IMG/VR virus record: IMGVR_UViG_3300021426_000063
Location: 128,001-192,000 of that record
Length of the DNA stretch: 64,000 bases
From: a virus
Lineage: Duplodnaviria; Caudoviricetes
Direction: 5' to 3' (one strand)
The position numbers were made by a program, and so were the translations under genes. Numbering within the stretch: the stretch's first letter is position 1; each line of letters opens with the position of its first letter. Under the pieces are notes generated by a model. The model searched no databases, was not told where the DNA came from, and saw only the letters and a list, made by a program, of their open reading frames with translations. Below are positions 1 to 64,000 of the stretch, one piece after another.

Positions 1-121
1 CTGTTATGAAGATTTCAATATGAATGAATCTTGCTGCCACAAAATTCCAAAATTCTCAAAAGGACCAGAAGAAGATGAGTATGGTAAAGAGGAAGATGAT
101 GAACCAGCAGAAGAAGAATAA
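1..121 (+). CDS. 3' end of a hypothetical protein (partial)
   Basis: Frame from position 2 reads CYEDFNMNESCCHKIPKFSKGPEEDEYGKEEDDEPAEEE, ends at TAA 119-121 and is followed by a terminator hairpin. Confidence 0.6.
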   Translation, partial: CYEDFNMNESCCHKIPKFSKGPEEDEYGKEEDDEPAEEE

Positions 122-125
122 AAAG

Positions 126-157
126 AAAAGAGAGAACATTTAAGTTCTCTCTTTTTT
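126..157. terminator. Bidirectional intrinsic terminator
   Basis: AAAAGAGAGAAC-atttaa-GTTCTCTCTTTT between convergent genes. Confidence 0.85.
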
Positions 158-728
158 ATACTCTTGCTGGTTCTAATACCACATTAACTTTATTGGCTCT
201 CCAAGTAGTTGTTATAATCTTCTGGTCAACCTCATTAGAACTGAAATCAAATTCAAGACCACTCACACCGGTAAAAAGAAGATCATCAAATGAAATCCTA
301 TATAATGACCTGTTGTAACAATCCAAAATTTCCATACCTGGAACAGCAGGGATATACTTTGGATCTGGTTCTGCACAATAATAGTACATAAAAATTTCAG
401 TCAGGATTGCCCAAATGATATATGCTGAATCCAATTGGAAGGTGATGATCATTGACTTCTTCCACAAGAAGTCTGGGAACATATCTGACCTATGTAACCT
501 ACCATAAGGTGTTCCTCTATCAACCTGTTCAATTGGTTCATACTCTGCTGGATTAACTTCAAGTTCAACACTCTTTATACTGTAATTAAGGAAATCAACA
601 ACAGTAGTACACATATTTCCAGGTATCCTGTTAAGAATTGGAGAATACTTTTCCTCTATCTCCTTTGGTACAAATACCTTCGGGAAATCAAACCTGAAAT
701 TATTATTTTTACCACTTAAAAAAGCCAT
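156..728 (-). CDS. T4 gp3-like tail completion / tail-tube-fold protein
   Basis: Start re-called at ATG 728 (MAFLSGKNNNFRFDF), just downstream of a CATAAATA motif. Pattern FLS..NNFRF / ITFQLD / ILD..NR..YRISF.D..FTGVSGLEFD resembles T4 gp3/gp19-fold proteins. Confidence 0.55.
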   Translation of the reverse strand: MAFLSGKNNNFRFDFPKVFVPKEIEEKYSPILNRIPGNMCTTVVDFLNYSIKSVELEVNPAEYEPIEQVDRGTPYGRLHRSDMFPDFLWKKSMIITFQLDSAYIIWAILTEIFMYYYCAEPDPKYIPAVPGMEILDCYNRSLYRISFDDLLFTGVSGLEFDFSSNEVDQKIITTTWRANKVNVVLEPARV

Positions 729-751
729 ACAATACTTAATGTATATATAAG

Positions 752-759
752 TATTTATG
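752..759 (-). promoter_or_regulatory. Putative late promoter CATAAATA
   Basis: One of about 15 copies upstream of structural genes; one mismatch from the T4 late promoter TATAAATA. Confidence 0.7.
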
Positions 760-813
760 AAGAAAGTGGTCATTCTATAAAGAACAACCACTTTTAAAAT
801 AGCAAATCTCTGA

Positions 814-1983
814 TTAAGCAATCTTCAATCTTACAGTTTTCTTCACAGTATCAACACTTTCTACTGGAAGTTCAACTTCCTGACCAACTGTAAGTTTGTC
901 AAGTTCAACAACTTTTGAAGATAAGAAGAATGTGATTCCATTGAATTCCTCTGAAAGGATAACAACACCATTATCAAAGAGGTTCTTAACAACACCCTTC
1001 AACTTGTATTCTGGTGTCTTGTCGATTGTCTCCTTCAACTTATCCCAACCTTCAGTCTTACTTACAGTCTGGGTGATGATTACCTTCTCATCATTGATAC
1101 TGTCAATGTAGAAGTCAATAGAATCACCAACCTTCAACTGACCAGCCTTGAACTTGGCCTCTGTCACCTCATTCATTTCAGATACTGAAAGTAAGGTAGC
1201 AACACATTCATCAATTAGGATGAATACACCAAAATTCTTGATTGATGAAATAGCACCAGTAACAACAGCACCTTTTTCAAGATCATAAAGTCTATCAAGT
1301 ACACTTGGTTTCTTTGTATTGAGATATTCCTTATGAGAAACAATGATACTGTCTTTAATCTGATTAACAGGCATCACGAACAGTTCCTTACCAAGGAGTT
1401 CCTTAAAGTCATTAAGAGGAACAACATCTGATTCAGTACCAGGCATAAAGCATCTTACACCCTTAATGTCAACAATGAAACCATTGAACACATTTGAACT
1501 GTTATATACAATCTCTTTTACAACACCAAGATATGCTGATGTTGGTGTCTGTATTTCCTTAACAAGTTCCTGTCTCAATCTCTCCAACTGTGCAGTCTTT
1601 GAAGAAGCATCAGCAGTAAGATGACCCCTTGCTTTTGTCACAACAACATCAATCTTGTCACCAACATTGACCTTCTCATCTGAATTGATTTCAACAGCAA
1701 CAGAGTGTTTCTGTGAAAGAGCAATGTCAGCTGTTGCTTTATTCTCATCATACCTTGTAATGTTACCCTCTCTGACATCCTTGAACTTACCAAGTTGTTC
1801 ATATTCAACAATAGCATCAAGGATTTCATCAGAACAATACCTTGCATACATCTTCATTGCATCAACCACATATGGTTCATGAGACATAATCTTGTCACCA
1901 TGATGTACAGGTACTTCTACAATTTTGGAATTCAGAGGATCTGATTCAGAAAAGATTTCAACTTTTTGAGTTAAAATACCCAT
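814..1983 (-). CDS. rpsA: Ribosomal protein S1-like multi-S1-domain RNA-binding protein
   Basis: About four S1/OB repeats, e.g. NGFIVDIKGVRCFMPGTE, GAVVTGAISSIKNFGVFILI...LLSVSEM, GVVKNLFDNGVVI...VGQEVELPVESVD. Confidence 0.85.
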   Translation of the reverse strand: MGILTQKVEIFSESDPLNSKIVEVPVHHGDKIMSHEPYVVDAMKMYARYCSDEILDAIVEYEQLGKFKDVREGNITRYDENKATADIALSQKHSVAVEINSDEKVNVGDKIDVVVTKARGHLTADASSKTAQLERLRQELVKEIQTPTSAYLGVVKEIVYNSSNVFNGFIVDIKGVRCFMPGTESDVVPLNDFKELLGKELFVMPVNQIKDSIIVSHKEYLNTKKPSVLDRLYDLEKGAVVTGAISSIKNFGVFILIDECVATLLSVSEMNEVTEAKFKAGQLKVGDSIDFYIDSINDEKVIITQTVSKTEGWDKLKETIDKTPEYKLKGVVKNLFDNGVVILSEEFNGITFFLSSKVVELDKLTVGQEVELPVESVDTVKKTVRLKIA

Positions 1984-2031
1984 TTATTTAATTTTTAAAT
2001 GTTCCAGAACGGAACGGTTAAACATACAATG

Positions 2032-2039
2032 TATTTATG
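2032..2039 (-). promoter_or_regulatory. Putative late promoter CATAAATA upstream of S1 gene
   Basis: Exact motif about 50 nt upstream of ATG 1983. Confidence 0.65.
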
Positions 2040-2043
2040 AAAA

Positions 2044-2871
2044 TTACTCTGCAACTTCTGGTGCTACTTCTTCCTGAGTTGATACCTGATGTTCTTCCTC
2101 TGGAATATCATTCTCACTGCGGTTGAACTCTTCCTCAACATTATTGAGGTCTGTACCAATCTGACGGGTTGCTGCATTGTCCTTCTGAATCTGACGGACT
2201 GCATCAGAAACTGACTGACCACAGTTGGCCCAGCACTCAAGGAAGGTTCTTGCCTCAAAGAATCCCTTACCATTGAAGTCCTCCATAATACATCTCCAAA
2301 GACTCAATACGCTTGCGGAACGAAGGATGATGACATTATCAAACTCCTTGGAGTTGACCCATGCCTTGTTCTCCTCCATATTACGAACAAGAACCATAAG
2401 ATTCACAGCACTCTTTGCAGTGAAGGATACATTATGGTTGAGATATTCAAGAAGCTGCTTAAACACCTTCTTACCCTTTGAAGGGTCAATAGGTTCATCT
2501 TCTTTTTCAGGTTTTGGTGCCATCTCAATATGATACTCCTTAACCGTATCATTCCTATAAGCATCCTCAAACTTCTTTGCCAATGCATCAAGAATTGGTT
2601 TGAGTTCTGACTGTTTATAAGAGAGTTCAGCAATCTTCTTTTCAGTTTCTTCAATCCTTGAATTGGTTGAATCAACATGACCCTTCTGGAGTTCATACTC
2701 ATTTGAACCTACACCAAAAACAGTCTCGGCATTTGCCAAGTCCTTCTGGTGTGCAACCAACTCTTCTTTAAGAGATACCAGTTCACCACGCTGTTTCTGT
2801 AACTCATTTACTCTTTCTACTGCTTCAGCAATCTGCTCATCAGTAATTACATTTTTTACTTCTTCTGCCAT
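2044..2871 (-). CDS. Hypothetical protein, N-terminal coiled coil
   Basis: 275-aa ORF with heptad-rich N-terminus, preceded by TTTGTTATTTTT motif (2905-2916). Confidence 0.75.
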   Translation of the reverse strand: MAEEVKNVITDEQIAEAVERVNELQKQRGELVSLKEELVAHQKDLANAETVFGVGSNEYELQKGHVDSTNSRIEETEKKIAELSYKQSELKPILDALAKKFEDAYRNDTVKEYHIEMAPKPEKEDEPIDPSKGKKVFKQLLEYLNHNVSFTAKSAVNLMVLVRNMEENKAWVNSKEFDNVIILRSASVLSLWRCIMEDFNGKGFFEARTFLECWANCGQSVSDAVRQIQKDNAATRQIGTDLNNVEEEFNRSENDIPEEEHQVSTQEEVAPEVAE

Positions 2872-2917
2872 TTTATTATTATTAAATGTTAAAAAACTTT
2901 CTATAAAAATAACAAAT

Positions 2918-3148
2918 TTATAAAGATTTTATTAAAGACTCTTTATCACTAAATAATTGTTCATTTTCACAAGATACTTCTCTTCCACAAATAAGAACAT
3001 AATACCTTTCAACAGTAACTATTTCTTCATAATTAAGGTTACTTATGAACTGTGCATAATAGATGGAATTTATCTCACTACTTACTACTTGGTTGTCATA
3101 CATCAACCAAACTACATCACCAATATTTCTATTTAATTTTATCTTCAT
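2918..3148 (-). CDS. Small hypothetical protein (SH3/KOW-like), paralog of next gene
   Basis: MKIKLNRNIGDVVW...QLFSDKESLIKSL. Confidence 0.7.
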   Translation of the reverse strand: MKIKLNRNIGDVVWLMYDNQVVSSEINSIYYAQFISNLNYEEIVTVERYYVLICGREVSCENEQLFSDKESLIKSL

Positions 3149-3149
3149 A

Positions 3150-3356
3150 TTATAATGATTTTAATAGTTCTTCTTTTGATGCAAACAACTTACTCTCATC
3201 AACATTATCATCCATATGATTGAGTTGATAAGTTACCTTTACATTATGGGTATTATCTACATTAATCTTATACATTGTGACAAGTTTCTGAACTACCTTA
3301 TTACCAGAAACAACCCATACAGTATCATTAAGATTGTATTTTGTTGAAATTTCCAT
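3150..3356 (-). CDS. Small hypothetical protein, paralog of previous gene
   Basis: MEISTKYNLNDTVW...KLFASKEELLKSL. Confidence 0.7.
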   Translation of the reverse strand: MEISTKYNLNDTVWVVSGNKVVQKLVTMYKINVDNTHNVKVTYQLNHMDDNVDESKLFASKEELLKSL

Positions 3357-3358
3357 AA

Positions 3359-3826
3359 TTAAAATAATGATTTTTCAGTTTCACTTTCTTTATTTGTATT
3401 CTTATCAACCAAGACCTTTTCCTTATTATTGAAGAAATTGGATTTGATAAGTTTAAGTGCATTATCCAATTCAGTCTTATTGATCGCATATGCTTCCTCA
3501 ACCTCCCGGATACCACACTCATTTATTTCCATATACTTGTTAAGAACATCATCTTCATAATATGTCCTGATTGTTTCCTTCTTCTTTTTCTGGTCAATCC
3601 TGGTTTTCAAGAAATTAGGAAGACCATTGAACCTCATTGCCAACATAGCAATAATCTCAGCATCCACCAATGGATCACTGTCAAGTCTATTGACAAGTTC
3701 ACACTGGACAGGAAACTGAGCACTGAAAAGTCTTCTTAACATATAAGAATACTTCCTCTTGTCTTCCTTTGATACTGCACCAGAATTACGATTACAATAG
3801 CAGTTCAGTACTTCATAAAGTTCCAT
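3359..3826 (-). CDS. Possible T4 gp62-like clamp-loader small subunit
   Basis: YSYMLRRLFS..FP...ELVN and basic patch followed by Y....IREVEEAY resemble the gp62 pattern; lies next to RNase H. Confidence 0.4.
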   Translation of the reverse strand: MELYEVLNCYCNRNSGAVSKEDKRKYSYMLRRLFSAQFPVQCELVNRLDSDPLVDAEIIAMLAMRFNGLPNFLKTRIDQKKKKETIRTYYEDDVLNKYMEINECGIREVEEAYAINKTELDNALKLIKSNFFNNKEKVLVDKNTNKESETEKSLF

Positions 3827-3830
3827 GATC

Positions 3831-5015
3831 TTAACCTTTAATAAAACTCATATCTCCATCATCCTTGACACCCTTCATCACATTACTCCTCATCTGGATA
3901 CTGGATTTGTAATCCTTGAACCTTGACTTGGAGAATAAGGTCTCCTTTGTAATCTTTGAAAGAATGGCGGGATTCTTTACACTTTCAATCTCAATATCAG
4001 TTCCCATATTGGTGATCACATCTTCCGGGATACTCTCACTGGTCAATGACACCAGGGAAGTATTGGTCTTTATGTTCTCAAACAACATCCTCCTGGTGAA
4101 CTCCTCATCATTTATCTTGGCAACATCATAGATGACATTACACAACATCTTGACGGTGTCTTCCTGACCATAGATATGATAATCAAACTCACATCCAAGT
4201 TTCTCCTTGAACTGATTATAAATCTTCTCAACAGTCTTCTCTCCAAGACCCTTTGCTCTTGTACTCTCTGTTGCTGCTTTATAATACACAGGGAAAATAT
4301 TGTCAGAGGTATCACCACCAACAATCTTCATAAACCTCACCTTTTCAGGATCCACCACTTCAACATCCATTCCTTCAATGAACCTTTCAAAAGGATCATT
4401 TTCAATGGAGATGGTGAAGTACTCATTAAAGAGATTCTCCTGGGTCACTTGACGGTTACTCAATTTCTTTATCTCCCTGTCCGATGCTTCTGACACCCAC
4501 AGTTTATTCTTCACAGGACCATACTGGATGATGTGTACACCATCTACACACTTCACCAGTTGGTTAAGGTCTCTATCCGTAGACAGTATCAGACTTGACT
4601 TACCCTCATTGAAAAGATAATCACTCCAGGCATAAATCAAATCATCACCCTCACTTCTTTCAACCTGACTTACCTTGACACCAATAGTTCTCAATGTATT
4701 TGCAAAATTACTGATGACAGTATTGAATCCATTCTTATCTATATCTTCCTGGACTTTCTTCCTGTTACCCTTGTATTCCTGTTGAAGGAGTAGATCCTTT
4801 CTCCAAGAATGACTGTCCATAATAAACACAACATCATTGATGACTGGATTCACCTGTTTGATAACAGCACAGAAATCAACCATCAACTTCTTTTCAAAGG
4901 TATCCATATCCTTCTGGGTAGACAAAATCTTTGATTTACCTCCCTGACGGAAAGTAGACCAAAGACTTCTGAAGAAGAAATTATGTCCATCTACAATTAA
5001 TGTAAACCTTTTCAT
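3831..5015 (-). CDS. rnh: T4 RNase H-like 5'-3' exonuclease/flap endonuclease
   Basis: PIN/FEN motifs LIVDGHN, SWRK...YKGNR, EGDDLI, STDRDLNQL, GDTSDNI. Confidence 0.9.
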   Translation of the reverse strand: MKRFTLIVDGHNFFFRSLWSTFRQGGKSKILSTQKDMDTFEKKLMVDFCAVIKQVNPVINDVVFIMDSHSWRKDLLLQQEYKGNRKKVQEDIDKNGFNTVISNFANTLRTIGVKVSQVERSEGDDLIYAWSDYLFNEGKSSLILSTDRDLNQLVKCVDGVHIIQYGPVKNKLWVSEASDREIKKLSNRQVTQENLFNEYFTISIENDPFERFIEGMDVEVVDPEKVRFMKIVGGDTSDNIFPVYYKAATESTRAKGLGEKTVEKIYNQFKEKLGCEFDYHIYGQEDTVKMLCNVIYDVAKINDEEFTRRMLFENIKTNTSLVSLTSESIPEDVITNMGTDIEIESVKNPAILSKITKETLFSKSRFKDYKSSIQMRSNVMKGVKDDGDMSFIKG

Positions 5016-5033
5016 ATATTAAATATAACAAAA

Positions 5034-5726
5034 TTATTCACTGTAATTAGTTATCATTCTTACATCCGGCTTCTGTTCAATAACCATTTGAGGGAATGAC
5101 ATAAAGTAATCGCAAATATTCTTATCAAGTTGCATAAGATTATCTTTGTTGTTTCCAATGAACATATTCATAAAACTTACATAATCATCAAAATGGAATT
5201 TCATAAGGAACTTCCTGTTCAAATAAGAATTTGGAATGAGTTCATTAACCATAAAAATCTTGTTCACCATATCAATAATTACTTGTGAAAACATATCTGA
5301 AAGATTCATCTCAATTGCTTCCAACTTATAAATGTATCTCTTGGTAACCTTTTTCCTCTTTATCAGATTCTCATATGCATCATCTATCTCTTTATCATTA
5401 GTAAAAATGAAATTGATGTATTTCAATTTAGGAAACATCTTCAATGATCCAATCATAACACCAATAACATCCTTATTGACATCAACATCAAGACCCTCCT
5501 GGAAAGTAGATGCAAATAAAAATGCATTCAAGGCATCAATTGCCGGCACTTCCTTCCATTCATTCTCTCCTCTCTTATAATATGCAAGCATCATATTAAA
5601 AGTCTCTTTTAAGTAATTAACACAAATATCACTCAAAGGACAATACAAGGTAATTGTGTGTACCTGGTTTATCCTCGACATCATATCCGTCTTATCCCCT
5701 TTTGTGTAAAACTCCATATCACTCAT
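5034..5726 (-). CDS. Hypothetical protein
   Basis: 230-aa ORF preceded by TTTGTTATTTTT motif (5750-5761). Confidence 0.7.
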   Translation of the reverse strand: MSDMEFYTKGDKTDMMSRINQVHTITLYCPLSDICVNYLKETFNMMLAYYKRGENEWKEVPAIDALNAFLFASTFQEGLDVDVNKDVIGVMIGSLKMFPKLKYINFIFTNDKEIDDAYENLIKRKKVTKRYIYKLEAIEMNLSDMFSQVIIDMVNKIFMVNELIPNSYLNRKFLMKFHFDDYVSFMNMFIGNNKDNLMQLDKNICDYFMSFPQMVIEQKPDVRMITNYSE

Positions 5727-5764
5727 AAATATATATAATTATCTTTTGTAAAAATAACAAAATT

Positions 5765-6256
5765 ATGGCAGGAATCAAAGACCTGAAACCAAAAAGAGGT
5801 GGACAATTCAAACAAGGATACTATGATCCAGTCTATCCTCAAAAATACAAGACTAATACCAAGCAGATTATTTATCGTTCTTCCTGGGAGTACAAACTAT
5901 GTAAATGGTTTGATTTAACCCCAGAGGTATTAGAGTGGGCTTCTGAACCTGTATCCATAAAATATTTCTACACTCTGGACAACAGGATGCATACTTATTA
6001 TCCAGATTTCTATTTTGCATATCAAAAACCTGATGGTAGAATAGTCAAATACATTGTAGAAGTAAAACCAACAACACAACTTCAAAAACCTGAAGAACCA
6101 AAGAGAAAAACAACCAATGCAATCAAGAACTACAATTACTTGATGGAAGCATACATAAAGAATACTTGTAAGAGGCAGTATGCCAAGAAGTGGTGTTCTG
6201 AGAATGGTTATATTTTTGTTTATGTAACAGAAAAGTCAAACTTGAATTTTATTTGA
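5765..6256 (+). CDS. T4 gp4-like head completion nuclease (TnsA N-terminal PD-(D/E)xK)
   Basis: YRSSWE, WASEP, H.YYPDF, IVEVKP and W....G..F..VTE motifs; CATAAATA at 5724-5731. Confidence 0.88.
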   Translation: MAGIKDLKPKRGGQFKQGYYDPVYPQKYKTNTKQIIYRSSWEYKLCKWFDLTPEVLEWASEPVSIKYFYTLDNRMHTYYPDFYFAYQKPDGRIVKYIVEVKPTTQLQKPEEPKRKTTNAIKNYNYLMEAYIKNTCKRQYAKKWCSENGYIFVYVTEKSNLNFI

Positions 6257-6321
6257 TTATTTATTTATAATATACAAACGGGCCATTTCTCATAAATATA
6301 ATACATAAGATAATTATCTCT

Positions 6322-8889
6322 ATGCCAATAGATAATAGTTTAAAAGCATTAACTCAACCTCTTGGTAGGATTGCAGAAATAACAGATGATCCAAACTATA
6401 AAAAGTTACCTACTAATGTTAAGGAAATCAGGGATGCTGTATGTGGAAACGGTATCCTTGGTATATTATCTCATATAGATAAGAATATTGAAGATTTCAA
6501 GAAGAAAGATTCTATTGCAAGATTAACTGGTAAGAAATCTACATCAATCAATCAAAAATCAATATTAAGAAGTACAAACTCAATAGAATCATTATTGGGT
6601 AAGATTCTTGGTCAGGTACAAAGATTATCTGGAAATAGTAGAAGATTAAGTATATCATCAAGAGAACAACAATCAGGAAAGATAAAAGGACTTGAATCAT
6701 TGTCAAGATATGTTGACATCGCTGAAAGATTGAAGTTTATGAAATTGAAGGATTTCCTTTTTGCAAAAAGGAAGATGAATATAATCAGTAAACTCATAAC
6801 AAAAACTCTTGATTTGTTCAGAAGTTTCAAAGATCAGAAAGAGATTGAAGGTACATTGAGTCTTGCAAATTCTTCAATAGAACTGGCAAAGAAACTATCA
6901 AAGATTTCTCTTCTTTCTAAACCAGCACAGATGGGTGTGAAGGTTATAGAAAGATTATTCCTTGGTAAGAAGGGTAAAGGAGGTCTCCTTAAAATATTCA
7001 AAGAACTCAGTAAAAATAAAAGACAAATAGACAGAGGTAAAGAATCAATCAAAGATATATTAAAATCTTGTGGTTCTATGCTTCTTACATCAATGATATT
7101 GACAGGTGTTGCTGTTGTTGGTATTCCAGCAATACTTGGTGCCCTTTTTATGAAGGGTATTGTCTGGATATTATCTGGTACATTCAAGATGTTGAACAAA
7201 GCAAAGAAGAATGCTCTTATTGGTTCTACTGTGTTATTGATAATGTCAACATCTGTTATCACATTTGCACTTGGTCTTGGACTTATGGTCAAAGCAGTCA
7301 AGGGTATGGAGTGGAAAGACTTTGGTAAGATTATGGCAAGTCTTGCTGGTGTTGGTATTACTGTTGCTGGTATTGGTCTTCTTGCTGCTCCTATTGCTAT
7401 TGGTAGTGGTGCATTATTACTTATGGGTGCATCTCTTGGTATCCTTGCATTGTCATTGAGAGCATGGAAGAATTTTGATTCAAAATCAGCAATGACCAAT
7501 ATTAAAGATGCTGTTGGTGGTTTAAAGGAAGCATTTGGTCTTGATGAAAAATCCCATCCAGATAGAAAGACAATTGGACAGAAACTTGGTGGTGGTCTTA
7601 TGGATATTGCTGTTGGTGTTCTTAATTTTGGAAAGACCTTCTTTATGGTTGGTTCATTGTTATTGACTGGTGTAGCACTTGGTATTCTTTATCGTGGTGT
7701 AAAAGTATGGCAAAACTTCAATGCTAAAAAATCAGCAGAGAACATCAAGACATCACTTGGTGTATTAAAGGATGCCTTTGGTCTTAAAGACAGAGATGGT
7801 GAAAGTGTAACTGCAAATGTAAAGGGTGGATTAAATGATTTGATTGGGCTCGCATCATCTATCTTCCAGATGGGTAAGACATTCACTCAAATGGGATCAC
7901 TTGTATTTGCAACAGCAATGATGGACATCATCAGATTGACATTGATTCCTTGGGAATCATATAATGCCACTGCTGCTGTTGGAAATATGAAGATTGCATT
8001 CAGTGGATTGACAGAATGTTTTGGTCTTGAATCAAGTAATACCATTGTTGGAAGTATAAGTAGTGCTGTTACTAACTTCTTTGACCTTGGTGCTGGACTT
8101 TTGAAGATGGGTTCAATGTTTACAAAGATGGGAACTATCCTTATTGCCACAGCAACAATGGATAAGATAAGAGAAAACCTTGATTCATGGAAGAGTTATG
8201 ATTCTGGAAACAGTATATCAAACATCAAGAGTACAATGACTCAATTGATGGATGCATTTGGTATTTACAATGATATAGATGATAAATCACCAGGTATTTT
8301 AAAAGTAGTCTCATCTGTTGGTAGAGGTATTACCAATATGTTCAGTCTTGCTGAAAACCTTACTGAAAAGGGTTCAAAGGCTTCTAAACTGTCTGACCTT
8401 GTTACCTGTGTCGCAACAATGGATAAAGTGAGAGAATATCTTGTATCTTGGAACTCATTTGATCCAAAGGATCCTCTCAGTAATATGAACAATGCCATTA
8501 AGACTTCTGTTGATTCTATCAATACTCTTAATATCTTTAAGGCTGCTCAACTCACTGATGTGTTCAGATCATTCAAGAATATTGGTAATAAACCATTTGA
8601 TAAGTTCACTGCTGCTGTTAATCAGTTTACAAAATCTTGTAATGACCTTATTGATGCAATGAAAGAATATGGTAATGTGACTGTTACAGCAGAAGCAAAT
8701 GGTTCAACTGGTGCTGCATCAACCAGTGTATCTGGTGGTGTTAACATCAATAATCCAAATGATTTGGCAAAGGCAATTGCTGAAGCAATCAAATCATTAC
8801 CTATCAATGTTGAGACTAATCTGTCAGACATCAGGTTGGTTGTTAATAATGAAGCAGGTAGAAGAGTGGTACTTACACTTGAAAATTAA
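6322..8889 (+). CDS. Tape-measure-like tail protein
   Basis: 855 aa, helical Ala/Gly-rich, hydrophobic segments, recurring W..F/YD...A..N.K repeats; next to gp26-like gene; CATAAATA at 6291-6298. Confidence 0.55.
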   Translation: MPIDNSLKALTQPLGRIAEITDDPNYKKLPTNVKEIRDAVCGNGILGILSHIDKNIEDFKKKDSIARLTGKKSTSINQKSILRSTNSIESLLGKILGQVQRLSGNSRRLSISSREQQSGKIKGLESLSRYVDIAERLKFMKLKDFLFAKRKMNIISKLITKTLDLFRSFKDQKEIEGTLSLANSSIELAKKLSKISLLSKPAQMGVKVIERLFLGKKGKGGLLKIFKELSKNKRQIDRGKESIKDILKSCGSMLLTSMILTGVAVVGIPAILGALFMKGIVWILSGTFKMLNKAKKNALIGSTVLLIMSTSVITFALGLGLMVKAVKGMEWKDFGKIMASLAGVGITVAGIGLLAAPIAIGSGALLLMGASLGILALSLRAWKNFDSKSAMTNIKDAVGGLKEAFGLDEKSHPDRKTIGQKLGGGLMDIAVGVLNFGKTFFMVGSLLLTGVALGILYRGVKVWQNFNAKKSAENIKTSLGVLKDAFGLKDRDGESVTANVKGGLNDLIGLASSIFQMGKTFTQMGSLVFATAMMDIIRLTLIPWESYNATAAVGNMKIAFSGLTECFGLESSNTIVGSISSAVTNFFDLGAGLLKMGSMFTKMGTILIATATMDKIRENLDSWKSYDSGNSISNIKSTMTQLMDAFGIYNDIDDKSPGILKVVSSVGRGITNMFSLAENLTEKGSKASKLSDLVTCVATMDKVREYLVSWNSFDPKDPLSNMNNAIKTSVDSINTLNIFKAAQLTDVFRSFKNIGNKPFDKFTAAVNQFTKSCNDLIDAMKEYGNVTVTAEANGSTGAASTSVSGGVNINNPNDLAKAIAEAIKSLPINVETNLSDIRLVVNNEAGRRVVLTLEN

Positions 8890-8928
8890 TTTTTTGTTAT
8901 ATTTAGTTTATATCATATATTATAGTTT

Positions 8929-9918
8929 ATGAGTAAAAATGTAGATAACTACGAAGAGCAGGTTCGCAAAGAGTTTGAATCTACTCAGGAAGAAGTAAAA
9001 GAAGAAAAGCAGGATACTGTCAAGAATCTTGGTAAAGTAGAACTTGACAAGACTATTGAAGACCCAGAGATTGAGAGAATCAAGAACTCAATGAATTATA
9101 TCAATATCCCTCTTGAAACTCTCCCAAGTGGTGGTAGATATTATCCAGAAGGAACAAGAATCAGTATCCGTGCTGCAAGGGTTGGTGAAATCAGAGAATT
9201 CTCTATCATCAATGAGGAAGATCCAAAAGACATTAGGGATAAGATGACTTACATTGTTTCACAGTGTACAAAAGTCTATTATGGTAACACACCTGGTCAT
9301 TACAAGGATATACTTGAAGATGATAGAATTGTACTTGTTCTTAAAATCAGGGAACTTACATTCACTGATGCAAAACAGAGTATCAAGATTCCAGTACCAG
9401 AAGGTGCATGTCAGACACCAGGATGTCATCCACAAGAATCAGTTGAGTTTGATTCAAGTAAACTTGAATTCCTCAAACCAAGTGAGAAACTTGAAAAGTA
9501 CTATGACCCAGTTGAAAGATGTTACAACATTCAGACAAAACACTTTGGAGTAATCAAATTGTATCCTCCTACCATTGGTGTAACAAGTATCATTGCTGAT
9601 TGGATTAGGGAACAGCAAAGAGATGACAAGAAGATGGATGCTGCACTTGTTGATATTCTCCCTTACACAATAAAAGACTGGAGAACATTCTCATCAAAGC
9701 AGGTATTTACCAAAGTAACTGAACTTTCTGGTTGGTCAACAGAGAAGTTCACATTGGTTACCAGATTGGTTGAAGAAATCAGTGTAGGAATTAAATTTGA
9801 AATCAAGGAGACTTGTGCTCAGTGTGGAGGTGAGTTGATTATTCCTGTCACCTTTCCCAACGGATTCAGATCCTTATTTGTTCCAACAATTTCTGATCTC
9901 GGAGATGAACTTCTATGA
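8929..9918 (+). CDS. T4 gp26-like baseplate hub assembly protein
   Basis: LPSGGRYY, DRI.L.L.IR..T and two Cys clusters (C...GC, CAQCG) typical of the gp26 family. Confidence 0.7.
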   Translation: MSKNVDNYEEQVRKEFESTQEEVKEEKQDTVKNLGKVELDKTIEDPEIERIKNSMNYINIPLETLPSGGRYYPEGTRISIRAARVGEIREFSIINEEDPKDIRDKMTYIVSQCTKVYYGNTPGHYKDILEDDRIVLVLKIRELTFTDAKQSIKIPVPEGACQTPGCHPQESVEFDSSKLEFLKPSEKLEKYYDPVERCYNIQTKHFGVIKLYPPTIGVTSIIADWIREQQRDDKKMDAALVDILPYTIKDWRTFSSKQVFTKVTELSGWSTEKFTLVTRLVEEISVGIKFEIKETCAQCGGELIIPVTFPNGFRSLFVPTISDLGDELL

Positions 9919-10165
9919 TAATGTAGTCATTGCTATGGAGAAACTCAATATGCAATGGGACATTATAATGAATTTAAATTTCTATGATTTTCAGAACATC
10001 CTTGACAGTTATACAAGGATACTTGAAGAAAGAAAGGCAGCAGAAGAGGAAGAGGCAAAGAAGTATGGTTATGATGAGAAGAATATGAATCCTCAAACTA
10101 TGATGAACCAGGCACAAAAGAATATGCCAAAGATGCCTAACCTTACAATGCCAAAGATAAAATAG
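9905..10165 (+). CDS. gp51-like baseplate/tail assembly chaperone
   Basis: Overlaps the gp26-like stop; M..L..W..IMNL.FY.F...L pattern; start re-called at ATG 9905. Confidence 0.55.
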   Translation: MNFYDNVVIAMEKLNMQWDIIMNLNFYDFQNILDSYTRILEERKAAEEEEAKKYGYDEKNMNPQTMMNQAQKNMPKMPNLTMPKIK

Positions 10166-10193
10166 AAAAGGATGGTTTATTTACCATCCTTTT
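10166..10193. terminator. Bidirectional intrinsic terminator
   Basis: AAAAGGATGGT-loop-ACCATCCTTTT between convergent genes. Confidence 0.8.
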
Positions 10194-13041
10194 CTTCATT
10201 TACATTACCAAGGTCTTTCACAGGTCTTGGTTCTTTTTGTTCTTCATTGATAGTTGTACCAATGTACTCTGTTGTTTCAGTATCAATAATCTTACTGTTT
10301 GTTACATTACCAAGGTTCTTTGCAACAGGTGCTGCCTTGTCTGTCTCATTGAGTATAGGTTTGATGAAACCAATGTTCAATGCATCTGCAACACCTTCTG
10401 TTGGAACACCGGTTGATGCAGCAACACCAGTGACCAGTCTTCTCAATGCATCATTCATCCTGGTGAGTTCTTTATTCTTTTCTGCTACTGAACCCAATGC
10501 AAAATCATTTACAATCGTTGTCTTGTAATGGTCATCAACTGCAACAGATGCATCTCTTCTAATATATTCACGGTAATCATTATTGTTTACATTACCAAGA
10601 AGACTCTTATCAAACCATCTCCTGAAGTTACCATCCAATCCACCAGATGTATCAAACTCATTGTTTCCAACATCAGTCAACCTGCTGTAAGCTTCCTTAT
10701 GGAATGGTTCAAGATCAGAAAGGTCTTTGTTCTTCTTAAGTACATATTGTCTCAAATCATCAAATGGTAAGAAGTTGATAACACAGTTTCCATATGTGAA
10801 TACAAACTTTGTATTCCTCATTTCATTTGATGGAAGATTGGTTACATTCTCAAATATACTACCTGTCTCTTCTGGAACAATCTCACAATCAAAGAACTTG
10901 AATTCTACTGCTGACATATAATTAAGTGCCAACTCTGTAAGTATAGATGGGTCACCAATTATATTGGAAATGTCCTCATCTTTAACATTGATGGAGTTTC
11001 TGAAGTTCCTTATATCATGTACAAACACAGAACAATTGAATCTCCTCAAATTTATAGGTACTCTTTCCCTCCTGTAATGTCTGTCATATACAGCATTGAA
11101 ATACTTATTGAACATTGATGATACTCTCATATCAAGGAATTCAAGACAATCAATGGTAATCTTGTTATCACCAGATCCCATATATGGATCTTTCATTTCA
11201 AAATATTTCTTATATGCCTCATCCAATCCAGTTATTGATTGTAACACATAAGGATAATCTTCTGTAATTGTCTTCATACCATAGATGAATCCAAGAATAT
11301 CATAAACTGTTTGAGGTACTTCCTTTGTTGGTTTCTTTGTTTCTCCACCTTCGGTATCTGTTGCTATGGTCTCATTTGTTGTTCTTTGAGCACTTGAACT
11401 ACCAGACATCTTTTCAGTATAAGCATTGGTATTATCAATATTTTCTTTTGTGTCATTAAGCAAATCTATATAGTTGTTAATGCTGGTAACCTGGTCAGTT
11501 TCATAATCTTCATTTGCTTTATTATAAAGATATCCAAGACTACCAGTAAGTTCACCTTTCTCATTTTTAACAGCTGTTGGATTTGCTTCTGTTCCAGTAC
11601 CAAACAATTGTGTTTCTAATTTCTTTTTTTCTTCTCTTTTAATATTAAGGTCTTTTACAGAATCATCTTTCACAGAAACATTATGGATGTTTGTTTTCAT
11701 TATCACAATAATGTTTTTAAGAATCTCCTCATCAGAATCATTTATTTTAGAATCTTTTCTGATTGAATTCAATTCATTTTCAATAGTCTTTTCATCTGGG
11801 TATTTATATTCTACTTCAAGATTTTTACCATAATTCTTTTTATCATTTGATGAAATATCACCAACCATATTTTTAAAATCATTCCAGATATTTTCTACTT
11901 CACTCTTTGTAGTACTTCTTATATCATTATCACTTGATGTTTTTAATATCTCCAACTTCTTTTCAATGGTAGATTTAAAATTAGAAAGGTCTGATTTAAC
12001 ATTTCTTTTTTCATCATCTATTGCATTTTGTAAATCTTCAACATCCCTAAATGCTTTATATTTCTTCAAAACAGACATATAATTTTCTTTTGCAGTTTTG
12101 AGAGCTTCTTTCTTTGCCTCATTTGCCGCATTCATCTCATCAGTAATACTTGTTTTAGCATTCTGAATATTCATATCAAGTAAAGATTTCTGATTTTCCT
12201 TACCAAGTTTTCCAATAAACTTACAAATAACTGCCCTGTTCTTTACATTGATTGCAAATGGTTGAACAGTATCTCCATAATGTGCAGTAGTTATACGGGA
12301 TGGATCAATATCATTACCAGATTTAATGAGTTCACCTCTTACTTTTTCTGCTCTGTTTTTTGATAGTTCAAGATTATGTGATTCAGTACCTGTTTGCTTA
12401 TCAGCATAACCAGAAAGTGTAACTTGAAGTTCTGGATTATCAGTCAAAGTCTTAACAATATATGCAATAGTTGCTTCTTCTGATGGTCTAATCTTATATT
12501 GATCCCTATCAAAGAATATATTTGCAGCAGACAATTCTTCTGCATATGTATCATATATACTCTTGTTTGGAGTACCATTACCAATATAATCAGACTTACT
12601 ATATGTACCTTCGACAACCTTATCAACCATATAGATATAGTCAACAGCACCATAAAGAGGTTTATCTATATCATGTTCATCCCATAATCCATAACCAGGT
12701 TTCCTACCATTGTTAGTACCAAATGGATCCTTTGCTTTGATGGTACTTGTCTCATATGTATTTGGAGTACCATGTATATCTCTATCATTGATTTTCTTTA
12801 ATTTCTCCTCTATCCTTTCTGCTAATGGAGTATCTCCTTCATTTTCTTGAACATCCATACCATCAGGAGACCTCAAGGTTTTAGATGTAGCATATTCTTC
12901 ACCATTAAGGAATAATGGTGAAAACAGTTTATCAATAGCAAAAGTAAACCCAGTAAAGATTGGGTCTTCAATATTGTTCGTTGAGTTCTTACTGTAATGT
13001 CTCAACAAATCATGTGTATTCAAAAATTTGAGATTATTCAT
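10177..13041 (-). CDS. Putative baseplate/tail-tube-initiator protein with inserted OmpA C-terminal peptidoglycan-binding domain
   Basis: IFFD...GYADKQTG...NLELSKNRAEKV...I.PSRI....YGD..QP...NRAV at about 12222-12528; flanked by a tube-like region (QSITGL, KITIDCLE, FKFFDCE); in the late operon. Confidence 0.6.
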   Translation of the reverse strand: MNNLKFLNTHDLLRHYSKNSTNNIEDPIFTGFTFAIDKLFSPLFLNGEEYATSKTLRSPDGMDVQENEGDTPLAERIEEKLKKINDRDIHGTPNTYETSTIKAKDPFGTNNGRKPGYGLWDEHDIDKPLYGAVDYIYMVDKVVEGTYSKSDYIGNGTPNKSIYDTYAEELSAANIFFDRDQYKIRPSEEATIAYIVKTLTDNPELQVTLSGYADKQTGTESHNLELSKNRAEKVRGELIKSGNDIDPSRITTAHYGDTVQPFAINVKNRAVICKFIGKLGKENQKSLLDMNIQNAKTSITDEMNAANEAKKEALKTAKENYMSVLKKYKAFRDVEDLQNAIDDEKRNVKSDLSNFKSTIEKKLEILKTSSDNDIRSTTKSEVENIWNDFKNMVGDISSNDKKNYGKNLEVEYKYPDEKTIENELNSIRKDSKINDSDEEILKNIIVIMKTNIHNVSVKDDSVKDLNIKREEKKKLETQLFGTGTEANPTAVKNEKGELTGSLGYLYNKANEDYETDQVTSINNYIDLLNDTKENIDNTNAYTEKMSGSSSAQRTTNETIATDTEGGETKKPTKEVPQTVYDILGFIYGMKTITEDYPYVLQSITGLDEAYKKYFEMKDPYMGSGDNKITIDCLEFLDMRVSSMFNKYFNAVYDRHYRRERVPINLRRFNCSVFVHDIRNFRNSINVKDEDISNIIGDPSILTELALNYMSAVEFKFFDCEIVPEETGSIFENVTNLPSNEMRNTKFVFTYGNCVINFLPFDDLRQYVLKKNKDLSDLEPFHKEAYSRLTDVGNNEFDTSGGLDGNFRRWFDKSLLGNVNNNDYREYIRRDASVAVDDHYKTTIVNDFALGSVAEKNKELTRMNDALRRLVTGVAASTGVPTEGVADALNIGFIKPILNETDKAAPVAKNLGNVTNSKIIDTETTEYIGTTINEEQKEPRPVKDLGNVNEEKDGK

Positions 13042-13051
13042 AGTTGTAATT

Positions 13052-14875
13052 TTAATTTGCTACTAATATATCATCAATGATATTTTCATTCTTATATTTA
13101 TCAATTGCCTTTTTGGCCATATAATACTCATCCTTGAAACAAGGTTTGTATTCAATCCTGTTCAACATCAGATTCATTTTGAGATTGTTGTCATTAGGGT
13201 CATAATCAATCTCAATCTCTGTCACCACATACCAACCTGATAATCCTCTGTTGTATATGATTTCAGGCCAGAACTTCTTCTTTCTTGGATAAATTTCCTC
13301 AATGACACCTTCATCATCAAATTGAAGGATGTTCTTGTTCTTTGCCTCTTTATATTTAAGTAAATCACCGGTATCATTATCTTTATATACTTCATCCTTT
13401 GAAATCTCCTGACCAGACAATGGATGCTTGTCATAGATGTCAACCCAGATTCGACTGAACTTTGTAACAGCAGGATTGTAGTTTTGTAGTTTCACTTTCA
13501 ATCCACACTTCTTCATCCACTTCAACTGGAATCTATTCTGAACCTCTGCAAAGTAATACTGCTTAAAGGTGTTGGTTGTATCAACATTACCAAAGTTATT
13601 GAATGATTCAACATTGGTCATATTATCAACACTCGCCATATCATCCAGGTATTCACTCTTTGTCATCTGGATAAGGTTCAAAGGAATGTATGAATCCTGA
13701 TTTGGTTCTTCATCTATTGATTCAATCTTCTGTGTTGCCACATCCCTTTTGAGATTATCAATTGGTCTGATAAGGAAATCACATTGTGATAATCCCCAAC
13801 TACCCATATTGGAATCATTATATGTCACATGTGTCCTGAATCCATCAGATAATCCAGATGAACCATTATGTATCTCTTGGTATGACTCAATATAGTTTGA
13901 CCAACCATTGAAGTATTCATCGTTTGATATATAATAATAGCTCAACTTCTGATAGTTGTTTTTCATTGGATTCTCATCTGCACCAATAGGAATCTGATTA
14001 TCTGTCTTCTTTTCATCTTTTTTAGGATCATAATCAGGTAATTCCCTTGGTGGAGTACAGTTATATATCATTGCTGGTGTATCTGTCTTCTTACCACCAT
14101 GTGAAAGAAGTGAATGGCACTCCACAAAATTCAACACATTATACTGGTCAATGAATGATGTGAAGAAAGTATTTGGTGAATAACAGGCATGACCAGCAAT
14201 ATCTTCCATAAAATCAAAGTATGTTGTGGTCTCATTGTTCCTCCAGGCCATCTCATCCAATGTATTTGTCTTTGTGAAGTTGGTTGAGAATCCAAGACCT
14301 GTCCATACTGCCAGGTTGAAGAGAGACTGCATCGCTGTACACTCACCTCCACACCAGGCTTCCTTCCTGTATCCATAAGGTACATTCAACTTACCATATA
14401 CCCTGTACTTCAAACCACTGTTACTAATCTTTCTTATACTGGTTAATATAAAATCTTGCCTAATTGGTTTATAATAGAGTTCATCACCTTGTCCACCAAT
14501 ATAAACTTTGATGATAGACCCATCCTTTGGTATATTAGTTGACAGCATACTGTTTGAAGAATCAATAAACTCAAACATCAATGTTGGCAAAAATCCTGTA
14601 TAATCCAACTTGAATGCGCACACATCAACCTGATTAATTACATAATCATTGATACTTATTAAAGGAATTCTATAAGCATACTTATATGGGATATTATTTT
14701 TATCATTAGTGAAGAAATTCTTATTTAATAAAAACTCTTTTACACCCAATGATGGTTCAACAAGTTGTACTGAATTGATTTTATCACCAGTCAATTCAGT
14801 ATACTTGTTGTTGTCATCTATACCTCCAATTGGAAATATAGTCTTGTACAATGTATCTAATGTTATATTATTCAT
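13052..14875 (-). CDS. Putative baseplate hub (gp27/GpD-like) protein
   Basis: F...IA.HA...FF..FIDQY.VLNFV and C-terminal SGWYVVTEI...M.L.L.R typical of hub proteins; structural operon. Confidence 0.45.
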   Translation of the reverse strand: MNNITLDTLYKTIFPIGGIDDNNKYTELTGDKINSVQLVEPSLGVKEFLLNKNFFTNDKNNIPYKYAYRIPLISINDYVINQVDVCAFKLDYTGFLPTLMFEFIDSSNSMLSTNIPKDGSIIKVYIGGQGDELYYKPIRQDFILTSIRKISNSGLKYRVYGKLNVPYGYRKEAWCGGECTAMQSLFNLAVWTGLGFSTNFTKTNTLDEMAWRNNETTTYFDFMEDIAGHACYSPNTFFTSFIDQYNVLNFVECHSLLSHGGKKTDTPAMIYNCTPPRELPDYDPKKDEKKTDNQIPIGADENPMKNNYQKLSYYYISNDEYFNGWSNYIESYQEIHNGSSGLSDGFRTHVTYNDSNMGSWGLSQCDFLIRPIDNLKRDVATQKIESIDEEPNQDSYIPLNLIQMTKSEYLDDMASVDNMTNVESFNNFGNVDTTNTFKQYYFAEVQNRFQLKWMKKCGLKVKLQNYNPAVTKFSRIWVDIYDKHPLSGQEISKDEVYKDNDTGDLLKYKEAKNKNILQFDDEGVIEEIYPRKKKFWPEIIYNRGLSGWYVVTEIEIDYDPNDNNLKMNLMLNRIEYKPCFKDEYYMAKKAIDKYKNENIIDDILVAN

Positions 14876-14881
14876 ACATTA

Positions 14882-17515
14882 TTAATTTACTCTATATTTA
14901 ATACCATCAACAGTCACATAATCACCTTGTCTTACATAGTTGTCAGCAACAAATACCTTTCTCTTATTACCATCACCATCTGTCACTTCAACCACTGAAC
15001 CATTTTCAGTTCTTACAACATTGTCTATAATCTTTGTGTTATCAACAGTTGTTCTTTCAAAACAATCCTTTTCAAGGTCTTCTGTGTAATATGTATACCA
15101 ATAGAATGCTGTGTATGCTTCATCTATCTTTGTTATAATTGTTCCAACATTTTTCTTATGTAATTGGGCAATACCACCATTTATCTTATGACCATTCTTG
15201 GAAGCCTTCTTGATAATCTTACTTTTTATCTTCTTCAATATCCTTCCAATGATTCCAGGTGTATAATAAATATTTCCTGTATGGTTAAGGTTTGGATGGA
15301 AGAAGTGCCAACCAATAAACTTGATATCATTGTCCATTGGTTCACCATTTATCATATCTGATACAGTTGATGATTCTCCTACTTCTTGGATGATTGGAGA
15401 TTTATATGCAACAATAATATCACCTTTGTCATCCAACTCATCAATCAGTTCTTCAATTTTTTCTGATTGCTTATCTCCAACTGTTGTGAATTTCAAGACA
15501 TTATTAATACTACCTATAAGATCCTTCAATTTCTTATCATCATATGATTCCAATAATTCCATAGTTGAAGAAAGAGACTCTTTACCTTCTTTTGATGTAC
15601 TTCCATTTTCAAGGAATGAATCAAGTATATCAATGGTATGTTCAAACTCTTCTGTATCTCTGAAATGAACAGGAGACAATGTGTTAACCAATCTCACTCT
15701 TGATGACTTTATGCTATCACCAAAGGCTTCAATGATACTCTGTATCAAATCCATCAACCATTTGAGACCAAACAACTCCATCAACTGTTTGATGATGTCA
15801 CCAAGACTGTTCAATCCATTAAGCATTATCCTGGCAATCTTGTTGATGTTATTGATGATGTCAATTATTTTTTCTATAAGGTCTTTGATGAACTTGAAGA
15901 TGGTCTTGATGTCCATCCAGAAGTCAGCAATCTTATATGCAGGATTTGGTACAACAGAACCAATATCAGAAGGCATTGCAATCTTTACAGTAGATGCAAC
16001 CAACTGTGTAGTAAGATTCTTACATATCTCCTTGATATCATTGAAATCCTGATTGATTGCATCACAACAATCATCAATGAACATATCACAAGAACCACCA
16101 TTTGTAAAGAACTGTTTTATCTCTTCAATGGATGCCTTGTACTGGTTCATCATAGATTGCCAATCTGATTTGATAGAGTTACACCTATATTCTGCTTCCT
16201 TCTTGAACTTGTCCAGTTCTGTTCCAATGATAGACTTCATTGTATCAGCCTGCTTGGCATTCTTTATCTTCTTCCTGAACTTCTGCATCTCCTTGATGGC
16301 AGATCTCATTTCTCTCTTTGATTGAGTATCCAGGACTCTCTTGTCAAGGTCTTGCCTTTTCATAAAGTGTCTGATGTCCTCTCTCTGTTTCTTCAACTCT
16401 TCATCATACTCTTTCAAAAACTCTTTATAGTTCTCTTGGCTATAATTCCTTCCTTCCGGTGGCATGTTCTCCAGTTCTGCATAAGTATTATCAACCATTT
16501 CACTGTATTGATTATACATATCTTCAGAAGACATTGTCAAATCATTCCTGATTTTATAGAGCATTGATTCAAAATCAATAGGAGGTAACTGGTCTAAACC
16601 AGTTCTTACTATCACAGACTGAACAAGAACACCAGTAAATGCAGAGACGACCTTACCAATACTGAAGTTCTTGATTACTGTTGCAAGTGACCCAGATACA
16701 TTTGTAATTGCCTGATTGACCTTTGTGTCCTCACCATATTGTTTGAGTTCTTCTGAAATAGTAGTAGCACCTTTTGAAACAGAAGACAAACCAGTCACAT
16801 CCTTGAAGTTGGTATCAACAAGGTTTGACAACTGTTGCATCTTTTCACGGAGTTCAGAGATAAGAGTCTCAACCCATTTGTTTGCATTGTTGATTGTATC
16901 ATTCACCTTACTTGCTGTATCTCCAACAGTAGTAATACCCTGTGTCTTGATGTCTGTGAGTTTCTTTGTGACACTTTTCAACTTATCTGTAACATTTGAA
17001 CTGATAGTATTGAACTCACTACCTGTCCACTCGAGTACTACCTCCGCAGAATCATGTATGTCATTAGCAATCTCAAACTTACCAAGTACATCTGAACTTG
17101 TTTCTGCAACAGCCATTCCAAGATTTGATATTGCACCACTCAATTCACCGGCAGATTCAATGGTCTCACCAGTCAATGTAGAAATCATATCTATTGTTGT
17201 TTCACCAATACCAACAGTCTTGTTGATGGCATTCTGTGTAAATGTATCCAATCTGTTTGTGATACCTGTAAGTGAACCAGTGATACTGTTCATCTGGGTC
17301 ATCAAGTAATTGGAAGGGATGTCTGCATAACTGTCCAGTAGTCTATTCATATCATCAGATAACTTCTGTATCTGAGCTGACAGATAAACCACATCACCAA
17401 CAATCCTGGTTACAAAATCCTGAGGTTTTGGCATAAGAGCAACAAACTGCAATGTCTGTGATACAACACACATAGACTTTATGCCTTTTCTCATTCCTGC
17501 ATTAATAATCTCCAT
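14882..17515 (-). CDS. Large helical hypothetical (probable virion) protein
   Basis: 877-aa ORF, amphipathic helices, in the late operon. Confidence 0.7.
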   Translation of the reverse strand: MEIINAGMRKGIKSMCVVSQTLQFVALMPKPQDFVTRIVGDVVYLSAQIQKLSDDMNRLLDSYADIPSNYLMTQMNSITGSLTGITNRLDTFTQNAINKTVGIGETTIDMISTLTGETIESAGELSGAISNLGMAVAETSSDVLGKFEIANDIHDSAEVVLEWTGSEFNTISSNVTDKLKSVTKKLTDIKTQGITTVGDTASKVNDTINNANKWVETLISELREKMQQLSNLVDTNFKDVTGLSSVSKGATTISEELKQYGEDTKVNQAITNVSGSLATVIKNFSIGKVVSAFTGVLVQSVIVRTGLDQLPPIDFESMLYKIRNDLTMSSEDMYNQYSEMVDNTYAELENMPPEGRNYSQENYKEFLKEYDEELKKQREDIRHFMKRQDLDKRVLDTQSKREMRSAIKEMQKFRKKIKNAKQADTMKSIIGTELDKFKKEAEYRCNSIKSDWQSMMNQYKASIEEIKQFFTNGGSCDMFIDDCCDAINQDFNDIKEICKNLTTQLVASTVKIAMPSDIGSVVPNPAYKIADFWMDIKTIFKFIKDLIEKIIDIINNINKIARIMLNGLNSLGDIIKQLMELFGLKWLMDLIQSIIEAFGDSIKSSRVRLVNTLSPVHFRDTEEFEHTIDILDSFLENGSTSKEGKESLSSTMELLESYDDKKLKDLIGSINNVLKFTTVGDKQSEKIEELIDELDDKGDIIVAYKSPIIQEVGESSTVSDMINGEPMDNDIKFIGWHFFHPNLNHTGNIYYTPGIIGRILKKIKSKIIKKASKNGHKINGGIAQLHKKNVGTIITKIDEAYTAFYWYTYYTEDLEKDCFERTTVDNTKIIDNVVRTENGSVVEVTDGDGNKRKVFVADNYVRQGDYVTVDGIKYRVN

Positions 17516-17518
17516 ACA

Positions 17519-19390
17519 TTAACCCCATTTATAATTTACAAGTAACTCTGGTTGAGCATTATCAACAATCAATGTGTTGTGAGTATCATCAACAACATAC
17601 TGACTCAATATGAGTTTGTGAAGGTCTTCTTCACATAGTTTGTTCCATAATCTGAAATTGGTGAGATGTAAGTTACCACCAACAATACCACAATAACCAT
17701 CAACACTGAATGAACCAAGTTCATTAGGTGTACATCCAATCTTGATTATCTCACTATGACTATTGTTGACAGTCTCACTACCCTTTACCTCATACAACCA
17801 CATATTAGACATACCTCTCTTCATTCCAAGTACACAGAAGTACCACTTTGATTCAAATGAAGAGAATCCTTCAAAGTTGTAATCATAATTCTTTCCATCA
17901 ATCCTGACAACCATCTTGTCTGGCATCTGAATGATTTCAAATCCATCATTGACATATACACAGGTGTTGGCCTCATAACTGACAAGTTTACCACAAGACT
18001 GAACCTTTATACTATTATCATAAGGAACATCAATATCTACAAATAATTTTCCTTTATTTATATTGGTTATCCTATGCCAACCATTGATACCCATAACCCT
18101 GGATACCTTTATCATATTTCCTTTATCCAACAGTTTATCCCATGACTTAACCTTTAATCTTACAAAACCACCATTATCAACAACAGAATCTATCATCACA
18201 TTATCTGATACATTCTTCATATTGGTTGGTCTGAATGCAAAAGTAAACATCCTTTCATCTTCTGATGAAAGACCTTTATTCCAGTATTCAACAGCAACAT
18301 CACCCTTATCAATGGTTGATAGATTGTAATATTGTTTTGCAATTACTGTCCAGTCACTGTATATGTTCTCTTCTACAATTCTGACATTTTCGTGAAGAAT
18401 CCTTCTTAATGGATCCTGACCTTGTTCAAGCATACCAACATCATTGAGTTGGCTATCCTTCCTGTTGTCAGCAACCTCATCCTTCATCTCTTCCTCAAAC
18501 TTACCTTCAGCAGAGAACACAAGACTCTCTGTATCAGTCATAAGGTCATCATTGTCAAACTGTACAGACTTCATCTCCTGGTAAGGAACAAGACTTACTC
18601 TCCAATAAGAAGCAGCATATCCAAAGTCATCAGGGTCAGATACTGAATCCACCATATACATCTTGTTAAGATAATTACTGAAATAAAGATAATCATGTGG
18701 ATCAGGATGACTACCATTACCAAAGACCTTCTGGAATTCTGATTTCACAATGTGAACTTCAAACTGAACTGGGTAATCAATCATCATTGAATTGAATTGA
18801 AGTTCCCTTGTTGGAAGTTGATTATCTGGTACCAGGATCTTCACATTCTGTTTATCAATGACTTTCTCAATAGAGTATTCCTTCAACACAACATCTCTTG
18901 ACTTTGCATTTGGTTCTGTCTTGAAGTAAAGAACACAGAATCCAAACATATTTGAGATGAGTGTTGACATCTGGTTATAGATGTCCAATGATTGTCCAAC
19001 AGCATAAGGATTGAAGAGATTACTACCTGTACCACCATTATATACAATCTGTGGAGTAGATGTACCCTTATTCCAGAAACATTCAGGAATAGGATTCTCT
19101 TCATTCACATAATCTACATCAAGTGATATACTTTCAACAGTCAATTCACCAGGACCAACCTGTGTGAACTTGTACTGGATATAAACCTTATCATCATAAA
19201 TCTTGACAGAAGAAAGATTCTTGTTAGTTAAAGATTTCCAGTCACTCCATAATATCTTATCAGATGAGTATCTGAATTCTTTGTTGTAATAGGTCTGGTC
19301 TGTCTCACCTGTTACAACACAAGTGAAACCAGTCAAAGACTTGATTCCAGAATACTCCATCACATTGGATTCTATAATTCCTTTTGCCAT
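17519..19390 (-). CDS. T4 gp14-like neck protein with extra N- and C-terminal (LamG-like) domains
   Basis: MFGFCVLYF, F..HI.K.EF...FG...PDPHDYLYF...KMY.V..V, YW.V.L..Y motifs; C-terminal W.F.VL...NFRLW; CATAAATA at 19413-19420. Confidence 0.55.
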   Translation of the reverse strand: MAKGIIESNVMEYSGIKSLTGFTCVVTGETDQTYYNKEFRYSSDKILWSDWKSLTNKNLSSVKIYDDKVYIQYKFTQVGPGELTVESISLDVDYVNEENPIPECFWNKGTSTPQIVYNGGTGSNLFNPYAVGQSLDIYNQMSTLISNMFGFCVLYFKTEPNAKSRDVVLKEYSIEKVIDKQNVKILVPDNQLPTRELQFNSMMIDYPVQFEVHIVKSEFQKVFGNGSHPDPHDYLYFSNYLNKMYMVDSVSDPDDFGYAASYWRVSLVPYQEMKSVQFDNDDLMTDTESLVFSAEGKFEEEMKDEVADNRKDSQLNDVGMLEQGQDPLRRILHENVRIVEENIYSDWTVIAKQYYNLSTIDKGDVAVEYWNKGLSSEDERMFTFAFRPTNMKNVSDNVMIDSVVDNGGFVRLKVKSWDKLLDKGNMIKVSRVMGINGWHRITNINKGKLFVDIDVPYDNSIKVQSCGKLVSYEANTCVYVNDGFEIIQMPDKMVVRIDGKNYDYNFEGFSSFESKWYFCVLGMKRGMSNMWLYEVKGSETVNNSHSEIIKIGCTPNELGSFSVDGYCGIVGGNLHLTNFRLWNKLCEEDLHKLILSQYVVDDTHNTLIVDNAQPELLVNYKWG

Positions 19391-19443
19391 TGATACAATA
19401 CAACTTATATGTTATTTATGAAAAAAGGAGGTCTTCTGACCTC

Positions 19444-19986
19444 CTAAATATCTAATTTCAAATCATATTTCTTCAATATATCACCAAATCCAAGACCTTC
19501 AACTCTTCTTATGAAAACATCCTTCTGGTTGTTGTATATTGGTTGATTGACAAGGAAACTTCTACTTGTGAGCTGATATAGTTTCCTGAAATGATAATTG
19601 ATGATGTATTTTACAAACTTGTTGTATAAATCAATCAATCCCATTTTATCCGGGACAATATAATTATCTTCCAAGTAGAATGCCTTGTTGTTGAGTTTCT
19701 GGATGAGTTCACTCATACTGTTCACTGATTCAACCTCACTCTTTCTCAACAAGGTTGTAAGGTTAGCAGTCTTCAAACTCATTGACACCTTTACATTGAT
19801 GAAGTGTTCCTTCAAGAAGTTGATGTCATTCTCAAATATCTCCCTTATCTTCACCTTGTATGTAGTCCTGTCACCCTGTGTATATTTCTCCAATAGAACA
19901 ACCTTAACAGGTAACAGGAATTCAGGTTCATTAGGTGATGTGACAAGAGCATAACACTCTGTACCTATATTATATGTCCTTACCAT
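19444..19986 (-). CDS. Hypothetical protein
   Basis: 180-aa ORF coupled to the upstream gene, followed by hairpin GGAGGTC-ttct-GACCTCC (19427-19444). Confidence 0.7.
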   Translation of the reverse strand: MVRTYNIGTECYALVTSPNEPEFLLPVKVVLLEKYTQGDRTTYKVKIREIFENDINFLKEHFINVKVSMSLKTANLTTLLRKSEVESVNSMSELIQKLNNKAFYLEDNYIVPDKMGLIDLYNKFVKYIINYHFRKLYQLTSRSFLVNQPIYNNQKDVFIRRVEGLGFGDILKKYDLKLDI

Positions 19987-20576
19987 TACTTATCTTCTTT
20001 ATCTGAAACCTTCCTGATCAATCTCATCAAATCCTTCTGACTACTTGACTTGAAACCAGATGAAATCTCACCAGCCTGTGATGCAGTTGTTGTCTCAACA
20101 GCAGAATCCTTATCAAGAGCGATCTTCTCATACTCATCACTGGCATTCATAATATATGTGGTCTGTGCTTTCACCAAGTCAATGAATGTACTCTGGAGTT
20201 TGCCAAGTACCTCAAACAACTTTGGATTGACATCACCCAGTTCAATATTATCCATAAGAATCTTGATTGCTCTCTGGCTGACTTCCATCTGGTTCATAAT
20301 ATTACCAAGAGTCATTGAATCCAGGTTCACCTTTGCCTTGACATACTCATTCTTTGAAATAAAATTGTCAGAAAGATAAACCCTTAACAGAGATTCCATC
20401 ACATCCTTTGCTTTCTGCCTAGATTGCTCCAATGTAACCATATCATTCTTTGATATAGTGGAAGGAACTCTATTGAAATTCAATGTCTGTGAATCAATAT
20501 CATCTGTCAAGTTGATGTCATTGTCTGTCAATAAATCAGCAATACTGTCTCTAATTATGTCCTTATTATCTCCCAT
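19986..20576 (-). CDS. Probable T4 gp16-like terminase small subunit
   Basis: NPKLFEVLGKLQ resembles gp16 PR..EV...L; C-terminal FKSSSQKDLMRLI resembles F.GST.DL. Confidence 0.55.
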   Translation of the reverse strand: MGDNKDIIRDSIADLLTDNDINLTDDIDSQTLNFNRVPSTISKNDMVTLEQSRQKAKDVMESLLRVYLSDNFISKNEYVKAKVNLDSMTLGNIMNQMEVSQRAIKILMDNIELGDVNPKLFEVLGKLQSTFIDLVKAQTTYIMNASDEYEKIALDKDSAVETTTASQAGEISSGFKSSSQKDLMRLIRKVSDKEDK

Positions 20577-20587
20577 ATACTTATATT

Positions 20588-20770
20588 TTAATCAACATAC
20601 TGTCTAATCTTCTTCATCATCTCATCAATCTCCTGGAACTCTCTCTTGATGAAAGTCCCAGTCTTTGGTTGAGTCATCTTTTCTATTTCCTCATCAGTAA
20701 TAAACCTTCCATCAAATGTCCTGGAAGTATCCTCAACCTTCTTCTTTCTTTTGAAAAAATTAAACCTCAT
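20588..20770 (-). CDS. Small hypothetical protein
   Basis: 60 aa, immediately after CATAAATA (20776-20783). Confidence 0.6.
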   Translation of the reverse strand: MRFNFFKRKKKVEDTSRTFDGRFITDEEIEKMTQPKTGTFIKREFQEIDEMMKKIRQYVD

Positions 20771-20785
20771 ATATGTATTTATGAG

Positions 20786-20811
20786 AAAAGGATGGTGTAG
20801 ACCATCCTTTT
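20786..20811 (-). terminator. Intrinsic terminator
   Basis: AAAAGGATGGT-gtag-ACCATCCTTTT. Confidence 0.8.
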
Positions 20812-20822
20812 CTCATTCTCTA

Positions 20823-21227
20823 TCACTTATTTATAGGTAAATTTTCTGGATGATATTCAAACTGTGCATAAGGATAATAGTCATGCCAATCACCAGTATA
20901 ACCAAGGAAGATTGTTGATTCATCATTTGAATTCAAAATTCTGAATTCTTCAAGTTCAACACCATATGTGTATTCAGAATCATATGTATCACCTATGACA
21001 ATCTCAACTTCCTGTTCAGGAAATTCAACAACAGTTTCTTTTGAATAATAGTAATCACCATCTATAATTTCTTGGATGGCACAGTTAGACCTGTACTCAT
21101 CATCATCCTGTTCATAAATGATATATCTTTTACCATCTATTTCCAGTATATATCCTTCCTCTGTTACTGCATGTCCAACACCAGTTAACTTATGCTTTCC
21201 TGAAAGTATGTTTATATCAAACTTCAT
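20823..21227 (-). CDS. Hypothetical acidic protein
   Basis: 134-aa ORF in the sigma-factor operon. Confidence 0.7.
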   Translation of the reverse strand: MKFDINILSGKHKLTGVGHAVTEEGYILEIDGKRYIIYEQDDDEYRSNCAIQEIIDGDYYYSKETVVEFPEQEVEIVIGDTYDSEYTYGVELEEFRILNSNDESTIFLGYTGDWHDYYPYAQFEYHPENLPINK

Positions 21228-21233
21228 AATACT

Positions 21234-21821
21234 TTAATCAATTAAGTTCTTAATAATCACTTGGTCATATGGTTTCATAATACCCCTTCTCATCAAATCT
21301 TCATACTGTTCATCTGTCCACATCTTGAGGTCTTCGGGCCATTCTTCATCAAGAATCTGTTTGAATAGAGGAATATATTTTAGTTTAGCACCATCAGCAA
21401 ATCTTTCATTACCAAGTGCAACTTCTTTTGCTATCCAGGGCCAGGTTCTGTAAAAGTTAACCCATTCTCTGTCAGACCTTTTAAGTGAAGGAACTCTCAC
21501 ATATCTCTGTCTTCTAGCAAGAGATGTGTTCCTGTATTTGGCATCATCTTCTGCAAGAGCTTCCCTAATTGTCTTCTGGTCTTCTGGTGTGATATGTTCC
21601 TTCTTGTATTTCTTCTGGTCATCAGGTACATCATATCTGTAATTTTCTGCCTCAACAATCCAGTATGGAGTTCTCCATTCATCTCTTTCTTTCTGGATTG
21701 CTTTTCTGATGACATTTTCAAGAGAATCTCTCTTTACAAATCTACAATGCACCATTTCCATATCATCATACTTCCTCACATCATTATCTTTATGAGGAAA
21801 TTTAGGTGAATGAAATCTCAT
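21234..21821 (-). CDS. Hypothetical protein
   Basis: 195-aa ORF; start uncertain (see findings). Confidence 0.7.
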   Translation of the reverse strand: MRFHSPKFPHKDNDVRKYDDMEMVHCRFVKRDSLENVIRKAIQKERDEWRTPYWIVEAENYRYDVPDDQKKYKKEHITPEDQKTIREALAEDDAKYRNTSLARRQRYVRVPSLKRSDREWVNFYRTWPWIAKEVALGNERFADGAKLKYIPLFKQILDEEWPEDLKMWTDEQYEDLMRRGIMKPYDQVIIKNLID

Positions 21822-21859
21822 CCATCTTCCTACTGACCTGTGGTTAGGATTTTCATAAT

Positions 21860-22537
21860 TTATTCAGAACTTGCTTCTCTACAATACTTTGAGAGTTTTT
21901 CAAAAGCATCTTTGTATATCTTATTAGCAGTGTTGATTGGAACCTCTAATTCATTGGCAATATCCTTCATTGAATTTTTGTATTTCCATTCAATCCTATC
22001 CTTATCAGGATTTTTAATCTGTTCAGAATACTTGCCAAGATGAAGTTTCATTTCCATTGCAATCCTTCCATTGATGTCAAGTGTTTTCAATCCTTCTTCA
22101 AGAATGGCATCCCGGTTAATCTGAAATGCTGTGTTATCTACTTCCCCCAGTGTATCATAATTGGTTGCATCAATGGGGCAATATTCAATCTTTGATTCTT
22201 CCAATCTTTCCTGTCCCTTCTTGAATCCCTTCAAATGATTTGCAGGGATATGAACCAATGAACATTCTCTGTTAACATAATTCTTCAAATATCCCCTGAG
22301 AGATATTGCTGCAGCCTTCACAAACTTATTATTCTTTGTGGAATCATATTTCTTTTCAAATTTCATCATTGCAAGTACACCTTCATTGATGAGTGATTCA
22401 AAATCTTCACCTGTATTGTTGGCAATATCCTGTGCAACCTTTACCACATAGAGTAAATTCTGTTCTGTCAATGAACCACCATTCTTTTTGGCGATTTCCA
22501 CCGCCTTTCCAATTTCATTATATAATTTACTATCCAT
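21860..22537 (-). CDS. Phage sigma70-family RNA polymerase sigma factor
   Basis: Region 2 NLLYVVKVA...DFESLINEG..AM....KYD....KF; region 4 HTH SMKDIANELEVPINTANKIYKDAFEKL. Confidence 0.85.
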   Translation of the reverse strand: MDSKLYNEIGKAVEIAKKNGGSLTEQNLLYVVKVAQDIANNTGEDFESLINEGVLAMMKFEKKYDSTKNNKFVKAAAISLRGYLKNYVNRECSLVHIPANHLKGFKKGQERLEESKIEYCPIDATNYDTLGEVDNTAFQINRDAILEEGLKTLDINGRIAMEMKLHLGKYSEQIKNPDKDRIEWKYKNSMKDIANELEVPINTANKIYKDAFEKLSKYCREASSE

Positions 22538-22584
22538 ACTATTTAAACTGATTTTACTTGTATAACTGAATCATTATACCATAA

Positions 22585-22616
22585 CAAATATAATGAAACT
22601 TTGTCAAATTTCCAAA
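22585..22616 (-). promoter_or_regulatory. Bacteroidota-type (early) promoter
   Basis: TTTG-N20-TATATTTG matches the Bacteroides -33/-7 consensus TTTG/TAnnTTTG. Confidence 0.75.
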
Positions 22617-22676
22617 TTTATTTGACAAAAATTAAAATGGTTAAAGACACCCTGTTCTCACAAAGTGTCCCAACCA

Positions 22677-23213
22677 TTAGAGTCTATTTTTAAATGTCTC
22701 AATATTCTTCTGAACATCAGTGATATTGACAGGTGAGTACTCCCACTCACTTCCAATACAAGTGATATTGTGTCCTTCAATATCCATTGTATTATTCAGT
22801 CCATGAAAACAATATGTACCTGTAGATTTTCCAACCCAGTCTTCAAGAGGGAAATAAGACAGAACAACATCCAAATCATTCAATGTCAGAATTTGTGCCT
22901 GTTCAAATATAATCCTTGACTTCAACTCAATGTCACTTGATTTTCTTACAGCATCCATCATGGTGTTTAAGAACATCTTTTCATCATTGTTAAAGTAGTT
23001 GGCAAGAAAATGAATCTCTCCATTCAATCTGACAAGGATATGATAAAGATCCCCAATACCAAATCCACCAAGTACATAAACCTTATCATCCTTGTTCACT
23101 GTCTCATTCCAACACTGGATGATATGGTCATTATTATCGACAACATTTGCATTTGGGTCATCCTCCATAAGGCGGTTGAACCAAGTGTCACTAATAGCAA
23201 AAATGCTTGGCAT
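22677..23213 (-). CDS. Calcineurin-like phosphoesterase-fold protein with degenerate active site
   Basis: FAISDTWF, WNETVNKDDKVYVLGGF, IHFLANY, LSYFP, FHG align with the phage phosphoesterase family, but most metal ligands are substituted. Confidence 0.7.
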   Translation of the reverse strand: MPSIFAISDTWFNRLMEDDPNANVVDNNDHIIQCWNETVNKDDKVYVLGGFGIGDLYHILVRLNGEIHFLANYFNNDEKMFLNTMMDAVRKSSDIELKSRIIFEQAQILTLNDLDVVLSYFPLEDWVGKSTGTYCFHGLNNTMDIEGHNITCIGSEWEYSPVNITDVQKNIETFKNRL

Positions 23214-23228
23214 ATTTTTTTGATTAAA

Positions 23229-23254
23229 GGTGGTGGGAAGAATTTCCCACCACC
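23229..23254 (-). terminator. Hairpin after gp32 (terminator or processing site)
   Basis: GGTGGTGGGAA-gaat-TTCCCACCACC. Confidence 0.7.
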
Positions 23255-23266
23255 AGGTTAAAGAAA

Positions 23267-24343
23267 TTAACTATTCAGTACACTGTTGATCCAGTCATCA
23301 TCATCTGTGGAAACAGGTGTTTCATTTGCTGGAATCTCTGGACTTCCTGTTGTACCACCACTTGTGAAATCAGGCATATCCTCATCCTCTGCAAGAGCAG
23401 AAGGAGCTGCTGGTTCAACTGGCTTGTTAGTAGTTGTGGTAGCAGCATTGACTGCTTCCTTGGCTGCTGCTGCGGTAGTACGGGGAGCAGAGTAACCAGA
23501 GGTGTAGGTTGCAAGGTTTGCATTCACCTTCTCTGTGGTTTCAGAATCCCACTCCTTCCAGAAGTAGTCCTTAATCTTTGGTGCATCCTTCTCCAACCAG
23601 TTGAAGAAAGCCTTCTGGGAATCCCTATCATCTGCTGAAAGGGTCATCTTTACCTTCTCTTCACCACCATTATCAACATAGAAATGAATAGGTGCAGTCT
23701 TCTCAATGAAACGACAAGCATCATAGTTGGCAACTGCCTTCCTGTTGTTGTCCATCTTCTTGGAAGCATCCTTGGTCATATTAATCTCAAAGAGACGACC
23801 ATCATAAAGAGCAAAAGGATTGAATCCATCAGTGAACTCTGTGCTCTTCATAGCATTCTCAAGCTTGTCATTGATCTTCTGACCAAACTGATAGATGAAG
23901 ATCTTACCATCATATTCAGGGTGCTGAACATCCTTTACTACCTCAATAAGAGCATAGTACTGCTGGTAAACCTGGATTTTCTTGGAATTTTCTTTGTCGA
24001 TTGCGCTGTCACTTGTGTAGAGCTTATAAGAAAGGGCTCTCATAGGACATTTCTTGTTGTCTGTCTTTGGTGAGACTACAAAGATACCATTCTCACCATT
24101 CACATCTTTAAGGAAGCATTCCCAACGACAGACAGTTGTACGCCACTTTCCTTCATGGAAGAAAGGAATGAACCTTACAAGTGCACGATAATTTTGGTCA
24201 GTACACTTCTCATCATTGATGGATGGTTTGTAGAGATCAGCTCTGCCAGAAAAACTGGAAGTGTTGTTGGTCTCGGTTGCTGCAAGAGCATCTGCTGCTG
24301 AAAAATTTCCAAACAGCTCATTGAAATTTACTTCATTTGCCAT
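23267..24343 (-). CDS. T4 gp32-like single-stranded DNA-binding protein
   Basis: ALVRFIP, KCP, YYA...VVKD..HPE.DGKIFIYQFG.KI.DK, FNPF...G..F, NYD...F and acidic tail DDDDWINSVLNS. Confidence 0.88.
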   Translation of the reverse strand: MANEVNFNELFGNFSAADALAATETNNTSSFSGRADLYKPSINDEKCTDQNYRALVRFIPFFHEGKWRTTVCRWECFLKDVNGENGIFVVSPKTDNKKCPMRALSYKLYTSDSAIDKENSKKIQVYQQYYALIEVVKDVQHPEYDGKIFIYQFGQKINDKLENAMKSTEFTDGFNPFALYDGRLFEINMTKDASKKMDNNRKAVANYDACRFIEKTAPIHFYVDNGGEEKVKMTLSADDRDSQKAFFNWLEKDAPKIKDYFWKEWDSETTEKVNANLATYTSGYSAPRTTAAAAKEAVNAATTTTNKPVEPAAPSALAEDEDMPDFTSGGTTGSPEIPANETPVSTDDDDWINSVLNS

Positions 24344-24444
24344 AACTTAAAACTATTAAAACTTATATTAACTGTGTCCAACTGGACAACATTTCAACTA
24401 TTACAAACTAAATATAACAAAAAATAATCAGAAATGCACAGAAA

Positions 24445-25221
24445 TTATTCTTGAACATCTAATTCAAGATTCTTTAATGCATTTGCCATCTCTTCTTCTG
24501 TGTAGTTCTTACCTGTTGTAGAATTAACACCTGTAACAATCTTATAATTAGTACCTGTACCAATTACAGTACCAGTATATTCTGCACCACTCTGATATTC
24601 TGCCAACTTGGATTCTATCTCATTGTATTCAACATACATCTTATCATAACTATCCTGAAGTGCAGCAAGTTGTGCAGCAAGGTCTGCATTCTGTTCCATC
24701 AACTTCACATTTGATTCCTGGAGACTCTTGATTTGTGCATCCCTGTCATCAAGAGCAGTCATCAAGGTCTTTACCTGTGATGTGTAGTTCTCAACAGTAT
24801 TTGATGTCTCATCCTTCCACTGTCCAGTATATAATACCTCTTCATCAGAAGAAACTACCTTCTTACCAGTAGAATCTGTCACATCATATACTCTGGTGAT
24901 ATAAAACACCTTTGTATCCATAGCAAGAATGTCTATGGCCTGCTTCTTGGCAATCTTGAACAATACCTGACCATTAACCTTGTCAACAGTATAATTACTG
25001 TCAACTAAATCATATTCAGGTATCCTGATTTCCTTTTTCTTTGACTTGAAGACAAGATAAATTTTTTGGCCATTTGAAAGGTCAATAGGTTTGCGATCAT
25101 CGCTTCGCCAATCTTCATATAATGTAAACATCCTGAAATTATCAAAAGGATTCAATTTAAGACAAATATCACCCTTTCCATAAACAGTACTGTTTGTATT
25201 TCCATTTACTGAAACTGCCAT
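24445..25221 (-). CDS. Hypothetical (probable virion) protein with coiled coil
   Basis: 258-aa ORF downstream of a late-promoter gene. Confidence 0.7.
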   Translation of the reverse strand: MAVSVNGNTNSTVYGKGDICLKLNPFDNFRMFTLYEDWRSDDRKPIDLSNGQKIYLVFKSKKKEIRIPEYDLVDSNYTVDKVNGQVLFKIAKKQAIDILAMDTKVFYITRVYDVTDSTGKKVVSSDEEVLYTGQWKDETSNTVENYTSQVKTLMTALDDRDAQIKSLQESNVKLMEQNADLAAQLAALQDSYDKMYVEYNEIESKLAEYQSGAEYTGTVIGTGTNYKIVTGVNSTTGKNYTEEEMANALKNLELDVQE

Positions 25222-25227
25222 AGTTTA

Positions 25228-27150
25228 TTACTTGATTAAGTATATGAATTTCTTTTCACCATTATTACTAACACTCACACATATAACCTCTATAAGATTA
25301 TGTCCTTCAAACTCTGATCCAAGGATAGGAATGGTTACACCACTTGTAGGTATAATTATAACACCCTTTGTTGATTTGAATCCTTCATCAAAATTCAATG
25401 CACCCTCTTCACTTACAAATAACAATTTCAATGACTGACCAAGTTCCCATTCATAATTATTGGTTTCTTCATCAATGTTAATTCTAACATCTGTTGTACT
25501 GTCACCAATATCATTAATATGTATTACTGCAAAATTCTCACCAGGTTTCAAAGGAATCCTACATACCTTTAATTCTGCTGTTGAATCAATAGGATTATCT
25601 TCTGTGATTTCCTCATCATTGGTACTCAAACCATTATACACAGTATTGATAGAATACTTCTGTTCTGCATTGATGACAACCTTGTTCTTACTCTTTTCAA
25701 GACCAATACCGGAACCAGGTTGAAGAACATCAGTATCAAACTGAAGTTTAAGATCCTTTCCACCATTCATAATAGTATCCAGTCTCTTGGTATTCTTGTC
25801 TATCAATCCAAGGATAGTAGATGTGTCAATGATTGCATTACCATCACAGAGATCATACAATCTATTAATATCTTCCTTTATTGCATTTACAGAATCAATA
25901 CCCATAACAGCATTTTCAAGTGCATCAACCCTGCCAGATAACTTCACAATCTCTGTCCTCAATGTATAGAAGATGTCTATACAATTCTGAAGTTTCTCCA
26001 TTGACCTCATATAAAGATTCATTGATGTTGTACTTTCAGAACCTGGTACCTCATTGTTAGTGTAATCAGCATCACCAAGAGTATCTATCTTCAAATCCAA
26101 CTTCAATGCATAACTGTTACCATTACCATAAACAGTCTCCTTCTTCTTTGGGTATCTCTGTATGAAGATTCTATTATTGATTTCTTTTACATTATCAAGG
26201 AAAAGAACACCATAAAGGTTTGTGGCAACCCTCTTTACATTGGATGTTTCTGTCTTCTCATATATATCATAATAAATGAGTACAGTATTGAACTCAAAAT
26301 CTTCAACACTCTTGGCATTCATATTATTGATACCTTCACCACCATCGTAACTTGAATCCCTGAAATCAATTGTGTGACCAATGTCACCTTTATATACATT
26401 AGCAGCGGTATCAATGTCTGTGAACATCTTTCTGGTTAAACCATATTTGGTATTATCACCAACATTACCTTCTGGTCTGTCTTCGCTTCCAATGATATAT
26501 TCACCTGTGTTCTGACCAAGTGGATAATTCTTGTTAAGATAGTTCTTGGTATCAGTCATCTCACCTGTTCTGAAAATAACAGATGTGCTTGCACCAACTG
26601 AACTAGGAATGTGTATATAAATTTCTTCAAAAACATCACCATTCACCTCTGCAACATTCATCACATCAATGTTACCAATATACTGAACAGTCCTATCATA
26701 TAATTCATCATACAACTCTGCTGTGTGACTCTCATTGAACTTAATAGCGCCAACCTTCTGTAACCAATTCCAGAATATCTTTTCAGAAACAGTTGTAAGA
26801 ATATCAGGATCATAATCATCATTATCTCCTTCACCATTAAGGATGGCTGTTTCAAAGTTCATAATATAGTTCTGGAAGTTCTCTGAAATAGAATTGTTTG
26901 CACTTGTTGCATCCAATTCATCTTCTCCCCATTGACCCATCAATGATGTTATATAAAGTCCTTTCTCATCACCATCAGTATAAACACCATTACATACATC
27001 AGGTATGTTCAGACATGCAAAATGACTGAACTTGAAATCATAATCACTACTTGCAAATGTTTTTGTTAAATCAATACTTACAGAAGGAAATACATAAAGT
27101 GTTCCACCATCTGTATTGAATTTTTTCAAATATGGTGTTTTAAGTTTCAT
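25228..27150 (-). CDS. Hypothetical structural protein
   Basis: 640-aa ORF, CATAAATA at 27175-27182; beta-rich with a central coiled coil. Confidence 0.7.
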   Translation of the reverse strand: MKLKTPYLKKFNTDGGTLYVFPSVSIDLTKTFASSDYDFKFSHFACLNIPDVCNGVYTDGDEKGLYITSLMGQWGEDELDATSANNSISENFQNYIMNFETAILNGEGDNDDYDPDILTTVSEKIFWNWLQKVGAIKFNESHTAELYDELYDRTVQYIGNIDVMNVAEVNGDVFEEIYIHIPSSVGASTSVIFRTGEMTDTKNYLNKNYPLGQNTGEYIIGSEDRPEGNVGDNTKYGLTRKMFTDIDTAANVYKGDIGHTIDFRDSSYDGGEGINNMNAKSVEDFEFNTVLIYYDIYEKTETSNVKRVATNLYGVLFLDNVKEINNRIFIQRYPKKKETVYGNGNSYALKLDLKIDTLGDADYTNNEVPGSESTTSMNLYMRSMEKLQNCIDIFYTLRTEIVKLSGRVDALENAVMGIDSVNAIKEDINRLYDLCDGNAIIDTSTILGLIDKNTKRLDTIMNGGKDLKLQFDTDVLQPGSGIGLEKSKNKVVINAEQKYSINTVYNGLSTNDEEITEDNPIDSTAELKVCRIPLKPGENFAVIHINDIGDSTTDVRINIDEETNNYEWELGQSLKLLFVSEEGALNFDEGFKSTKGVIIIPTSGVTIPILGSEFEGHNLIEVICVSVSNNGEKKFIYLIK

Positions 27151-27192
27151 ATTCTAATTTACCTATATATAAGTTATTTATGGAAAAAAGAA

Positions 27193-27220
27193 AGGAGAGT
27201 GGTATTCACTCTCCTCTTTT
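27193..27220. terminator. Intrinsic terminator after dnaK
   Basis: AGGAGAGTG-gtatt-CACTCTCCT flanked by A and T runs. Confidence 0.75.
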
Positions 27221-29056
27221 TTATTGTGGATTTCCTTCTCCTTGTGGTTGTTCACCTGTATTCTTATACAGTTCCTCTGAAATCTTATACCAGGATTGAG
27301 CAAGGATTTCCATACAAGACTTACAAGCATCAACATCCTTCTGTTCATAAGCATCCTTCAATGCTGTGAGACCATTCTCAAGTTCAGATTTCTGTTCATT
27401 TGTAATTTTGTCTCCATACTCTTCAATCTGTTTCTCTGTTCTGAAGATTGTTCCTTCCGCTGCATTGAGAGTCTGAACCCTTTCAAGTTCCTTCTTGTCG
27501 GCCTCAGCATTTGCTTCAGCTTCCTTTTTCATCCTCTCAATCTCTGCATCACTCAAACCAGAACTACCTTCAATCCTGATTGACTGCTGTTTGCCTGTAC
27601 CCTTATCCTTTGCAGATACAGAAAGGATACCATTGGCATCAATATCAAAGGTAACTTCGATCTGAGGAACACCCTTCCTGGCAGGAACAATACCATCAAG
27701 ATGGAAGATACCAAGCTGCTTGTTATCCTTTGCCATTGGTCTTTCACCCTGGAGAACTCTGACCTCAACACTTGGTTGATTATCAGCAGCAGTGGTGAAC
27801 ACCTCTGTCTTTGTAACAGGAATGGTTGTATTAGCTTCAATGAGCTTGGTAAACACACCACCAAGAGTCTCAATACCAAGAGATAGTGGAGTAACATCCA
27901 AAAGAAGAATGTCATTCATACCTTTCTCACCAGCAAGGATAGCTCCCTGAATGGCAGCACCAGTTGCAACAGCCTCATCAGGATTGACAGACTTATTAGG
28001 AGTCTTACCAAAGATTTTTGCAATTGCATCCTGTACAGCAGGAATCCTGGTGGATCCACCAACAAGAATGACCTCATCAACCTCTGATGTCTTTACCTTT
28101 GACTTCTTCACACAAGAATTACACTTGTCAACAATCCTCTTGATAAGAGAATCAGACATCTGTTCAAACTTTGCCCTGGTCAATGTCTTCACAAGATGGA
28201 TAGGTTTGTTATCAACATTTGCAATATAAGGAAGATTGATGTCAGTACTTGTAGAAGTAGAGAGTTCAATTTTGGCCTTTTCTGCATCAGCCTTCAATCT
28301 CTGCATTGCCATAGGATCACCAGTAAGGTCAACACCATAATCTGCCTTTGCTTCACTTACCAACCAGTCAATGATGACCTGGTCAAAATCATCACCACCA
28401 AGATGTGTATCACCATCAGTAGCCTTTACCTCAAAGACACCATCAGCAATCTCCAACATAGTGAAGTCAGAAGTACCACAACCAATATCAGTCACAATGA
28501 TCTTCTGTTCTTTCTCTGTGTTGATACCATAAGCAAGAGCAGCTGCAGTTGGTTCATTGATAACCCTGACCACATTAAGACCAGCAATCTCGCCGGCATT
28601 CTTAACAGCCTGTCTTGCTGTGTCATCATAATAAGCCGGACAGGTGATGACAGCATCCTTCACTTCCTCACCAAGATAATCCTCTGCAATCTTCTTCATC
28701 TTCTGAAGAATCATAGCAGACAATTCCTCCGGTGAATAGAGTTTACCATTGATATCAACACGGGGCATATCATTTGGACCCTGTACAACCTTGTACTGTG
28801 CCCTCTTGACCTCATCTGTTACATTACTATACTTCTCACCCATAAACCTTTTGATGAATGATACAGTCTCCTGTGGCAACATAATTGCCTGTCTCTTGGC
28901 TGCATCACCAACCTTGATTTCATCCTTTGAGAATGAGATGACAGAAGGTGTAGTTGCCTTACCTTCTGAATTGATAATTACTTTTGGCTGGCCTCCCTCC
29001 ATTACAGCAACACAGGAAAAACCAGTACCTAAATCAATACCTACAATTTTACCCAT
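27221..29056 (-). CDS. dnaK: Molecular chaperone DnaK (Hsp70)
   Basis: [79 protein letters not shown]. Confidence 0.97.
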
Positions 29057-29153
29057 AACTTAATTAAACTTTTTTATTTTTATAACTCTTAAGTCTCCAT
29101 ACAGATGAAGACTTGCAGTTTTTGTCAACTATAAATATAACAAAAAGTGAAGA

Positions 29154-29849
29154 CTATTCCTCTTCACTTTTTTCTTTTTTATCTTTGTCCTTATCTTTAT
29201 CCTTTTCTTTTTCTTCCTTTTCTGGTTCTTCTTCAGATTTTTCTTTCTCTTTATCCTTGTGTTTAATCTTTTCTATCTTCTCATCATCCTCTTTCCTTTC
29301 CTTCTTCTCATCCTCTGATTCATCATAGATAGGACTCTTGTACTCATGTTCTTCCTCATCCTCTGATTCTTTCTTCTTTGAAACAGATTTCTTTACTTCT
29401 TCCTCCTTCTCTTCTTCCTTCTCAATAGGTTTTGTCTTCTTTATTTCTTCATCCTCATCTTCTGTCTTGACAGGTTTTGATACTGGTTTAGAAACAGATT
29501 TTGTTGCTTTAGGAGTAGCAGATGGATCAACAGGCTTGATATTAAGAATCTTGATGAATGAATATGACCTGAAACTTCTCCACCCTTCCTTATCCAAATC
29601 ATAGTAAACCATCTGTTTCTCTGGTCTTGGACCACCACCCTTCAATGGTGGAAGATAATCTGGATGAAGAGTACCATGTGCAGTTCTTATTTCTCCATTT
29701 CTTTTCTTGAACTTGAATGTAATGATATTATCACGGAGTTCTCTTCTCATCCTTTTCCTGGCTGGCATATTGAGAACACCATGTACATCCTTCTTGAGTT
29801 TCTTCAAGCTGGATTCATTAATAATATAACTTCCAAAATCTAATATCAT
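29154..29849 (-). CDS. WYL_2/DUF2693-like SH3-barrel protein with long charged tail
   Basis: F.FKK.NGEIR.A.GTL...YYDLDKEGWRSF; K/E/D-rich C-terminus. Confidence 0.75.
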   Translation of the reverse strand: MILDFGSYIINESSLKKLKKDVHGVLNMPARKRMRRELRDNIITFKFKKRNGEIRTAHGTLHPDYLPPLKGGGPRPEKQMVYYDLDKEGWRSFRSYSFIKILNIKPVDPSATPKATKSVSKPVSKPVKTEDEDEEIKKTKPIEKEEEKEEEVKKSVSKKKESEDEEEHEYKSPIYDESEDEKKERKEDDEKIEKIKHKDKEKEKSEEEPEKEEKEKDKDKDKDKKEKSEEE

Positions 29850-29850
29850 A

Positions 29851-31158
29851 TTATCTTGTTCTGTATATATAATATGTGATATAATCTATTCTCTCTTCCC
29901 TTTCCACATTATCATATCCGGCAATAATTGATTCTGGACCATCTGATTCTATAATCTTTTCTGCAAGTTTCCTTTTATCAATATATGATTCTATACCATC
30001 ATATCCAAAATTAGAAATGTATTCATCAATATAGTCATTAATGTTATCTATATATTTTTCAACATATGCATCTTTATAATCATTATAATCAAACTTCGGT
30101 TGTGAATGGTCTATATCTCCATCCTCATCAACTTCAAAATAATCTTCTGTATCCTCAATAATTTTCCTCCTTATCAACTCATCAATGGCATCATCCTCAT
30201 CTAAATCATCATAATAAGATTCCTGACTCTCCTTAAGGTCTTCCTTTATTTGATTTTCATCAAGGAAGTCGTCACCAAGTACTCTCCTATATCTCTCAAC
30301 ACCTTCCTTTGTGAAAACTTCAGAATCAAGAAAATCCTCCTCATATTCTTTAGCATCTTCTATTGCCCAGTCTCTATCCTCATAAACTGAAAATTCACAC
30401 CATTGATTTAGGTTGAAATCAACAGAATGATTCTTAACTTTTACATTAAGTCCATTAAGATAATCATTATCCCATTCATCTTGGTTCATAATAGCTCTCA
30501 ATGAACCAAAATCATTGATACTTCTAATTGTAGAATCTGCCTCAAAACATCTCACCATATTTACAGGATCTTCTAAATCTTCATCATACTTATAATAAAC
30601 ATCTGTCTTACCATCTGATATGACTGAAACATAAGTAGGTTCATCTCCAGATTCATTAAAGATATAAATATTACTACCATCAAAATCAACAAGATCACCA
30701 TCTGCAAATGCTTCATTTGAAAGTATAAGTCTTGTTCCATCTTCAAGTGTACCAATTATTCTTCCTTCATCACTTCTTATCTGTTCACCAGAACCTCTTC
30801 TCATCATATCACCCCAGGCAGATTCTCCAATAAAATCAGTACAACTCTTTATCACATTCTCTTTCATTACATATCCTTTCAGGAAGTAATGGAAATCAGA
30901 ATACTTATTGTATCTACCAAGAAGTCTTATGACCCTGTCTGAAATAATCCTGGCATCCCTCATATCATAAAGATTGAGTTTATCATTATCAAAACTTCCA
31001 AAGAGTTTAGTAATAGTCTCATTCCTTTCAATGATATACTTGATATTGTTTTTCTTGTCATCAACAATCAATCCACCACCTTGTGATTGAGCAAAATAAA
31101 TATCTTCATTCTTCTTTGGTCTCATTGTACCAGTCTTATGGTCAAATTCAAATTTCAT
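29851..31158 (-). CDS. Hypothetical acidic protein
   Basis: Start re-called at ATG 31158 (MKFEFDHK) downstream of CATAAATA 31178-31185. Confidence 0.7.
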   Translation of the reverse strand: MKFEFDHKTGTMRPKKNEDIYFAQSQGGGLIVDDKKNNIKYIIERNETITKLFGSFDNDKLNLYDMRDARIISDRVIRLLGRYNKYSDFHYFLKGYVMKENVIKSCTDFIGESAWGDMMRRGSGEQIRSDEGRIIGTLEDGTRLILSNEAFADGDLVDFDGSNIYIFNESGDEPTYVSVISDGKTDVYYKYDEDLEDPVNMVRCFEADSTIRSINDFGSLRAIMNQDEWDNDYLNGLNVKVKNHSVDFNLNQWCEFSVYEDRDWAIEDAKEYEEDFLDSEVFTKEGVERYRRVLGDDFLDENQIKEDLKESQESYYDDLDEDDAIDELIRRKIIEDTEDYFEVDEDGDIDHSQPKFDYNDYKDAYVEKYIDNINDYIDEYISNFGYDGIESYIDKRKLAEKIIESDGPESIIAGYDNVEREERIDYITYYIYRTR

Positions 31159-31177
31159 AATAAAAAACTTTATAGAA

Positions 31178-31199
31178 TATTTATGACTACACATAAATA
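31178..31199. promoter_or_regulatory. Back-to-back divergent late promoters
   Basis: TATTTATG-actaca-CATAAATA between divergent genes. Confidence 0.7.
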
Positions 31200-31204
31200 A
31201 TAAT

Positions 31205-32362
31205 ATGGAAAACATACTTGATTTTAATAATTATATTCTTGAATCAAAGAGTATTTATAAATTAGATAATGAGACTAAATCCAAACTTCTGGTCTTGGAT
31301 GAGAAGTATCATAAACTTATAGAAAAATTCCGTACGAAATATGTTGCACAGACTGTCAGTAACATCAAGGAAGAGTTTAACAAGTTTATGAATGCCAAAA
31401 ACCTTGGCCAGAAATATTATCCACAATTGGAAATAAAAAACTCTGAATATGATCAGAAGTTATATGATGGATTCCTTAATCTTATTGATGAGTTTGAAAA
31501 AATCAAAGACAGTTGTTATATTGCAAAGTTTTATCTTGAAAAACTCCATTCAATGAAAGGAAGTCTTGAGACCAGACAACATCTTGAAAATGGGGATTAT
31601 GAACCAGGAGAAAACCCGGTTGACAAAGAACTCTATAAAGAAGCTCTTAAATGTATAAAAGAACATCCATATAAGAAACCAGACTTCAAGGAAGATAGAA
31701 CAAATGACAGTGACACAGTATTAGAAGCAATTGAAGATGCATTGGATGAACTTGGATATGACTTTGATGTCCAGATAGACACAGGTATGCTCCCAAGAAT
31801 GAATGTTAAGATGGGTAGGGTAAATATAAATAAGGCAGCCAAGTTTTCTGATGAAGACATTGAAGGACTTATTGCCCATGAAATCAAAGGACATGTCGGT
31901 AGAAGATACTATGGAAAGAAGACTGGACTTTGGTTGTTTGCATATGGTACACAATCCAGTTCAACATATGATGAAGGTCTTGCAGTTTGGAATAGTTTAA
32001 ACTTGGTAAAACACAAGAAAGATAATGTGATGTTCAATATTGCAATGAAAACATGTATATCTTATCTTATGTTTGAGATGGATTTCTGTGATCTCTTTGA
32101 CTGGGTGAAGAAGCAGGCACCAGGAATGACAGACTATACTGCATTCAAAACAGTGATGAGACCAAGGAGAAGAAACAAGGATTGTTCAATTATGTCTGGA
32201 GAACCTATGACAACATATTTCCAGGGATTTAATATGGTCAATACTATGGATGACCAGATGAGAGATGACATCCTACATTATAATATAGGTCCAGACCAGA
32301 AATATGAACTTGAGAATATCAAGGAGTTCCTGAAGGTAAATAAATTCAAATCATTGAAATAA
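31205..32362 (+). CDS. DUF1704/MATCAP-like zinc metallopeptidase
   Basis: HExxxH motif AHEIKGHV.R plus downstream EGLA (YDEGLAV) and Y..G. Confidence 0.7.
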   Translation: MENILDFNNYILESKSIYKLDNETKSKLLVLDEKYHKLIEKFRTKYVAQTVSNIKEEFNKFMNAKNLGQKYYPQLEIKNSEYDQKLYDGFLNLIDEFEKIKDSCYIAKFYLEKLHSMKGSLETRQHLENGDYEPGENPVDKELYKEALKCIKEHPYKKPDFKEDRTNDSDTVLEAIEDALDELGYDFDVQIDTGMLPRMNVKMGRVNINKAAKFSDEDIEGLIAHEIKGHVGRRYYGKKTGLWLFAYGTQSSSTYDEGLAVWNSLNLVKHKKDNVMFNIAMKTCISYLMFEMDFCDLFDWVKKQAPGMTDYTAFKTVMRPRRRNKDCSIMSGEPMTTYFQGFNMVNTMDDQMRDDILHYNIGPDQKYELENIKEFLKVNKFKSLK

Positions 32363-32363
32363 T

Positions 32364-32765
32364 ATGAATACATTACTTGAATATAAAGATTTTATAACAT
32401 TCAAAAGTTATATCAAGGAATCATTGGATAAACATATGTTTGATGAAGATCCAGGTGTTGATTTTGATGAACATTGGGTAAAATCAGAAAAGGGTTCTCC
32501 TGAATTCCAATATGTATCAGATAGACTTCCTGTTTATAAAGGAAACAGACCACCTGTTGTTGACAGTGTATTCAATGCCGGCAACCATTATATTGCATAT
32601 ATCTATGGTGGTGAGAATGGTCCTGGAAATTGGAAAGACTATTCAAAATGGTTAAGTGAGTTGTTTGCAAACCTTGATGGTGCAATACCTATTGACTTAA
32701 CAAATGATTGTCCTGATGATGTATGGACATTGAGGTTATCATTTAAAATAAAAGAGAGTCTATAA
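32364..32765 (+). CDS. Hypothetical protein
   Basis: 133 aa, coupled to the peptidase gene; ends in bidirectional hairpin AAAAGAGAGTCT-ataac-AGACTCTCTTTT (about 32750-32778). Confidence 0.7.
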   Translation: MNTLLEYKDFITFKSYIKESLDKHMFDEDPGVDFDEHWVKSEKGSPEFQYVSDRLPVYKGNRPPVVDSVFNAGNHYIAYIYGGENGPGNWKDYSKWLSELFANLDGAIPIDLTNDCPDDVWTLRLSFKIKESL

Positions 32766-33146
32766 CAGACTCTCTTTTTTCTGTGGTTTGCACATATAAA
32801 CATCCAGTTCATATAGTGTACCATCCATAGATGCAAGTTGTGTCTTCTTGATTTCATCCTTATGGACTTTCATAATCTCATCTGCTATTCCTCTTATAAG
32901 CATTTCAGGAACCCTTTCTTCAATGAAACCTTCATAACCTTTCATCCTTCCATATGTATCCATCATAGTATTGGAAATCATATACTGTGCATGTACCTTG
33001 TCAATATGGTACTGGTCATAGCATATCATTGAAGGAAGTGATGAAGACATCATTGGTAAACACATTTCCCTATTAACAGTCTTCTCATCGAGTTTCTTTG
33101 CTGTATTAAGAAACCACTTTGATAATTTTTCTCTCAATTTACTCAT
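32760..33146 (-). CDS. Hypothetical protein
   Basis: 128-aa ORF overlapping the upstream stop. Confidence 0.65.
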   Translation of the reverse strand: MSKLREKLSKWFLNTAKKLDEKTVNREMCLPMMSSSLPSMICYDQYHIDKVHAQYMISNTMMDTYGRMKGYEGFIEERVPEMLIRGIADEIMKVHKDEIKKTQLASMDGTLYELDVYMCKPQKKESLL

Positions 33147-33901
33147 ATCTCAAACTCAAATGGATAATACATTTCTTTATAATCTTCATTCTTCAAGGAC
33201 ACATTCACCAACTTCTTCCCATCAAGTTCAACAGGAAGATGCTGACCAGAATGGACATGTCCACATAATGCATACTTGAAATTCCTGGTCTTCAACACCT
33301 CTGCCAATTCAGGAGAACCATAGTCTGTACCTGTATTGAAACAACCACCCTGGATGACCTCACCAAGACCTTCAATTTTTGGAGGCATATGGGTGATGAT
33401 GACATCACACTTATAAGGGATATTCTTGTACTTCTCCATAAGAGTACCATTATCCTGATAGAATGCCCAGGATGACAAATCCCTGATCCAAGGAGTACCA
33501 TAGAATCTGTGACCCTCATATTCATAAGAAGAATCACACAGATATACCAACTTATTATACTTACCTCTCAAATTACCAGGAAGGAGTTTCTTCATAACAT
33601 CAGATGCACTTCTCCAGGTATATCTCCTATATCCATCAGATTCATCTATCAATCTCCTGTGTATATTCTGTAAGAAGAAGTCATGATTACCACCTACCAA
33701 AATAAACTTCTCACAAGGAAGTTTCTCCACCCAGGGAAGAAACTCAAGACAGAACCAGGACACCATCTGTGTCTGGTCACCCTGGTAATCAAGAGGACTG
33801 ATGTCACCTGCACAGCAGACAACATCACACTCTGGGAGTTGAGGCAATGAACCATGTGTATCAGATATTGCAATACACTTTATTTTCTTTTCTTCAATCA
33901 T
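33143..33901 (-). CDS. Calcineurin-like metallophosphoesterase
   Basis: Complete motifs SDTHG, AGD, GNHD, TH.PP, GHVH. Confidence 0.9.
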   Translation of the reverse strand: MIEEKKIKCIAISDTHGSLPQLPECDVVCCAGDISPLDYQGDQTQMVSWFCLEFLPWVEKLPCEKFILVGGNHDFFLQNIHRRLIDESDGYRRYTWRSASDVMKKLLPGNLRGKYNKLVYLCDSSYEYEGHRFYGTPWIRDLSSWAFYQDNGTLMEKYKNIPYKCDVIITHMPPKIEGLGEVIQGGCFNTGTDYGSPELAEVLKTRNFKYALCGHVHSGQHLPVELDGKKLVNVSLKNEDYKEMYYPFEFEI

Positions 33902-34173
33902 GCTTTATAAACCCATTCATTTAAATACCAATCACCATATATACCCATCAGGTCTTTTCTTCCTGTCAATAACTTATATGTATCTTCCATCTGTTCTTTT
34001 GTTACAATTACATATTTATTGAGAGGCATTTCAATTCCAAGATACTGTGAAACCTCATCACAAAGTTCTTGTTTACTGAACCAAATCTCACTTCTTATAT
34101 AATCATAATGTACAACATAATCATCATCTACATAATTATTGATTATGTGATGGAGCATATAATCTACCTTCAT
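33898..34173 (-). CDS. Hypothetical protein
   Basis: 91 aa, directly after TTTGTTATTTTT motif (34179-34190). Confidence 0.65.
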   Translation of the reverse strand: MKVDYMLHHIINNYVDDDYVVHYDYIRSEIWFSKQELCDEVSQYLGIEMPLNKYVIVTKEQMEDTYKLLTGRKDLMGIYGDWYLNEWVYKA

Positions 34174-34221
34174 AATACAAAAATAACAAAAAAGGATGAC
34201 ATTTACAAGTCATCCTTTCAA

Positions 34222-34977
34222 TTAAAACAATTTTTCTGACAATTCACTTTGTAAATTCTTTATCCTCTCTTCTGCAATTTTATAATAATCTTCACTCATC
34301 TCAAACCCTATGAATCTCCTGTTTTCCATAATTGCGGCAACCGCAGTCGTACCACTGCCAATAAATGGATCCAGGATTACATCATCTTCATATGTGAATA
34401 ACCTGATACACCTCTTTGGTAATTCAACAGGATATGCAGCAGGATGACCTATCTTTTTCAGGTTCTCACAATTGAAACTCCACATACCATTACTCCAATC
34501 TATGAATTCTTTTTTCTCAATGGTTATCTTTCCCTTGTGAATGAGTTTTGGTGATTTACAAAATATCAATATATACTCAAAACATCTTGGAAAGGAAGGA
34601 GATGAAGGACTCATAAAACTTCCCCATGCACATCTGTTACTTGTTGTGTTCTTATTCCATATGATTATGGTGAGTATATGGAATCCTATTTCCTTTGCAA
34701 TTTGAATAAAATCAGAGTGTGTTGGTATTGAACCATTCTTTGTATCACCTATATTCACACACATCCTGCCATCATCTGTCAATACCCTGTATGATTCTGA
34801 AAAGATTTCTTTCATCCAATGAAGATAATCCTCATATGGTTTATTGTCTTTATACTCATCATAATCAAGACCTACATTATATGGTGGTGATGTTATGATA
34901 CAATGAATTGATTTGTCAGATATATCCTTCATACCTGTCAAACAATCCTCATTGTATATTTTGTTTAATTCTTTCAT
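34222..34977 (-). CDS. Beta-class N4C/N6A DNA methyltransferase (SPPY)
   Basis: TSPPY precedes HPA.YP and DPFIGSGTT; start re-called at ATG 34977. Confidence 0.92.
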   Translation of the reverse strand: MKELNKIYNEDCLTGMKDISDKSIHCIITSPPYNVGLDYDEYKDNKPYEDYLHWMKEIFSESYRVLTDDGRMCVNIGDTKNGSIPTHSDFIQIAKEIGFHILTIIIWNKNTTSNRCAWGSFMSPSSPSFPRCFEYILIFCKSPKLIHKGKITIEKKEFIDWSNGMWSFNCENLKKIGHPAAYPVELPKRCIRLFTYEDDVILDPFIGSGTTAVAAIMENRRFIGFEMSEDYYKIAEERIKNLQSELSEKLF

Positions 34978-35698
34978 TTGCAATATTGAAATAATTTACA
35001 TCTGTCTCAAAACCAATAAAATTTCTTCCAGTGTTCATACAAGCAATTGCAGTTGTACCTGAGCCAATACAGTTGTCAAGAATAACATCACCTTCATTGG
35101 AATAGGATTTTATCAACCACTCAATAAGTTCAACAGGTTTCTGTGTAGGATGAACCTGGTCCTGTCTCCTCCACTTCTGCTGGAACTCCAACACACTGTC
35201 AGGATATCTGTATCCATCATTGACACTGACCACTTCTTTCCTGTTGAATCCTATCTGGTGGTTATTGATGTCAACCTCTGAAATCTTATGGGTTCTCTTG
35301 TATGGTTTGCCTGGTTTCATCTGTGGGTTATAGACAGTTTTTTCACCATTCCTTGAAAAGATACTGATGTTCTCATGCTTGGCAATGGGCCTATACTTGG
35401 CACAAAAGGCAGAACCAGACTTTGACTTCTTCCAAATCAAATCATACTTGTACCATTTCAGATTACTCATCCTTAACATACTACTGAAAGGTTCTGTACC
35501 AAAGAGAATGATTGCACCATTGTCTTTGATAATTCTCTCATACTGTTCCCACAATTTATCAAAAGGAATGAGTATATCCCAGGCACAACTTGTCGACCCA
35601 TAAGGGGGATCACAGATAATACAATCCACAGACTTGTCAGGTATATCTCTCATACCAATAAGACAATCCTCATTATAAATCTTATTCAACTCCTTCAT
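34949..35698 (-). CDS. Beta-class N6A/N4C DNA methyltransferase (DPPY)
   Basis: CDPPY, HPTQKP, DNCIGSGTT; start re-called at ATG 35698 after TTTGTTATTTTT (35705-35716). Confidence 0.92.
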   Translation of the reverse strand: MKELNKIYNEDCLIGMRDIPDKSVDCIICDPPYGSTSCAWDILIPFDKLWEQYERIIKDNGAIILFGTEPFSSMLRMSNLKWYKYDLIWKKSKSGSAFCAKYRPIAKHENISIFSRNGEKTVYNPQMKPGKPYKRTHKISEVDINNHQIGFNRKEVVSVNDGYRYPDSVLEFQQKWRRQDQVHPTQKPVELIEWLIKSYSNEGDVILDNCIGSGTTAIACMNTGRNFIGFETDVNYFNIANERIKQNIQ

Positions 35699-35749
35699 AA
35701 CATTAAAAATAACAAAATTGGGGAGACTTAACCATCTCCCCAATTTCAT

Positions 35750-36232
35750 TTATAACTTTGAACTTATGTCCTCTCCTGTCTTTAAATCTATGATTCTCTG
35801 GTTTGAACTACCTCTGAATGCCAGTGATGTGTCTCTCTTTGTACAATCATACATCCCATCTACCAGAATGTCTGAAAGTTCAAGAATCTCCTTGAAGTGT
35901 TCCTTACAGTATTCATAAGTATATCCTGTATAAATCCACACATCCTTTGTGTTTCCAAACCTTTCTCTGAAATGTTGAAGAAGTTCCAGTACACCATCAG
36001 GACTGTCAAGTGGGTCACCACCACTCAATGTCAATCCCTTAATGTAAGGTTTATCTATCTCATTAAAGAGAACTTCTTCAACCTTTCCATTGTAAACCTT
36101 ACCAGAACTAAAACTCCAGGTCTTCCTGTTGTGGCACTGCTTACAATGATGGGTACAACCTGACACCCACAATGTAACCCTGCATCCTAAACCATTATTT
36201 ACATCAGATGCTGTGATACTTTCATATTTCAT
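35750..36232 (-). CDS. nrdG: Anaerobic ribonucleotide reductase activating enzyme (radical SAM)
   Basis: NG.G.RVTLWVSGCTHHCKQCHN (CxxxCxxC), GLTLSGGDP, FRGSSNQRII. Confidence 0.95.
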   Translation of the reverse strand: MKYESITASDVNNGLGCRVTLWVSGCTHHCKQCHNRKTWSFSSGKVYNGKVEEVLFNEIDKPYIKGLTLSGGDPLDSPDGVLELLQHFRERFGNTKDVWIYTGYTYEYCKEHFKEILELSDILVDGMYDCTKRDTSLAFRGSSNQRIIDLKTGEDISSKL

Positions 36233-38535
36233 TTTACAATAATTTCCTTATTATGTTTCACTCTATCCTTTACCTCATCCTGCTTTCCAAGATTGAATGC
36301 AGTCTTGTAATCGCCGGTAAGGTATCCTGTAACTCGGCGAAGTCTGTGGATATTTGTACTTCCACATCTTGGACAGTTCTCACCAATCTCACCCTGCCAA
36401 CCACAATCAACACAAAGGTCATTAGGAGTATTAACTGCAAAGTAAGGAATGTCCTTGTTCATTGCATAATTGACAATGGTTTCCAATGCTTCAATATTAT
36501 GAAGAACTGTTGAAGGAAGTTCAACATAAGTGATACAACCTGCTGAACTGTATCCTGTCAACTGTGACTCAATGTCAATTTTCTCAAATGGAGTTACCTT
36601 TTCCCATACAGGAACATGCATTGAATTAGTGAAGTATTCTCTATCAGATACATTCTCAATGACACCATACTTGTCACGGAATTTCTTGAGAGCAGTATAG
36701 CAAAGATTTTCAGCAGGTGTATAATAAACACCAAAGTTGAGACTGTATTTCTGTTTATACTCTGCACATCTGTCTTTAAATAACTGCTCAATCCTCTTTG
36801 CAAGTTCCATACCTTCATCAGTACATTGGTTCTTACCAATAAGGAGTTGAAGTGTCTCTGCAAGACCAAGCTGACCAATTACAATAGTACCATGCTTGAG
36901 TGCTGACCTGATACCTTCTTCTGGAATGTAACCTGCCATAGTGTGGTTAATGTACATAAAGTCTGCTGACTTTGGAGACTGTGAGCAGATCCACTCAAAT
37001 CTTTCAAGAAGCATATCCTTTGCCTCACCAATCTTCTTGTCAAGGAGTTTCATAAATTTCTCAACATCCCTGTCTGCTTCCATTGCAAGGGTAGGCATAA
37101 TGATGGTCACAGGGCAGATGTTACCTCTACCATCCTTCAACTGACCAAAACCATTGATGTCCCAACCATTGGCAGTACGACAACCCATTGTACTGAAATA
37201 AGTTCTTGGATCATTCCTGTCATAACCAGCATTACCTGACCAGTCTACATTGGCATAGTTAGGATAGAGCCTCTTTGCTGTTGACTGCAAGGCCATCTTG
37301 AACAAATCATAATTAGGAGTACCAGGTCTGTCATTGACACCCTTCATATACTGGAAGATACCACAAGGGAAGATAGGAGTCTTATGGAACTTACCAACAC
37401 CCTTGATTGAACCCTGGATGAGAGCCTTTGTAACAACCCTACCTTCTGCACTGGTACAAGTACCATAGTTGATGGAAGTGAAAGGAAGCTGATTACCACT
37501 TCTGGACTGTAAGGTGTTGAGGTTATGATACATACCTTCAACAGCCTGCTTTAACTCAATAAGAGTATTCTTCTTTGCACTCTGATAATAGACAGGATTA
37601 AGTTTCTCCTTGTTGTCAAAGAAGAAGTCTTCCCTGGTGAGACCCAATTTCTTGAGCATCTCATCCCTGTGTTCATCACACCAGTCATCAAACTTGTTTC
37701 TTGAAATGATGTACTTCTTTCCATCATCACCAATAATAGTCTCATCATAATCACTGAAAATCATTTCTTCAACATCCAGTTCAAGGAACTCTGGACAGTC
37801 TTCAAGACATCTCTGGATATAGTGTTTGAAGAATGATTTCTGAACATAAGGTACCATTGTCCAGTCAAGGTGTGTTGCTGATACACCACCAAACTGCTGA
37901 AGTGACTGTAACTGGAAGATGACTGCGACAAGCTGCATTGCAGTATTGATTGAGTTGGCAGGACGTACATCTGTCTGTCTTGTGTTGAATCCCTTTGAGA
38001 GTAAATCATCAAATGGAACAGAAAGACAGTTGTGCATACCTGCTGCATAGGAATCAAGGTCATGGATATAAATCTCATTGTTAATATGATTGTTCCTTGA
38101 CTTCCTTGACATACAATTCTTCAAAGCATAATCCTTCAAAACAAGTCTTGTAACCTCACCCATCTTACCACCAAATGATGATTCATCCACATTGGCATTC
38201 TGGTTCTTTACATCTGATGCTTTGATTGCTTTCTCAACCTCCTTCTCCTGCTTACTCTTCTCATCTCTCATTGCCTTGTGTTCTGCTCTATAAATGATGA
38301 AGTTTTTTGCAACACAAGGATAATACCTCATAAGATACTTTTCAAGTTTATCCTGGATGTCTTCCACATGCATTGATTCTTCCTCAATGTCATTCACCCA
38401 CCCCTTGATAAAATCATAAACCTCAACAGGTGTCTCCATCTCTTTTGATGCAAATGCCTTGTCAAGGACATTATAAATCTTCTCAATTCGGAAGTGGGCA
38501 GGTGTCCCATCTCTTTTTATTACTGTTTTAATCAT
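36229..38535 (-). CDS. nrdD: Class III anaerobic ribonucleoside-triphosphate reductase with ATP cone
   Basis: N-terminal VIKRDG ATP cone, IYIHDLD..NC, MGCRT, TPAE.L, YFTNS.H, CxxC...CxxC, RRVTGYL glycyl-radical motif. Confidence 0.96.
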   Translation of the reverse strand: MIKTVIKRDGTPAHFRIEKIYNVLDKAFASKEMETPVEVYDFIKGWVNDIEEESMHVEDIQDKLEKYLMRYYPCVAKNFIIYRAEHKAMRDEKSKQEKEVEKAIKASDVKNQNANVDESSFGGKMGEVTRLVLKDYALKNCMSRKSRNNHINNEIYIHDLDSYAAGMHNCLSVPFDDLLSKGFNTRQTDVRPANSINTAMQLVAVIFQLQSLQQFGGVSATHLDWTMVPYVQKSFFKHYIQRCLEDCPEFLELDVEEMIFSDYDETIIGDDGKKYIISRNKFDDWCDEHRDEMLKKLGLTREDFFFDNKEKLNPVYYQSAKKNTLIELKQAVEGMYHNLNTLQSRSGNQLPFTSINYGTCTSAEGRVVTKALIQGSIKGVGKFHKTPIFPCGIFQYMKGVNDRPGTPNYDLFKMALQSTAKRLYPNYANVDWSGNAGYDRNDPRTYFSTMGCRTANGWDINGFGQLKDGRGNICPVTIIMPTLAMEADRDVEKFMKLLDKKIGEAKDMLLERFEWICSQSPKSADFMYINHTMAGYIPEEGIRSALKHGTIVIGQLGLAETLQLLIGKNQCTDEGMELAKRIEQLFKDRCAEYKQKYSLNFGVYYTPAENLCYTALKKFRDKYGVIENVSDREYFTNSMHVPVWEKVTPFEKIDIESQLTGYSSAGCITYVELPSTVLHNIEALETIVNYAMNKDIPYFAVNTPNDLCVDCGWQGEIGENCPRCGSTNIHRLRRVTGYLTGDYKTAFNLGKQDEVKDRVKHNKEIIVK

Positions 38536-38558
38536 AAAAATACTTTTGTTATTATATC

Positions 38559-39218
38559 TTATTCACCACAGTTAAGTTGGTTAACTATGGTGTTTGTGTT
38601 CTCATCAACAGTGAAATAATTATGATAAACAGCAACTGTACCATTATAGACATCTTCTCTTCCAAGAAGTTCTACATTCTCAACAGTCTTGTACTCATAA
38701 TTATCAGAGGAAGTACAAACCTTTCCACATTTAACATTATAGAGATCTGCTTCATATCCATCCCTGGTGCAGATCTCTCTCTCATCCCAGACACACTCAA
38801 ACTCTTCACCAGATACTTCACATTTCTTAATTACTGTACCCTTCTTAGTTCCAGTGTATTCTGTAAACTGTTTATCCTTCTCATCAATATCAAAAGGAAG
38901 GATAACAGGATATTTAATAGACACAATCTTATATCCATCAAACAGATCGCCGGCAAATACATAACCATCATCTGTAAGGAACATATGATTGGCCGTTGCT
39001 TTTAGTACTGTACCATCAGTCAATGTGATTTTCACAAGTTCCACATTGTATCCTGACACCCTTGGATGGAACATTTTTGATACCTTGATGTTTCCATCTC
39101 CATCCAAACAATACACATTCACATCATCACCAGCATCAGCCAGTTCCTTGAAGGATTTGAACCCTTCAACAGTCCATACCTTGGTATCTCCTGTAACACA
39201 AGGATTTAGTTTATTCAT
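38559..39218 (-). CDS. Free-standing mini-intein (HINT) with 6-aa N-extein and 3-aa C-extein
   Basis: MNKLNP|CVTGDTKV (block A), ATANH (block B), VYNGTV..YHNY (block F), QLN|CGE stop (block G). Confidence 0.85.
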   Translation of the reverse strand: MNKLNPCVTGDTKVWTVEGFKSFKELADAGDDVNVYCLDGDGNIKVSKMFHPRVSGYNVELVKITLTDGTVLKATANHMFLTDDGYVFAGDLFDGYKIVSIKYPVILPFDIDEKDKQFTEYTGTKKGTVIKKCEVSGEEFECVWDEREICTRDGYEADLYNVKCGKVCTSSDNYEYKTVENVELLGREDVYNGTVAVYHNYFTVDENTNTIVNQLNCGE

Positions 39219-39239
39219 TTAAAAAAATTTAATAAAAAG

Positions 39240-39785
39240 TTAAACATTAAAACCAATATTCCTCGCTCGGTGGAATAATTTATTTATGTAATCATTTACT
39301 GATTTTTCATCCTCAAACCGGAGGTCATAAGTGCTGAAATCTTTAAAATCCTCTGTATCAGCAGCTATCCTCTTTTCATTGTCATCTCCAACCTTGTTTG
39401 TATATCTTTTTTCCAGTCTCTCCCTTCTAAGTTCAACAGGCATATCAAGGTAAATGATTGTAAATCTGTCTCTTAACTCTGGATATAATGTAAACACATC
39501 CTTCACATTGGCAGGTGAGAGAATGGCAACACTGGAGTTCATAAGTTCATCATAAGACACTCCATACCATCCTATACGATAGAAATTGACAGAGATAAAC
39601 TTTGCTCTGTCATCCATATCTTTAAATTCTTCTTCAGAGACAAAATGATATTCATCACCTGTCTCATTCTCTCTCTTCTCACGGGTAGTGTACTGCTTCA
39701 TAGGTTTATACCCAATCTCAACCAATTTCTTTAAGAACCAGTCCTTTCCAGATGCTCCTGGTCCGACAATGATATACTTACTCAT
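39240..39785 (-). CDS. gmk: Guanylate kinase-like nucleotide monophosphate kinase
   Basis: P-loop GPGASGKD, YTTR..R.NE....YHFVSEEEF, WYG. Confidence 0.85.
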   Translation of the reverse strand: MSKYIIVGPGASGKDWFLKKLVEIGYKPMKQYTTREKRENETGDEYHFVSEEEFKDMDDRAKFISVNFYRIGWYGVSYDELMNSSVAILSPANVKDVFTLYPELRDRFTIIYLDMPVELRRERLEKRYTNKVGDDNEKRIAADTEDFKDFSTYDLRFEDEKSVNDYINKLFHRARNIGFNV

Positions 39786-39942
39786 CTAATAGTTTATTAA
39801 AGTTCTCAATCAGGTTTCCTTTGAGGTTGTTTTCCCATTCCTCATTGGTCATAGGAAGATATACAACATCTCCATCACTCATATGAATTGCTGCTTCTTC
39901 TTTAACAGCATTATATGTCACTCTATAAATCTTACCTTTCAT
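39778..39942 (-). CDS. Small hypothetical protein (54 aa; not in ORF track)
   Basis: MKGKIYRVTYNAVKEEAAIHMSDGDVVYLPMTNEEWENNLKGNLIENFNKLLDE; follows TTTGTTATTTTT (39949-39960) and overlaps the gmk start. Confidence 0.6.
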   Translation of the reverse strand: MKGKIYRVTYNAVKEEAAIHMSDGDVVYLPMTNEEWENNLKGNLIENFNKLLDE

Positions 39943-39983
39943 ATATGAAAAAATAACAAAAAAAGGAGATGATTACTCATCTC

Positions 39984-40505
39984 CTATTCAAAAATATCTG
40001 TTTGAATTTTATTCTCATCAAACAAACCAAAGAACCTTAACAGTTTTTGTTTCCTTGTCAATGTATTTTCTGTGATATATGGATTGTCAATACCATCCAG
40101 AGTTTCATCCAGAGGTTCATATCTATATTCCCTGGACCACCCATCATTATGTTCCCATAGAGTCTCACACCTGGTTATCTTTGCAAGTCTTCCACCACTA
40201 TACATATTACCTATAAATATCAGGTCTCCAACTTCAAGATCATTCCTTCCAAAGTAATACCCTTCATCCTGTTCATTACAAAAGAATGTAACTTTCCTGT
40301 TCTTTCTATCTACCCAACCATCATTACACCTGTATGCTTTGACGTTCATCTCCATAAGTTTGTTATGGAATTCCTTCATTTCCCTTTTCATCTTTGCATC
40401 AATTTCAAGGAATGTAGGAAGAAATCTGGAATCATGTATTTCAATGGATCCACCACCAGGAATGCCAAATTTCTCTTTTATTAAGTATTCATCTGGAATT
40501 GACAT
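39984..40505 (-). CDS. Hypothetical protein
   Basis: 173 aa, followed by hairpin AGGAGATGA-ttac-TCATCTCCT. Confidence 0.7.
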   Translation of the reverse strand: MSIPDEYLIKEKFGIPGGGSIEIHDSRFLPTFLEIDAKMKREMKEFHNKLMEMNVKAYRCNDGWVDRKNRKVTFFCNEQDEGYYFGRNDLEVGDLIFIGNMYSGGRLAKITRCETLWEHNDGWSREYRYEPLDETLDGIDNPYITENTLTRKQKLLRFFGLFDENKIQTDIFE

Positions 40506-40588
40506 ATCTCATTATTTATTAAAGAATTATGTTGAAAAAATCAATAGTGATCAAATGGCCCGTTTGTATATTATTAAATATAATACAT

Positions 40589-40768
40589 TTAAAATCCCAG
40601 AACTGAAACCAGGAGATAAATCAAACCATAGATTAAAGAAAAGATAATAAGAAACCTAATAATAGAATATAACAGACTGATTATAAACATTATAAGTTTC
40701 CATATCATAGGTATCAGAATAATAAGACCTACAATAGAAAATATCACTATGATAATAGTAAACAACAT
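40589..40768 (-). CDS. Small hydrophobic membrane protein (59 aa; not in ORF track)
   Basis: MLFTIIIVIFSIVGLIILIPMIWKLIMFIISLLYSIIRFLIIFSLIYGLIYLLVSVLGF; packed between neighbouring genes. Confidence 0.55.
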   Translation of the reverse strand: MLFTIIIVIFSIVGLIILIPMIWKLIMFIISLLYSIIRFLIIFSLIYGLIYLLVSVLGF

Positions 40769-40771
40769 AAC

Positions 40772-40891
40772 TTACTTCTTTACATCACTAACAGGTTCTT
40801 CTGTTTTGAGTTTCTTCAAGATGTCTTTCTTTTTATGTTTGGTTCTTTTGAAAGACCATCCACCATTTCTTGTTTTGATAATCTTAAACAT
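40772..40891 (-). CDS. Small basic protein (39 aa; not in ORF track)
   Basis: MFKIIKTRNGGWSFKRTKHKKKDILKKLKTEEPVSDVKK; fills the gap in the early operon. Confidence 0.5.
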   Translation of the reverse strand: MFKIIKTRNGGWSFKRTKHKKKDILKKLKTEEPVSDVKK

Positions 40892-40897
40892 AATCTC

Positions 40898-41098
40898 TTA
40901 CATTACAGCAACATAATCACCAGTCATAAAGGCAGAATCATAATAGACTCTTTCAATCTCATCTGCAAAGGGGAATCCAGACTTGGGATAGACAGTTGTC
41001 AGAACCATATCCCTCTTTTCATCAATCCCTCTTACTTCAAAGTGGTCGATGTTACTGGAGAAAGTAGGTTTAAATTTAAATCCGATTTTGTACTTCAT
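40898..41098 (-). CDS. Small hypothetical early protein
   Basis: Start re-called at ATG 41098 (MKYKIGF) downstream of a host-type promoter. Confidence 0.6.
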   Translation of the reverse strand: MKYKIGFKFKPTFSSNIDHFEVRGIDEKRDMVLTTVYPKSGFPFADEIERVYYDSAFMTGDYVAVM

Positions 41099-41124
41099 AT
41101 TATTTTGTAATTTGTTTTCTATTA

Positions 41125-41156
41125 CAAAGATAATATATTTTTTTGAAATATCCAAA
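41125..41156 (-). promoter_or_regulatory. Bacteroidota-type (early) promoter
   Basis: TTTG-N20-TATCTTTG. Confidence 0.75.
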
Positions 41157-41202
41157 TTTAATTTAATCTCATAAATAATTTATAGTATTAAACTGTATTT
41201 TT

Positions 41203-43458
41203 ATGGATAGATTAGAAAACATCAAAAAGTTTGATGAATATATGAATGTCCTCAATGAAGACCTTATTCATGGTGAACAAAAAGATTGTGATAGAGCATT
41301 CATAAGAAGTACTCCAATAATTGACTTTGGTAATGGTGATAAGGTTAAAGCAATTGAAATTGTCAATGCTGTACATGAAGCAACCAGATTATTGGAAGTT
41401 AATCATGGTAGGACATATGAATTTGCAGAGAATACATTGAACATCATTTATCTTGCACATAGTAATAAGATTAAAACTATGGCAGTTGATAAATATATGA
41501 ATCTTTATATGAATGCAGGTTTCATTTATCATAATTTGAAAATGGACCCAGAACTTATAGGTGCAGTAATTATGCATGAGGCTCTTCATGCTCTTTATGA
41601 CCATATTGACAGAAGTATAAACTGGTTGTCTGCAAAAGGAAAACCAAAGACACCAAGTAATTGGCATGATACTAATCTTGCTGCTGATGTTGAGGTGAAC
41701 AGAACATTAACCCGTATTGGAGTTATAGAAGAAGATAGACTTATTAATGAGATACATGGTTTGTATCTTAAACAGTTGGATAGATCAACTGGTGTTGTAC
41801 CTCTTGAAATGATACTTGATAATGAAGAGTATATGCAGAAATTGAGGGAGATGTGTCCTCCTGATCCAGATCCAACGAAGATGCCTTCTACTCCTGAAAC
41901 TGAAATTGAAACAACAGAAGATTGGGATAATGGATACAAAGATGCCTGGAATAAGGTTGCTGAACTTATTAGAAAGTATGGTGCCAAAGGTGCCTGGGAG
42001 AAACTTATGGATGCTGGTGTTGTGAATGGTGTTGGTGAAATCTATACTAATAAAGAGATAGATGATATTATGGGACTTGAGTTTTTAACTGTCAAGTCTA
42101 TGGAGGATTTTATAAATGAAGACCTTAAAGTTGAACCATCAGATAAAGGAAAAACATATAAAGATGGATTTATGAATGCTTTTGGTAAGTTGGTGAATGC
42201 ACTTTATACATCCATTAATCCACCAGATGATTGGGATGATGAAGGAAGTGATGGTCCAGAACCTTCAGGTGGAAAAAAGTTTAAATCAAAGATGAAGAAG
42301 GATGAACTTGATCCAATTAATTTACCACAACCAAAAGGAAAAAAGAAAAAGAAGAAAGATTCAGATGATGATGGTGTGCCTGAAAATATAAATGGTGGTT
42401 ATGATGATAATGAACTTGAAAATGATATAGACAAGAAGACTAATGGAGGTGAGAATAAGATTACAACAAAACAAGATGTTGAGTTTGGTGGAAGAAAAGG
42501 TGTTGGAGGTACAGGTTCATTCCAGGAGGAAGGTTTGTCAGATGATGAATTGAAGAATTCAGGATATAGCACAGAAGACCTTGAAAAGGTTAATAAGGTA
42601 AGAGAGAATAATAAATTCAAAAATACAAAGGCTGGTATTGAGAAAAAGATTGAAAGGATGAAGAGAAATCTTCCTCCAGGTCATCCTATTAAGAAGACTC
42701 TTGATGCAATTGAAGTTGAGGCCAGTAAGTATAGGAATATCTGGAAAAAGATTCTTAAAGAATTTATGGCCCAGAAAACAAGAAGGGCAGGAACTGATAA
42801 ATCAACTGGACACAATGACTGGATAAGAAAGAAGTCAATTGCCAGGGGAGAATATGGTATACATCATCAGAAGACTGCACAGGATCCACAGGATGTGAAT
42901 ATATATGTTGATGTATCTGGTTCAATGGATGCTGAACTTCTTGAAATCATTGCAAAATCATTGGTCATCTATACACAACAATGGAAATATTCTGGAATAA
43001 ATGTTTGTCCTTGGGCATCTTATAGTGGAGGTGTACATAATGTTGGAGACTTCTATAAGAAAACCGAAGCACAGGTTACAAAGGAAATCCTTGATATTAT
43101 AGATGAAGGTAAATATAAATGTGGTGGAGGTACATCAGGAGATGCTGCCATAGATTCAATGGTTGATTCTGTTGTTGAAACATTGAGTGATTCTAAAAAG
43201 AAGAAGAAAGATGATATCCATGTTGTGATTACTGATGGCTATTTTGATTTTGAAAATATTGAAAACAGAATCAAACAAGCACTTAAATCTGAGATTAATA
43301 GAGATGATGTTGCAGCAAAAGCACCAAAGAATACAATATGGATGATATATAATGACACTGGTGATTTTAGTGAGTCATTTAAAGATGGATGGAATAATGA
43401 GATTAAAGAAGGTAGAATCATTTTTATTAACTCAAATGTAGTTAAGAATAATGGATAA
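41203..43458 (+). CDS. Metallopeptidase (DUF2201-like) + acidic linker + VWA domain protein
   Basis: TMAVD, HEALH, N.AAD.EVN; MIDAS DVSGSM, GGGT, VITDG; CATAAATA at 41170-41177. Confidence 0.85.
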   Translation: MDRLENIKKFDEYMNVLNEDLIHGEQKDCDRAFIRSTPIIDFGNGDKVKAIEIVNAVHEATRLLEVNHGRTYEFAENTLNIIYLAHSNKIKTMAVDKYMNLYMNAGFIYHNLKMDPELIGAVIMHEALHALYDHIDRSINWLSAKGKPKTPSNWHDTNLAADVEVNRTLTRIGVIEEDRLINEIHGLYLKQLDRSTGVVPLEMILDNEEYMQKLREMCPPDPDPTKMPSTPETEIETTEDWDNGYKDAWNKVAELIRKYGAKGAWEKLMDAGVVNGVGEIYTNKEIDDIMGLEFLTVKSMEDFINEDLKVEPSDKGKTYKDGFMNAFGKLVNALYTSINPPDDWDDEGSDGPEPSGGKKFKSKMKKDELDPINLPQPKGKKKKKKDSDDDGVPENINGGYDDNELENDIDKKTNGGENKITTKQDVEFGGRKGVGGTGSFQEEGLSDDELKNSGYSTEDLEKVNKVRENNKFKNTKAGIEKKIERMKRNLPPGHPIKKTLDAIEVEASKYRNIWKKILKEFMAQKTRRAGTDKSTGHNDWIRKKSIARGEYGIHHQKTAQDPQDVNIYVDVSGSMDAELLEIIAKSLVIYTQQWKYSGINVCPWASYSGGVHNVGDFYKKTEAQVTKEILDIIDEGKYKCGGGTSGDAAIDSMVDSVVETLSDSKKKKKDDIHVVITDGYFDFENIENRIKQALKSEINRDDVAAKAPKNTIWMIYNDTGDFSESFKDGWNNEIKEGRIIFINSNVVKNNG

Positions 43459-43493
43459 TTAAACATAAATAAACTATATAAAGTATTTGTACT

Positions 43494-45686
43494 ATGAAAA
43501 ATTTAATGAGTAGAAATGAATATCTTCAGAATGTTGAAGAAGGTTTCATCAAAGATACTATTAAGAAAGGATGGGAAAAGGTGAAGTCTTTCTTCAAACT
43601 TGGATATAAGAAGGTTAAGGATTTCATTGCTGTTATTGATGGGGCTGGTAATGTACTTCCAGTTGTTTCATTTTCAGCAACCATTGATAGGATTGCTGAT
43701 ATGACAGGTGTTGATGTATTTGCACCTTCAATGATTTCAGATTTTGTTGTTGAGGCAGGAGGTAATGGTTGTGAAGAGAAAGCGCCATTGATAGAAGATG
43801 ATGAGATTTACAACTATGGACCTAATGGTCGTGAAGAGTTTGCATCTTGGATGAAAGACAAGAAATATAAGGAAGAACCAGAGTATAAGAATATGATGAC
43901 TCTTACCAAGATGATGGCAGAGAGTAATGGTGTATCAGAAGAAGAGTTTAACAAACTCTTTGAAGATTGGGAAGGAGTTAAAAATGCCAGAGTGAAGTTT
44001 GAGGATGATCAAGAATTAAAGGGAGCAAGAAAAATACATGCTGATAAATTTTCACAGATTCTTAATAAGAAATTAAATGACTGGTCTGTCAGGAGAGGTA
44101 AGGGAAGTGTTGAGATTGATGCCAATGGTAGGAGAAGAGAAGGTGGAGTTATGTCAAACATCTTGGTGTTTGGTGCTCCGGGTATTGGTAAATCAACTGT
44201 ACCAAATGCTGTTATTAAAGAGTATAACAGTCGTGTTACAAATCCAGAAGATATGATTTCATTGATTAATATTAACTGTGCAAACATTGATGAAGGTGAT
44301 TTTATGATGCCTACAATGCCAAGAGAAGTTAATATCACAGATGAGATTGAAAATTTCAAGGATGCATTCCCACAGGCAAGTGCTGAACTTGAAAAACTTT
44401 CTCCTGCACAAAAAGAGAAACTTGCAAATGTAATTTATCATAGTAATCAGTTTAAGGCAACAGATGCACCTAAATCCTGGTTACCTTCATATAGAAAGAC
44501 AGGTAATGATTTCATTGATAAACTTCTTAATGATGCCGCCAATGGTGGTGTATATAGTAATGATGATGGTTCAGTGAAAGTTGGTGGTGGTGGTATCATC
44601 CTTCTTGATGAGTTCCTCAGATGTAAACCTGGTGTGTTTGGTCAGTTGATGAACTTTTTGAATGATAGAACACTCAATGGTTGGGTACTTGGTGACAGAT
44701 GGACAATCATTGCTTGCTCTAACAGACCTTGTGATGATGGTGAAGTTGCAGAAGCATGGGGTAACTTCCATATAGCAGGTAAAGATAGATGGGGACATAT
44801 GTATCAATTGATTCCAACAGCAGAAGAATGGAAAGAATGGGTAAGAAGTAAAGGTTGGGATGAACTTCTTCTTGAATTTATTTTTGAAGATAGTGAAGAA
44901 TCAATGGCAGGTAAAGAGTATGCAAGATGGCATAGTGGTGTCTTGAATGGTGCAGAAGCAAGTAGTCAGGTGAAACCTATTACTCCCCGTGAATGGGAAC
45001 GTGTGTTCAGAGAATTGACAGAGTATGAAATTGAAAATGGTTACAGTGATATTTCAGAAATGACTATGGAAGAAATTGATGATATATTGGGTGGTGCTTT
45101 TGATGATGATTTTGTAGAAGAAATTAAGGATTGGTTGGAAGACCACAAGGATAAGATTGACCTTGATAAAGTTATGAATAATCCAGAAGATGTTTATATG
45201 CCAAAACAGTTCATCAATGACCCTGCAAAGGCACTTATACTTATTCAAAGTCTTTATAAGGATTTTGCTAGAAGATATAAAGATGACATTGATGGATTTA
45301 CAGATGAGCAACTTGCTAACATATGCTTATGGTTAGGTATTAATTATAAAGATGATTATCAAAATGTATATGGATTTGTTGATAAACTCACAAAGACTGT
45401 ATTGAAAGATAAATCAGATCATAATATTACTAATTACATAAAGACTATGCAAGTATTGATGGCAGGATATCCTTTGAAAGGTTTTGAAGAAGATGTTGAA
45501 TATGGAGAACAAAATCAAAATTGGCCAGAAGGAAGTCTTGAAATTATCAAAGACCTTATGCGAAAATATTTCCCTTGGAGAATTGATGGTGATAAGATTA
45601 ATTACTTTGATAATTTTGATATGAGTGAAGTTGAAAAATATTCTGCAAAAATCAATACAATTGGTGATAAAGTAGAAACAGAATAA
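43494..45686 (+). CDS. MoxR-like AAA+ ATPase
   Basis: Walker A GAPGIGKS, Walker B ILLLDEF, IACSNR, TPREWE; partner of the VWA gene; CATAAATA at 43464-43471. Confidence 0.85.
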   Translation: MKNLMSRNEYLQNVEEGFIKDTIKKGWEKVKSFFKLGYKKVKDFIAVIDGAGNVLPVVSFSATIDRIADMTGVDVFAPSMISDFVVEAGGNGCEEKAPLIEDDEIYNYGPNGREEFASWMKDKKYKEEPEYKNMMTLTKMMAESNGVSEEEFNKLFEDWEGVKNARVKFEDDQELKGARKIHADKFSQILNKKLNDWSVRRGKGSVEIDANGRRREGGVMSNILVFGAPGIGKSTVPNAVIKEYNSRVTNPEDMISLININCANIDEGDFMMPTMPREVNITDEIENFKDAFPQASAELEKLSPAQKEKLANVIYHSNQFKATDAPKSWLPSYRKTGNDFIDKLLNDAANGGVYSNDDGSVKVGGGGIILLDEFLRCKPGVFGQLMNFLNDRTLNGWVLGDRWTIIACSNRPCDDGEVAEAWGNFHIAGKDRWGHMYQLIPTAEEWKEWVRSKGWDELLLEFIFEDSEESMAGKEYARWHSGVLNGAEASSQVKPITPREWERVFRELTEYEIENGYSDISEMTMEEIDDILGGAFDDDFVEEIKDWLEDHKDKIDLDKVMNNPEDVYMPKQFINDPAKALILIQSLYKDFARRYKDDIDGFTDEQLANICLWLGINYKDDYQNVYGFVDKLTKTVLKDKSDHNITNYIKTMQVLMAGYPLKGFEEDVEYGEQNQNWPEGSLEIIKDLMRKYFPWRIDGDKINYFDNFDMSEVEKYSAKINTIGDKVETE

Positions 45687-45691
45687 AAACA

Positions 45692-45721
45692 AAAAGAGAG
45701 AACCAAACAGTTCTCTCTTTT
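45692..45721. terminator. Bidirectional intrinsic terminator
   Basis: AAAAGAGAGAAC-caaaca-GTTCTCTCTTTT. Confidence 0.85.
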
Positions 45722-45906
45722 TATTTGTTTTGATCTGTGATGAGTATTTCTGATTCACATATCTTTGTACTCTCACTCAATTCTTTCTGGAATGGTCTGT
45801 CAATATAGATACCAATCTTGAAACCATTACCCACATCCATTTGAATGGGTGTGATATGAATCCTCATATTCTTTTTGAGGAATCTTATGAGTTCATCTTC
45901 ATCCAT
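45721..45906 (-). CDS. Small hypothetical protein
   Basis: 61 aa, coupled to the upstream gene. Confidence 0.6.
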   Translation of the reverse strand: MDEDELIRFLKKNMRIHITPIQMDVGNGFKIGIYIDRPFQKELSESTKICESEILITDQNK

Positions 45907-46295
45907 TAGTCACCAAAATCTATTTCATAGATAGTATCTTCCTTACCAATCTCCCAGAACTTGAATGTTCCACACTTGGTATAATGGTAAGCTTTCATAC
46001 TGATTTCACCATTCTTCTTTGCCTCTTTGAGCAAAGGGAACACCTTGTTACTGTATTTCTGTGAATAAGATCCTTCTATGATGTCATACCCAACAATATA
46101 TGCATCTGCTTCAACAGTAACAGTTTCTTTTCTTAATTTATTATACTGTTGTATAAAGTGAATCTTAACAGGTAGGTTCTCTATCTGTTTGTGTTCTTCA
46201 ATGTAATCTTTCTTCAACTGGGTAAGTTCCCGTTTGAGTTGAATCATCTGTGCTGTCTTCTTTGTATGAAGATCAATATATTCTTCTCTTGTCAT
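45906..46295 (-). CDS. Hypothetical early protein
   Basis: 129 aa, immediately after a host-type promoter. Confidence 0.7.
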   Translation of the reverse strand: MTREEYIDLHTKKTAQMIQLKRELTQLKKDYIEEHKQIENLPVKIHFIQQYNKLRKETVTVEADAYIVGYDIIEGSYSQKYSNKVFPLLKEAKKNGEISMKAYHYTKCGTFKFWEIGKEDTIYEIDFGD

Positions 46296-46302
46296 ACTAC
46301 TA

Positions 46303-46334
46303 CAAATATAATGAAAATAATTTGCTTATCCAAA
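46303..46334 (-). promoter_or_regulatory. Bacteroidota-type (early) promoter
   Basis: TTTG-N20-TATATTTG. Confidence 0.75.
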
Positions 46335-46339
46335 TAATT

Positions 46340-47473
46340 TTAGATAAGCATTGCATCAAACTCATCATCAGAGAAACATTTTTCTATCTCATCAATATTG
46401 AAAAGGTTCTTCTTCTGAAGGTCATTGACATCTTTTATTGTTTCCTTGGTATTGATTGTTTTGAGATATTGTCCCCATAGGAACACAGGTTTGTGTTCTT
46501 TGAGTTTCTTCAATGATTTCTCTCTTCCAGTCTTGTCATTGTCAAACAGATATCTCACAGTCTCCACCTCATCAAAGAATCCATCCAGATGCTTGGCAGC
46601 ACTCTGTAAGGCAATGGAGTTCGCTATCGCAAGTGAATCAATAGGACCCTCCATAATGGTGAGAGGTTGACTCATATTGACATTCATAATATTGAAAAGA
46701 CCGGACAGTCTGTCAAGATTGGCCACAATGTTCTCAATACCATCCTCTTCATCAATGTACTTCTGACCAAGTGGTTCTTTAAGTAGAAGTCTTTCTACAA
46801 TACCATTGATGTCCTTGTTGAACACATCTGAATATATCTTTGTCAATCTACTTGACATATATCTCTGCTTATTGGATTTAGGATCCAGTTGTCTTATCTG
46901 ATAACCTATCACCCTATCAGATGGAGATATGTTCAGGATATAGAGTTCCATTGTTGAAGGATTGTATGCAAAGTACTTCCAATCCTGGATACCAATCATC
47001 CTTGATTTGAGATAGTTTGATACTTCCTGGTTCTTATAAGGAGAGATGATTCCCAGTTGTTTGAAGAGTATCATCTTTGGTATTGCCAGTTTATCAAGGA
47101 GAGTCATTGACATTGATGCCTGGTTTCCTGATACTTTCCTCTCAAACTTCTTTGCATTCTGTTGGATTTCATGGATAACAACCCTATCATCAATGGACAG
47201 TTCTTCACCAAAGTCTGAAAGAAGTCTATTTACACCAGTAGAGTGTGAGCAATTGAAACAATGATACCTGAGAGAATCAAGATAAAGGTTTCCTCTCTTC
47301 TTTCTTACATCAGTTCTGCTATCATTGCAGTAGACACAAGCAAAGTTAAGTCTATCATGATAGACATCAATCTTTCTTTTGATATAACTATCATTTGCAA
47401 ACTTCTTATTTAATATGTTCTGAATTTTACCTTTGATATTTTCAATGGTTGTATTCTCTGAATCTGTCATCAT
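46340..47473 (-). CDS. T4 gp61-like DNA primase
   Basis: Zn ribbon NFACVYCNDS...RG...YHCFNC; TOPRIM MEGPIDS, FDND, KDVND; start re-called at ATG 47473. Confidence 0.88.
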   Translation of the reverse strand: MMTDSENTTIENIKGKIQNILNKKFANDSYIKRKIDVYHDRLNFACVYCNDSRTDVRKKRGNLYLDSLRYHCFNCSHSTGVNRLLSDFGEELSIDDRVVIHEIQQNAKKFERKVSGNQASMSMTLLDKLAIPKMILFKQLGIISPYKNQEVSNYLKSRMIGIQDWKYFAYNPSTMELYILNISPSDRVIGYQIRQLDPKSNKQRYMSSRLTKIYSDVFNKDINGIVERLLLKEPLGQKYIDEEDGIENIVANLDRLSGLFNIMNVNMSQPLTIMEGPIDSLAIANSIALQSAAKHLDGFFDEVETVRYLFDNDKTGREKSLKKLKEHKPVFLWGQYLKTINTKETIKDVNDLQKKNLFNIDEIEKCFSDDEFDAMLI

Positions 47474-47708
47474 AAACTGAATCATAAATGTCCTGGAGAC
47501 TAAACTGACCATACTTGGAATGAAGTTCAGACATCATTCCATCTTCTTTCTCTTTGATTGATTTCAAGGTTTTTTCAAGTTCAATGACCTTATCTTGAAT
47601 CTCTTCTGCTTTCTTTTGATATACAAACAGTTCTTCAGAGACATTCCTGTACTCTTCAACAATGTCTCTGATTTCTTTTGATTCCTGTTCTGTGAAGTTA
47701 ATCTTCAT
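47442..47708 (-). CDS. Small coiled-coil protein
   Basis: 88 aa, heptad pattern ending ...L..KYG. Confidence 0.65.
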   Translation of the reverse strand: MKINFTEQESKEIRDIVEEYRNVSEELFVYQKKAEEIQDKVIELEKTLKSIKEKEDGMMSELHSKYGQFSLQDIYDSVYDDRFREYNH

Positions 47709-47970
47709 CTTTTACAATCTTTGCAAAAACAAATCCTTCCTTTATACAATCATATTTTACACCATCTATCTTGATTGGTGTTGACCTGCCAATAGGTTTT
47801 ACAATGATGTCACCTTCTTTGAGTATTGAACCATCATATACTTTCAACACCCTGGCAAATCTGTTGTATTGTTCATCTGGTATATATAAACCAGATTTAG
47901 TTATATTCTCATTCTTTATGTCCTGGATGAGTATATAACCATTCTTCATTTCTATTGGTATGTTATTCAT
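47698..47970 (-). CDS. GroES-like co-chaperonin
   Basis: Mobile loop TKSGLYIP, LKEGD.IV, IKIDG.KY..I.E..V.AKI. Confidence 0.75.
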   Translation of the reverse strand: MNNIPIEMKNGYILIQDIKNENITKSGLYIPDEQYNRFARVLKVYDGSILKEGDIIVKPIGRSTPIKIDGVKYDCIKEGFVFAKIVKDED

Positions 47971-48126
47971 ATTGTAAATATAACAAAAGACAATAACTTC
48001 TAAAAAAACATAATTTATTAATTGAAAAATATGTATTGAAAGTCCTAATATATTAGATATGTTGTTTTATAAAGATACTTATTTGTACTATTGTACATAA
48101 ATATTATATAAAAAAGTAAAGTTTAT

Positions 48127-48669
48127 ATGAATTATTATATAGCATTGGAGATGGTAGGATATTCATCTGTGAGTAGTTTCTTGAGTAGTCTTGGTGAAAA
48201 ACCAACATATGGTACTTGTGAAGATTTTTCAGATCCTTTTAATAGTTATACACCTGATAGCCAATTTCACAGTAGAAATACTGGTTCTAGTACTGGTCAA
48301 TGGTATCCATCTCCAAAATCCTATAGTGGAACAACATATGCATTATATAGAATTGATGGATATGAATTAGATAATTTTGATATAGGAACTCTTGCTGCCC
48401 GAGATGATATTCATAGTTCTCTTTGGTTATATGTGAATGATAGTGGTGCAAGTGGTGATCAGATAGTATATCTCAATAAATATGTTGCACCAACTTTAAC
48501 ATCTATATCAATTAAGATTGGAGGTTCATATGTGTCATCAAGTACAAGTATAAAGGTAGGTGAACAAAAGGAAATACAAATAATTGGAAATTACAGTAAT
48601 GGTGAGACTAGGAATATCACTACTTCTGCATCATTGACACGTAGTAATACAAATATAAGTATTGTATAA
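48127..48669 (+). CDS. Unique domain + N-terminal part of a Big_2 Ig-like domain (candidate fibre tip A)
   Basis: C-terminus TLTSISIKIGG...SIKVGEQKEIQIIGNYSNGETRNITTSASLTRSNTNISIV*; own CATAAATA (48096-48103) and terminator. Confidence 0.75.
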   Translation: MNYYIALEMVGYSSVSSFLSSLGEKPTYGTCEDFSDPFNSYTPDSQFHSRNTGSSTGQWYPSPKSYSGTTYALYRIDGYELDNFDIGTLAARDDIHSSLWLYVNDSGASGDQIVYLNKYVAPTLTSISIKIGGSYVSSSTSIKVGEQKEIQIIGNYSNGETRNITTSASLTRSNTNISIV

Positions 48670-48673
48670 ATTA

Positions 48674-48702
48674 AGGACTTCTTTTTAGAAGTCTTTTTTT
48701 TT
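48674..48702 (+). terminator. Intrinsic terminator
   Basis: GACTTCT-tttt-AGAAGTC followed by a T9 run. Confidence 0.85.
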
Positions 48703-48767
48703 ATCCAGAAAATTCCAAATGATATTGCATAAATAACATATATTTAATAATTAGATTGTTTAGAGTT

Positions 48768-49274
48768 ATGGCAGCAGGAAGTGTTATTTGTGTTGAATCA
48801 AGTACAAGTTATATAAATACATTCAGAAATTCATATGGCAGTAATTTGACAGTGTATAATGGTGATGCTATAATTTATAATGTACCTACTAATGAATGGA
48901 TAAAAATTAAAACATTTAATAATAAATATTATGCTTGTGCTTATGTTGGTAGATTTGTAGGATCTTCAGCAAATTTAAATGTTATAAATTCTGGGTCTAA
49001 TACACCTAAAAAATGGGTATATGATACAAGTACAAGTATAGTTGACCCAGATTTTCAGGGAGGTATGACAATTACAGCATATTTATTAAAAGAATATGTC
49101 CCTGCTGTTACATCTATTTCAGTTACAGTAGGAGGTTCATCTGGAAGTACATCAGTTAAGGTAGATGAGCAAAAGGAGATTGTGGTTACAGCAAATTATG
49201 ATGATGGTTCTACTTCTACTGTAACACATAGTGCAACATTGACACCTAGTAATTCAAATATAAGTATTGTATAA
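48768..49274 (+). CDS. Unique domain + N-terminal part of a Big_2 Ig-like domain (candidate fibre tip B)
   Basis: C-terminus AVTSISVTVGG...SVKVDEQKEIVVTANYDDGSTSTVTHSATLTPSNSNISIV*; own CATAAATA (48728-48735) and terminator; start re-called at ATG 48768. Confidence 0.75.
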   Translation: MAAGSVICVESSTSYINTFRNSYGSNLTVYNGDAIIYNVPTNEWIKIKTFNNKYYACAYVGRFVGSSANLNVINSGSNTPKKWVYDTSTSIVDPDFQGGMTITAYLLKEYVPAVTSISVTVGGSSGSTSVKVDEQKEIVVTANYDDGSTSTVTHSATLTPSNSNISIV

Positions 49275-49296
49275 AAATCTTAATTATAATATATAT

Positions 49297-49330
49297 AAAT
49301 GACCTGTCTTATTTGACTGGTCATTTTTTT
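49297..49330 (+). terminator. Intrinsic terminator
   Basis: AAATGACC..GTC-loop-GAC..GGTCATTT followed by a T run. Confidence 0.75.
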
Positions 49331-49375
49331 ATTTCCCATAAATAACTTATATGAAAATAACATAAGTATATAGAT

Positions 49376-49597
49376 ATGGAAAATGACATTCAAACAATTT
49401 CCTATATCAATTTGGGAGATGGTCAGGAACACCCAATAGATGCTGTTTCAGTTGGTGGAAAACTTGGTGAAAATATCCAGGTGACCAATAATCTTGTTAC
49501 ATCTGTGAATTCAAGTTCATCAGATACACAATATCCATCTGCAAAATGTGTATATACATTGATAGGTGATATAGAAACTCTTTTGAGTAATATTTAA
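49376..49597 (+). CDS. Small fibre-associated protein
   Basis: 73 aa with SSDTQYPSAKCVY, a motif seen in phage fibre proteins; first gene after CATAAATA (49337-49344). Confidence 0.65.
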   Translation: MENDIQTISYINLGDGQEHPIDAVSVGGKLGENIQVTNNLVTSVNSSSSDTQYPSAKCVYTLIGDIETLLSNI

Positions 49598-49614
49598 AAA
49601 AAATGATTTAATTT

Positions 49615-52600
49615 ATGGCAAAATATGTAAAGGGTTTAAATGCTGGTTCCTCAACATTGACTGCAACATATTCAGGTAAAACTGCTAGTATTAATATAAC
49701 AGTTAATAAGGGTGCTGGAACTTTAGGTAGTGCTGATGCATTATCTGACCATGAATATCGTACAGGTCCACATACATATACATTAACAGTTACAGGAGCA
49801 TCAGGAAGTGTATCATTTAACACAAGTTCATCATATTTAACTGTTACAAAAGATGGAAGTTCTTATAATAAATCTGGATGGTCAGTTACATCTACTGGAG
49901 GTCTTGCAACTGCTGCTTCAATAAATGCTGGTACATATACAGTTAAGTGTTATGTTACATCTGCTGCAACCACTAATTATAATTCAGTATCTGGATATTT
50001 AACTTGGACATTTAAAATTACAAAAGCCACACCAACCTGTTCAATATCAATACCTGATTATACATATGGTGGAACAAAATCTAATTATAATTTCTCTGCT
50101 AATATGGGTGTTGGAAGTGTTGATGTATATCTTAACTCAACCAATTCAACATCTGGTGGAACATTGTGGGGTAATGCAACATCTACAACATTGAATGCTG
50201 GTACAAGATATATATATGCAATTGTTGGTGCTGGAACAAATACAAATGCAGTTACTGTTGGACCAACTGCTTTTACAATCAGTAAAGCTAGTCAGTCTGC
50301 TCCAACTGCATCAGGTAATTCAAGTACATATTCAACATCTGGTTCAATTAGTGGTAGTGCATCAGGAGGTGGAGGTGTTGGTACACTTTATTATAAGGCA
50401 GATACATCAGGTGGAACAAGTTATGGTACAGCTGCAACATCTGTATCAAGGTCAAGGTCTTCTGTTGGTACAACAACCTTTGTTGCTTACTGGAGTGGTA
50501 ATGATAACTATAATGCATCACCAAATTCAAATCAAGCAAGTCTTGTTATTGGTAAAGCAGATCAGTCTGCTCCAACAGCATATGGAGATACAAAATCATA
50601 TGGTTCAACAGCAACTGCAACAACATCTGGTGGTGGCGGTCAGGGTTCTATTGAATGGTCTAATGGTAGTACAAGAACAGATGTTGGTTCACAGACAACA
50701 AAAGCAAGATGGTCTGGTAACAGTAATTATAATGCATCAGGTTGGTCTAATGAGGTAACACTTAAAATCAACAAAGCAGATCAGTCTGCTCCAACACCAA
50801 AAGGATCATCAAGTACTTATTCATCATCTGGTTCAATTAGTGGTAGTGCATCAGGAGGTGGAGGTCATGGTTCACTTTATTATAAGGTTGATACATCAGG
50901 TGGAACCAGTTATGGTTCTGCAACAACTACTGCACCTTCAAGAAATAGGAACTCTGTTGGTACAACCACTTTTGTTGCTTACTGGGGTGGTGATGGTAAC
51001 TATAATGCATCACCTAATTCAAGTCAGGCAAGTCTTGTTATTGATAGAGCAGGTCAGCCTGCTCCAACTGCAACAGGTTCATCAGTAACATATCCTAATA
51101 CTGCAACTGCATCATATTCAGGTGGTGGAGGTGTTGGTACGCTTACTTGGACAAATGGTAGTTCAAGATCTGCAATTGGTTCACAGACAACAAAGGCATA
51201 TTGGAGTGGTAATGGTAATTATTATGCTTCTGGATATTCTAATGAAGTAACACTTTCTGTATCTAAATATACACCAACCATTTCTTTGTCTGCAACAGAT
51301 AGGATATATAATGGTAATGCCCTTTATGCAACAGCAACAGTATCTGTTCCTTCTGGTGGTAAAACTATGAAAGGTACTATTTATTATGGTACATCTTCTG
51401 GTTCAACATCATATAGTGTATCCTATAGTGGTTCTGCTGTATCATTGAGTTCAGTGAGTGTAACTAACTATAATAGTGGTTCTGGTAATTCAGTAACTGT
51501 ATTTGCTTACTTTGTACCTGACAGTACTTGTAATGATGTATATAATAGTTCAGGCAATGCAAGTAAGACTATGACCATTACTGGTCCTACAAGTCAGTCT
51601 GCTCCAACAGCAACAGGTGCTTCTTCTCAATATGCAACATCTGGTTCAATTAGTGGTAGTGCATCAGGTGGTGGTGGGCATGGTACACTTTATTATAAGG
51701 CAGATACTAATGGAGGAACAAGTTATGGTTCTGCTGCAACATCTGTATCAAGGTCAAAGAGTTCTTTGGGTACAACAACCTTTGTTGCTTACTGGGGTGG
51801 TGATGGTAACTATAATGCATCAGGTAATTCTAACCAGGCAAGTCTTACTGTTGTAAAGGCAGATCAATCTGCTCCAACAGCAACCGGTTCATCAGTAACT
51901 TATCCTAGTACTGCAACTGCTTCTGCATCTGGTGGAGGCGGTCAGGGTTCTATTGAGTGGTATAATGGTAGTTCAAGGTCTGCCATTGGTTCACAGACAA
52001 CAAAGGCAAGATGGTCTGGAAATACATATTATAATGCATCTGGATATTCTATTGAGGTAACTCTTTCAGTTGCAAAATATACACCAACTGTTACATTGTC
52101 TGCAACAGATAGAGCATACAATGGTAATGCTTTATATGCATCAGCAACAGTATCTGTACCATCAGGAGGTAAGACAATGAAAGGTACAATATACTATGGT
52201 ACATCTTCTGGTTCAACATCATATAGTGTATCATATAGTGGTTCTTCTGTATCATTGAGTTCAGTAAGTGTAACTAATGTTGGTTCAGCAACAGTATATG
52301 CTTACTTTGTACCTGACAGTACTTGTAATGATGTATACAATAGTTCAGGTAATGTAAGTAAGACATTTACTGTTAGAAAGGCTGATCAGGATGCTCCAAC
52401 AGCAACTGGTTCATCAGTTACTTATCCTAGTACTGCTACTGCTTCCGCTTCAGGTGGAGGTGGTCAGGGTTCTATTGAATGGTATAATGGTTCATCAAGA
52501 AGTTCTGTTGGTTCACAGACAACAAAAGCAAGATGGTCTGGTAACAGTAATTATAATGCATCAGGTTATTCTAATGAAGTAACTCTTTCAGTTGCTAAAT

Positions 52601-55600
52601 ATACACCTTCTGTAACATTGAGTGTAACTGATAGGAAGTATAATGGAAATGCACTTTATGCAACAGCAACTGTATCAGGTGCATCTGGTGGTGCAACTCC
52701 AAAGGGAACTATTTATTATGGTACAAGTTCAGGTTCAACATCATATAGTGTTTCATATACTGGTTCTTCTGTATTATTGAGTTCAGTGAGTGTAACTAAT
52801 GTTGGTTCAGCAACAGTATATGCTTACTTTACACCAGATTCTACTTGTAGTGGTGTCTATAATAACTCTGGTAGTGCAAGTAAGACATTTACTGTTAGTA
52901 AGGCTGACCAATCTGCTCCAACAGCAACAGGTGCAACAGTTACTTATCCTAGTACTGCTACTGCTACTGCTACAGGTGGTGGTGGTCAAGGTACACTTAC
53001 TTGGACTAATGGAGATACACAAAGTGGTGCTGGTTCAAAAACAACAAAGGCTTACTGGGCTGGTAACAGTAATTATAATGCATCAGGTTATTCTAATGAA
53101 GTAACACTTAAAGTTAACAAGGCTGCTGGTTCTACTGGTGTATCAACATCAGCAATGTCAATTACTTATAGTACAACATCTGCAACAAGAACAGTATCTG
53201 GAAATACAAATACTGTATCTGTTTCTTCAAGTAATGAAAATATTGCTACTGTATCAATTTCTGGTTCAACTATTACAGTAAACAGAATTGGTTATGGTAG
53301 TGCAACCATAACTGCTTCTGTTGATGCTGCTACTAATTATGAGGCAGCAACATCATCATTCACAGTTACTAATTACAAGGCTGCTGGTAGTGTTAAGACT
53401 GCACCAGCCAATAATGGTGCAACATATGGTTCAGGAAGTTATTTGTGTACAACAGGTGCTTCTGATACAGGTACAATGTATTATAGACTTGGTACAAGTG
53501 GAAGTTATAGTACAACAAGACCAACAACAAGTGGACTCAATGTTGGTTCATATACATTGTATTACTATGCTGCTGAATCAACTAATTACTATGCAACAAG
53601 TGCTGCATCTATTACAGTTACAGTTGTACAGGCAAATGGTTCAGTTGCTGGTAATGTTACTGATAGAACATATAATACTTCAGGTCAGACTGTAGGTACA
53701 CTTACATCTGCAACTGGTGATTATTATCTTGGATTTGGTAGTTCAACATCTTCTGGTCCATCATCTTGGGGAACAAAGAATGTTAATACTATTTCTGCAA
53801 CAACAGCAGGAACATATTATGTTTGGGCAAAATGTGATGCTTCTACAAATTATAAAGCTGTTGGTGCGACATACATTGGAAAAGCAATAATAAGTAGGGC
53901 ATCAACCAATGCTCCTGTTCTTGTTGCCGGTGGTACAACAACATATACAGGTTCAACCTATTATGCTACTGCTGCCAATGGTAGTGGTAACCCTTCTGGT
54001 ACAATCAAGTATGGTGCAACATCAGGTGCTTCTACTTACAGTATGACAGCAGGTACTGCTGCTAATATGACAAGTATGGGTAGAAGTGATGTTGGTACAA
54101 CAACCATCTATGCCTTCTTCCAACCAACAGATACAACCAACTATTCTAATTCTGGTGTTGCATCAACAACTGTAACCATTACTAAACCAGCAGGTGGTTC
54201 AGGTAGTGTAACAATGTCAGGTTGGACATATGGTGGAACAGTAACTAACCCTAATCCATCATCAAGTACTAATGGTACAAGTAATGTATCTTACACCTGG
54301 TATGATTCTGGAAAGACAGCTTTGTCATCAAAACCAGGTTCTACTTCAACAGCAGGAACATATTATGTAAAGGCAACCTTTGCTGCCACTACAAACTATA
54401 CAGAATACACAACTGATTATGTATCATTCACAATCAGTAAGGCTACTGGTTCAGGTAGTGTAACAATGTCAGGTTGGACATATGGAGGTACTGTAACAAA
54501 TCCATCACCATCATCAAGTACTAATGGTACAAGTAATGTATCTTACACCTGGTACAATTCAAGTAAGACAGAGTTGTCAAGTAAGCCAGGATCCAACTCA
54601 ACAGCAGGAACATATTATGTAAGGGCAACCTTTGCAGCAACAGCAAACTACAATGCTGTGACAACAGATTATGTATCATTCCCAATCAGCAAGGCAGCAG
54701 GTACTCTTTCAGGTAGTACAACTAATAGTACATATAATGGTTCAGGACAGGTTATTGGTACAATAACATCTACCACAGGTACATACTATCTTGGATTTGG
54801 TAGTTCTGCCACATCTGGTCCATCATCTTGGGGTTCAGCAAATACATCACTTTCAGCAACCAATGCCGGAACATATTATGTATGGGCATACTGTGATGCT
54901 TCAACTAACTATAATGGTGTTGGTTCAAAGTACATTGGTCCAGCAACAATATCACAGAAGTCAGTTACAGTCACAGCAGCATCAGATTCAAAGGTATATA
55001 ATGGTACTGCATTGACAAACAATACTGCATCCATCAGTGGTCAGGTGAGTGGTCATACACTTAACTCTGTAACGGTAACAGGTTCACAGACAAATGTTGG
55101 TTCATCTTCCAATGTACCAAGTGGTGCAAAGATTTATTCTGGTTCAACAGATGTTACAAGTAATTATAGTATTACTTATACAAATGGTACATTGACTGTT
55201 TCAAATGCAACCATCACAGTATCTGCACCTAACCAGAGTTATACATATACTGGTTCAGCACAGGGTAATGCCATTACAGTAACAACTGTTAACAGTCAGA
55301 CAGCAACCATCAAGTATGGTACAACATCTGGTACATACAATTTGACATCAGCACCACAGATAACCAATGTTGCTGAATCAAAGACTATCTACTATAAGGT
55401 AACTGCACCTAACCATGCTGATAAGACAGGTTCTTATACATTGACTATAACCAACAAATCAATCTCTATACCTACTCCAACAAGTGTATCAAAGACCTAT
55501 GACAGGACAGCATACAGTGCAACCTTTGGTGCTGCAACTGGTGCAACAATAACCAAGTGGAGATACTCAACAGATAACTCTACTTGGACAGAGACATCAA

Positions 55601-58600
55601 GTGGTAATCCAACACAGACCAATTATGGTACACTTTATGTCCAGGCATATTATTCTGCAAACACAAACTACACAGGTAGTAATTGGTCTGCATCTGCAAC
55701 CATCTCAATAGCAAAGAGGGAGGTAACCCTTACTTGGGGTACACATACTTGGACATATGATGGTGGTGCAAAGACTGTTACTTGTACTGCTGGTAATGTT
55801 GTTTCAGGTGATACTTGTACTGTTACATTAAGTAATCAGAGTAGGACCGCTGCTGGTTCACAGACAGTTACAGCAACAGGTTTGAGTAATTCAAATTATA
55901 AGTTGCCATCATCTACTACAACAACATTGACTATAAACAAGGCTACATTGACTGTTGTTGAGTCAAGTTATAGTGGAACATATGATGGAAACAACCATTC
56001 AAGTACTGTTAAGGTAACAAATTCAGACTGGACAGGTAAGACCATTGTTTATGGTTCAAGTACATCTTATGGTTCAACTGCAACAACTACTGGTACTTAT
56101 AATACAGCATATGCAGTACATACTGCAAAGGATTACACATCATCAATAACTATCTATTATAAGATTACTGGTGATGACAACTATAATGACTTTGCTGACA
56201 GTGTAACCTTCCAGATTGGTAAGGCAACAGGTACACTTACTGGTAGTACATCAAACAAGATATACAATGCATCATCACAGGTTATTGGTACAATATCTTT
56301 CAATACAGGTACATACTATCTTGGTCTTGGTAGTTCAACTACATCAGGTCCATCATCTTGGGGTTCAGCAAATAGTTCACTTTCTGTAAAGGATGCTGGA
56401 ACATACTATGTATGGGCAAAGTGTGATGGTTCAACCAACTACAATGCTGTATCAGCAAAGTACATTGGTCCAGCAACAGTATCACAGAAATCAGTTACAG
56501 TTACTGCCGGTTCAGCAGAGAAGGTATATAATGGTACTGCATTGACCAGTAGTAATGCAACAGCAACTGGTCTTGCAAGTGAGAATCACCATCTACATTC
56601 TTGGACTTGTACTGGTTCACAGACCTATGTTGGTTCCGGTCCTAACACTGCAAGTAATGCCAAGATTTATGAAGGTACTCATAATGGTACAGAGATTGAT
56701 GTAACATCTAATTACAGTATCTCTTACAGTCAGGGTATATTGTCAGTTACAAAGGCAACACCAGTTGTGACAGTTACGGGTGTAACAGCAGACTACACAG
56801 GTGGTTCATTCTATTCAACTGCAAAGGCCAATGCAATTGGTACATTCTATTGGAAGAAGGGTTCTGCACCTACAACATCATCTTATGATGGTAGTGTTGA
56901 GTTGTCTACATTGAACACAGCAACCAATGCTGCTTTTGTAAAGAACAACTCTGATGACTTTGAGATGTTCTGGTTGTTTGTTCCAAGTGGTACAGCAACC
57001 ATTGCATCAGGTCAGACATACTCTGCCAACTTCAGTTCTACATCAAGTGGTAGTTCAGGTGTCAACCTCATCATTAATCCAAGAGATATATCAAAGGTAT
57101 CTGCATCAGTAGCATCAGTCACATACAATGGTTCACAGCAGACTGCATCAGTAAATGTAACTGATACAGCAACCATCACTTCGAGTGATTATACCATCTC
57201 TGGTAATACTGGAACCAATGCTGGTAATTATTCAATCACCATCACAGGTAAGAATAACTACACAGGTACAAAGACCATCACCTGGACAATAAATAAGAAG
57301 TCTGTCACAGTTACAGCTGGTTCAGCATCAAAGGTATATGATGGTACTCCATTGACAAAGACTGATGGTGTAACCACAACAACACTTGGTACTGGAGACC
57401 ATCTCCACTCATTCAAAGTAACTGGTTCAATCACCAATGTTGGTATTGAAAACAATGTATTGAGTGAGATCAAGATTTACAAGGGTACTCATAATGGTAC
57501 AGAAACAGATGCAACAAGTAACTATACCATCACTTCTGAAAATGGTACATTGATTGTTAACAATGCAACAATCACAGTATCTGCACCTAATCAGGAATAC
57601 ATCTATAACGGTTCAGCCCAGGGTGCTGCTATCTCTGCATCTGCTGTTGGTGGTCAGACAGCAACCATCAAGTATGGTACAACAAATGGTTCTTACACAT
57701 TGACAACAGCACCACAGATAACAACTGTTGCTGAATCAAAGACCATATACTATCAGGTGACTGCACCTAACCACACAACAAAGACAGGTTCATACACTCT
57801 TACTATCAAGAAGTTCACAGTCAATGCAACTGCAACCAATCAGTCAAAGACCTATAATGGTACCGCATTGAATGCTGAAAACACAGGTAGTATAGTTGAG
57901 ACTCTTCCTACTGGACATACCATTACTTATAGTTGTACTGGTTCACAGACCAATGTTGGTTCATCTGCCAAGACTTTGTCATCTGTAACTATCAAGAATG
58001 GTTCAGGTACAGATGTGACTGCAAACTTCACAGTCAATAAGAACAATGGTACATTGACAGTTAATGCAGCAACCATCACAGTATCTGCTCCTAAACAGTC
58101 ATACACATATGATGGTAATAAGCATGGTAATGCTATCACAGTAACAACTGTGAACAGTCAGGAAGCAACCATCAAGTATAGTACATCATCAACAGGTACA
58201 TTCACAACAACTGTTCCACAGATTACTAATGTTGCTGAATCAAAGACTATCTACTATCAGGTGACTGCACCTAACCATATTGACAAGAGTGGTTCATATG
58301 AATTGGAGATAACTGAAAAGTCAATCTCTATTCCAGCACCAACTGCAAAGGAAGAGACTTACACAGGTACAGCATATTCAGCATCCTTTGGTTCTGCTAC
58401 TGGTGCAACCATCACCAAGTATCAGTACTCATCAGATAACTCTACTTGGACTGATTCAAACACCAATCCAACCAGGACTGATGCAGGTACAACTTATGTG
58501 AGGGCATACTACACTGCTGGTACTAACTACAAAGGTAGTGGTTGGTCAACTAGTACAACCATCAAGGTTAACAATGCTACAATGACAGTGTCTGCACCTA

Positions 58601-59742
58601 ACCAGAGTTATATGTATAATGGTTCATCTCAGGGTACTGCAATATCTGCTACAACAGTTAACAGTCAGGCCACAACAATCACCTATGGTACAACATCTGG
58701 TTCATATACATTGTCATCTGCTCCAAAGATAACCAATGTATCAGAATCAAAGACTATCTATTATAAGGTGACTGCACCTAACCATAATGATAAGACAGGT
58801 TCATACACATTGACTATCACCCAGAGGGCAATCACCTTCAAGGCTGATGATCAGTCAAAGGTATATGATGGTACTACATTGTCAGCAGAGAACACTGCAA
58901 CAAGAGTCACATCAACAGGTAATGCTCTTGTTTCCGGACACACTGTTGCATTCACCTGTTCAGGTACACAGACAGTAGTTGGTTCATCTGACAAAACCTT
59001 GTCAACTGTAACCATCTATGATGCATCTACCAATAATGTATCTGCTAACTATGCAATCACAAAGAACAAGGGTACATTGACTGTTACAGCAAGGACTGTT
59101 ACATTCACAGAACCTACATTCAACAGTGATACATTGACATACAACAAGTCATCAAAGACTCTTGCTTCTGGTGCAACCTGTTCTGCCGGTGGAGTTATGT
59201 ATTACTATGCATCAACATCATCAACACCTGCTACATTCTCTACAACCACTTGGAGTACTGATTCAGCAAGTGCAGTTAATGCAGGCACATATAATGTATG
59301 GTATTATTGTTATGTAGTAGATACAGATAACAACACAGGTACAGGTATCAACACAGCAAATAAGATGAGTGGTACAAAGACCATTGGTCAGAGGGAGGTA
59401 ACACTTACCTGGGGTACAAGAACATGGACATATGATGGTTCAGCACACTCAACAACCTGTACTGCTGGTAATCTTGTTTCTGGTGATACTTGTACTGTGA
59501 CATTGACTGGAAACTCAATAACAGAGATTGGTTCACAGACTGTGACAGCATCTTCATTGAGTAATCCAAACTACAAGTTACCAAGCAACAACACAGCAAC
59601 CCTTACCATTGAACCAGGTATGTTTGTTAAGTTGAGTGGTTCTTGGACAGTAGTTAAGAAGATATACAAGAAGATATCAGGTCATTGGACAGAACAGTCA
59701 TTTGACTCATTGAGTACAGATGATTTCTATGTCAAGAGATAA
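49615..59742 (+). CDS. Giant Ser/Thr/Gly-rich Ig-like/MBG-repeat virion fibre (3375 aa)
   Basis: Tens of about 70-115-aa beta-sandwich repeats (KA.QSAPTATG, K.YNGT.LT...GSQT.VGSS.N, NAGTYYV.A, NY....GTLTV); C-terminal FVKLSGSW...KKIYKKISGHW motif; no signal peptide. Confidence 0.85.
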   Translation: MAKYVKGLNAGSSTLTATYSGKTASINITVNKGAGTLGSADALSDHEYRTGPHTYTLTVTGASGSVSFNTSSSYLTVTKDGSSYNKSGWSVTSTGGLATAASINAGTYTVKCYVTSAATTNYNSVSGYLTWTFKITKATPTCSISIPDYTYGGTKSNYNFSANMGVGSVDVYLNSTNSTSGGTLWGNATSTTLNAGTRYIYAIVGAGTNTNAVTVGPTAFTISKASQSAPTASGNSSTYSTSGSISGSASGGGGVGTLYYKADTSGGTSYGTAATSVSRSRSSVGTTTFVAYWSGNDNYNASPNSNQASLVIGKADQSAPTAYGDTKSYGSTATATTSGGGGQGSIEWSNGSTRTDVGSQTTKARWSGNSNYNASGWSNEVTLKINKADQSAPTPKGSSSTYSSSGSISGSASGGGGHGSLYYKVDTSGGTSYGSATTTAPSRNRNSVGTTTFVAYWGGDGNYNASPNSSQASLVIDRAGQPAPTATGSSVTYPNTATASYSGGGGVGTLTWTNGSSRSAIGSQTTKAYWSGNGNYYASGYSNEVTLSVSKYTPTISLSATDRIYNGNALYATATVSVPSGGKTMKGTIYYGTSSGSTSYSVSYSGSAVSLSSVSVTNYNSGSGNSVTVFAYFVPDSTCNDVYNSSGNASKTMTITGPTSQSAPTATGASSQYATSGSISGSASGGGGHGTLYYKADTNGGTSYGSAATSVSRSKSSLGTTTFVAYWGGDGNYNASGNSNQASLTVVKADQSAPTATGSSVTYPSTATASASGGGGQGSIEWYNGSSRSAIGSQTTKARWSGNTYYNASGYSIEVTLSVAKYTPTVTLSATDRAYNGNALYASATVSVPSGGKTMKGTIYYGTSSGSTSYSVSYSGSSVSLSSVSVTNVGSATVYAYFVPDSTCNDVYNSSGNVSKTFTVRKADQDAPTATGSSVTYPSTATASASGGGGQGSIEWYNGSSRSSVGSQTTKARWSGNSNYNASGYSNEVTLSVAKYTPSVTLSVTDRKYNGNALYATATVSGASGGATPKGTIYYGTSSGSTSYSVSYTGSSVLLSSVSVTNVGSATVYAYFTPDSTCSGVYNNSGSASKTFTVSKADQSAPTATGATVTYPSTATATATGGGGQGTLTWTNGDTQSGAGSKTTKAYWAGNSNYNASGYSNEVTLKVNKAAGSTGVSTSAMSITYSTTSATRTVSGNTNTVSVSSSNENIATVSISGSTITVNRIGYGSATITASVDAATNYEAATSSFTVTNYKAAGSVKTAPANNGATYGSGSYLCTTGASDTGTMYYRLGTSGSYSTTRPTTSGLNVGSYTLYYYAAESTNYYATSAASITVTVVQANGSVAGNVTDRTYNTSGQTVGTLTSATGDYYLGFGSSTSSGPSSWGTKNVNTISATTAGTYYVWAKCDASTNYKAVGATYIGKAIISRASTNAPVLVAGGTTTYTGSTYYATAANGSGNPSGTIKYGATSGASTYSMTAGTAANMTSMGRSDVGTTTIYAFFQPTDTTNYSNSGVASTTVTITKPAGGSGSVTMSGWTYGGTVTNPNPSSSTNGTSNVSYTWYDSGKTALSSKPGSTSTAGTYYVKATFAATTNYTEYTTDYVSFTISKATGSGSVTMSGWTYGGTVTNPSPSSSTNGTSNVSYTWYNSSKTELSSKPGSNSTAGTYYVRATFAATANYNAVTTDYVSFPISKAAGTLSGSTTNSTYNGSGQVIGTITSTTGTYYLGFGSSATSGPSSWGSANTSLSATNAGTYYVWAYCDASTNYNGVGSKYIGPATISQKSVTVTAASDSKVYNGTALTNNTASISGQVSGHTLNSVTVTGSQTNVGSSSNVPSGAKIYSGSTDVTSNYSITYTNGTLTVSNATITVSAPNQSYTYTGSAQGNAITVTTVNSQTATIKYGTTSGTYNLTSAPQITNVAESKTIYYKVTAPNHADKTGSYTLTITNKSISIPTPTSVSKTYDRTAYSATFGAATGATITKWRYSTDNSTWTETSSGNPTQTNYGTLYVQAYYSANTNYTGSNWSASATISIAKREVTLTWGTHTWTYDGGAKTVTCTAGNVVSGDTCTVTLSNQSRTAAGSQTVTATGLSNSNYKLPSSTTTTLTINKATLTVVESSYSGTYDGNNHSSTVKVTNSDWTGKTIVYGSSTSYGSTATTTGTYNTAYAVHTAKDYTSSITIYYKITGDDNYNDFADSVTFQIGKATGTLTGSTSNKIYNASSQVIGTISFNTGTYYLGLGSSTTSGPSSWGSANSSLSVKDAGTYYVWAKCDGSTNYNAVSAKYIGPATVSQKSVTVTAGSAEKVYNGTALTSSNATATGLASENHHLHSWTCTGSQTYVGSGPNTASNAKIYEGTHNGTEIDVTSNYSISYSQGILSVTKATPVVTVTGVTADYTGGSFYSTAKANAIGTFYWKKGSAPTTSSYDGSVELSTLNTATNAAFVKNNSDDFEMFWLFVPSGTATIASGQTYSANFSSTSSGSSGVNLIINPRDISKVSASVASVTYNGSQQTASVNVTDTATITSSDYTISGNTGTNAGNYSITITGKNNYTGTKTITWTINKKSVTVTAGSASKVYDGTPLTKTDGVTTTTLGTGDHLHSFKVTGSITNVGIENNVLSEIKIYKGTHNGTETDATSNYTITSENGTLIVNNATITVSAPNQEYIYNGSAQGAAISASAVGGQTATIKYGTTNGSYTLTTAPQITTVAESKTIYYQVTAPNHTTKTGSYTLTIKKFTVNATATNQSKTYNGTALNAENTGSIVETLPTGHTITYSCTGSQTNVGSSAKTLSSVTIKNGSGTDVTANFTVNKNNGTLTVNAATITVSAPKQSYTYDGNKHGNAITVTTVNSQEATIKYSTSSTGTFTTTVPQITNVAESKTIYYQVTAPNHIDKSGSYELEITEKSISIPAPTAKEETYTGTAYSASFGSATGATITKYQYSSDNSTWTDSNTNPTRTDAGTTYVRAYYTAGTNYKGSGWSTSTTIKVNNATMTVSAPNQSYMYNGSSQGTAISATTVNSQATTITYGTTSGSYTLSSAPKITNVSESKTIYYKVTAPNHNDKTGSYTLTITQRAITFKADDQSKVYDGTTLSAENTATRVTSTGNALVSGHTVAFTCSGTQTVVGSSDKTLSTVTIYDASTNNVSANYAITKNKGTLTVTARTVTFTEPTFNSDTLTYNKSSKTLASGATCSAGGVMYYYASTSSTPATFSTTTWSTDSASAVNAGTYNVWYYCYVVDTDNNTGTGINTANKMSGTKTIGQREVTLTWGTRTWTYDGSAHSTTCTAGNLVSGDTCTVTLTGNSITEIGSQTVTASSLSNPNYKLPSNNTATLTIEPGMFVKLSGSWTVVKKIYKKISGHWTEQSFDSLSTDDFYVKR
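50281..53120 (+). repeat. Interleaved near-identical intragenic DNA repeats (three unit types)
   Basis: For example tctggttcaattagtggtagtgcatcagg at about 50338, 50827 and 51640; ggttcaacatcatatagtgt at about 51400, 52210 and 52732; ggtcagggttctattga at about 50638, 51940 and 52461. Confidence 0.85.
54196..54700 (+). repeat. 252-bp tandem duplication in fibre gene
   Basis: ggttcaggtagtgtaacaatgtcaggttggacatatgg at 54196 and 54448. Confidence 0.85.
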
Positions 59743-59765
59743 TTTTGAATTTTCATAAATACATT

Positions 59766-60086
59766 ATGAGTTTTGTAAAATTTAGATACAGAAGAAGTAA
59801 ACCATTAGATCCGGTTCCTGGTTCATTCTATTGGGTTGAACTGGATGATGATGAAACACATCAGATATGGTTTGCCCCGGATACAAACCCTGAACACCTG
59901 ATACTTCTCAATGAGAATGTTGATTTGAGTTCATATGTGAGTGAAGAAGTTCTTGCAGAAGTCCTTGCTGATTATGCCAAGACAACAGACATTCCAGAAA
60001 TAACAGAATTAACAGAATCAGATTATGATAAGATTGCTGAAAAGGTTAATGAAAAAACATTACACCTGACCTGGCAAGAAATATAA
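59766..60086 (+). CDS. Small fibre-associated protein
   Basis: Start re-called at ATG 59766 after CATAAATA (59754-59761); contains VDLSSY and DYAKTTDIP fibre-like motifs. Confidence 0.65.
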   Translation: MSFVKFRYRRSKPLDPVPGSFYWVELDDDETHQIWFAPDTNPEHLILLNENVDLSSYVSEEVLAEVLADYAKTTDIPEITELTESDYDKIAEKVNEKTLHLTWQEI

Positions 60087-60118
60087 TATACAATATAAAA
60101 AACAATAATAAAAAAATT

Positions 60119-62197
60119 ATGGCAAAAACAACCGCTTTAAGTTTTATTGGAACTGCTTCCGAAAACTACATTCAGCAAATCACTGCTCTTGAAGGAACAT
60201 TTGATATTGCCCCAAAACATAAGATTGTATTTTATGATGGTGCTGGTGCTGTTTCAGGTATTGAATGGAATGGTACACAGGATTTGGAAGTTGTAATTCC
60301 TACTATTGCAGATCTTATAAAGGATCCTGTTAAGTTTGCTGGTACTGTTGATGCAGCAGATGGTACTATTACTTGGAAAGAAACAGGTCATACTGCTCAG
60401 ACTGGTGACTTGGTTTATATGACTGTTGATTGTACATTTAACACTATTGCTTGTGAGGCAGGTGATATGGCAATCTATGATGGTAAAAACTGGCATGTTG
60501 TTACTGGTGAGAACCAGGTAACTATCAATGCAACAGCTGCTACTGTTTCAGGTAATGACAATCTATTCTCAATCACAGGTTCAGCAAAGACTCTCCTTAC
60601 TGTTGAAGGTAAGACATTGAGTGTAAAGATTGATTATGCTGATGTAAGAAGTAAACTTGGTCTTGTATTTAATGATGAAGTTAATCGTAGTGTTGATAAT
60701 GCAAAGGTTACTGTTGATACAGTTAAACTTTCTGTTTCAAAAGTTGATGGTACACCTAGTGATATCACAACATCAGTAAGTTTTGATTTACCTACTGCTC
60801 TTGCAGATGGTACAGTTACTATTAATCAGAGTGTTCTCACTAGTGGAGACTTCACATTCGAAAGAGGTGTATTCCCTGCTGTTGTTAAGAATAGTGCATC
60901 AATTAGTGCAGAAGTATCAGGTAATTTGACAATTGGTAAGTCAAGTTTGGAAGATAGTGAAAATGGTGATTATGTTACTACTGTTGATGCTATCAAGGCA
61001 GTTTCATTTGCTCCAGCAACAGCAGCAAGTCATCAGTTTGCTTATGTTGCCAATGTATCAACAAGTGGTTCAAAATCATTTGTAAGTGGTCTTCACACAT
61101 TTGTAGATGGTACTGATGATCCAGCAAAGGCAGACTTCACTGTATATGGTGCTGTAACCGCAGCTGCTGCAAGTAATACATTTGCAACTGGTTGGGATGT
61201 AGAGGCAGCAACTGGTGAAGTTGTTTCATCAATCACTGTTGGTAATGTAACTATTGGTGCATCTAGTGCAAACAATGTTCTTGTAACTGGTCTTTCAGGT
61301 GAAGGTTCAACAGTTGTTACTGATGTAACATTTGGTTCAATCTCATTTGGTGCTGGTACAGACTTTGTAACTGGTCTTGGAAATACAGAGGCAGCAACTG
61401 GTGATGTTGTTACAACTGTTAGTTTTGGTACAACCTCTCTTGTTGAAGATTCAACAGTCACAGCAAAGTCAGCAGCAATTGTAAGTGCAACTGTAAGTAA
61501 TCATGTTCTTTCATTCACAACTGCTGACTTTATGAAACCTGTTAGAGTTGATGTTACTGGTCAGAGTGTTTCAAAGAAGGAATTCACAAAGGGTTCTGCA
61601 ACACTTACTGGTTTCAGCTTTACATCAGATGCATTAACATTTGGAGGTATCAGTCAGGCAGATACAACAATTTCTTACAAGAGTCTTTTGAAAGGTGAGG
61701 TTACTTTGACACAGGATTCTACTTTGTATTATCTTGATAAGGCAGCACAGGATCAGTATGTTGTAGAGATGTCTTATGCTGATTGGTCATTCACAGCAGC
61801 TACTGTATCAAAGAATACTCCTGTACTTAACAATCCAGGTTTGACAGCATACATTCCTGCTAACACAGTTGCTGTTTCTCTTACAGATGGTACATTACCT
61901 TCATTAACAATTGCTGATCCAACTAGTAAACTTACTGCTTCTGTTGGCACAGCATTGTCAACAGAAAAAGTTGCATTCTTGGCTGTTAGTTCTGATAAGA
62001 AGAATATTGCTATTCCTAGTTTCTCATTGGTTTCTGTTTCTGCTGAAGCAGATGGTATCAGTGTTGCTGTTGGAGGTAACTATGCTGTTACTGATGGTAC
62101 AGTTACAATCCTTTCAAATACATTTGTTAAAGGTGTTATGGTTGATGATTCTGCTGTTAGCACATATGTTGCTCCTACTCAAGAACAAGGTAACTAA
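60119..62197 (+). CDS. Tail-fibre-like protein
   Basis: KFAGTV...GDLVY...AGDMAIYDGKNW module common in phage fibres; Thr/Val/Ser-rich beta repeats (EAATG.VV). Confidence 0.6.
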   Translation: MAKTTALSFIGTASENYIQQITALEGTFDIAPKHKIVFYDGAGAVSGIEWNGTQDLEVVIPTIADLIKDPVKFAGTVDAADGTITWKETGHTAQTGDLVYMTVDCTFNTIACEAGDMAIYDGKNWHVVTGENQVTINATAATVSGNDNLFSITGSAKTLLTVEGKTLSVKIDYADVRSKLGLVFNDEVNRSVDNAKVTVDTVKLSVSKVDGTPSDITTSVSFDLPTALADGTVTINQSVLTSGDFTFERGVFPAVVKNSASISAEVSGNLTIGKSSLEDSENGDYVTTVDAIKAVSFAPATAASHQFAYVANVSTSGSKSFVSGLHTFVDGTDDPAKADFTVYGAVTAAAASNTFATGWDVEAATGEVVSSITVGNVTIGASSANNVLVTGLSGEGSTVVTDVTFGSISFGAGTDFVTGLGNTEAATGDVVTTVSFGTTSLVEDSTVTAKSAAIVSATVSNHVLSFTTADFMKPVRVDVTGQSVSKKEFTKGSATLTGFSFTSDALTFGGISQADTTISYKSLLKGEVTLTQDSTLYYLDKAAQDQYVVEMSYADWSFTAATVSKNTPVLNNPGLTAYIPANTVAVSLTDGTLPSLTIADPTSKLTASVGTALSTEKVAFLAVSSDKKNIAIPSFSLVSVSAEADGISVAVGGNYAVTDGTVTILSNTFVKGVMVDDSAVSTYVAPTQEQGN

Positions 62198-62218
62198 TCT
62201 TATGAAACATATTTTTAG

Positions 62219-62250
62219 AAAAGGACTTGAAAAATCAAGTCCTTTTCTTT
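62219..62250 (+). terminator. Intrinsic terminator
   Basis: AAAAGGACTTGA-aaaa-TCAAGTCCTTTT. Confidence 0.85.
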
Positions 62251-62284
62251 TTGTTATATTTAACATATATAATATTTTGTTTAT

Positions 62285-63289
62285 ATGGAACATAAAAAAC
62301 TTCAATTTTTAGTTCCCCAGTATAAAGAGACAGAAGAAATTATTTCTTTTCTTTTGGATTCCATAGAGTGTCAGGCTTATATTGATAAGAAGGATATAGG
62401 CATGATTATCTGTTCTGATGGTGGACAATATATTCTTGACAGAAAATTCCTTGATAAATACTCTTATGATATTGATTATGTCATCTGTAAGCACAGGGGT
62501 GTATCAGCAACCAGGAACACAGCATTCTTGTTGTCTGATGCAGATTATGTGATGTATTGTGATTCTGATGATGGATTCTGTAACACCTTTGCTCTTAAAA
62601 TCATATTTGAGAATATCAAGATTAGTGAAGATGAAGGAAAACCTTTTGACTTATTGAGTTCCAAGTTCTATTCTGAAAAGACTGTTACAGAGAAAAACAA
62701 GTTATGGGCATTGAGTATTGTTGACCATAATAACATCTATATACACAGTCGGGTTTACAGGAGAGATTTCTTGGTCAAGAATGGTCTTTACTTCAATGAG
62801 AACATCTGGGCCAATGAAGATAGTTTCTTCAATATAACCACCAACTTCTTCTCAAAGAATACAAAGGCATTGAACATTCCAATTTATTGTTGGAGAGGTA
62901 ATCCTTTGTCAGTTACTCATGATCCAAAGTACATAATGAAGACTCTTCATCAATTATTGTATTCCAATGACAGTGTTGTTGAAGTGATGCTGTTATTGAA
63001 TAAAGACAAGAAGGAGATTGCAAAAACAACATTTGATGTGATATGCAAGTTGTATCTGGATATGAACAAACCTTGTTGGTATGAACCGGAGAATGAAGAG
63101 TATAAGGATATTACATTAAAGACATTGAAGTGGTATCTTTTGAAGAGAGGTAAGTTGTGTGAGGTGTTAACTGATGATGAAAAGAAGGAAGTTCTTCAGG
63201 GTGCCAGGAAGACTGAACATTACAAGAACATTGAGAGTATCACATTTAATGATTTTATAAAATGGGTTATTAATTATGAAAAGAAATAG
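62285..63289 (+). CDS. Family 2 glycosyltransferase
   Basis: LVPQYK, SDGG, H.GVSATRN, YVMYCDSDD (DxD), NED..F. Confidence 0.88.
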   Translation: MEHKKLQFLVPQYKETEEIISFLLDSIECQAYIDKKDIGMIICSDGGQYILDRKFLDKYSYDIDYVICKHRGVSATRNTAFLLSDADYVMYCDSDDGFCNTFALKIIFENIKISEDEGKPFDLLSSKFYSEKTVTEKNKLWALSIVDHNNIYIHSRVYRRDFLVKNGLYFNENIWANEDSFFNITTNFFSKNTKALNIPIYCWRGNPLSVTHDPKYIMKTLHQLLYSNDSVVEVMLLLNKDKKEIAKTTFDVICKLYLDMNKPCWYEPENEEYKDITLKTLKWYLLKRGKLCEVLTDDEKKEVLQGARKTEHYKNIESITFNDFIKWVINYEKK

Positions 63290-64000
63290 AACAGAATGGG
63301 TAATACATGTCTGGGGAAAGAAGAGAGATACCCTGGAACTGAATGATGTTGAGAAATTCCATATTGATATGTTGCGAATGTTTCAGTCGCAACAGAAGAA
63401 GTTTGATAAGATACTTATCAATATTGCATTGTATGATGTCAATGATATGAACCTCTTCAATTTCTTGAAGGAAAAGATTTCAGAGGTATTGGTTAATGAC
63501 AATGTTGAGTTCAAGTATTGTCAGAATGACCCAAACAAAGGAGAGTATGTCACATTCAGACCATATGTGTTTGACAGGATTGGTGAGGATGTGAATGTGT
63601 TTTATTCACACTTCAAAGGTTATGCGACACATGTGAGTTTGATTAGAGAATCATTTCCTGTAAGGGTTGTTAATCTGTGTGAGTTGTTCTGGTCATATAT
63701 AATGTATAGATATTCATTGGACATCAAGGATGTTAATGAAAAACTAAAAGACCACAGTACATATTGTTGGTATGTCTTTAAATGTGAACAGAGTGAGACT
63801 GGTGTCTTCTGTGAAAAATATAATAGTATTCTCAATAGTGTAGATAATAATTTTGAAAAGTATGTGAAGGATAAACTTCATAAACATTCTCCTGGAAGTT
63901 TTGCATGGTATAATCTCAAAAGGATTGGTGAACAATTAAAGGATGTACCTTATGTAACACAGATTCCAACAAGTGTTTTGGAAAAGGAATGGGATGGGAC
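63276..64000 (+). CDS. Hypothetical, possibly glycosyltransferase-like protein (partial, runs off window)
   Basis: Open from ATG 63276 to the window end; contains N...GE..T, FYSHFKG (YxHxKG) and HSPGSFAW motifs. Confidence 0.6.
   Translation, partial: MKRNRTEWVIHVWGKKRDTLELNDVEKFHIDMLRMFQSQQKKFDKILINIALYDVNDMNLFNFLKEKISEVLVNDNVEFKYCQNDPNKGEYVTFRPYVFDRIGEDVNVFYSHFKGYATHVSLIRESFPVRVVNLCELFWSYIMYRYSLDIKDVNEKLKDHSTYCWYVFKCEQSETGVFCEKYNSILNSVDNNFEKYVKDKLHKHSPGSFAWYNLKRIGEQLKDVPYVTQIPTSVLEKEWDG

Follow-up and report, generated by a model that had tools for sequence, protein, structure and literature searches.

Background

Mini-inteins of the NrdJ type interrupt ribonucleotide reductases (RNR) of 800–1900 aa at the site NP|CGE, and the function of these enzymes enforces splicing. 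Inteins in general are usually seen as parasites that persist through the need to restore an essential host protein. It has long been asked whether an intein can have any function of its own.

The HINT fold serves self-cleavage, not host-protein repair, in the Hedgehog HINT and bacterial intein-like (BIL) domains; these process larger functional proteins of which they form an internal or terminal part. The yeast HO endonuclease is an intein-derived gene without a host protein. This former intein now stands alone, and selection maintains it for use by the organism itself; it has retained a working LAGLIDADG nuclease, added zinc fingers and lost splicing. HO can also be traced as an intein-derived, host-less gene through reference 61 as cited in PMC5784728.

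Stand-alone Intein_splicing proteins have also been reported from the Jug jumbo phages of gut Bacteroidota, which have genomes of about 360–402 kb with nrdD and nrdG among their core genes (PMC12880540). That 2026 paper places the stand-alone genes within gene fragmentation and describes neither a host-less RNR intein nor selection on one (PMC12880540). Its 26 Intein_splicing proteins may belong to the family studied here (PMC12880540). Our literature search turned up no account of host-less inteins with their junctions retained.

Here we investigate an intein gene in a 64,000-nucleotide stretch of phage DNA (the window), which belongs to a 233-kb IMG/VR record with a CheckV completeness of 62%. 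The intein is homologous to the NP|CGE mini-inteins of RNR (NrdJ; P0122, P0126 and L011), with 32–45% identity. It has the junctions and the block A, B, F and G residues of the NrdJ-site inteins, including the missing penultimate His, which is likewise absent from the RNR-embedded relatives described below, and it carries a ribbon insert at the same position. In contrast to the NrdJ-site inteins, it has no RNR around it, its exteins are 6 and 3 residues long, and its ribbon is without two of the four Cys; a long stem branch lies between them. Like HO, the gene is a former intein that now stands alone, but unlike HO it has no nuclease and has kept every splicing residue and both junctions. It differs from the Hedgehog and BIL domains in having only a few residues to process, and both sequence and tree group it with true inteins. 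HO is the closest precedent in concept, by analogy, and the gene would work most like a domesticated HINT protein. Is this gene, then, a decaying fossil? Or, has the intein been kept for what it does itself?

Results

The stand-alone intein gene

The ORF is on the minus strand at 38559–39218 and encodes 219 aa followed by a stop codon. It matches Pfam Intein_splicing at 36.6 bits (cut-off 35.8) and the intein N-terminal region TIGR01445 at 43.7 bits (cut-off 24.5). An N-extein remnant of 6 aa (39201–39218) ends in Asn-Pro, and this N(-2) and P(-1) are kept in nearly all family members. The intein proper is a mini-intein of 210 aa at 38571–39200, at the coordinates and with the splicing residues proposed in a sequence-only reading of this locus, to which the minus strand is to be added. 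Its N-terminal HINT half (residues 7–100; 38919–39200) contains Cys1, which is residue 7 of the ORF (39198–39200), and the block B motif T75-x-x-H78 (38985–38996). An insert (residues 101–178; 38685–38918) occupies the usual endonuclease position. The C-terminal HINT half (residues 179–216; 38571–38684) contains block F, read as VYNGTV..HNYF, block G and the terminal Asn216 (38571–38573). The C-extein remnant, Cys-Gly-Glu (38562–38570), begins with the +1 Cys217 and is followed by the stop codon (38559–38561).

An AlphaFold2 model of the protein, built with 40 sequences, has a pLDDT of 87.8 and a pTM of 0.86. The best Foldseek matches to this model are the solved mini-inteins DnaE, DnaB, RecA and NrdJ-1, with TM scores on the target of 0.75–0.86; the BIL structures 2lwy and 6y75 rank 29 and 40. 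The ORF has the fold of a class 1 intein or HINT protein, as well as Cys1, TxxH, block F, the terminal Asn and the +1 Cys. Its exteins of 6 and 3 residues do not amount to a host protein in which it lies in frame and which splicing would restore. Nor is it a split intein: it is contiguous, and extein parts were not found elsewhere. By descent and residues the gene is an RNR-site class 1 mini-intein, yet without the defining residence in a host protein.

A word-indexed search returned 219 near-length homologues. The best 120 of these 219 are 212–243 aa long (nearly all 219–221), 74–97% identical and located on contigs of up to 412 kb. An exhaustive phmmer search adds P0151 (53%) and P0154 (47%), which also have a short N-extein and a terminal Cys-Gly-Glu. 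The stand-alone architecture that was to be looked for in homologues is therefore common to more than 200 protein clusters, with identity down to 47%. Because it recurs with an intact frame in these clusters from many independent assemblies, misassembly or a split RNR was rejected as its origin. Across 122 sequences, identity is at least 99% at Cys1, H78, the block F residues and the three C-extein residues, and at least 90% at T75 and Asn216. CGE directly before the stop codon is shared by about 116 of 120 clusters; apart from N(-2) and P(-1), the N-extein varies in sequence among family members. Among GenBank phage records no family member was found, only distant terminase inteins, and P0151 and P0154 as queries recovered nothing from IMG/VR beyond known loci or one RNR-embedded intein.

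Relationship to RNR inteins

All 30 of the homologues longer than 385 aa are ribonucleotide reductases; the class II-typical TSCPD domain is present in most of them, and Asn-Pro precedes the intein in every one. At 76 of 80 IMG/VR loci the intein lies within an RNR at NP|C...N|CGE; the metagenome loci outside the family with mapped intein boundaries are also RNR ORFs with these junctions. More than 100 relatives are embedded in RNR ORFs at NP|C...N|CGE, in agreement with the proposal that the flanks of the stand-alone gene represent the thiyl-Cys site of class I/II RNR. Maximum-likelihood analysis of 70 inteins groups the 18 stand-alone genes in a single clade (SH-aLRT 99) among the RNR inteins, and the stem of this clade is long (1.18 changes per site). 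Judged by sequence, these results show that the gene comes from a mini-intein that occupied the thiyl-Cys site (NP|CGE) in a ribonucleotide reductase of class II type.

It had been proposed that the host RNR was lost, with nrdA or nrdJ to be sought elsewhere in the genome. PF02867 matches neither the window's record nor any of four related records, of which two are 94% complete (344 and 411 kb). The class II-specific PF21995 and PF17975 have no match in the four records searched. The full RNR P0144 has no extein match in these four records, where it matches through its intein only. No class I/II RNR sequence was found in the five records, consistent with the proposed loss, and the profile and extein searches show the class II-type reductase to be absent from this phage clade as far as the records searched extend.

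The insert

The core of the insert (residues 123–160; 38739–38852, minus strand) contains the invariant C133, C142, R147, E148 and C150 and has ribbon homology. In the RNR-embedded relatives the insert aligns with a four-Cys ribbon, CxxCG..F..RE..(F/Y)CSxxC. The embedded L045 has this ribbon beside an HNH-like segment, and HNH_3 is found in other embedded relatives. The window's clade has Ser/Thr and Gly in place of the second and fourth ribbon Cys and has gained a Cys, C142; CxxC plus C.C/H is retained in the deep orphans P0151, P0154 and P0166. The insert is descended, on this alignment, from the four-Cys zinc ribbon of the embedded relatives, and the window's protein no longer has the CxxC ... 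CxxC arrangement of such a ribbon. That a Cys-rich insert stands in place of the endonuclease is thus correct as to position, but not as to novelty, the insert being a remodelled ribbon of RNR-embedded relatives. The set of Cys first assigned to it has to be reduced: C133, C142 and C150 alone are family-wide, and the window's C164 and C168 vary.

A Pfam search at E up to 0.1 found no nuclease family, LAGLIDADG or HNH, in the ORF, and the insert aligned to nothing but the ribbon of relatives. Pfam searches on the ribbon inserts of relatives gave sub-threshold zinc-ribbon or treble-clef matches only, and an ESM Atlas search with the insert recovered no clusters from outside the family, and the scores were at most 0.8. 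Folded alone, the insert is predicted with a pLDDT of 54; within the whole protein it reaches 83–92 and is well predicted to about residue 150. This better prediction within the whole protein suggests that the insert packs on the HINT fold.

One cluster of the truncated subclade described below, P0153 (155 aa), is without the whole insert, the join lying between two Asp-Gly-Tyr repeats. The loss is apparently a deletion between these two short repeats, or it could be an assembly artefact.

Members that cannot splice

Four loci, L096, L098, L099 (on the same contig as L005) and L100, have an 8-codon insertion between Asn-Pro and Cys1. In all four the stop codon comes directly after the terminal residue, so that the +1 Cys is absent; this residue is Asn, replaced by Asp in L100. 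A readable relic of the C-extein codons lies beyond the stop. To judge from these residues, the truncated-subclade proteins cannot splice. They keep Cys1 and TxxH, and omega within the subclade is 0.06 and 0.14. Since purifying selection also acts on a subclade without splicing, what is selected is most likely the intein body and not the ligated 9-mer; the peptide MNKLNPCGE, put forward as a splicing product, is unlikely to be the relevant one when a C-extein is missing from one subclade. Retention of the junctions and of the stop-codon position in the main clade is most simply explained by continued selection for junction chemistry.

A more distant phage, L176, has a guanylate-kinase-like (gmk-like) gene, 61% identical, that is directly followed by nrdD without an intein (4526–4588). 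The 10 nt after its gmk stop codon, GGTGAATGAT, are the same as the C-extein relic past the stop in L096. This junction may be a secondary loss or a look-alike site from before insertion. Because L176 has the gmk-like gene and then nrdD without an intein, the intein gene is, on this gene order, not universally required.

Selection

Pairwise NG86 estimates of omega for the intein gene are 0.05–0.18 at dS of 0.1–1. Across the same genome pairs, omega is 0.06–0.16 for the intein gene, 0.06–0.19 for the gmk-like gene and 0.02–0.16 for nrdD. The deficit of non-synonymous changes in six independent pairs has a binomial p of 1e-10 to 1e-17, and the intein gene and its neighbours have dS values of similar magnitude. 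These substitution patterns show purifying selection on the intein gene as strong as on its neighbours. The alternatives offered by the sequence-only reading, a domesticated intein or a fossil, were to be separated by dN/dS; the value of about 0.1, matching the flanking genes, supports the former, and together with the intact frame in more than 200 clusters it refutes the latter.

The ribbon-derived core of the insert (residues 123–160) is the most constrained segment, with an omega of 0.074. It is followed by the C-terminal HINT half (residues 179–216; 0.079), the N-terminal HINT half (residues 8–100; 0.148) and the linker (residues 101–122; 0.30). In codons 1–7 (39198–39218) dS is 0.09 versus 0.4–0.9 elsewhere, and the C-terminal end (38559–38573) is also still. 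The C-extein codons TGT GGT GAA are nearly invariant, with Gly as GGT wherever a locus keeps the C-extein. Because synonymous sites are unusually still at both ends, part of the junction conservation may be at the DNA or RNA level.

Genomic setting

The gene was described as lying directly upstream of nrdD and nrdG, which is the case. All of the genes concerned are on the minus strand. The gmk-like gene (39240–39785) ends 21 nt upstream of the intein ORF, and nrdD, a class III RNR with an ATP cone (36229–38535), starts 23 nt downstream; both are constant neighbours. The nrdG activase gene (35750–36232) is 3' of nrdD. A terminator-like hairpin with a 17-bp stem just past nrdG (35711–35750) closes the predicted transcription unit. 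At its other end, ahead of the 54-aa ORF that opens the unit, the stretch 39943–39985 comprises the terminator-like hairpin of the preceding gene, placed at 39964–39985, and then a TTTGTTAT-type motif, a candidate promoter of the predicted unit. On the minus strand, the hairpin of this stretch immediately precedes TTTGTTATTTT and the start of the 54-aa ORF.

No terminator-like site was found between the gmk-like gene, the intein gene, nrdD and nrdG, and hairpins are present only at both ends of the unit; a single transcription unit containing these four genes is therefore likely. Metatranscriptome contigs from four runs gave two small pieces on the ORF, which are possibly DNA carry-over. A search for Rfam introns or other RNA families around the ORF (34000–42000, E up to 1) gave no match.

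The order gmk-like, intein, nrdD is found in every examined locus with enough flank, even where the type of nrdD differs. In L094 (1112–3316) and L101 (3696–4316) the nrdD after the intein is of another type, with another N-terminus, and the gmk-like and intein genes are retained; this suggests that nrdD has been exchanged as a cassette. In L090, from human gut, a GIY-YIG-type ORF (2189–3010) splits nrdD (1478–4448) after about 166 codons. A GIY-YIG-split nrdD is likewise described for the Jug phages (PMC12880540).

Discussion

Exaptation of a host-less intein is well supported, and retained autoprocessing is likely from the residues kept. Together with the autoprocessing and deoxynucleotide-supply steps that we infer, we hold this to be the probable account of the gene. 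The selected product would be the HINT fold with the remodelled ribbon packed against it. Main-clade precursors, that of the window's gene among them, would still process themselves: an N–S acyl shift at Pro6–Cys7, then transfer to Cys217 and cyclisation of Asn216, would release the 210-aa protein and a 9-residue by-product. Where the stop comes right after Asn, as in the truncated subclade, N-terminal cleavage alone would be possible. The conserved junction residues could instead have structural or metal-binding roles. Because the gene is probably co-transcribed with the gmk-like gene, nrdD and nrdG, it probably acts in or on deoxynucleotide supply, in a binding or regulatory capacity. This is the weakest step, with gene order alone as its link. 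The sequence-only reading had named a metal or redox sensor, a protein ligase and an RNR decoy as candidate functions.

Could the chemistry itself have become the function? The protein may be a conditional switch, with redox- or metal-responsive self-processing that controls how the freed HINT-ribbon protein acts on the anaerobic dNTP operon, or a binder of the NPCGE-coding DNA in class II RNR genes of hosts or rivals. We regard this as unlikely, but if true this would be the first natural intein with chemistry selected for itself and not for the rescue of a host protein. A related special case of exaptation, a nuclease-free DNA-binding protein made from the DNA-recognition parts of a homing endonuclease (the HINT surface and the zinc ribbon), appears distinctly doubtful. 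Its target would be either the old homing site, NPCGE-coding DNA in the RNR genes of the host or of rival phages, or a new operator. RNR-embedded relatives have the ribbon, next to an HNH-like segment in the case of L045, and other embedded relatives carry HNH_3; the ribbon-derived core is the most constrained part of the orphan, and the ribbon gets a confident model only when it packs on the HINT fold (pLDDT of 83–92 versus 54 alone). However, two of the four zinc ligands have been lost in this clade and Pfam detects no DNA-binding family in the ORF.

The remaining explanations deny a role to the intein body. A selfish or mobile cassette, homing through a nuclease supplied in trans or ectopically into a look-alike site, would bring the phage no benefit. 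The empty site in L176, where GGTGAATGAT past the gmk stop matches the relic in L096, fits such a cassette, as does the abundance of homing endonucleases in these phages reported in PMC12880540. It is nevertheless improbable: no nuclease domain is present, all members have one fixed gene position, dS is of the same order as in the neighbours, and amino-acid selection equals that on real enzymes, a pressure that would not act on a passenger without a nuclease. There is still less to be said for the spliced 9-residue peptide, or an N-extein thioester transferable to another molecule, as the relevant product, which we consider very improbable. Conservation of residues -2/-1 and +1 to +3 extends to members of 47% identity, and about 116 of 120 clusters have the stop next to CGE, as this would have it, but the truncated subclade has no C-extein and an altered N-extein and remains under purifying selection, the N-extein sequence varies, and the constraint is mostly inside the intein. 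Only the odd architecture speaks for a decaying fossil or an assembly artefact, which is scarcely credible and already contradicted by the data: omega is about 0.1 (p < 1e-10), the frame is intact in more than 200 clusters from independent assemblies, and there are no RNR fragments in the genomes searched. The decaying fossil was accordingly rejected.

Exaptation of the host-less intein bears on how inteins are viewed. Since the host protein is gone, selection on the gene must act on the intein itself. Because selection keeps the gene as tightly as the neighbouring enzyme genes, the former parasite is probably now working for the phage. Strong selection across a wide clade of jumbo phages of animal guts, splice junctions included, makes this a clean natural system in which to ask what an intein does for its carrier. 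A compact intein that naturally tolerates minimal exteins may also be of interest to protein engineers.

The same phage contains a second, canonical intein with a LAGLIDADG-type insert, outside the window (L166, 496–2865; G000:C1, approximately 47658–50027). Its host is a DNA cytosine-5 methyltransferase, which it interrupts at the catalytic Pro-Cys motif (GFP|C ... HN|CQD).

Follow-up and report, generated by a model that had tools for sequence, protein, structure and literature searches.

A Big_2-type Ig domain divided between alternative head proteins and a giant phage fibre, with probable completion in trans

In chaperone-usher and type V pili, incomplete Ig-like subunits are completed by strands of the next subunit, giving rise to head-to-tail fibres. 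Among phages, G7C and CBA120 have branched systems in which a single carrier holds several alternative or additional receptor-binding proteins via a dedicated docking module. A branched receptor-binding protein system is also described for phiKp24 (PMC9700779). In the baseplate tripod of the Lactococcus phage Tuc2009, the C-terminal beta-hairpin of BppU completes domain 2 of BppA, and the resulting composite resembles a titin Ig domain (PMC4742702). Also, cryo-EM of the nozzle of the Pseudomonas podophage A1002 has revealed a domain (beta-propeller or platform) that is split over two gene products, each supplying the strands missing from the other (PMC13730344). In the RTX adhesins FrhA and MpIBP, a Big-type Ig domain that is discontinuous in sequence projects a ligand-binding domain (PMC10865825). 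Phage genes can furthermore be present in pieces; for example, a homing endonuclease divides NrdA in the Aeromonas phage Aeh1 (Friedrich et al. 2007, cited in PMC3322345), and fractured phage genes with split inteins are known (PMC2677866).

We here examined a 64,000-nucleotide stretch of viral DNA (IMGVR_UViG_3300021426_000063:128001-192000; hereafter, the window), in which two small proteins, tip1 and tip2, end in the first part of a Big_2 domain and a giant fibre starts with the remainder. The proposal made below concerns a giant phage of the ruminant gut. The first-pass annotation of this DNA knew of no earlier description of an Ig domain completed in trans, which is too strong, given the composite Ig-like domain of BppU and BppA (PMC4742702). 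As in Tuc2009, an accessory head has an incomplete C-terminal beta-sandwich (here the tips, by a profile HMM and a single-chain model). In Tuc2009, strands of the carrier complete one of its sheets; in the present case, such completion by the fibre is a prediction. The carrier of Tuc2009, however, gives a 25-residue hairpin from its C-terminus, whereas the fibre would give three strands (~30 residues) of a recognisable Big_2 domain from its N-terminus; also unlike Tuc2009, one socket here has alternative heads, and along a giant fibre the joint further occurs in series. No homology to BppU or BppA was found, and searches of PHROG and Pfam placed neither the tips nor the fibre N-terminus in a family.

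An incomplete Ig-like fold completed by a neighbouring subunit would likewise be shared with the pili, but these donate one strand and depend on secretion, on a chaperone and on either an usher or a protease, whereas about one-third of the domain (three strands, ~30 residues) would be donated here; furthermore, no leader is present here, and assembly would occur in the cytoplasm of the infected cell. As in A1002, a phage protein domain is divided between two gene products, although that nozzle has another fold and role and is a fixed one-to-one pair with no alternative partners. In the RTX adhesins, a single polypeptide contains both halves and, between them, the ligand-binding domain, whereas the halves are here in different proteins. 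Genes in pieces are comparable in that the two products of a divided phage gene come together again as a working protein, but these cases are enzymes with a single split due to a mobile element; the cut described here harbours neither a mobile element nor an intein and serves repeatedly as a connector to several alternative partners. Branched systems, finally, dock by complete adaptor domains on trimeric proteins and not, as proposed here, by two halves of one domain.

Gene layout and register of the two half-domains

The three ORFs given by the first-pass annotation, all on the plus strand, were confirmed at 48127-48669, 48768-49274 and 49615-59742. The first of these, tip1, encodes 180 aa comprising a head of no assigned fold and the N-half of a Big_2 domain, and this donor half-Ig (48469..48666, residues 115-180) runs up to the stop codon. 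In tip2 (168 aa), a head unrelated to that of tip1 is followed by the corresponding donor half-Ig (49074..49271, residues 103-168). The third and giant ORF encodes the fibre of 3375 aa with Ig-like and MBG-like repeats, the latter with weak matches to MBG_2 and MBG_3. Its residues 1-34 (49615..49716) are the acceptor half-Ig, namely the last three strands of a Big_2 domain, and an in-frame TAA lies two codons upstream of its ATG. The tips begin with their heads and the fibre directly with the domain half, and no leader is found on any of the three.

Each small gene had been assigned its own promoter and terminator, and the motifs support this assignment: the promoter-like CATAAATA is located 5' of tip1 (48096..48103) and of tip2 (48728..48735), and terminator-like hairpins follow tip1 (48673..48705, with a T-run; -12 kcal/mol, z -2.5) and tip2 (49297..49330, with a U-run; -13.8 kcal/mol, z -5.1), the latter being conserved in the relative L001. 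The fibre, claimed to form a third unit, does so only together with a 73-aa ORF (P0003; 49376..49597, plus strand) that had gone unmentioned; a third CATAAATA (49337..49344) precedes this ORF, and the fibre has no such motif of its own. The motif lies 24-33 nt upstream of tip1, tip2 and the 73-aa ORF and, genome-wide, 43 of its 62 copies are found 15-70 nt upstream of gene starts (random expectation, 1.6). The 73-aa ORF is conserved (dN/dS 0.23-0.56), and the fibre unit begins with it in all cases. Its C-terminal module constitutes the C-terminal end of many gut-phage proteins, and half-domain ends were absent from 80 IMG/VR loci sharing this P0003 module.

A profile HMM of 94 positions was prepared from 50 intact Big_2 repeats, for which only the tip half had been used as the query, the downstream part being added by blind extension. 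Residues 111-167 of tip2 correspond to HMM positions 5-57 (iE 1.9e-12) and residues 136-179 of tip1 to positions 13-57 (iE 3.8e-9), both matches extending to the last residue of the protein, while residues 4-32 of the fibre correspond to positions 63-91 (iE 6e-6). Donor halves (positions 5-57) and acceptor halves (positions 63-92, fibre residues 4-33) together hence span the whole Big_2 domain in register, with only about five loop positions unmatched between them. The two tips are alignable with each other over their last 66 residues only (58% identity), with no alignment of the N-terminal parts. Both the HMM register and the pairwise alignment therefore confirm the original observation that the tips have unrelated N-termini and a shared Ig half, the missing strands of which are found in the fibre. 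Among 1086 ORF ends in the source record, the HMM detected half-domain ends only at the C-termini of tip1 and tip2 and at the N-terminus of the fibre; the record is estimated to be 62% complete, and more donors or acceptors may exist.

Either half alone scores below every Pfam cut-off and gives no Big_2 match, as would be predicted for a fragment of a domain of ~80 residues. Six intact repeats that tip2 had retrieved were also compared with Big_2 (PF02368; cut-off, 22.8 bits), and three of them scored above the cut-off (45.5, 48.2 and 26.5) and one just below. The "intact internal copy" that had been proposed within the fibre (~53206-53340) did not stand up to this analysis, since it is a weak and partial match only (iE 0.19, HMM positions 43-84).

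Conservation of the cut and selection on the tips

The cut is retained in every relative found. Tips end at the same residue in the relatives L001, L002, L003/L004, L005 and L008; the acceptor is also present in L001, L005 and L008, the other contigs being too short to reach it. The relatives of tip1 are 77-93% identical, and its stop codon, TAA in the window, is TGA at the same codon in four of them. Relatives of tip2 (P0008, P0009 and P0019) were also found, and the same donor half is likewise present at the end of a 550-aa protein and of a third type of head (P0010). Across the relatives, there are four or more unrelated head types, with two to three donors per locus.

The cut is not confined to the tips. 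In L005, a 518-aa protein has the acceptor half at its start and the donor half at its end, and the gene that follows begins with an acceptor half preceded by the codons TAA-TAT-TAA. In L008, the fibre follows the donor-ended 550-aa gene after 1 nt and in another frame, and three successive segments with the same cut are present in the distant relative L089. Acceptors begin with Met-Ala-Lys or Met-Ala-Thr, and donors stop right after a strand. As judged from these sequences, the same cut would be a general connector of successive fibre segments in the relatives, beyond its use as a socket for tips. This serial joint in L005, L008 and L089 had been missed in the first reading.

Neither head was found in a fused form; in an exhaustive HMMER search with tip2, long proteins were matched through the Ig half only, and no longer proteins containing tip1 were found, which is weak evidence. 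Shorter proteins matching fibre residues 1-135 were limited to the 518-aa protein of L005 and P0026, both of which start with the acceptor. Searches of the phage collection (blastn of 47000-50500 and tblastn of the fibre C-terminus), of IMG/VR (tip1, tip2 and the fibre N-terminus) and of JGI metagenome contigs (the fibre N-terminus) gave no match; the alignment of the donors is too variable for a scan of this kind. We also looked for fused and split forms at one homologous position. The second segment of L005 aligns near fibre residue 1165, with only 35% identity and in a repeat-rich region, and no alignment to the fibre at all is obtained for the donor end of the 518-aa protein; no claim is hence made from this comparison.

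In terms of substitution rates, the two parts of tip1 behave differently: dN/dS is 0.10-0.65 in the half-Ig versus 0.95-2.1 in the head, and the half-Ig shows far less nonsynonymous change than the head (Fisher p 1e-9 and 9e-6), with no difference in synonymous change between the two (p 0.36 and 0.48). In the head (342 nt, five sequences), at least 107 substitutions have accumulated with no stop and no indel, and a stop-free outcome was obtained in only 0.8% of simulations. By these rates, the half-Ig of tip1 is under purifying selection, and the head is fast-changing yet open. The dN/dS of the head does not exceed 1 significantly (p 0.07 and 0.37), leaving diversifying selection unproven, and nonsynonymous change between tip2 and its counterpart in L001 shows no difference between head and half-Ig (p 0.88).

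These data bear on whether the split is tolerated debris, in which case the tips would be remnants of the 5' parts of replaced fibre genes, or would have another partner (e.g., each other), and the fibre N-terminus would be a ragged end. A head dN/dS near or above 1 fits this explanation, as do the mosaic tips in other samples, which indicate frequent recombination here, and the RNA data, in which the tips are covered by no contig, whereas one 207-nt contig lies over the P0003 end and the start of the fibre (contigs only). We nonetheless regard debris as quite unlikely, since the break point recurs unchanged in at least six unrelated contexts and also in the distant relative, and since the stop codon has been replaced at the same codon. 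Also arguing against debris are the purifying selection on the half-Ig, the ORFs remaining open despite the substitutions, the promoter-like motifs and terminators of the tips and, in L005 and L008, halves that are separated by nothing but a stop and a start. The earlier view that the small genes are maintained is thus supported by a cut kept with a changed stop, by the selection on the half-Ig and by the open frames.

Another explanation is that the halves are joined into one polypeptide, whether in the DNA (site-specific deletion or inversion), in the RNA (splicing), in translation (ribosomal bypass or stop read-through) or through a split intein. The last ~40 nt of tip1 and tip2 are nearly identical, with no synonymous difference in the final 13 codons, and this could mark a recombination site. 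Joining of this kind is, however, highly improbable in the face of the gene layout, where the tips are separated from the fibre by 945 and 340 nt with another gene in between, and the intervening DNA also holds terminators and a promoter motif. At the level of DNA, a tip-fibre fusion was found in no contig joint (four runs), neither a long inverted repeat nor a rearranged contig was found, and the record (62% complete) gave no match to RVT_1, Phage_integrase or Resolvase; the absence of a reverse transcriptase, a tyrosine recombinase or a serine recombinase speaks against recombination, including a shufflon, an invertible cassette or a diversity-generating retroelement. At the level of RNA, the contig mentioned above is collinear across the fibre start, and no Rfam intron was found. 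In translation, several in-frame TAA codons at the junctions in L005 and L089, together with the frame change at that of L008, argue against joining; one tip in L006 is inverted relative to its neighbour, and any read-through model is therefore excluded. No recoding route was found, and no intein residues flank the cut.

Predicted complex and polarity of the fibre

Consistent with completion in trans, ESMFold2 predicted a complex between fibre residues 1-135 and tip2 residues 95-168 with an ipSAE of 0.86, 0.87 and 0.86, the best of three controls reaching 0.00. Of the solved complexes, 58 of 80 attained this ipSAE mark, as did 2 of 110 mismatched pairs, which is a rough calibration since own alignments were used. 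There were 151-152 predicted contacts, of which at least 99% were common to the runs, and the partner pLDDT was at least 86. The predicted interface includes tip2 residues 114-168 and all of fibre residues 1-34, and the strand pairs fit normal Ig topology: the last strand of the fibre is beside the first of the tip, and the first of the fibre is beside the last of the tip. In the single-chain model of tip2, the last 11 residues are unpaired. Such a prediction indicates compatibility but not affinity, and halves of one domain may pass by resembling solved folds. The proposal of an Ig domain completed in trans is therefore favoured by the HMM register, the conserved cut, selection and a complex prediction with clean controls, while the joint itself is a predicted one.

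As to the heads, no Pfam or PHROG family and no Atlas neighbour was found; Foldseek gave no match in the PDB at E 0.001 or better, and the best Z of 5.0 in VIA-align wide is at the noise level. The C-terminal module of the fibre (59335..59739, plus strand; residues 3241-3375) is conserved and is a candidate virion anchor; the fibre C-terminus shares 53% identity over 136 aa with the last fibre segment of L089 (E 5e-44). The C-terminal motif noted earlier is thus part of the sole collinear conserved region of the fibre in this distant relative, and its role as an anchor is a guess.

Given the same joint, the polarity could also be the opposite, with the small proteins being virion-proximal adaptors that tie the fibre N-terminus to different sites of the particle and the fibre C-terminus being free. 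The N-terminus is indeed proximal in many tail fibres, as in T4 gp34-gp37. Also, the P0003-type module is normally found at the C-terminus of proteins that have a separate gene as their downstream neighbour, which suggests N-to-C chaining in gene order. Adaptors to conserved parts of the virion should, however, be conserved, whereas the heads change fastest and are of four or more unrelated types; the collinear conservation of the 136 C-terminal residues alone in the distant relative further makes the opposite polarity unlikely. A C-terminal anchor has a precedent in T4 Hoc, which is held on the capsid by its C-terminus with its Ig domains outward (PMC10385173).

Proposed assembly and its implications

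We consider it probable that parts of the fibre are joined by completion of the split Big_2 domain in trans, with alternative heads placed on the fibre N-terminus. The fibre would then consist of separately encoded polypeptides, joined by rebuilding one Big_2 domain from two halves: a donor protein would end in approximately the first four strands, an acceptor would carry the last three right after Met-Ala-Lys, and the cut between them would sit in a hairpin loop. Tip1 and tip2, being separate transcription units with the same promoter class, would either of them fit the sole acceptor at the fibre N-terminus, and virions or fibres would accordingly bear a mixture of heads; in the relatives, the same joint would chain successive fibre segments. 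Donor and acceptor presumably join inside the cell, and the heads are presumably the distal, ligand-binding end, with the conserved C-terminal module holding the fibre on the virion as a guess. As an argument against this assembly, a free half-Ig, its core being open, would be expected to have poor solubility, and no chaperone is identified. The interchangeable heads originally proposed fit with the two to three donors per locus, and docking is predicted for tip2; the heads, for which neither a fold nor a family was found, may bind receptors or glycans.

More tentatively, the split Big_2 halves might represent a general plug-and-socket code of this phage clade, by which any protein ending in a donor could be mounted on any segment starting with an acceptor. 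Particles with mixed heads would then arise from one infection, which would amount to bet-hedging of adhesion or host range at the level of proteins, the DNA being unchanged, and the conserved DNA of the donor half would double as a recombination anchor for the trading of heads.

If completion in trans is true, the Big_2 domain would be a natural non-covalent split-domain connector, with which different heads are placed on one very long fibre and the fibre itself is built from pieces. It would also provide an orthogonal protein-joining module for the engineering of phage fibres, and would explain the "partial" terminal domains in many giant Ig-repeat phage proteins, which are taken for truncations in annotation pipelines. 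It would furthermore constitute a third route to variable recognition of hosts or surfaces, next to DNA inversion and diversity-generating retroelements.

Register of the divided Big_2 domain

The IMG/VR record is a single, linear sequence of 233,103 bases (35% G+C; completeness ~62% as estimated by CheckV), of which the window represents bases 128001-192000; it reads well, with 96% coding under the standard code, and the neighbouring genes include those for a primase, a GroES-like co-chaperonin, an HNH protein and an ATPase. In the window, two small genes, tip1 (48127-48669; 180 aa) and tip2 (48768-49274; 168 aa), accompany a giant fibre ORF (49615-59742; 3375 aa), which is bounded by an in-frame TAA two codons 5' of its ATG. 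The first-pass annotation had proposed that both small genes end in half of an Ig domain and that the fibre starts with the rest, and a non-circular test of the register bears this out. With the C-terminal piece of tip2, 51 repeats were collected from nine long proteins of the exhaustive search and extended downstream without reference to the fibre, and a 94-position HMM was made from 50 distinct ones; these intact repeats are Big_2 domains by Pfam. The tips match HMM positions 5-57 or 13-57, at which point they stop (iE 4e-13 to 7e-8), while the fibre N-termini match positions 63-92, starting at residue 4 (iE 3e-6 to 6e-6), so that the part of the domain missing between the two matches is a loop only. 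Either half alone falls below every Pfam cut-off. Across the record, HMM matches at ORF ends are confined to the C-termini of tip1 and tip2 and the fibre N-terminus; the "intact internal copy" earlier assigned to the fibre turned out to be a weak and partial match.

Each small gene had also been given its own promoter and terminator, with the fibre in a third unit. The motif CATAAATA stands 5' of tip1, of tip2 and of a 73-aa ORF (49376-49597), and terminator-like hairpins with T-runs follow both tip1 and tip2; that description holds for the small genes, but the fibre unit is headed by the 73-aa ORF, and the fibre gene has no CATAAATA of its own. The whole record contains 62 copies of the motif (~32 expected), 43 of which lie 15-70 nt before a same-strand gene start, against 1.6 when positions are random and 8% when the motif is permuted. 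CATAAATA genuinely marks the region just before gene starts; it probably serves as the promoter for a single temporal class of genes, perhaps read by a phage-encoded polymerase. Copies often occur directly after a terminator hairpin.

Probable completion in trans and alternative routes to a single polypeptide

Complex modelling of a tip C-terminus with the fibre N-terminus, as had been suggested, was performed with ESMFold2 on tip2 residues 95-168 and fibre residues 1-135, giving ipSAE of 0.86, 0.87 and 0.86 against 0.00 for the best of three controls, with 151-152 contacts, partner pLDDT of at least 86 and at least 99% contact agreement between runs. Of 80 solved complexes, 58 reach the mark used for ESMFold2, as do 2 of 110 mismatched pairs; these counts apply just roughly because custom alignments were used. 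Fibre residues 1-34 all lie in the predicted interface, and the closest residue pairs agree with normal Ig topology. Two halves of one domain may pass such a prediction by jointly resembling solved folds, and the predicted complex speaks for compatibility rather than for binding. When each tip is modelled alone with AlphaFold2 (pLDDT 73 and 80), the head comes out beta-rich and has no significant PDB match.

Alternatively, head and fibre might be joined into a single polypeptide. An Rfam search found no intron, and such routes are argued against by the junctions of relatives, which have several stops in frame or shift to another frame; joining at the level of DNA, RNA or translation is likewise disfavoured by the inversion of one tip in the related locus L006. 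No contig joining a tip to the fibre was present in four runs, and searches for fused forms gave no head-fibre protein. A source-sample contig is identical to the window over 47600-50362, the stretch from the tip2 end to the fibre start of a relative is spanned by a 620-nt contig of a different study, and one RNA-library contig is collinear across the fibre start. Neither a reverse transcriptase, a tyrosine recombinase or a serine recombinase nor long inverted repeats were found in the 62% complete record.

Divergence of heads and half-domains

The proteins encoded by tip1 and tip2 align only in their last 66 residues (58% identity). The half-Ig of tip1 shows far less nonsynonymous divergence than its head (Fisher p 1e-9 and 9e-6), and the two parts do not differ at synonymous sites (p 0.36 and 0.48); dN/dS of the head is ~1-2, not significantly above 1. 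Over five sequences, the 342-nt tip1 head has at least 107 substitutions with no stop and no indel, while only 0.8% of simulations with as many random changes remain stop-free. The tip1 stop falls at the same codon in the window, where it is TAA, and in four relatives, where it is TGA. Given this contrast and the open frame, the heads are maintained and fast-changing and the half-domain is constrained, in line with the earlier view that the small genes are not debris. The pattern in tip2 is less clean: its head and half-Ig do not differ in divergence from locus L001, and the head shows strong divergence from L008 at synonymous sites as well, which points to recombination. Furthermore, the last ~40 nt of the two genes (48629-48669 and 49234-49274) are nearly identical, with three nonsynonymous and zero synonymous differences in the last 13 codons. 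In DNA, the window tip2 end is nearly identical to the tip1 end of L001 and not to that of L001 tip2 (the last 33 nt differ at 2 positions, one of them in the stop codon), an indication that the region coding for the donor half has undergone gene conversion or cassette exchange. One run X2 contig is a mosaic of tip2-like and tip1-like halves. Fibre residues 35-135 (49717-50019), the first full domain adjoining the acceptor half, evolve as fast as the heads (dN/dS 1.4-1.8 against three relatives).

Relatives and reuse of the cut

No close relative was found in the phage collection or IMG/VR, but a small clade was recovered from metagenome contigs; the stretch or its close relatives occur in bovine, goat and other animal gut metagenomes (12 studies). 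L001 has tip1 (77% identity), tip2 and the 73-aa ORF, and its fibre starts in the same way. In L008, the order is tip1, tip2, the 73-aa ORF, a 550-aa protein ending in a donor half and the fibre, which begins 1 nt later in another frame. In L005, a tip2 relative and P0010 (146 aa), a head of a third type, precede the 73-aa ORF, after which comes a 518-aa protein with an acceptor half at its start and a donor half at its end, followed by TAA-TAT-TAA and a gene starting with another acceptor half. In the more distant L006 and L007, a tip2-like gene (36% identity) and a tip1-like gene have opposite orientations, the tip2-like gene being inverted; as L006 shows, tip genes can change place and orientation without the fibre doing so. 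In L006 (3-985), the inverted gene is back to back with the tip1-like gene and points toward the GroES-like and primase genes.

In the distant relative L089, three consecutive segments are all cut in the same register, and the last (234 aa) ends in the C-terminal module of the window fibre (53% identity, 136 aa, E 5e-44). Downstream synteny is also kept. A 692-aa protein without known family (60119-62197; 46% identity in L089) lies downstream of the fibre and may be its structural partner. A family 2 glycosyltransferase (62285-63289; Pfam E 2.5e-6), two genes after the Ser/Thr-rich fibre, may glycosylate it; at 83% identity in L089, it is conserved far above its neighbours.

The ~40 C-terminal residues of the 73-aa ORF carry a STDTQYPSAKC.Y...ETLLS.I motif, then a stop. 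This module is present in 109 IMG/VR stretches (loci L009-L088 among them), usually at the extreme C-terminus of proteins of 160-800 aa, and the gene 1-20 nt downstream typically starts MSIASEI.RLQ.AK; this has the look of a second conserved junction between genes in fibre operons of gut phages.

Single-strand donation occurs in pili, with secretion machinery. The nearest solved case to the tip-fibre joint is that of phage Tuc2009, in which a 25-residue hairpin terminating BppU completes a sheet in the domain at the C-terminus of BppA, an accessory carbohydrate-binding protein, and the composite is similar to a titin Ig domain (PMC4742702). In the nozzle of phage A1002, propeller and platform domains are shared out between two proteins (PMC13730344), and Ig domains of RTX adhesins are split in cis (PMC10865825). 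Our literature searches turned up no account of alternative head proteins sharing a split Big_2 domain with a giant fibre, nor of serial use of such a joint. On the HMM register, the conserved cut, the constraint on the tip1 half-Ig and the predicted complex, completion of the Ig domain in trans with alternative heads is the best explanation and a reasonably probable one. Genomes differ in how many donor proteins they have and of what kind, with the position of the cut constant, and the cut, as read from these comparisons, appears to be a reusable connector.
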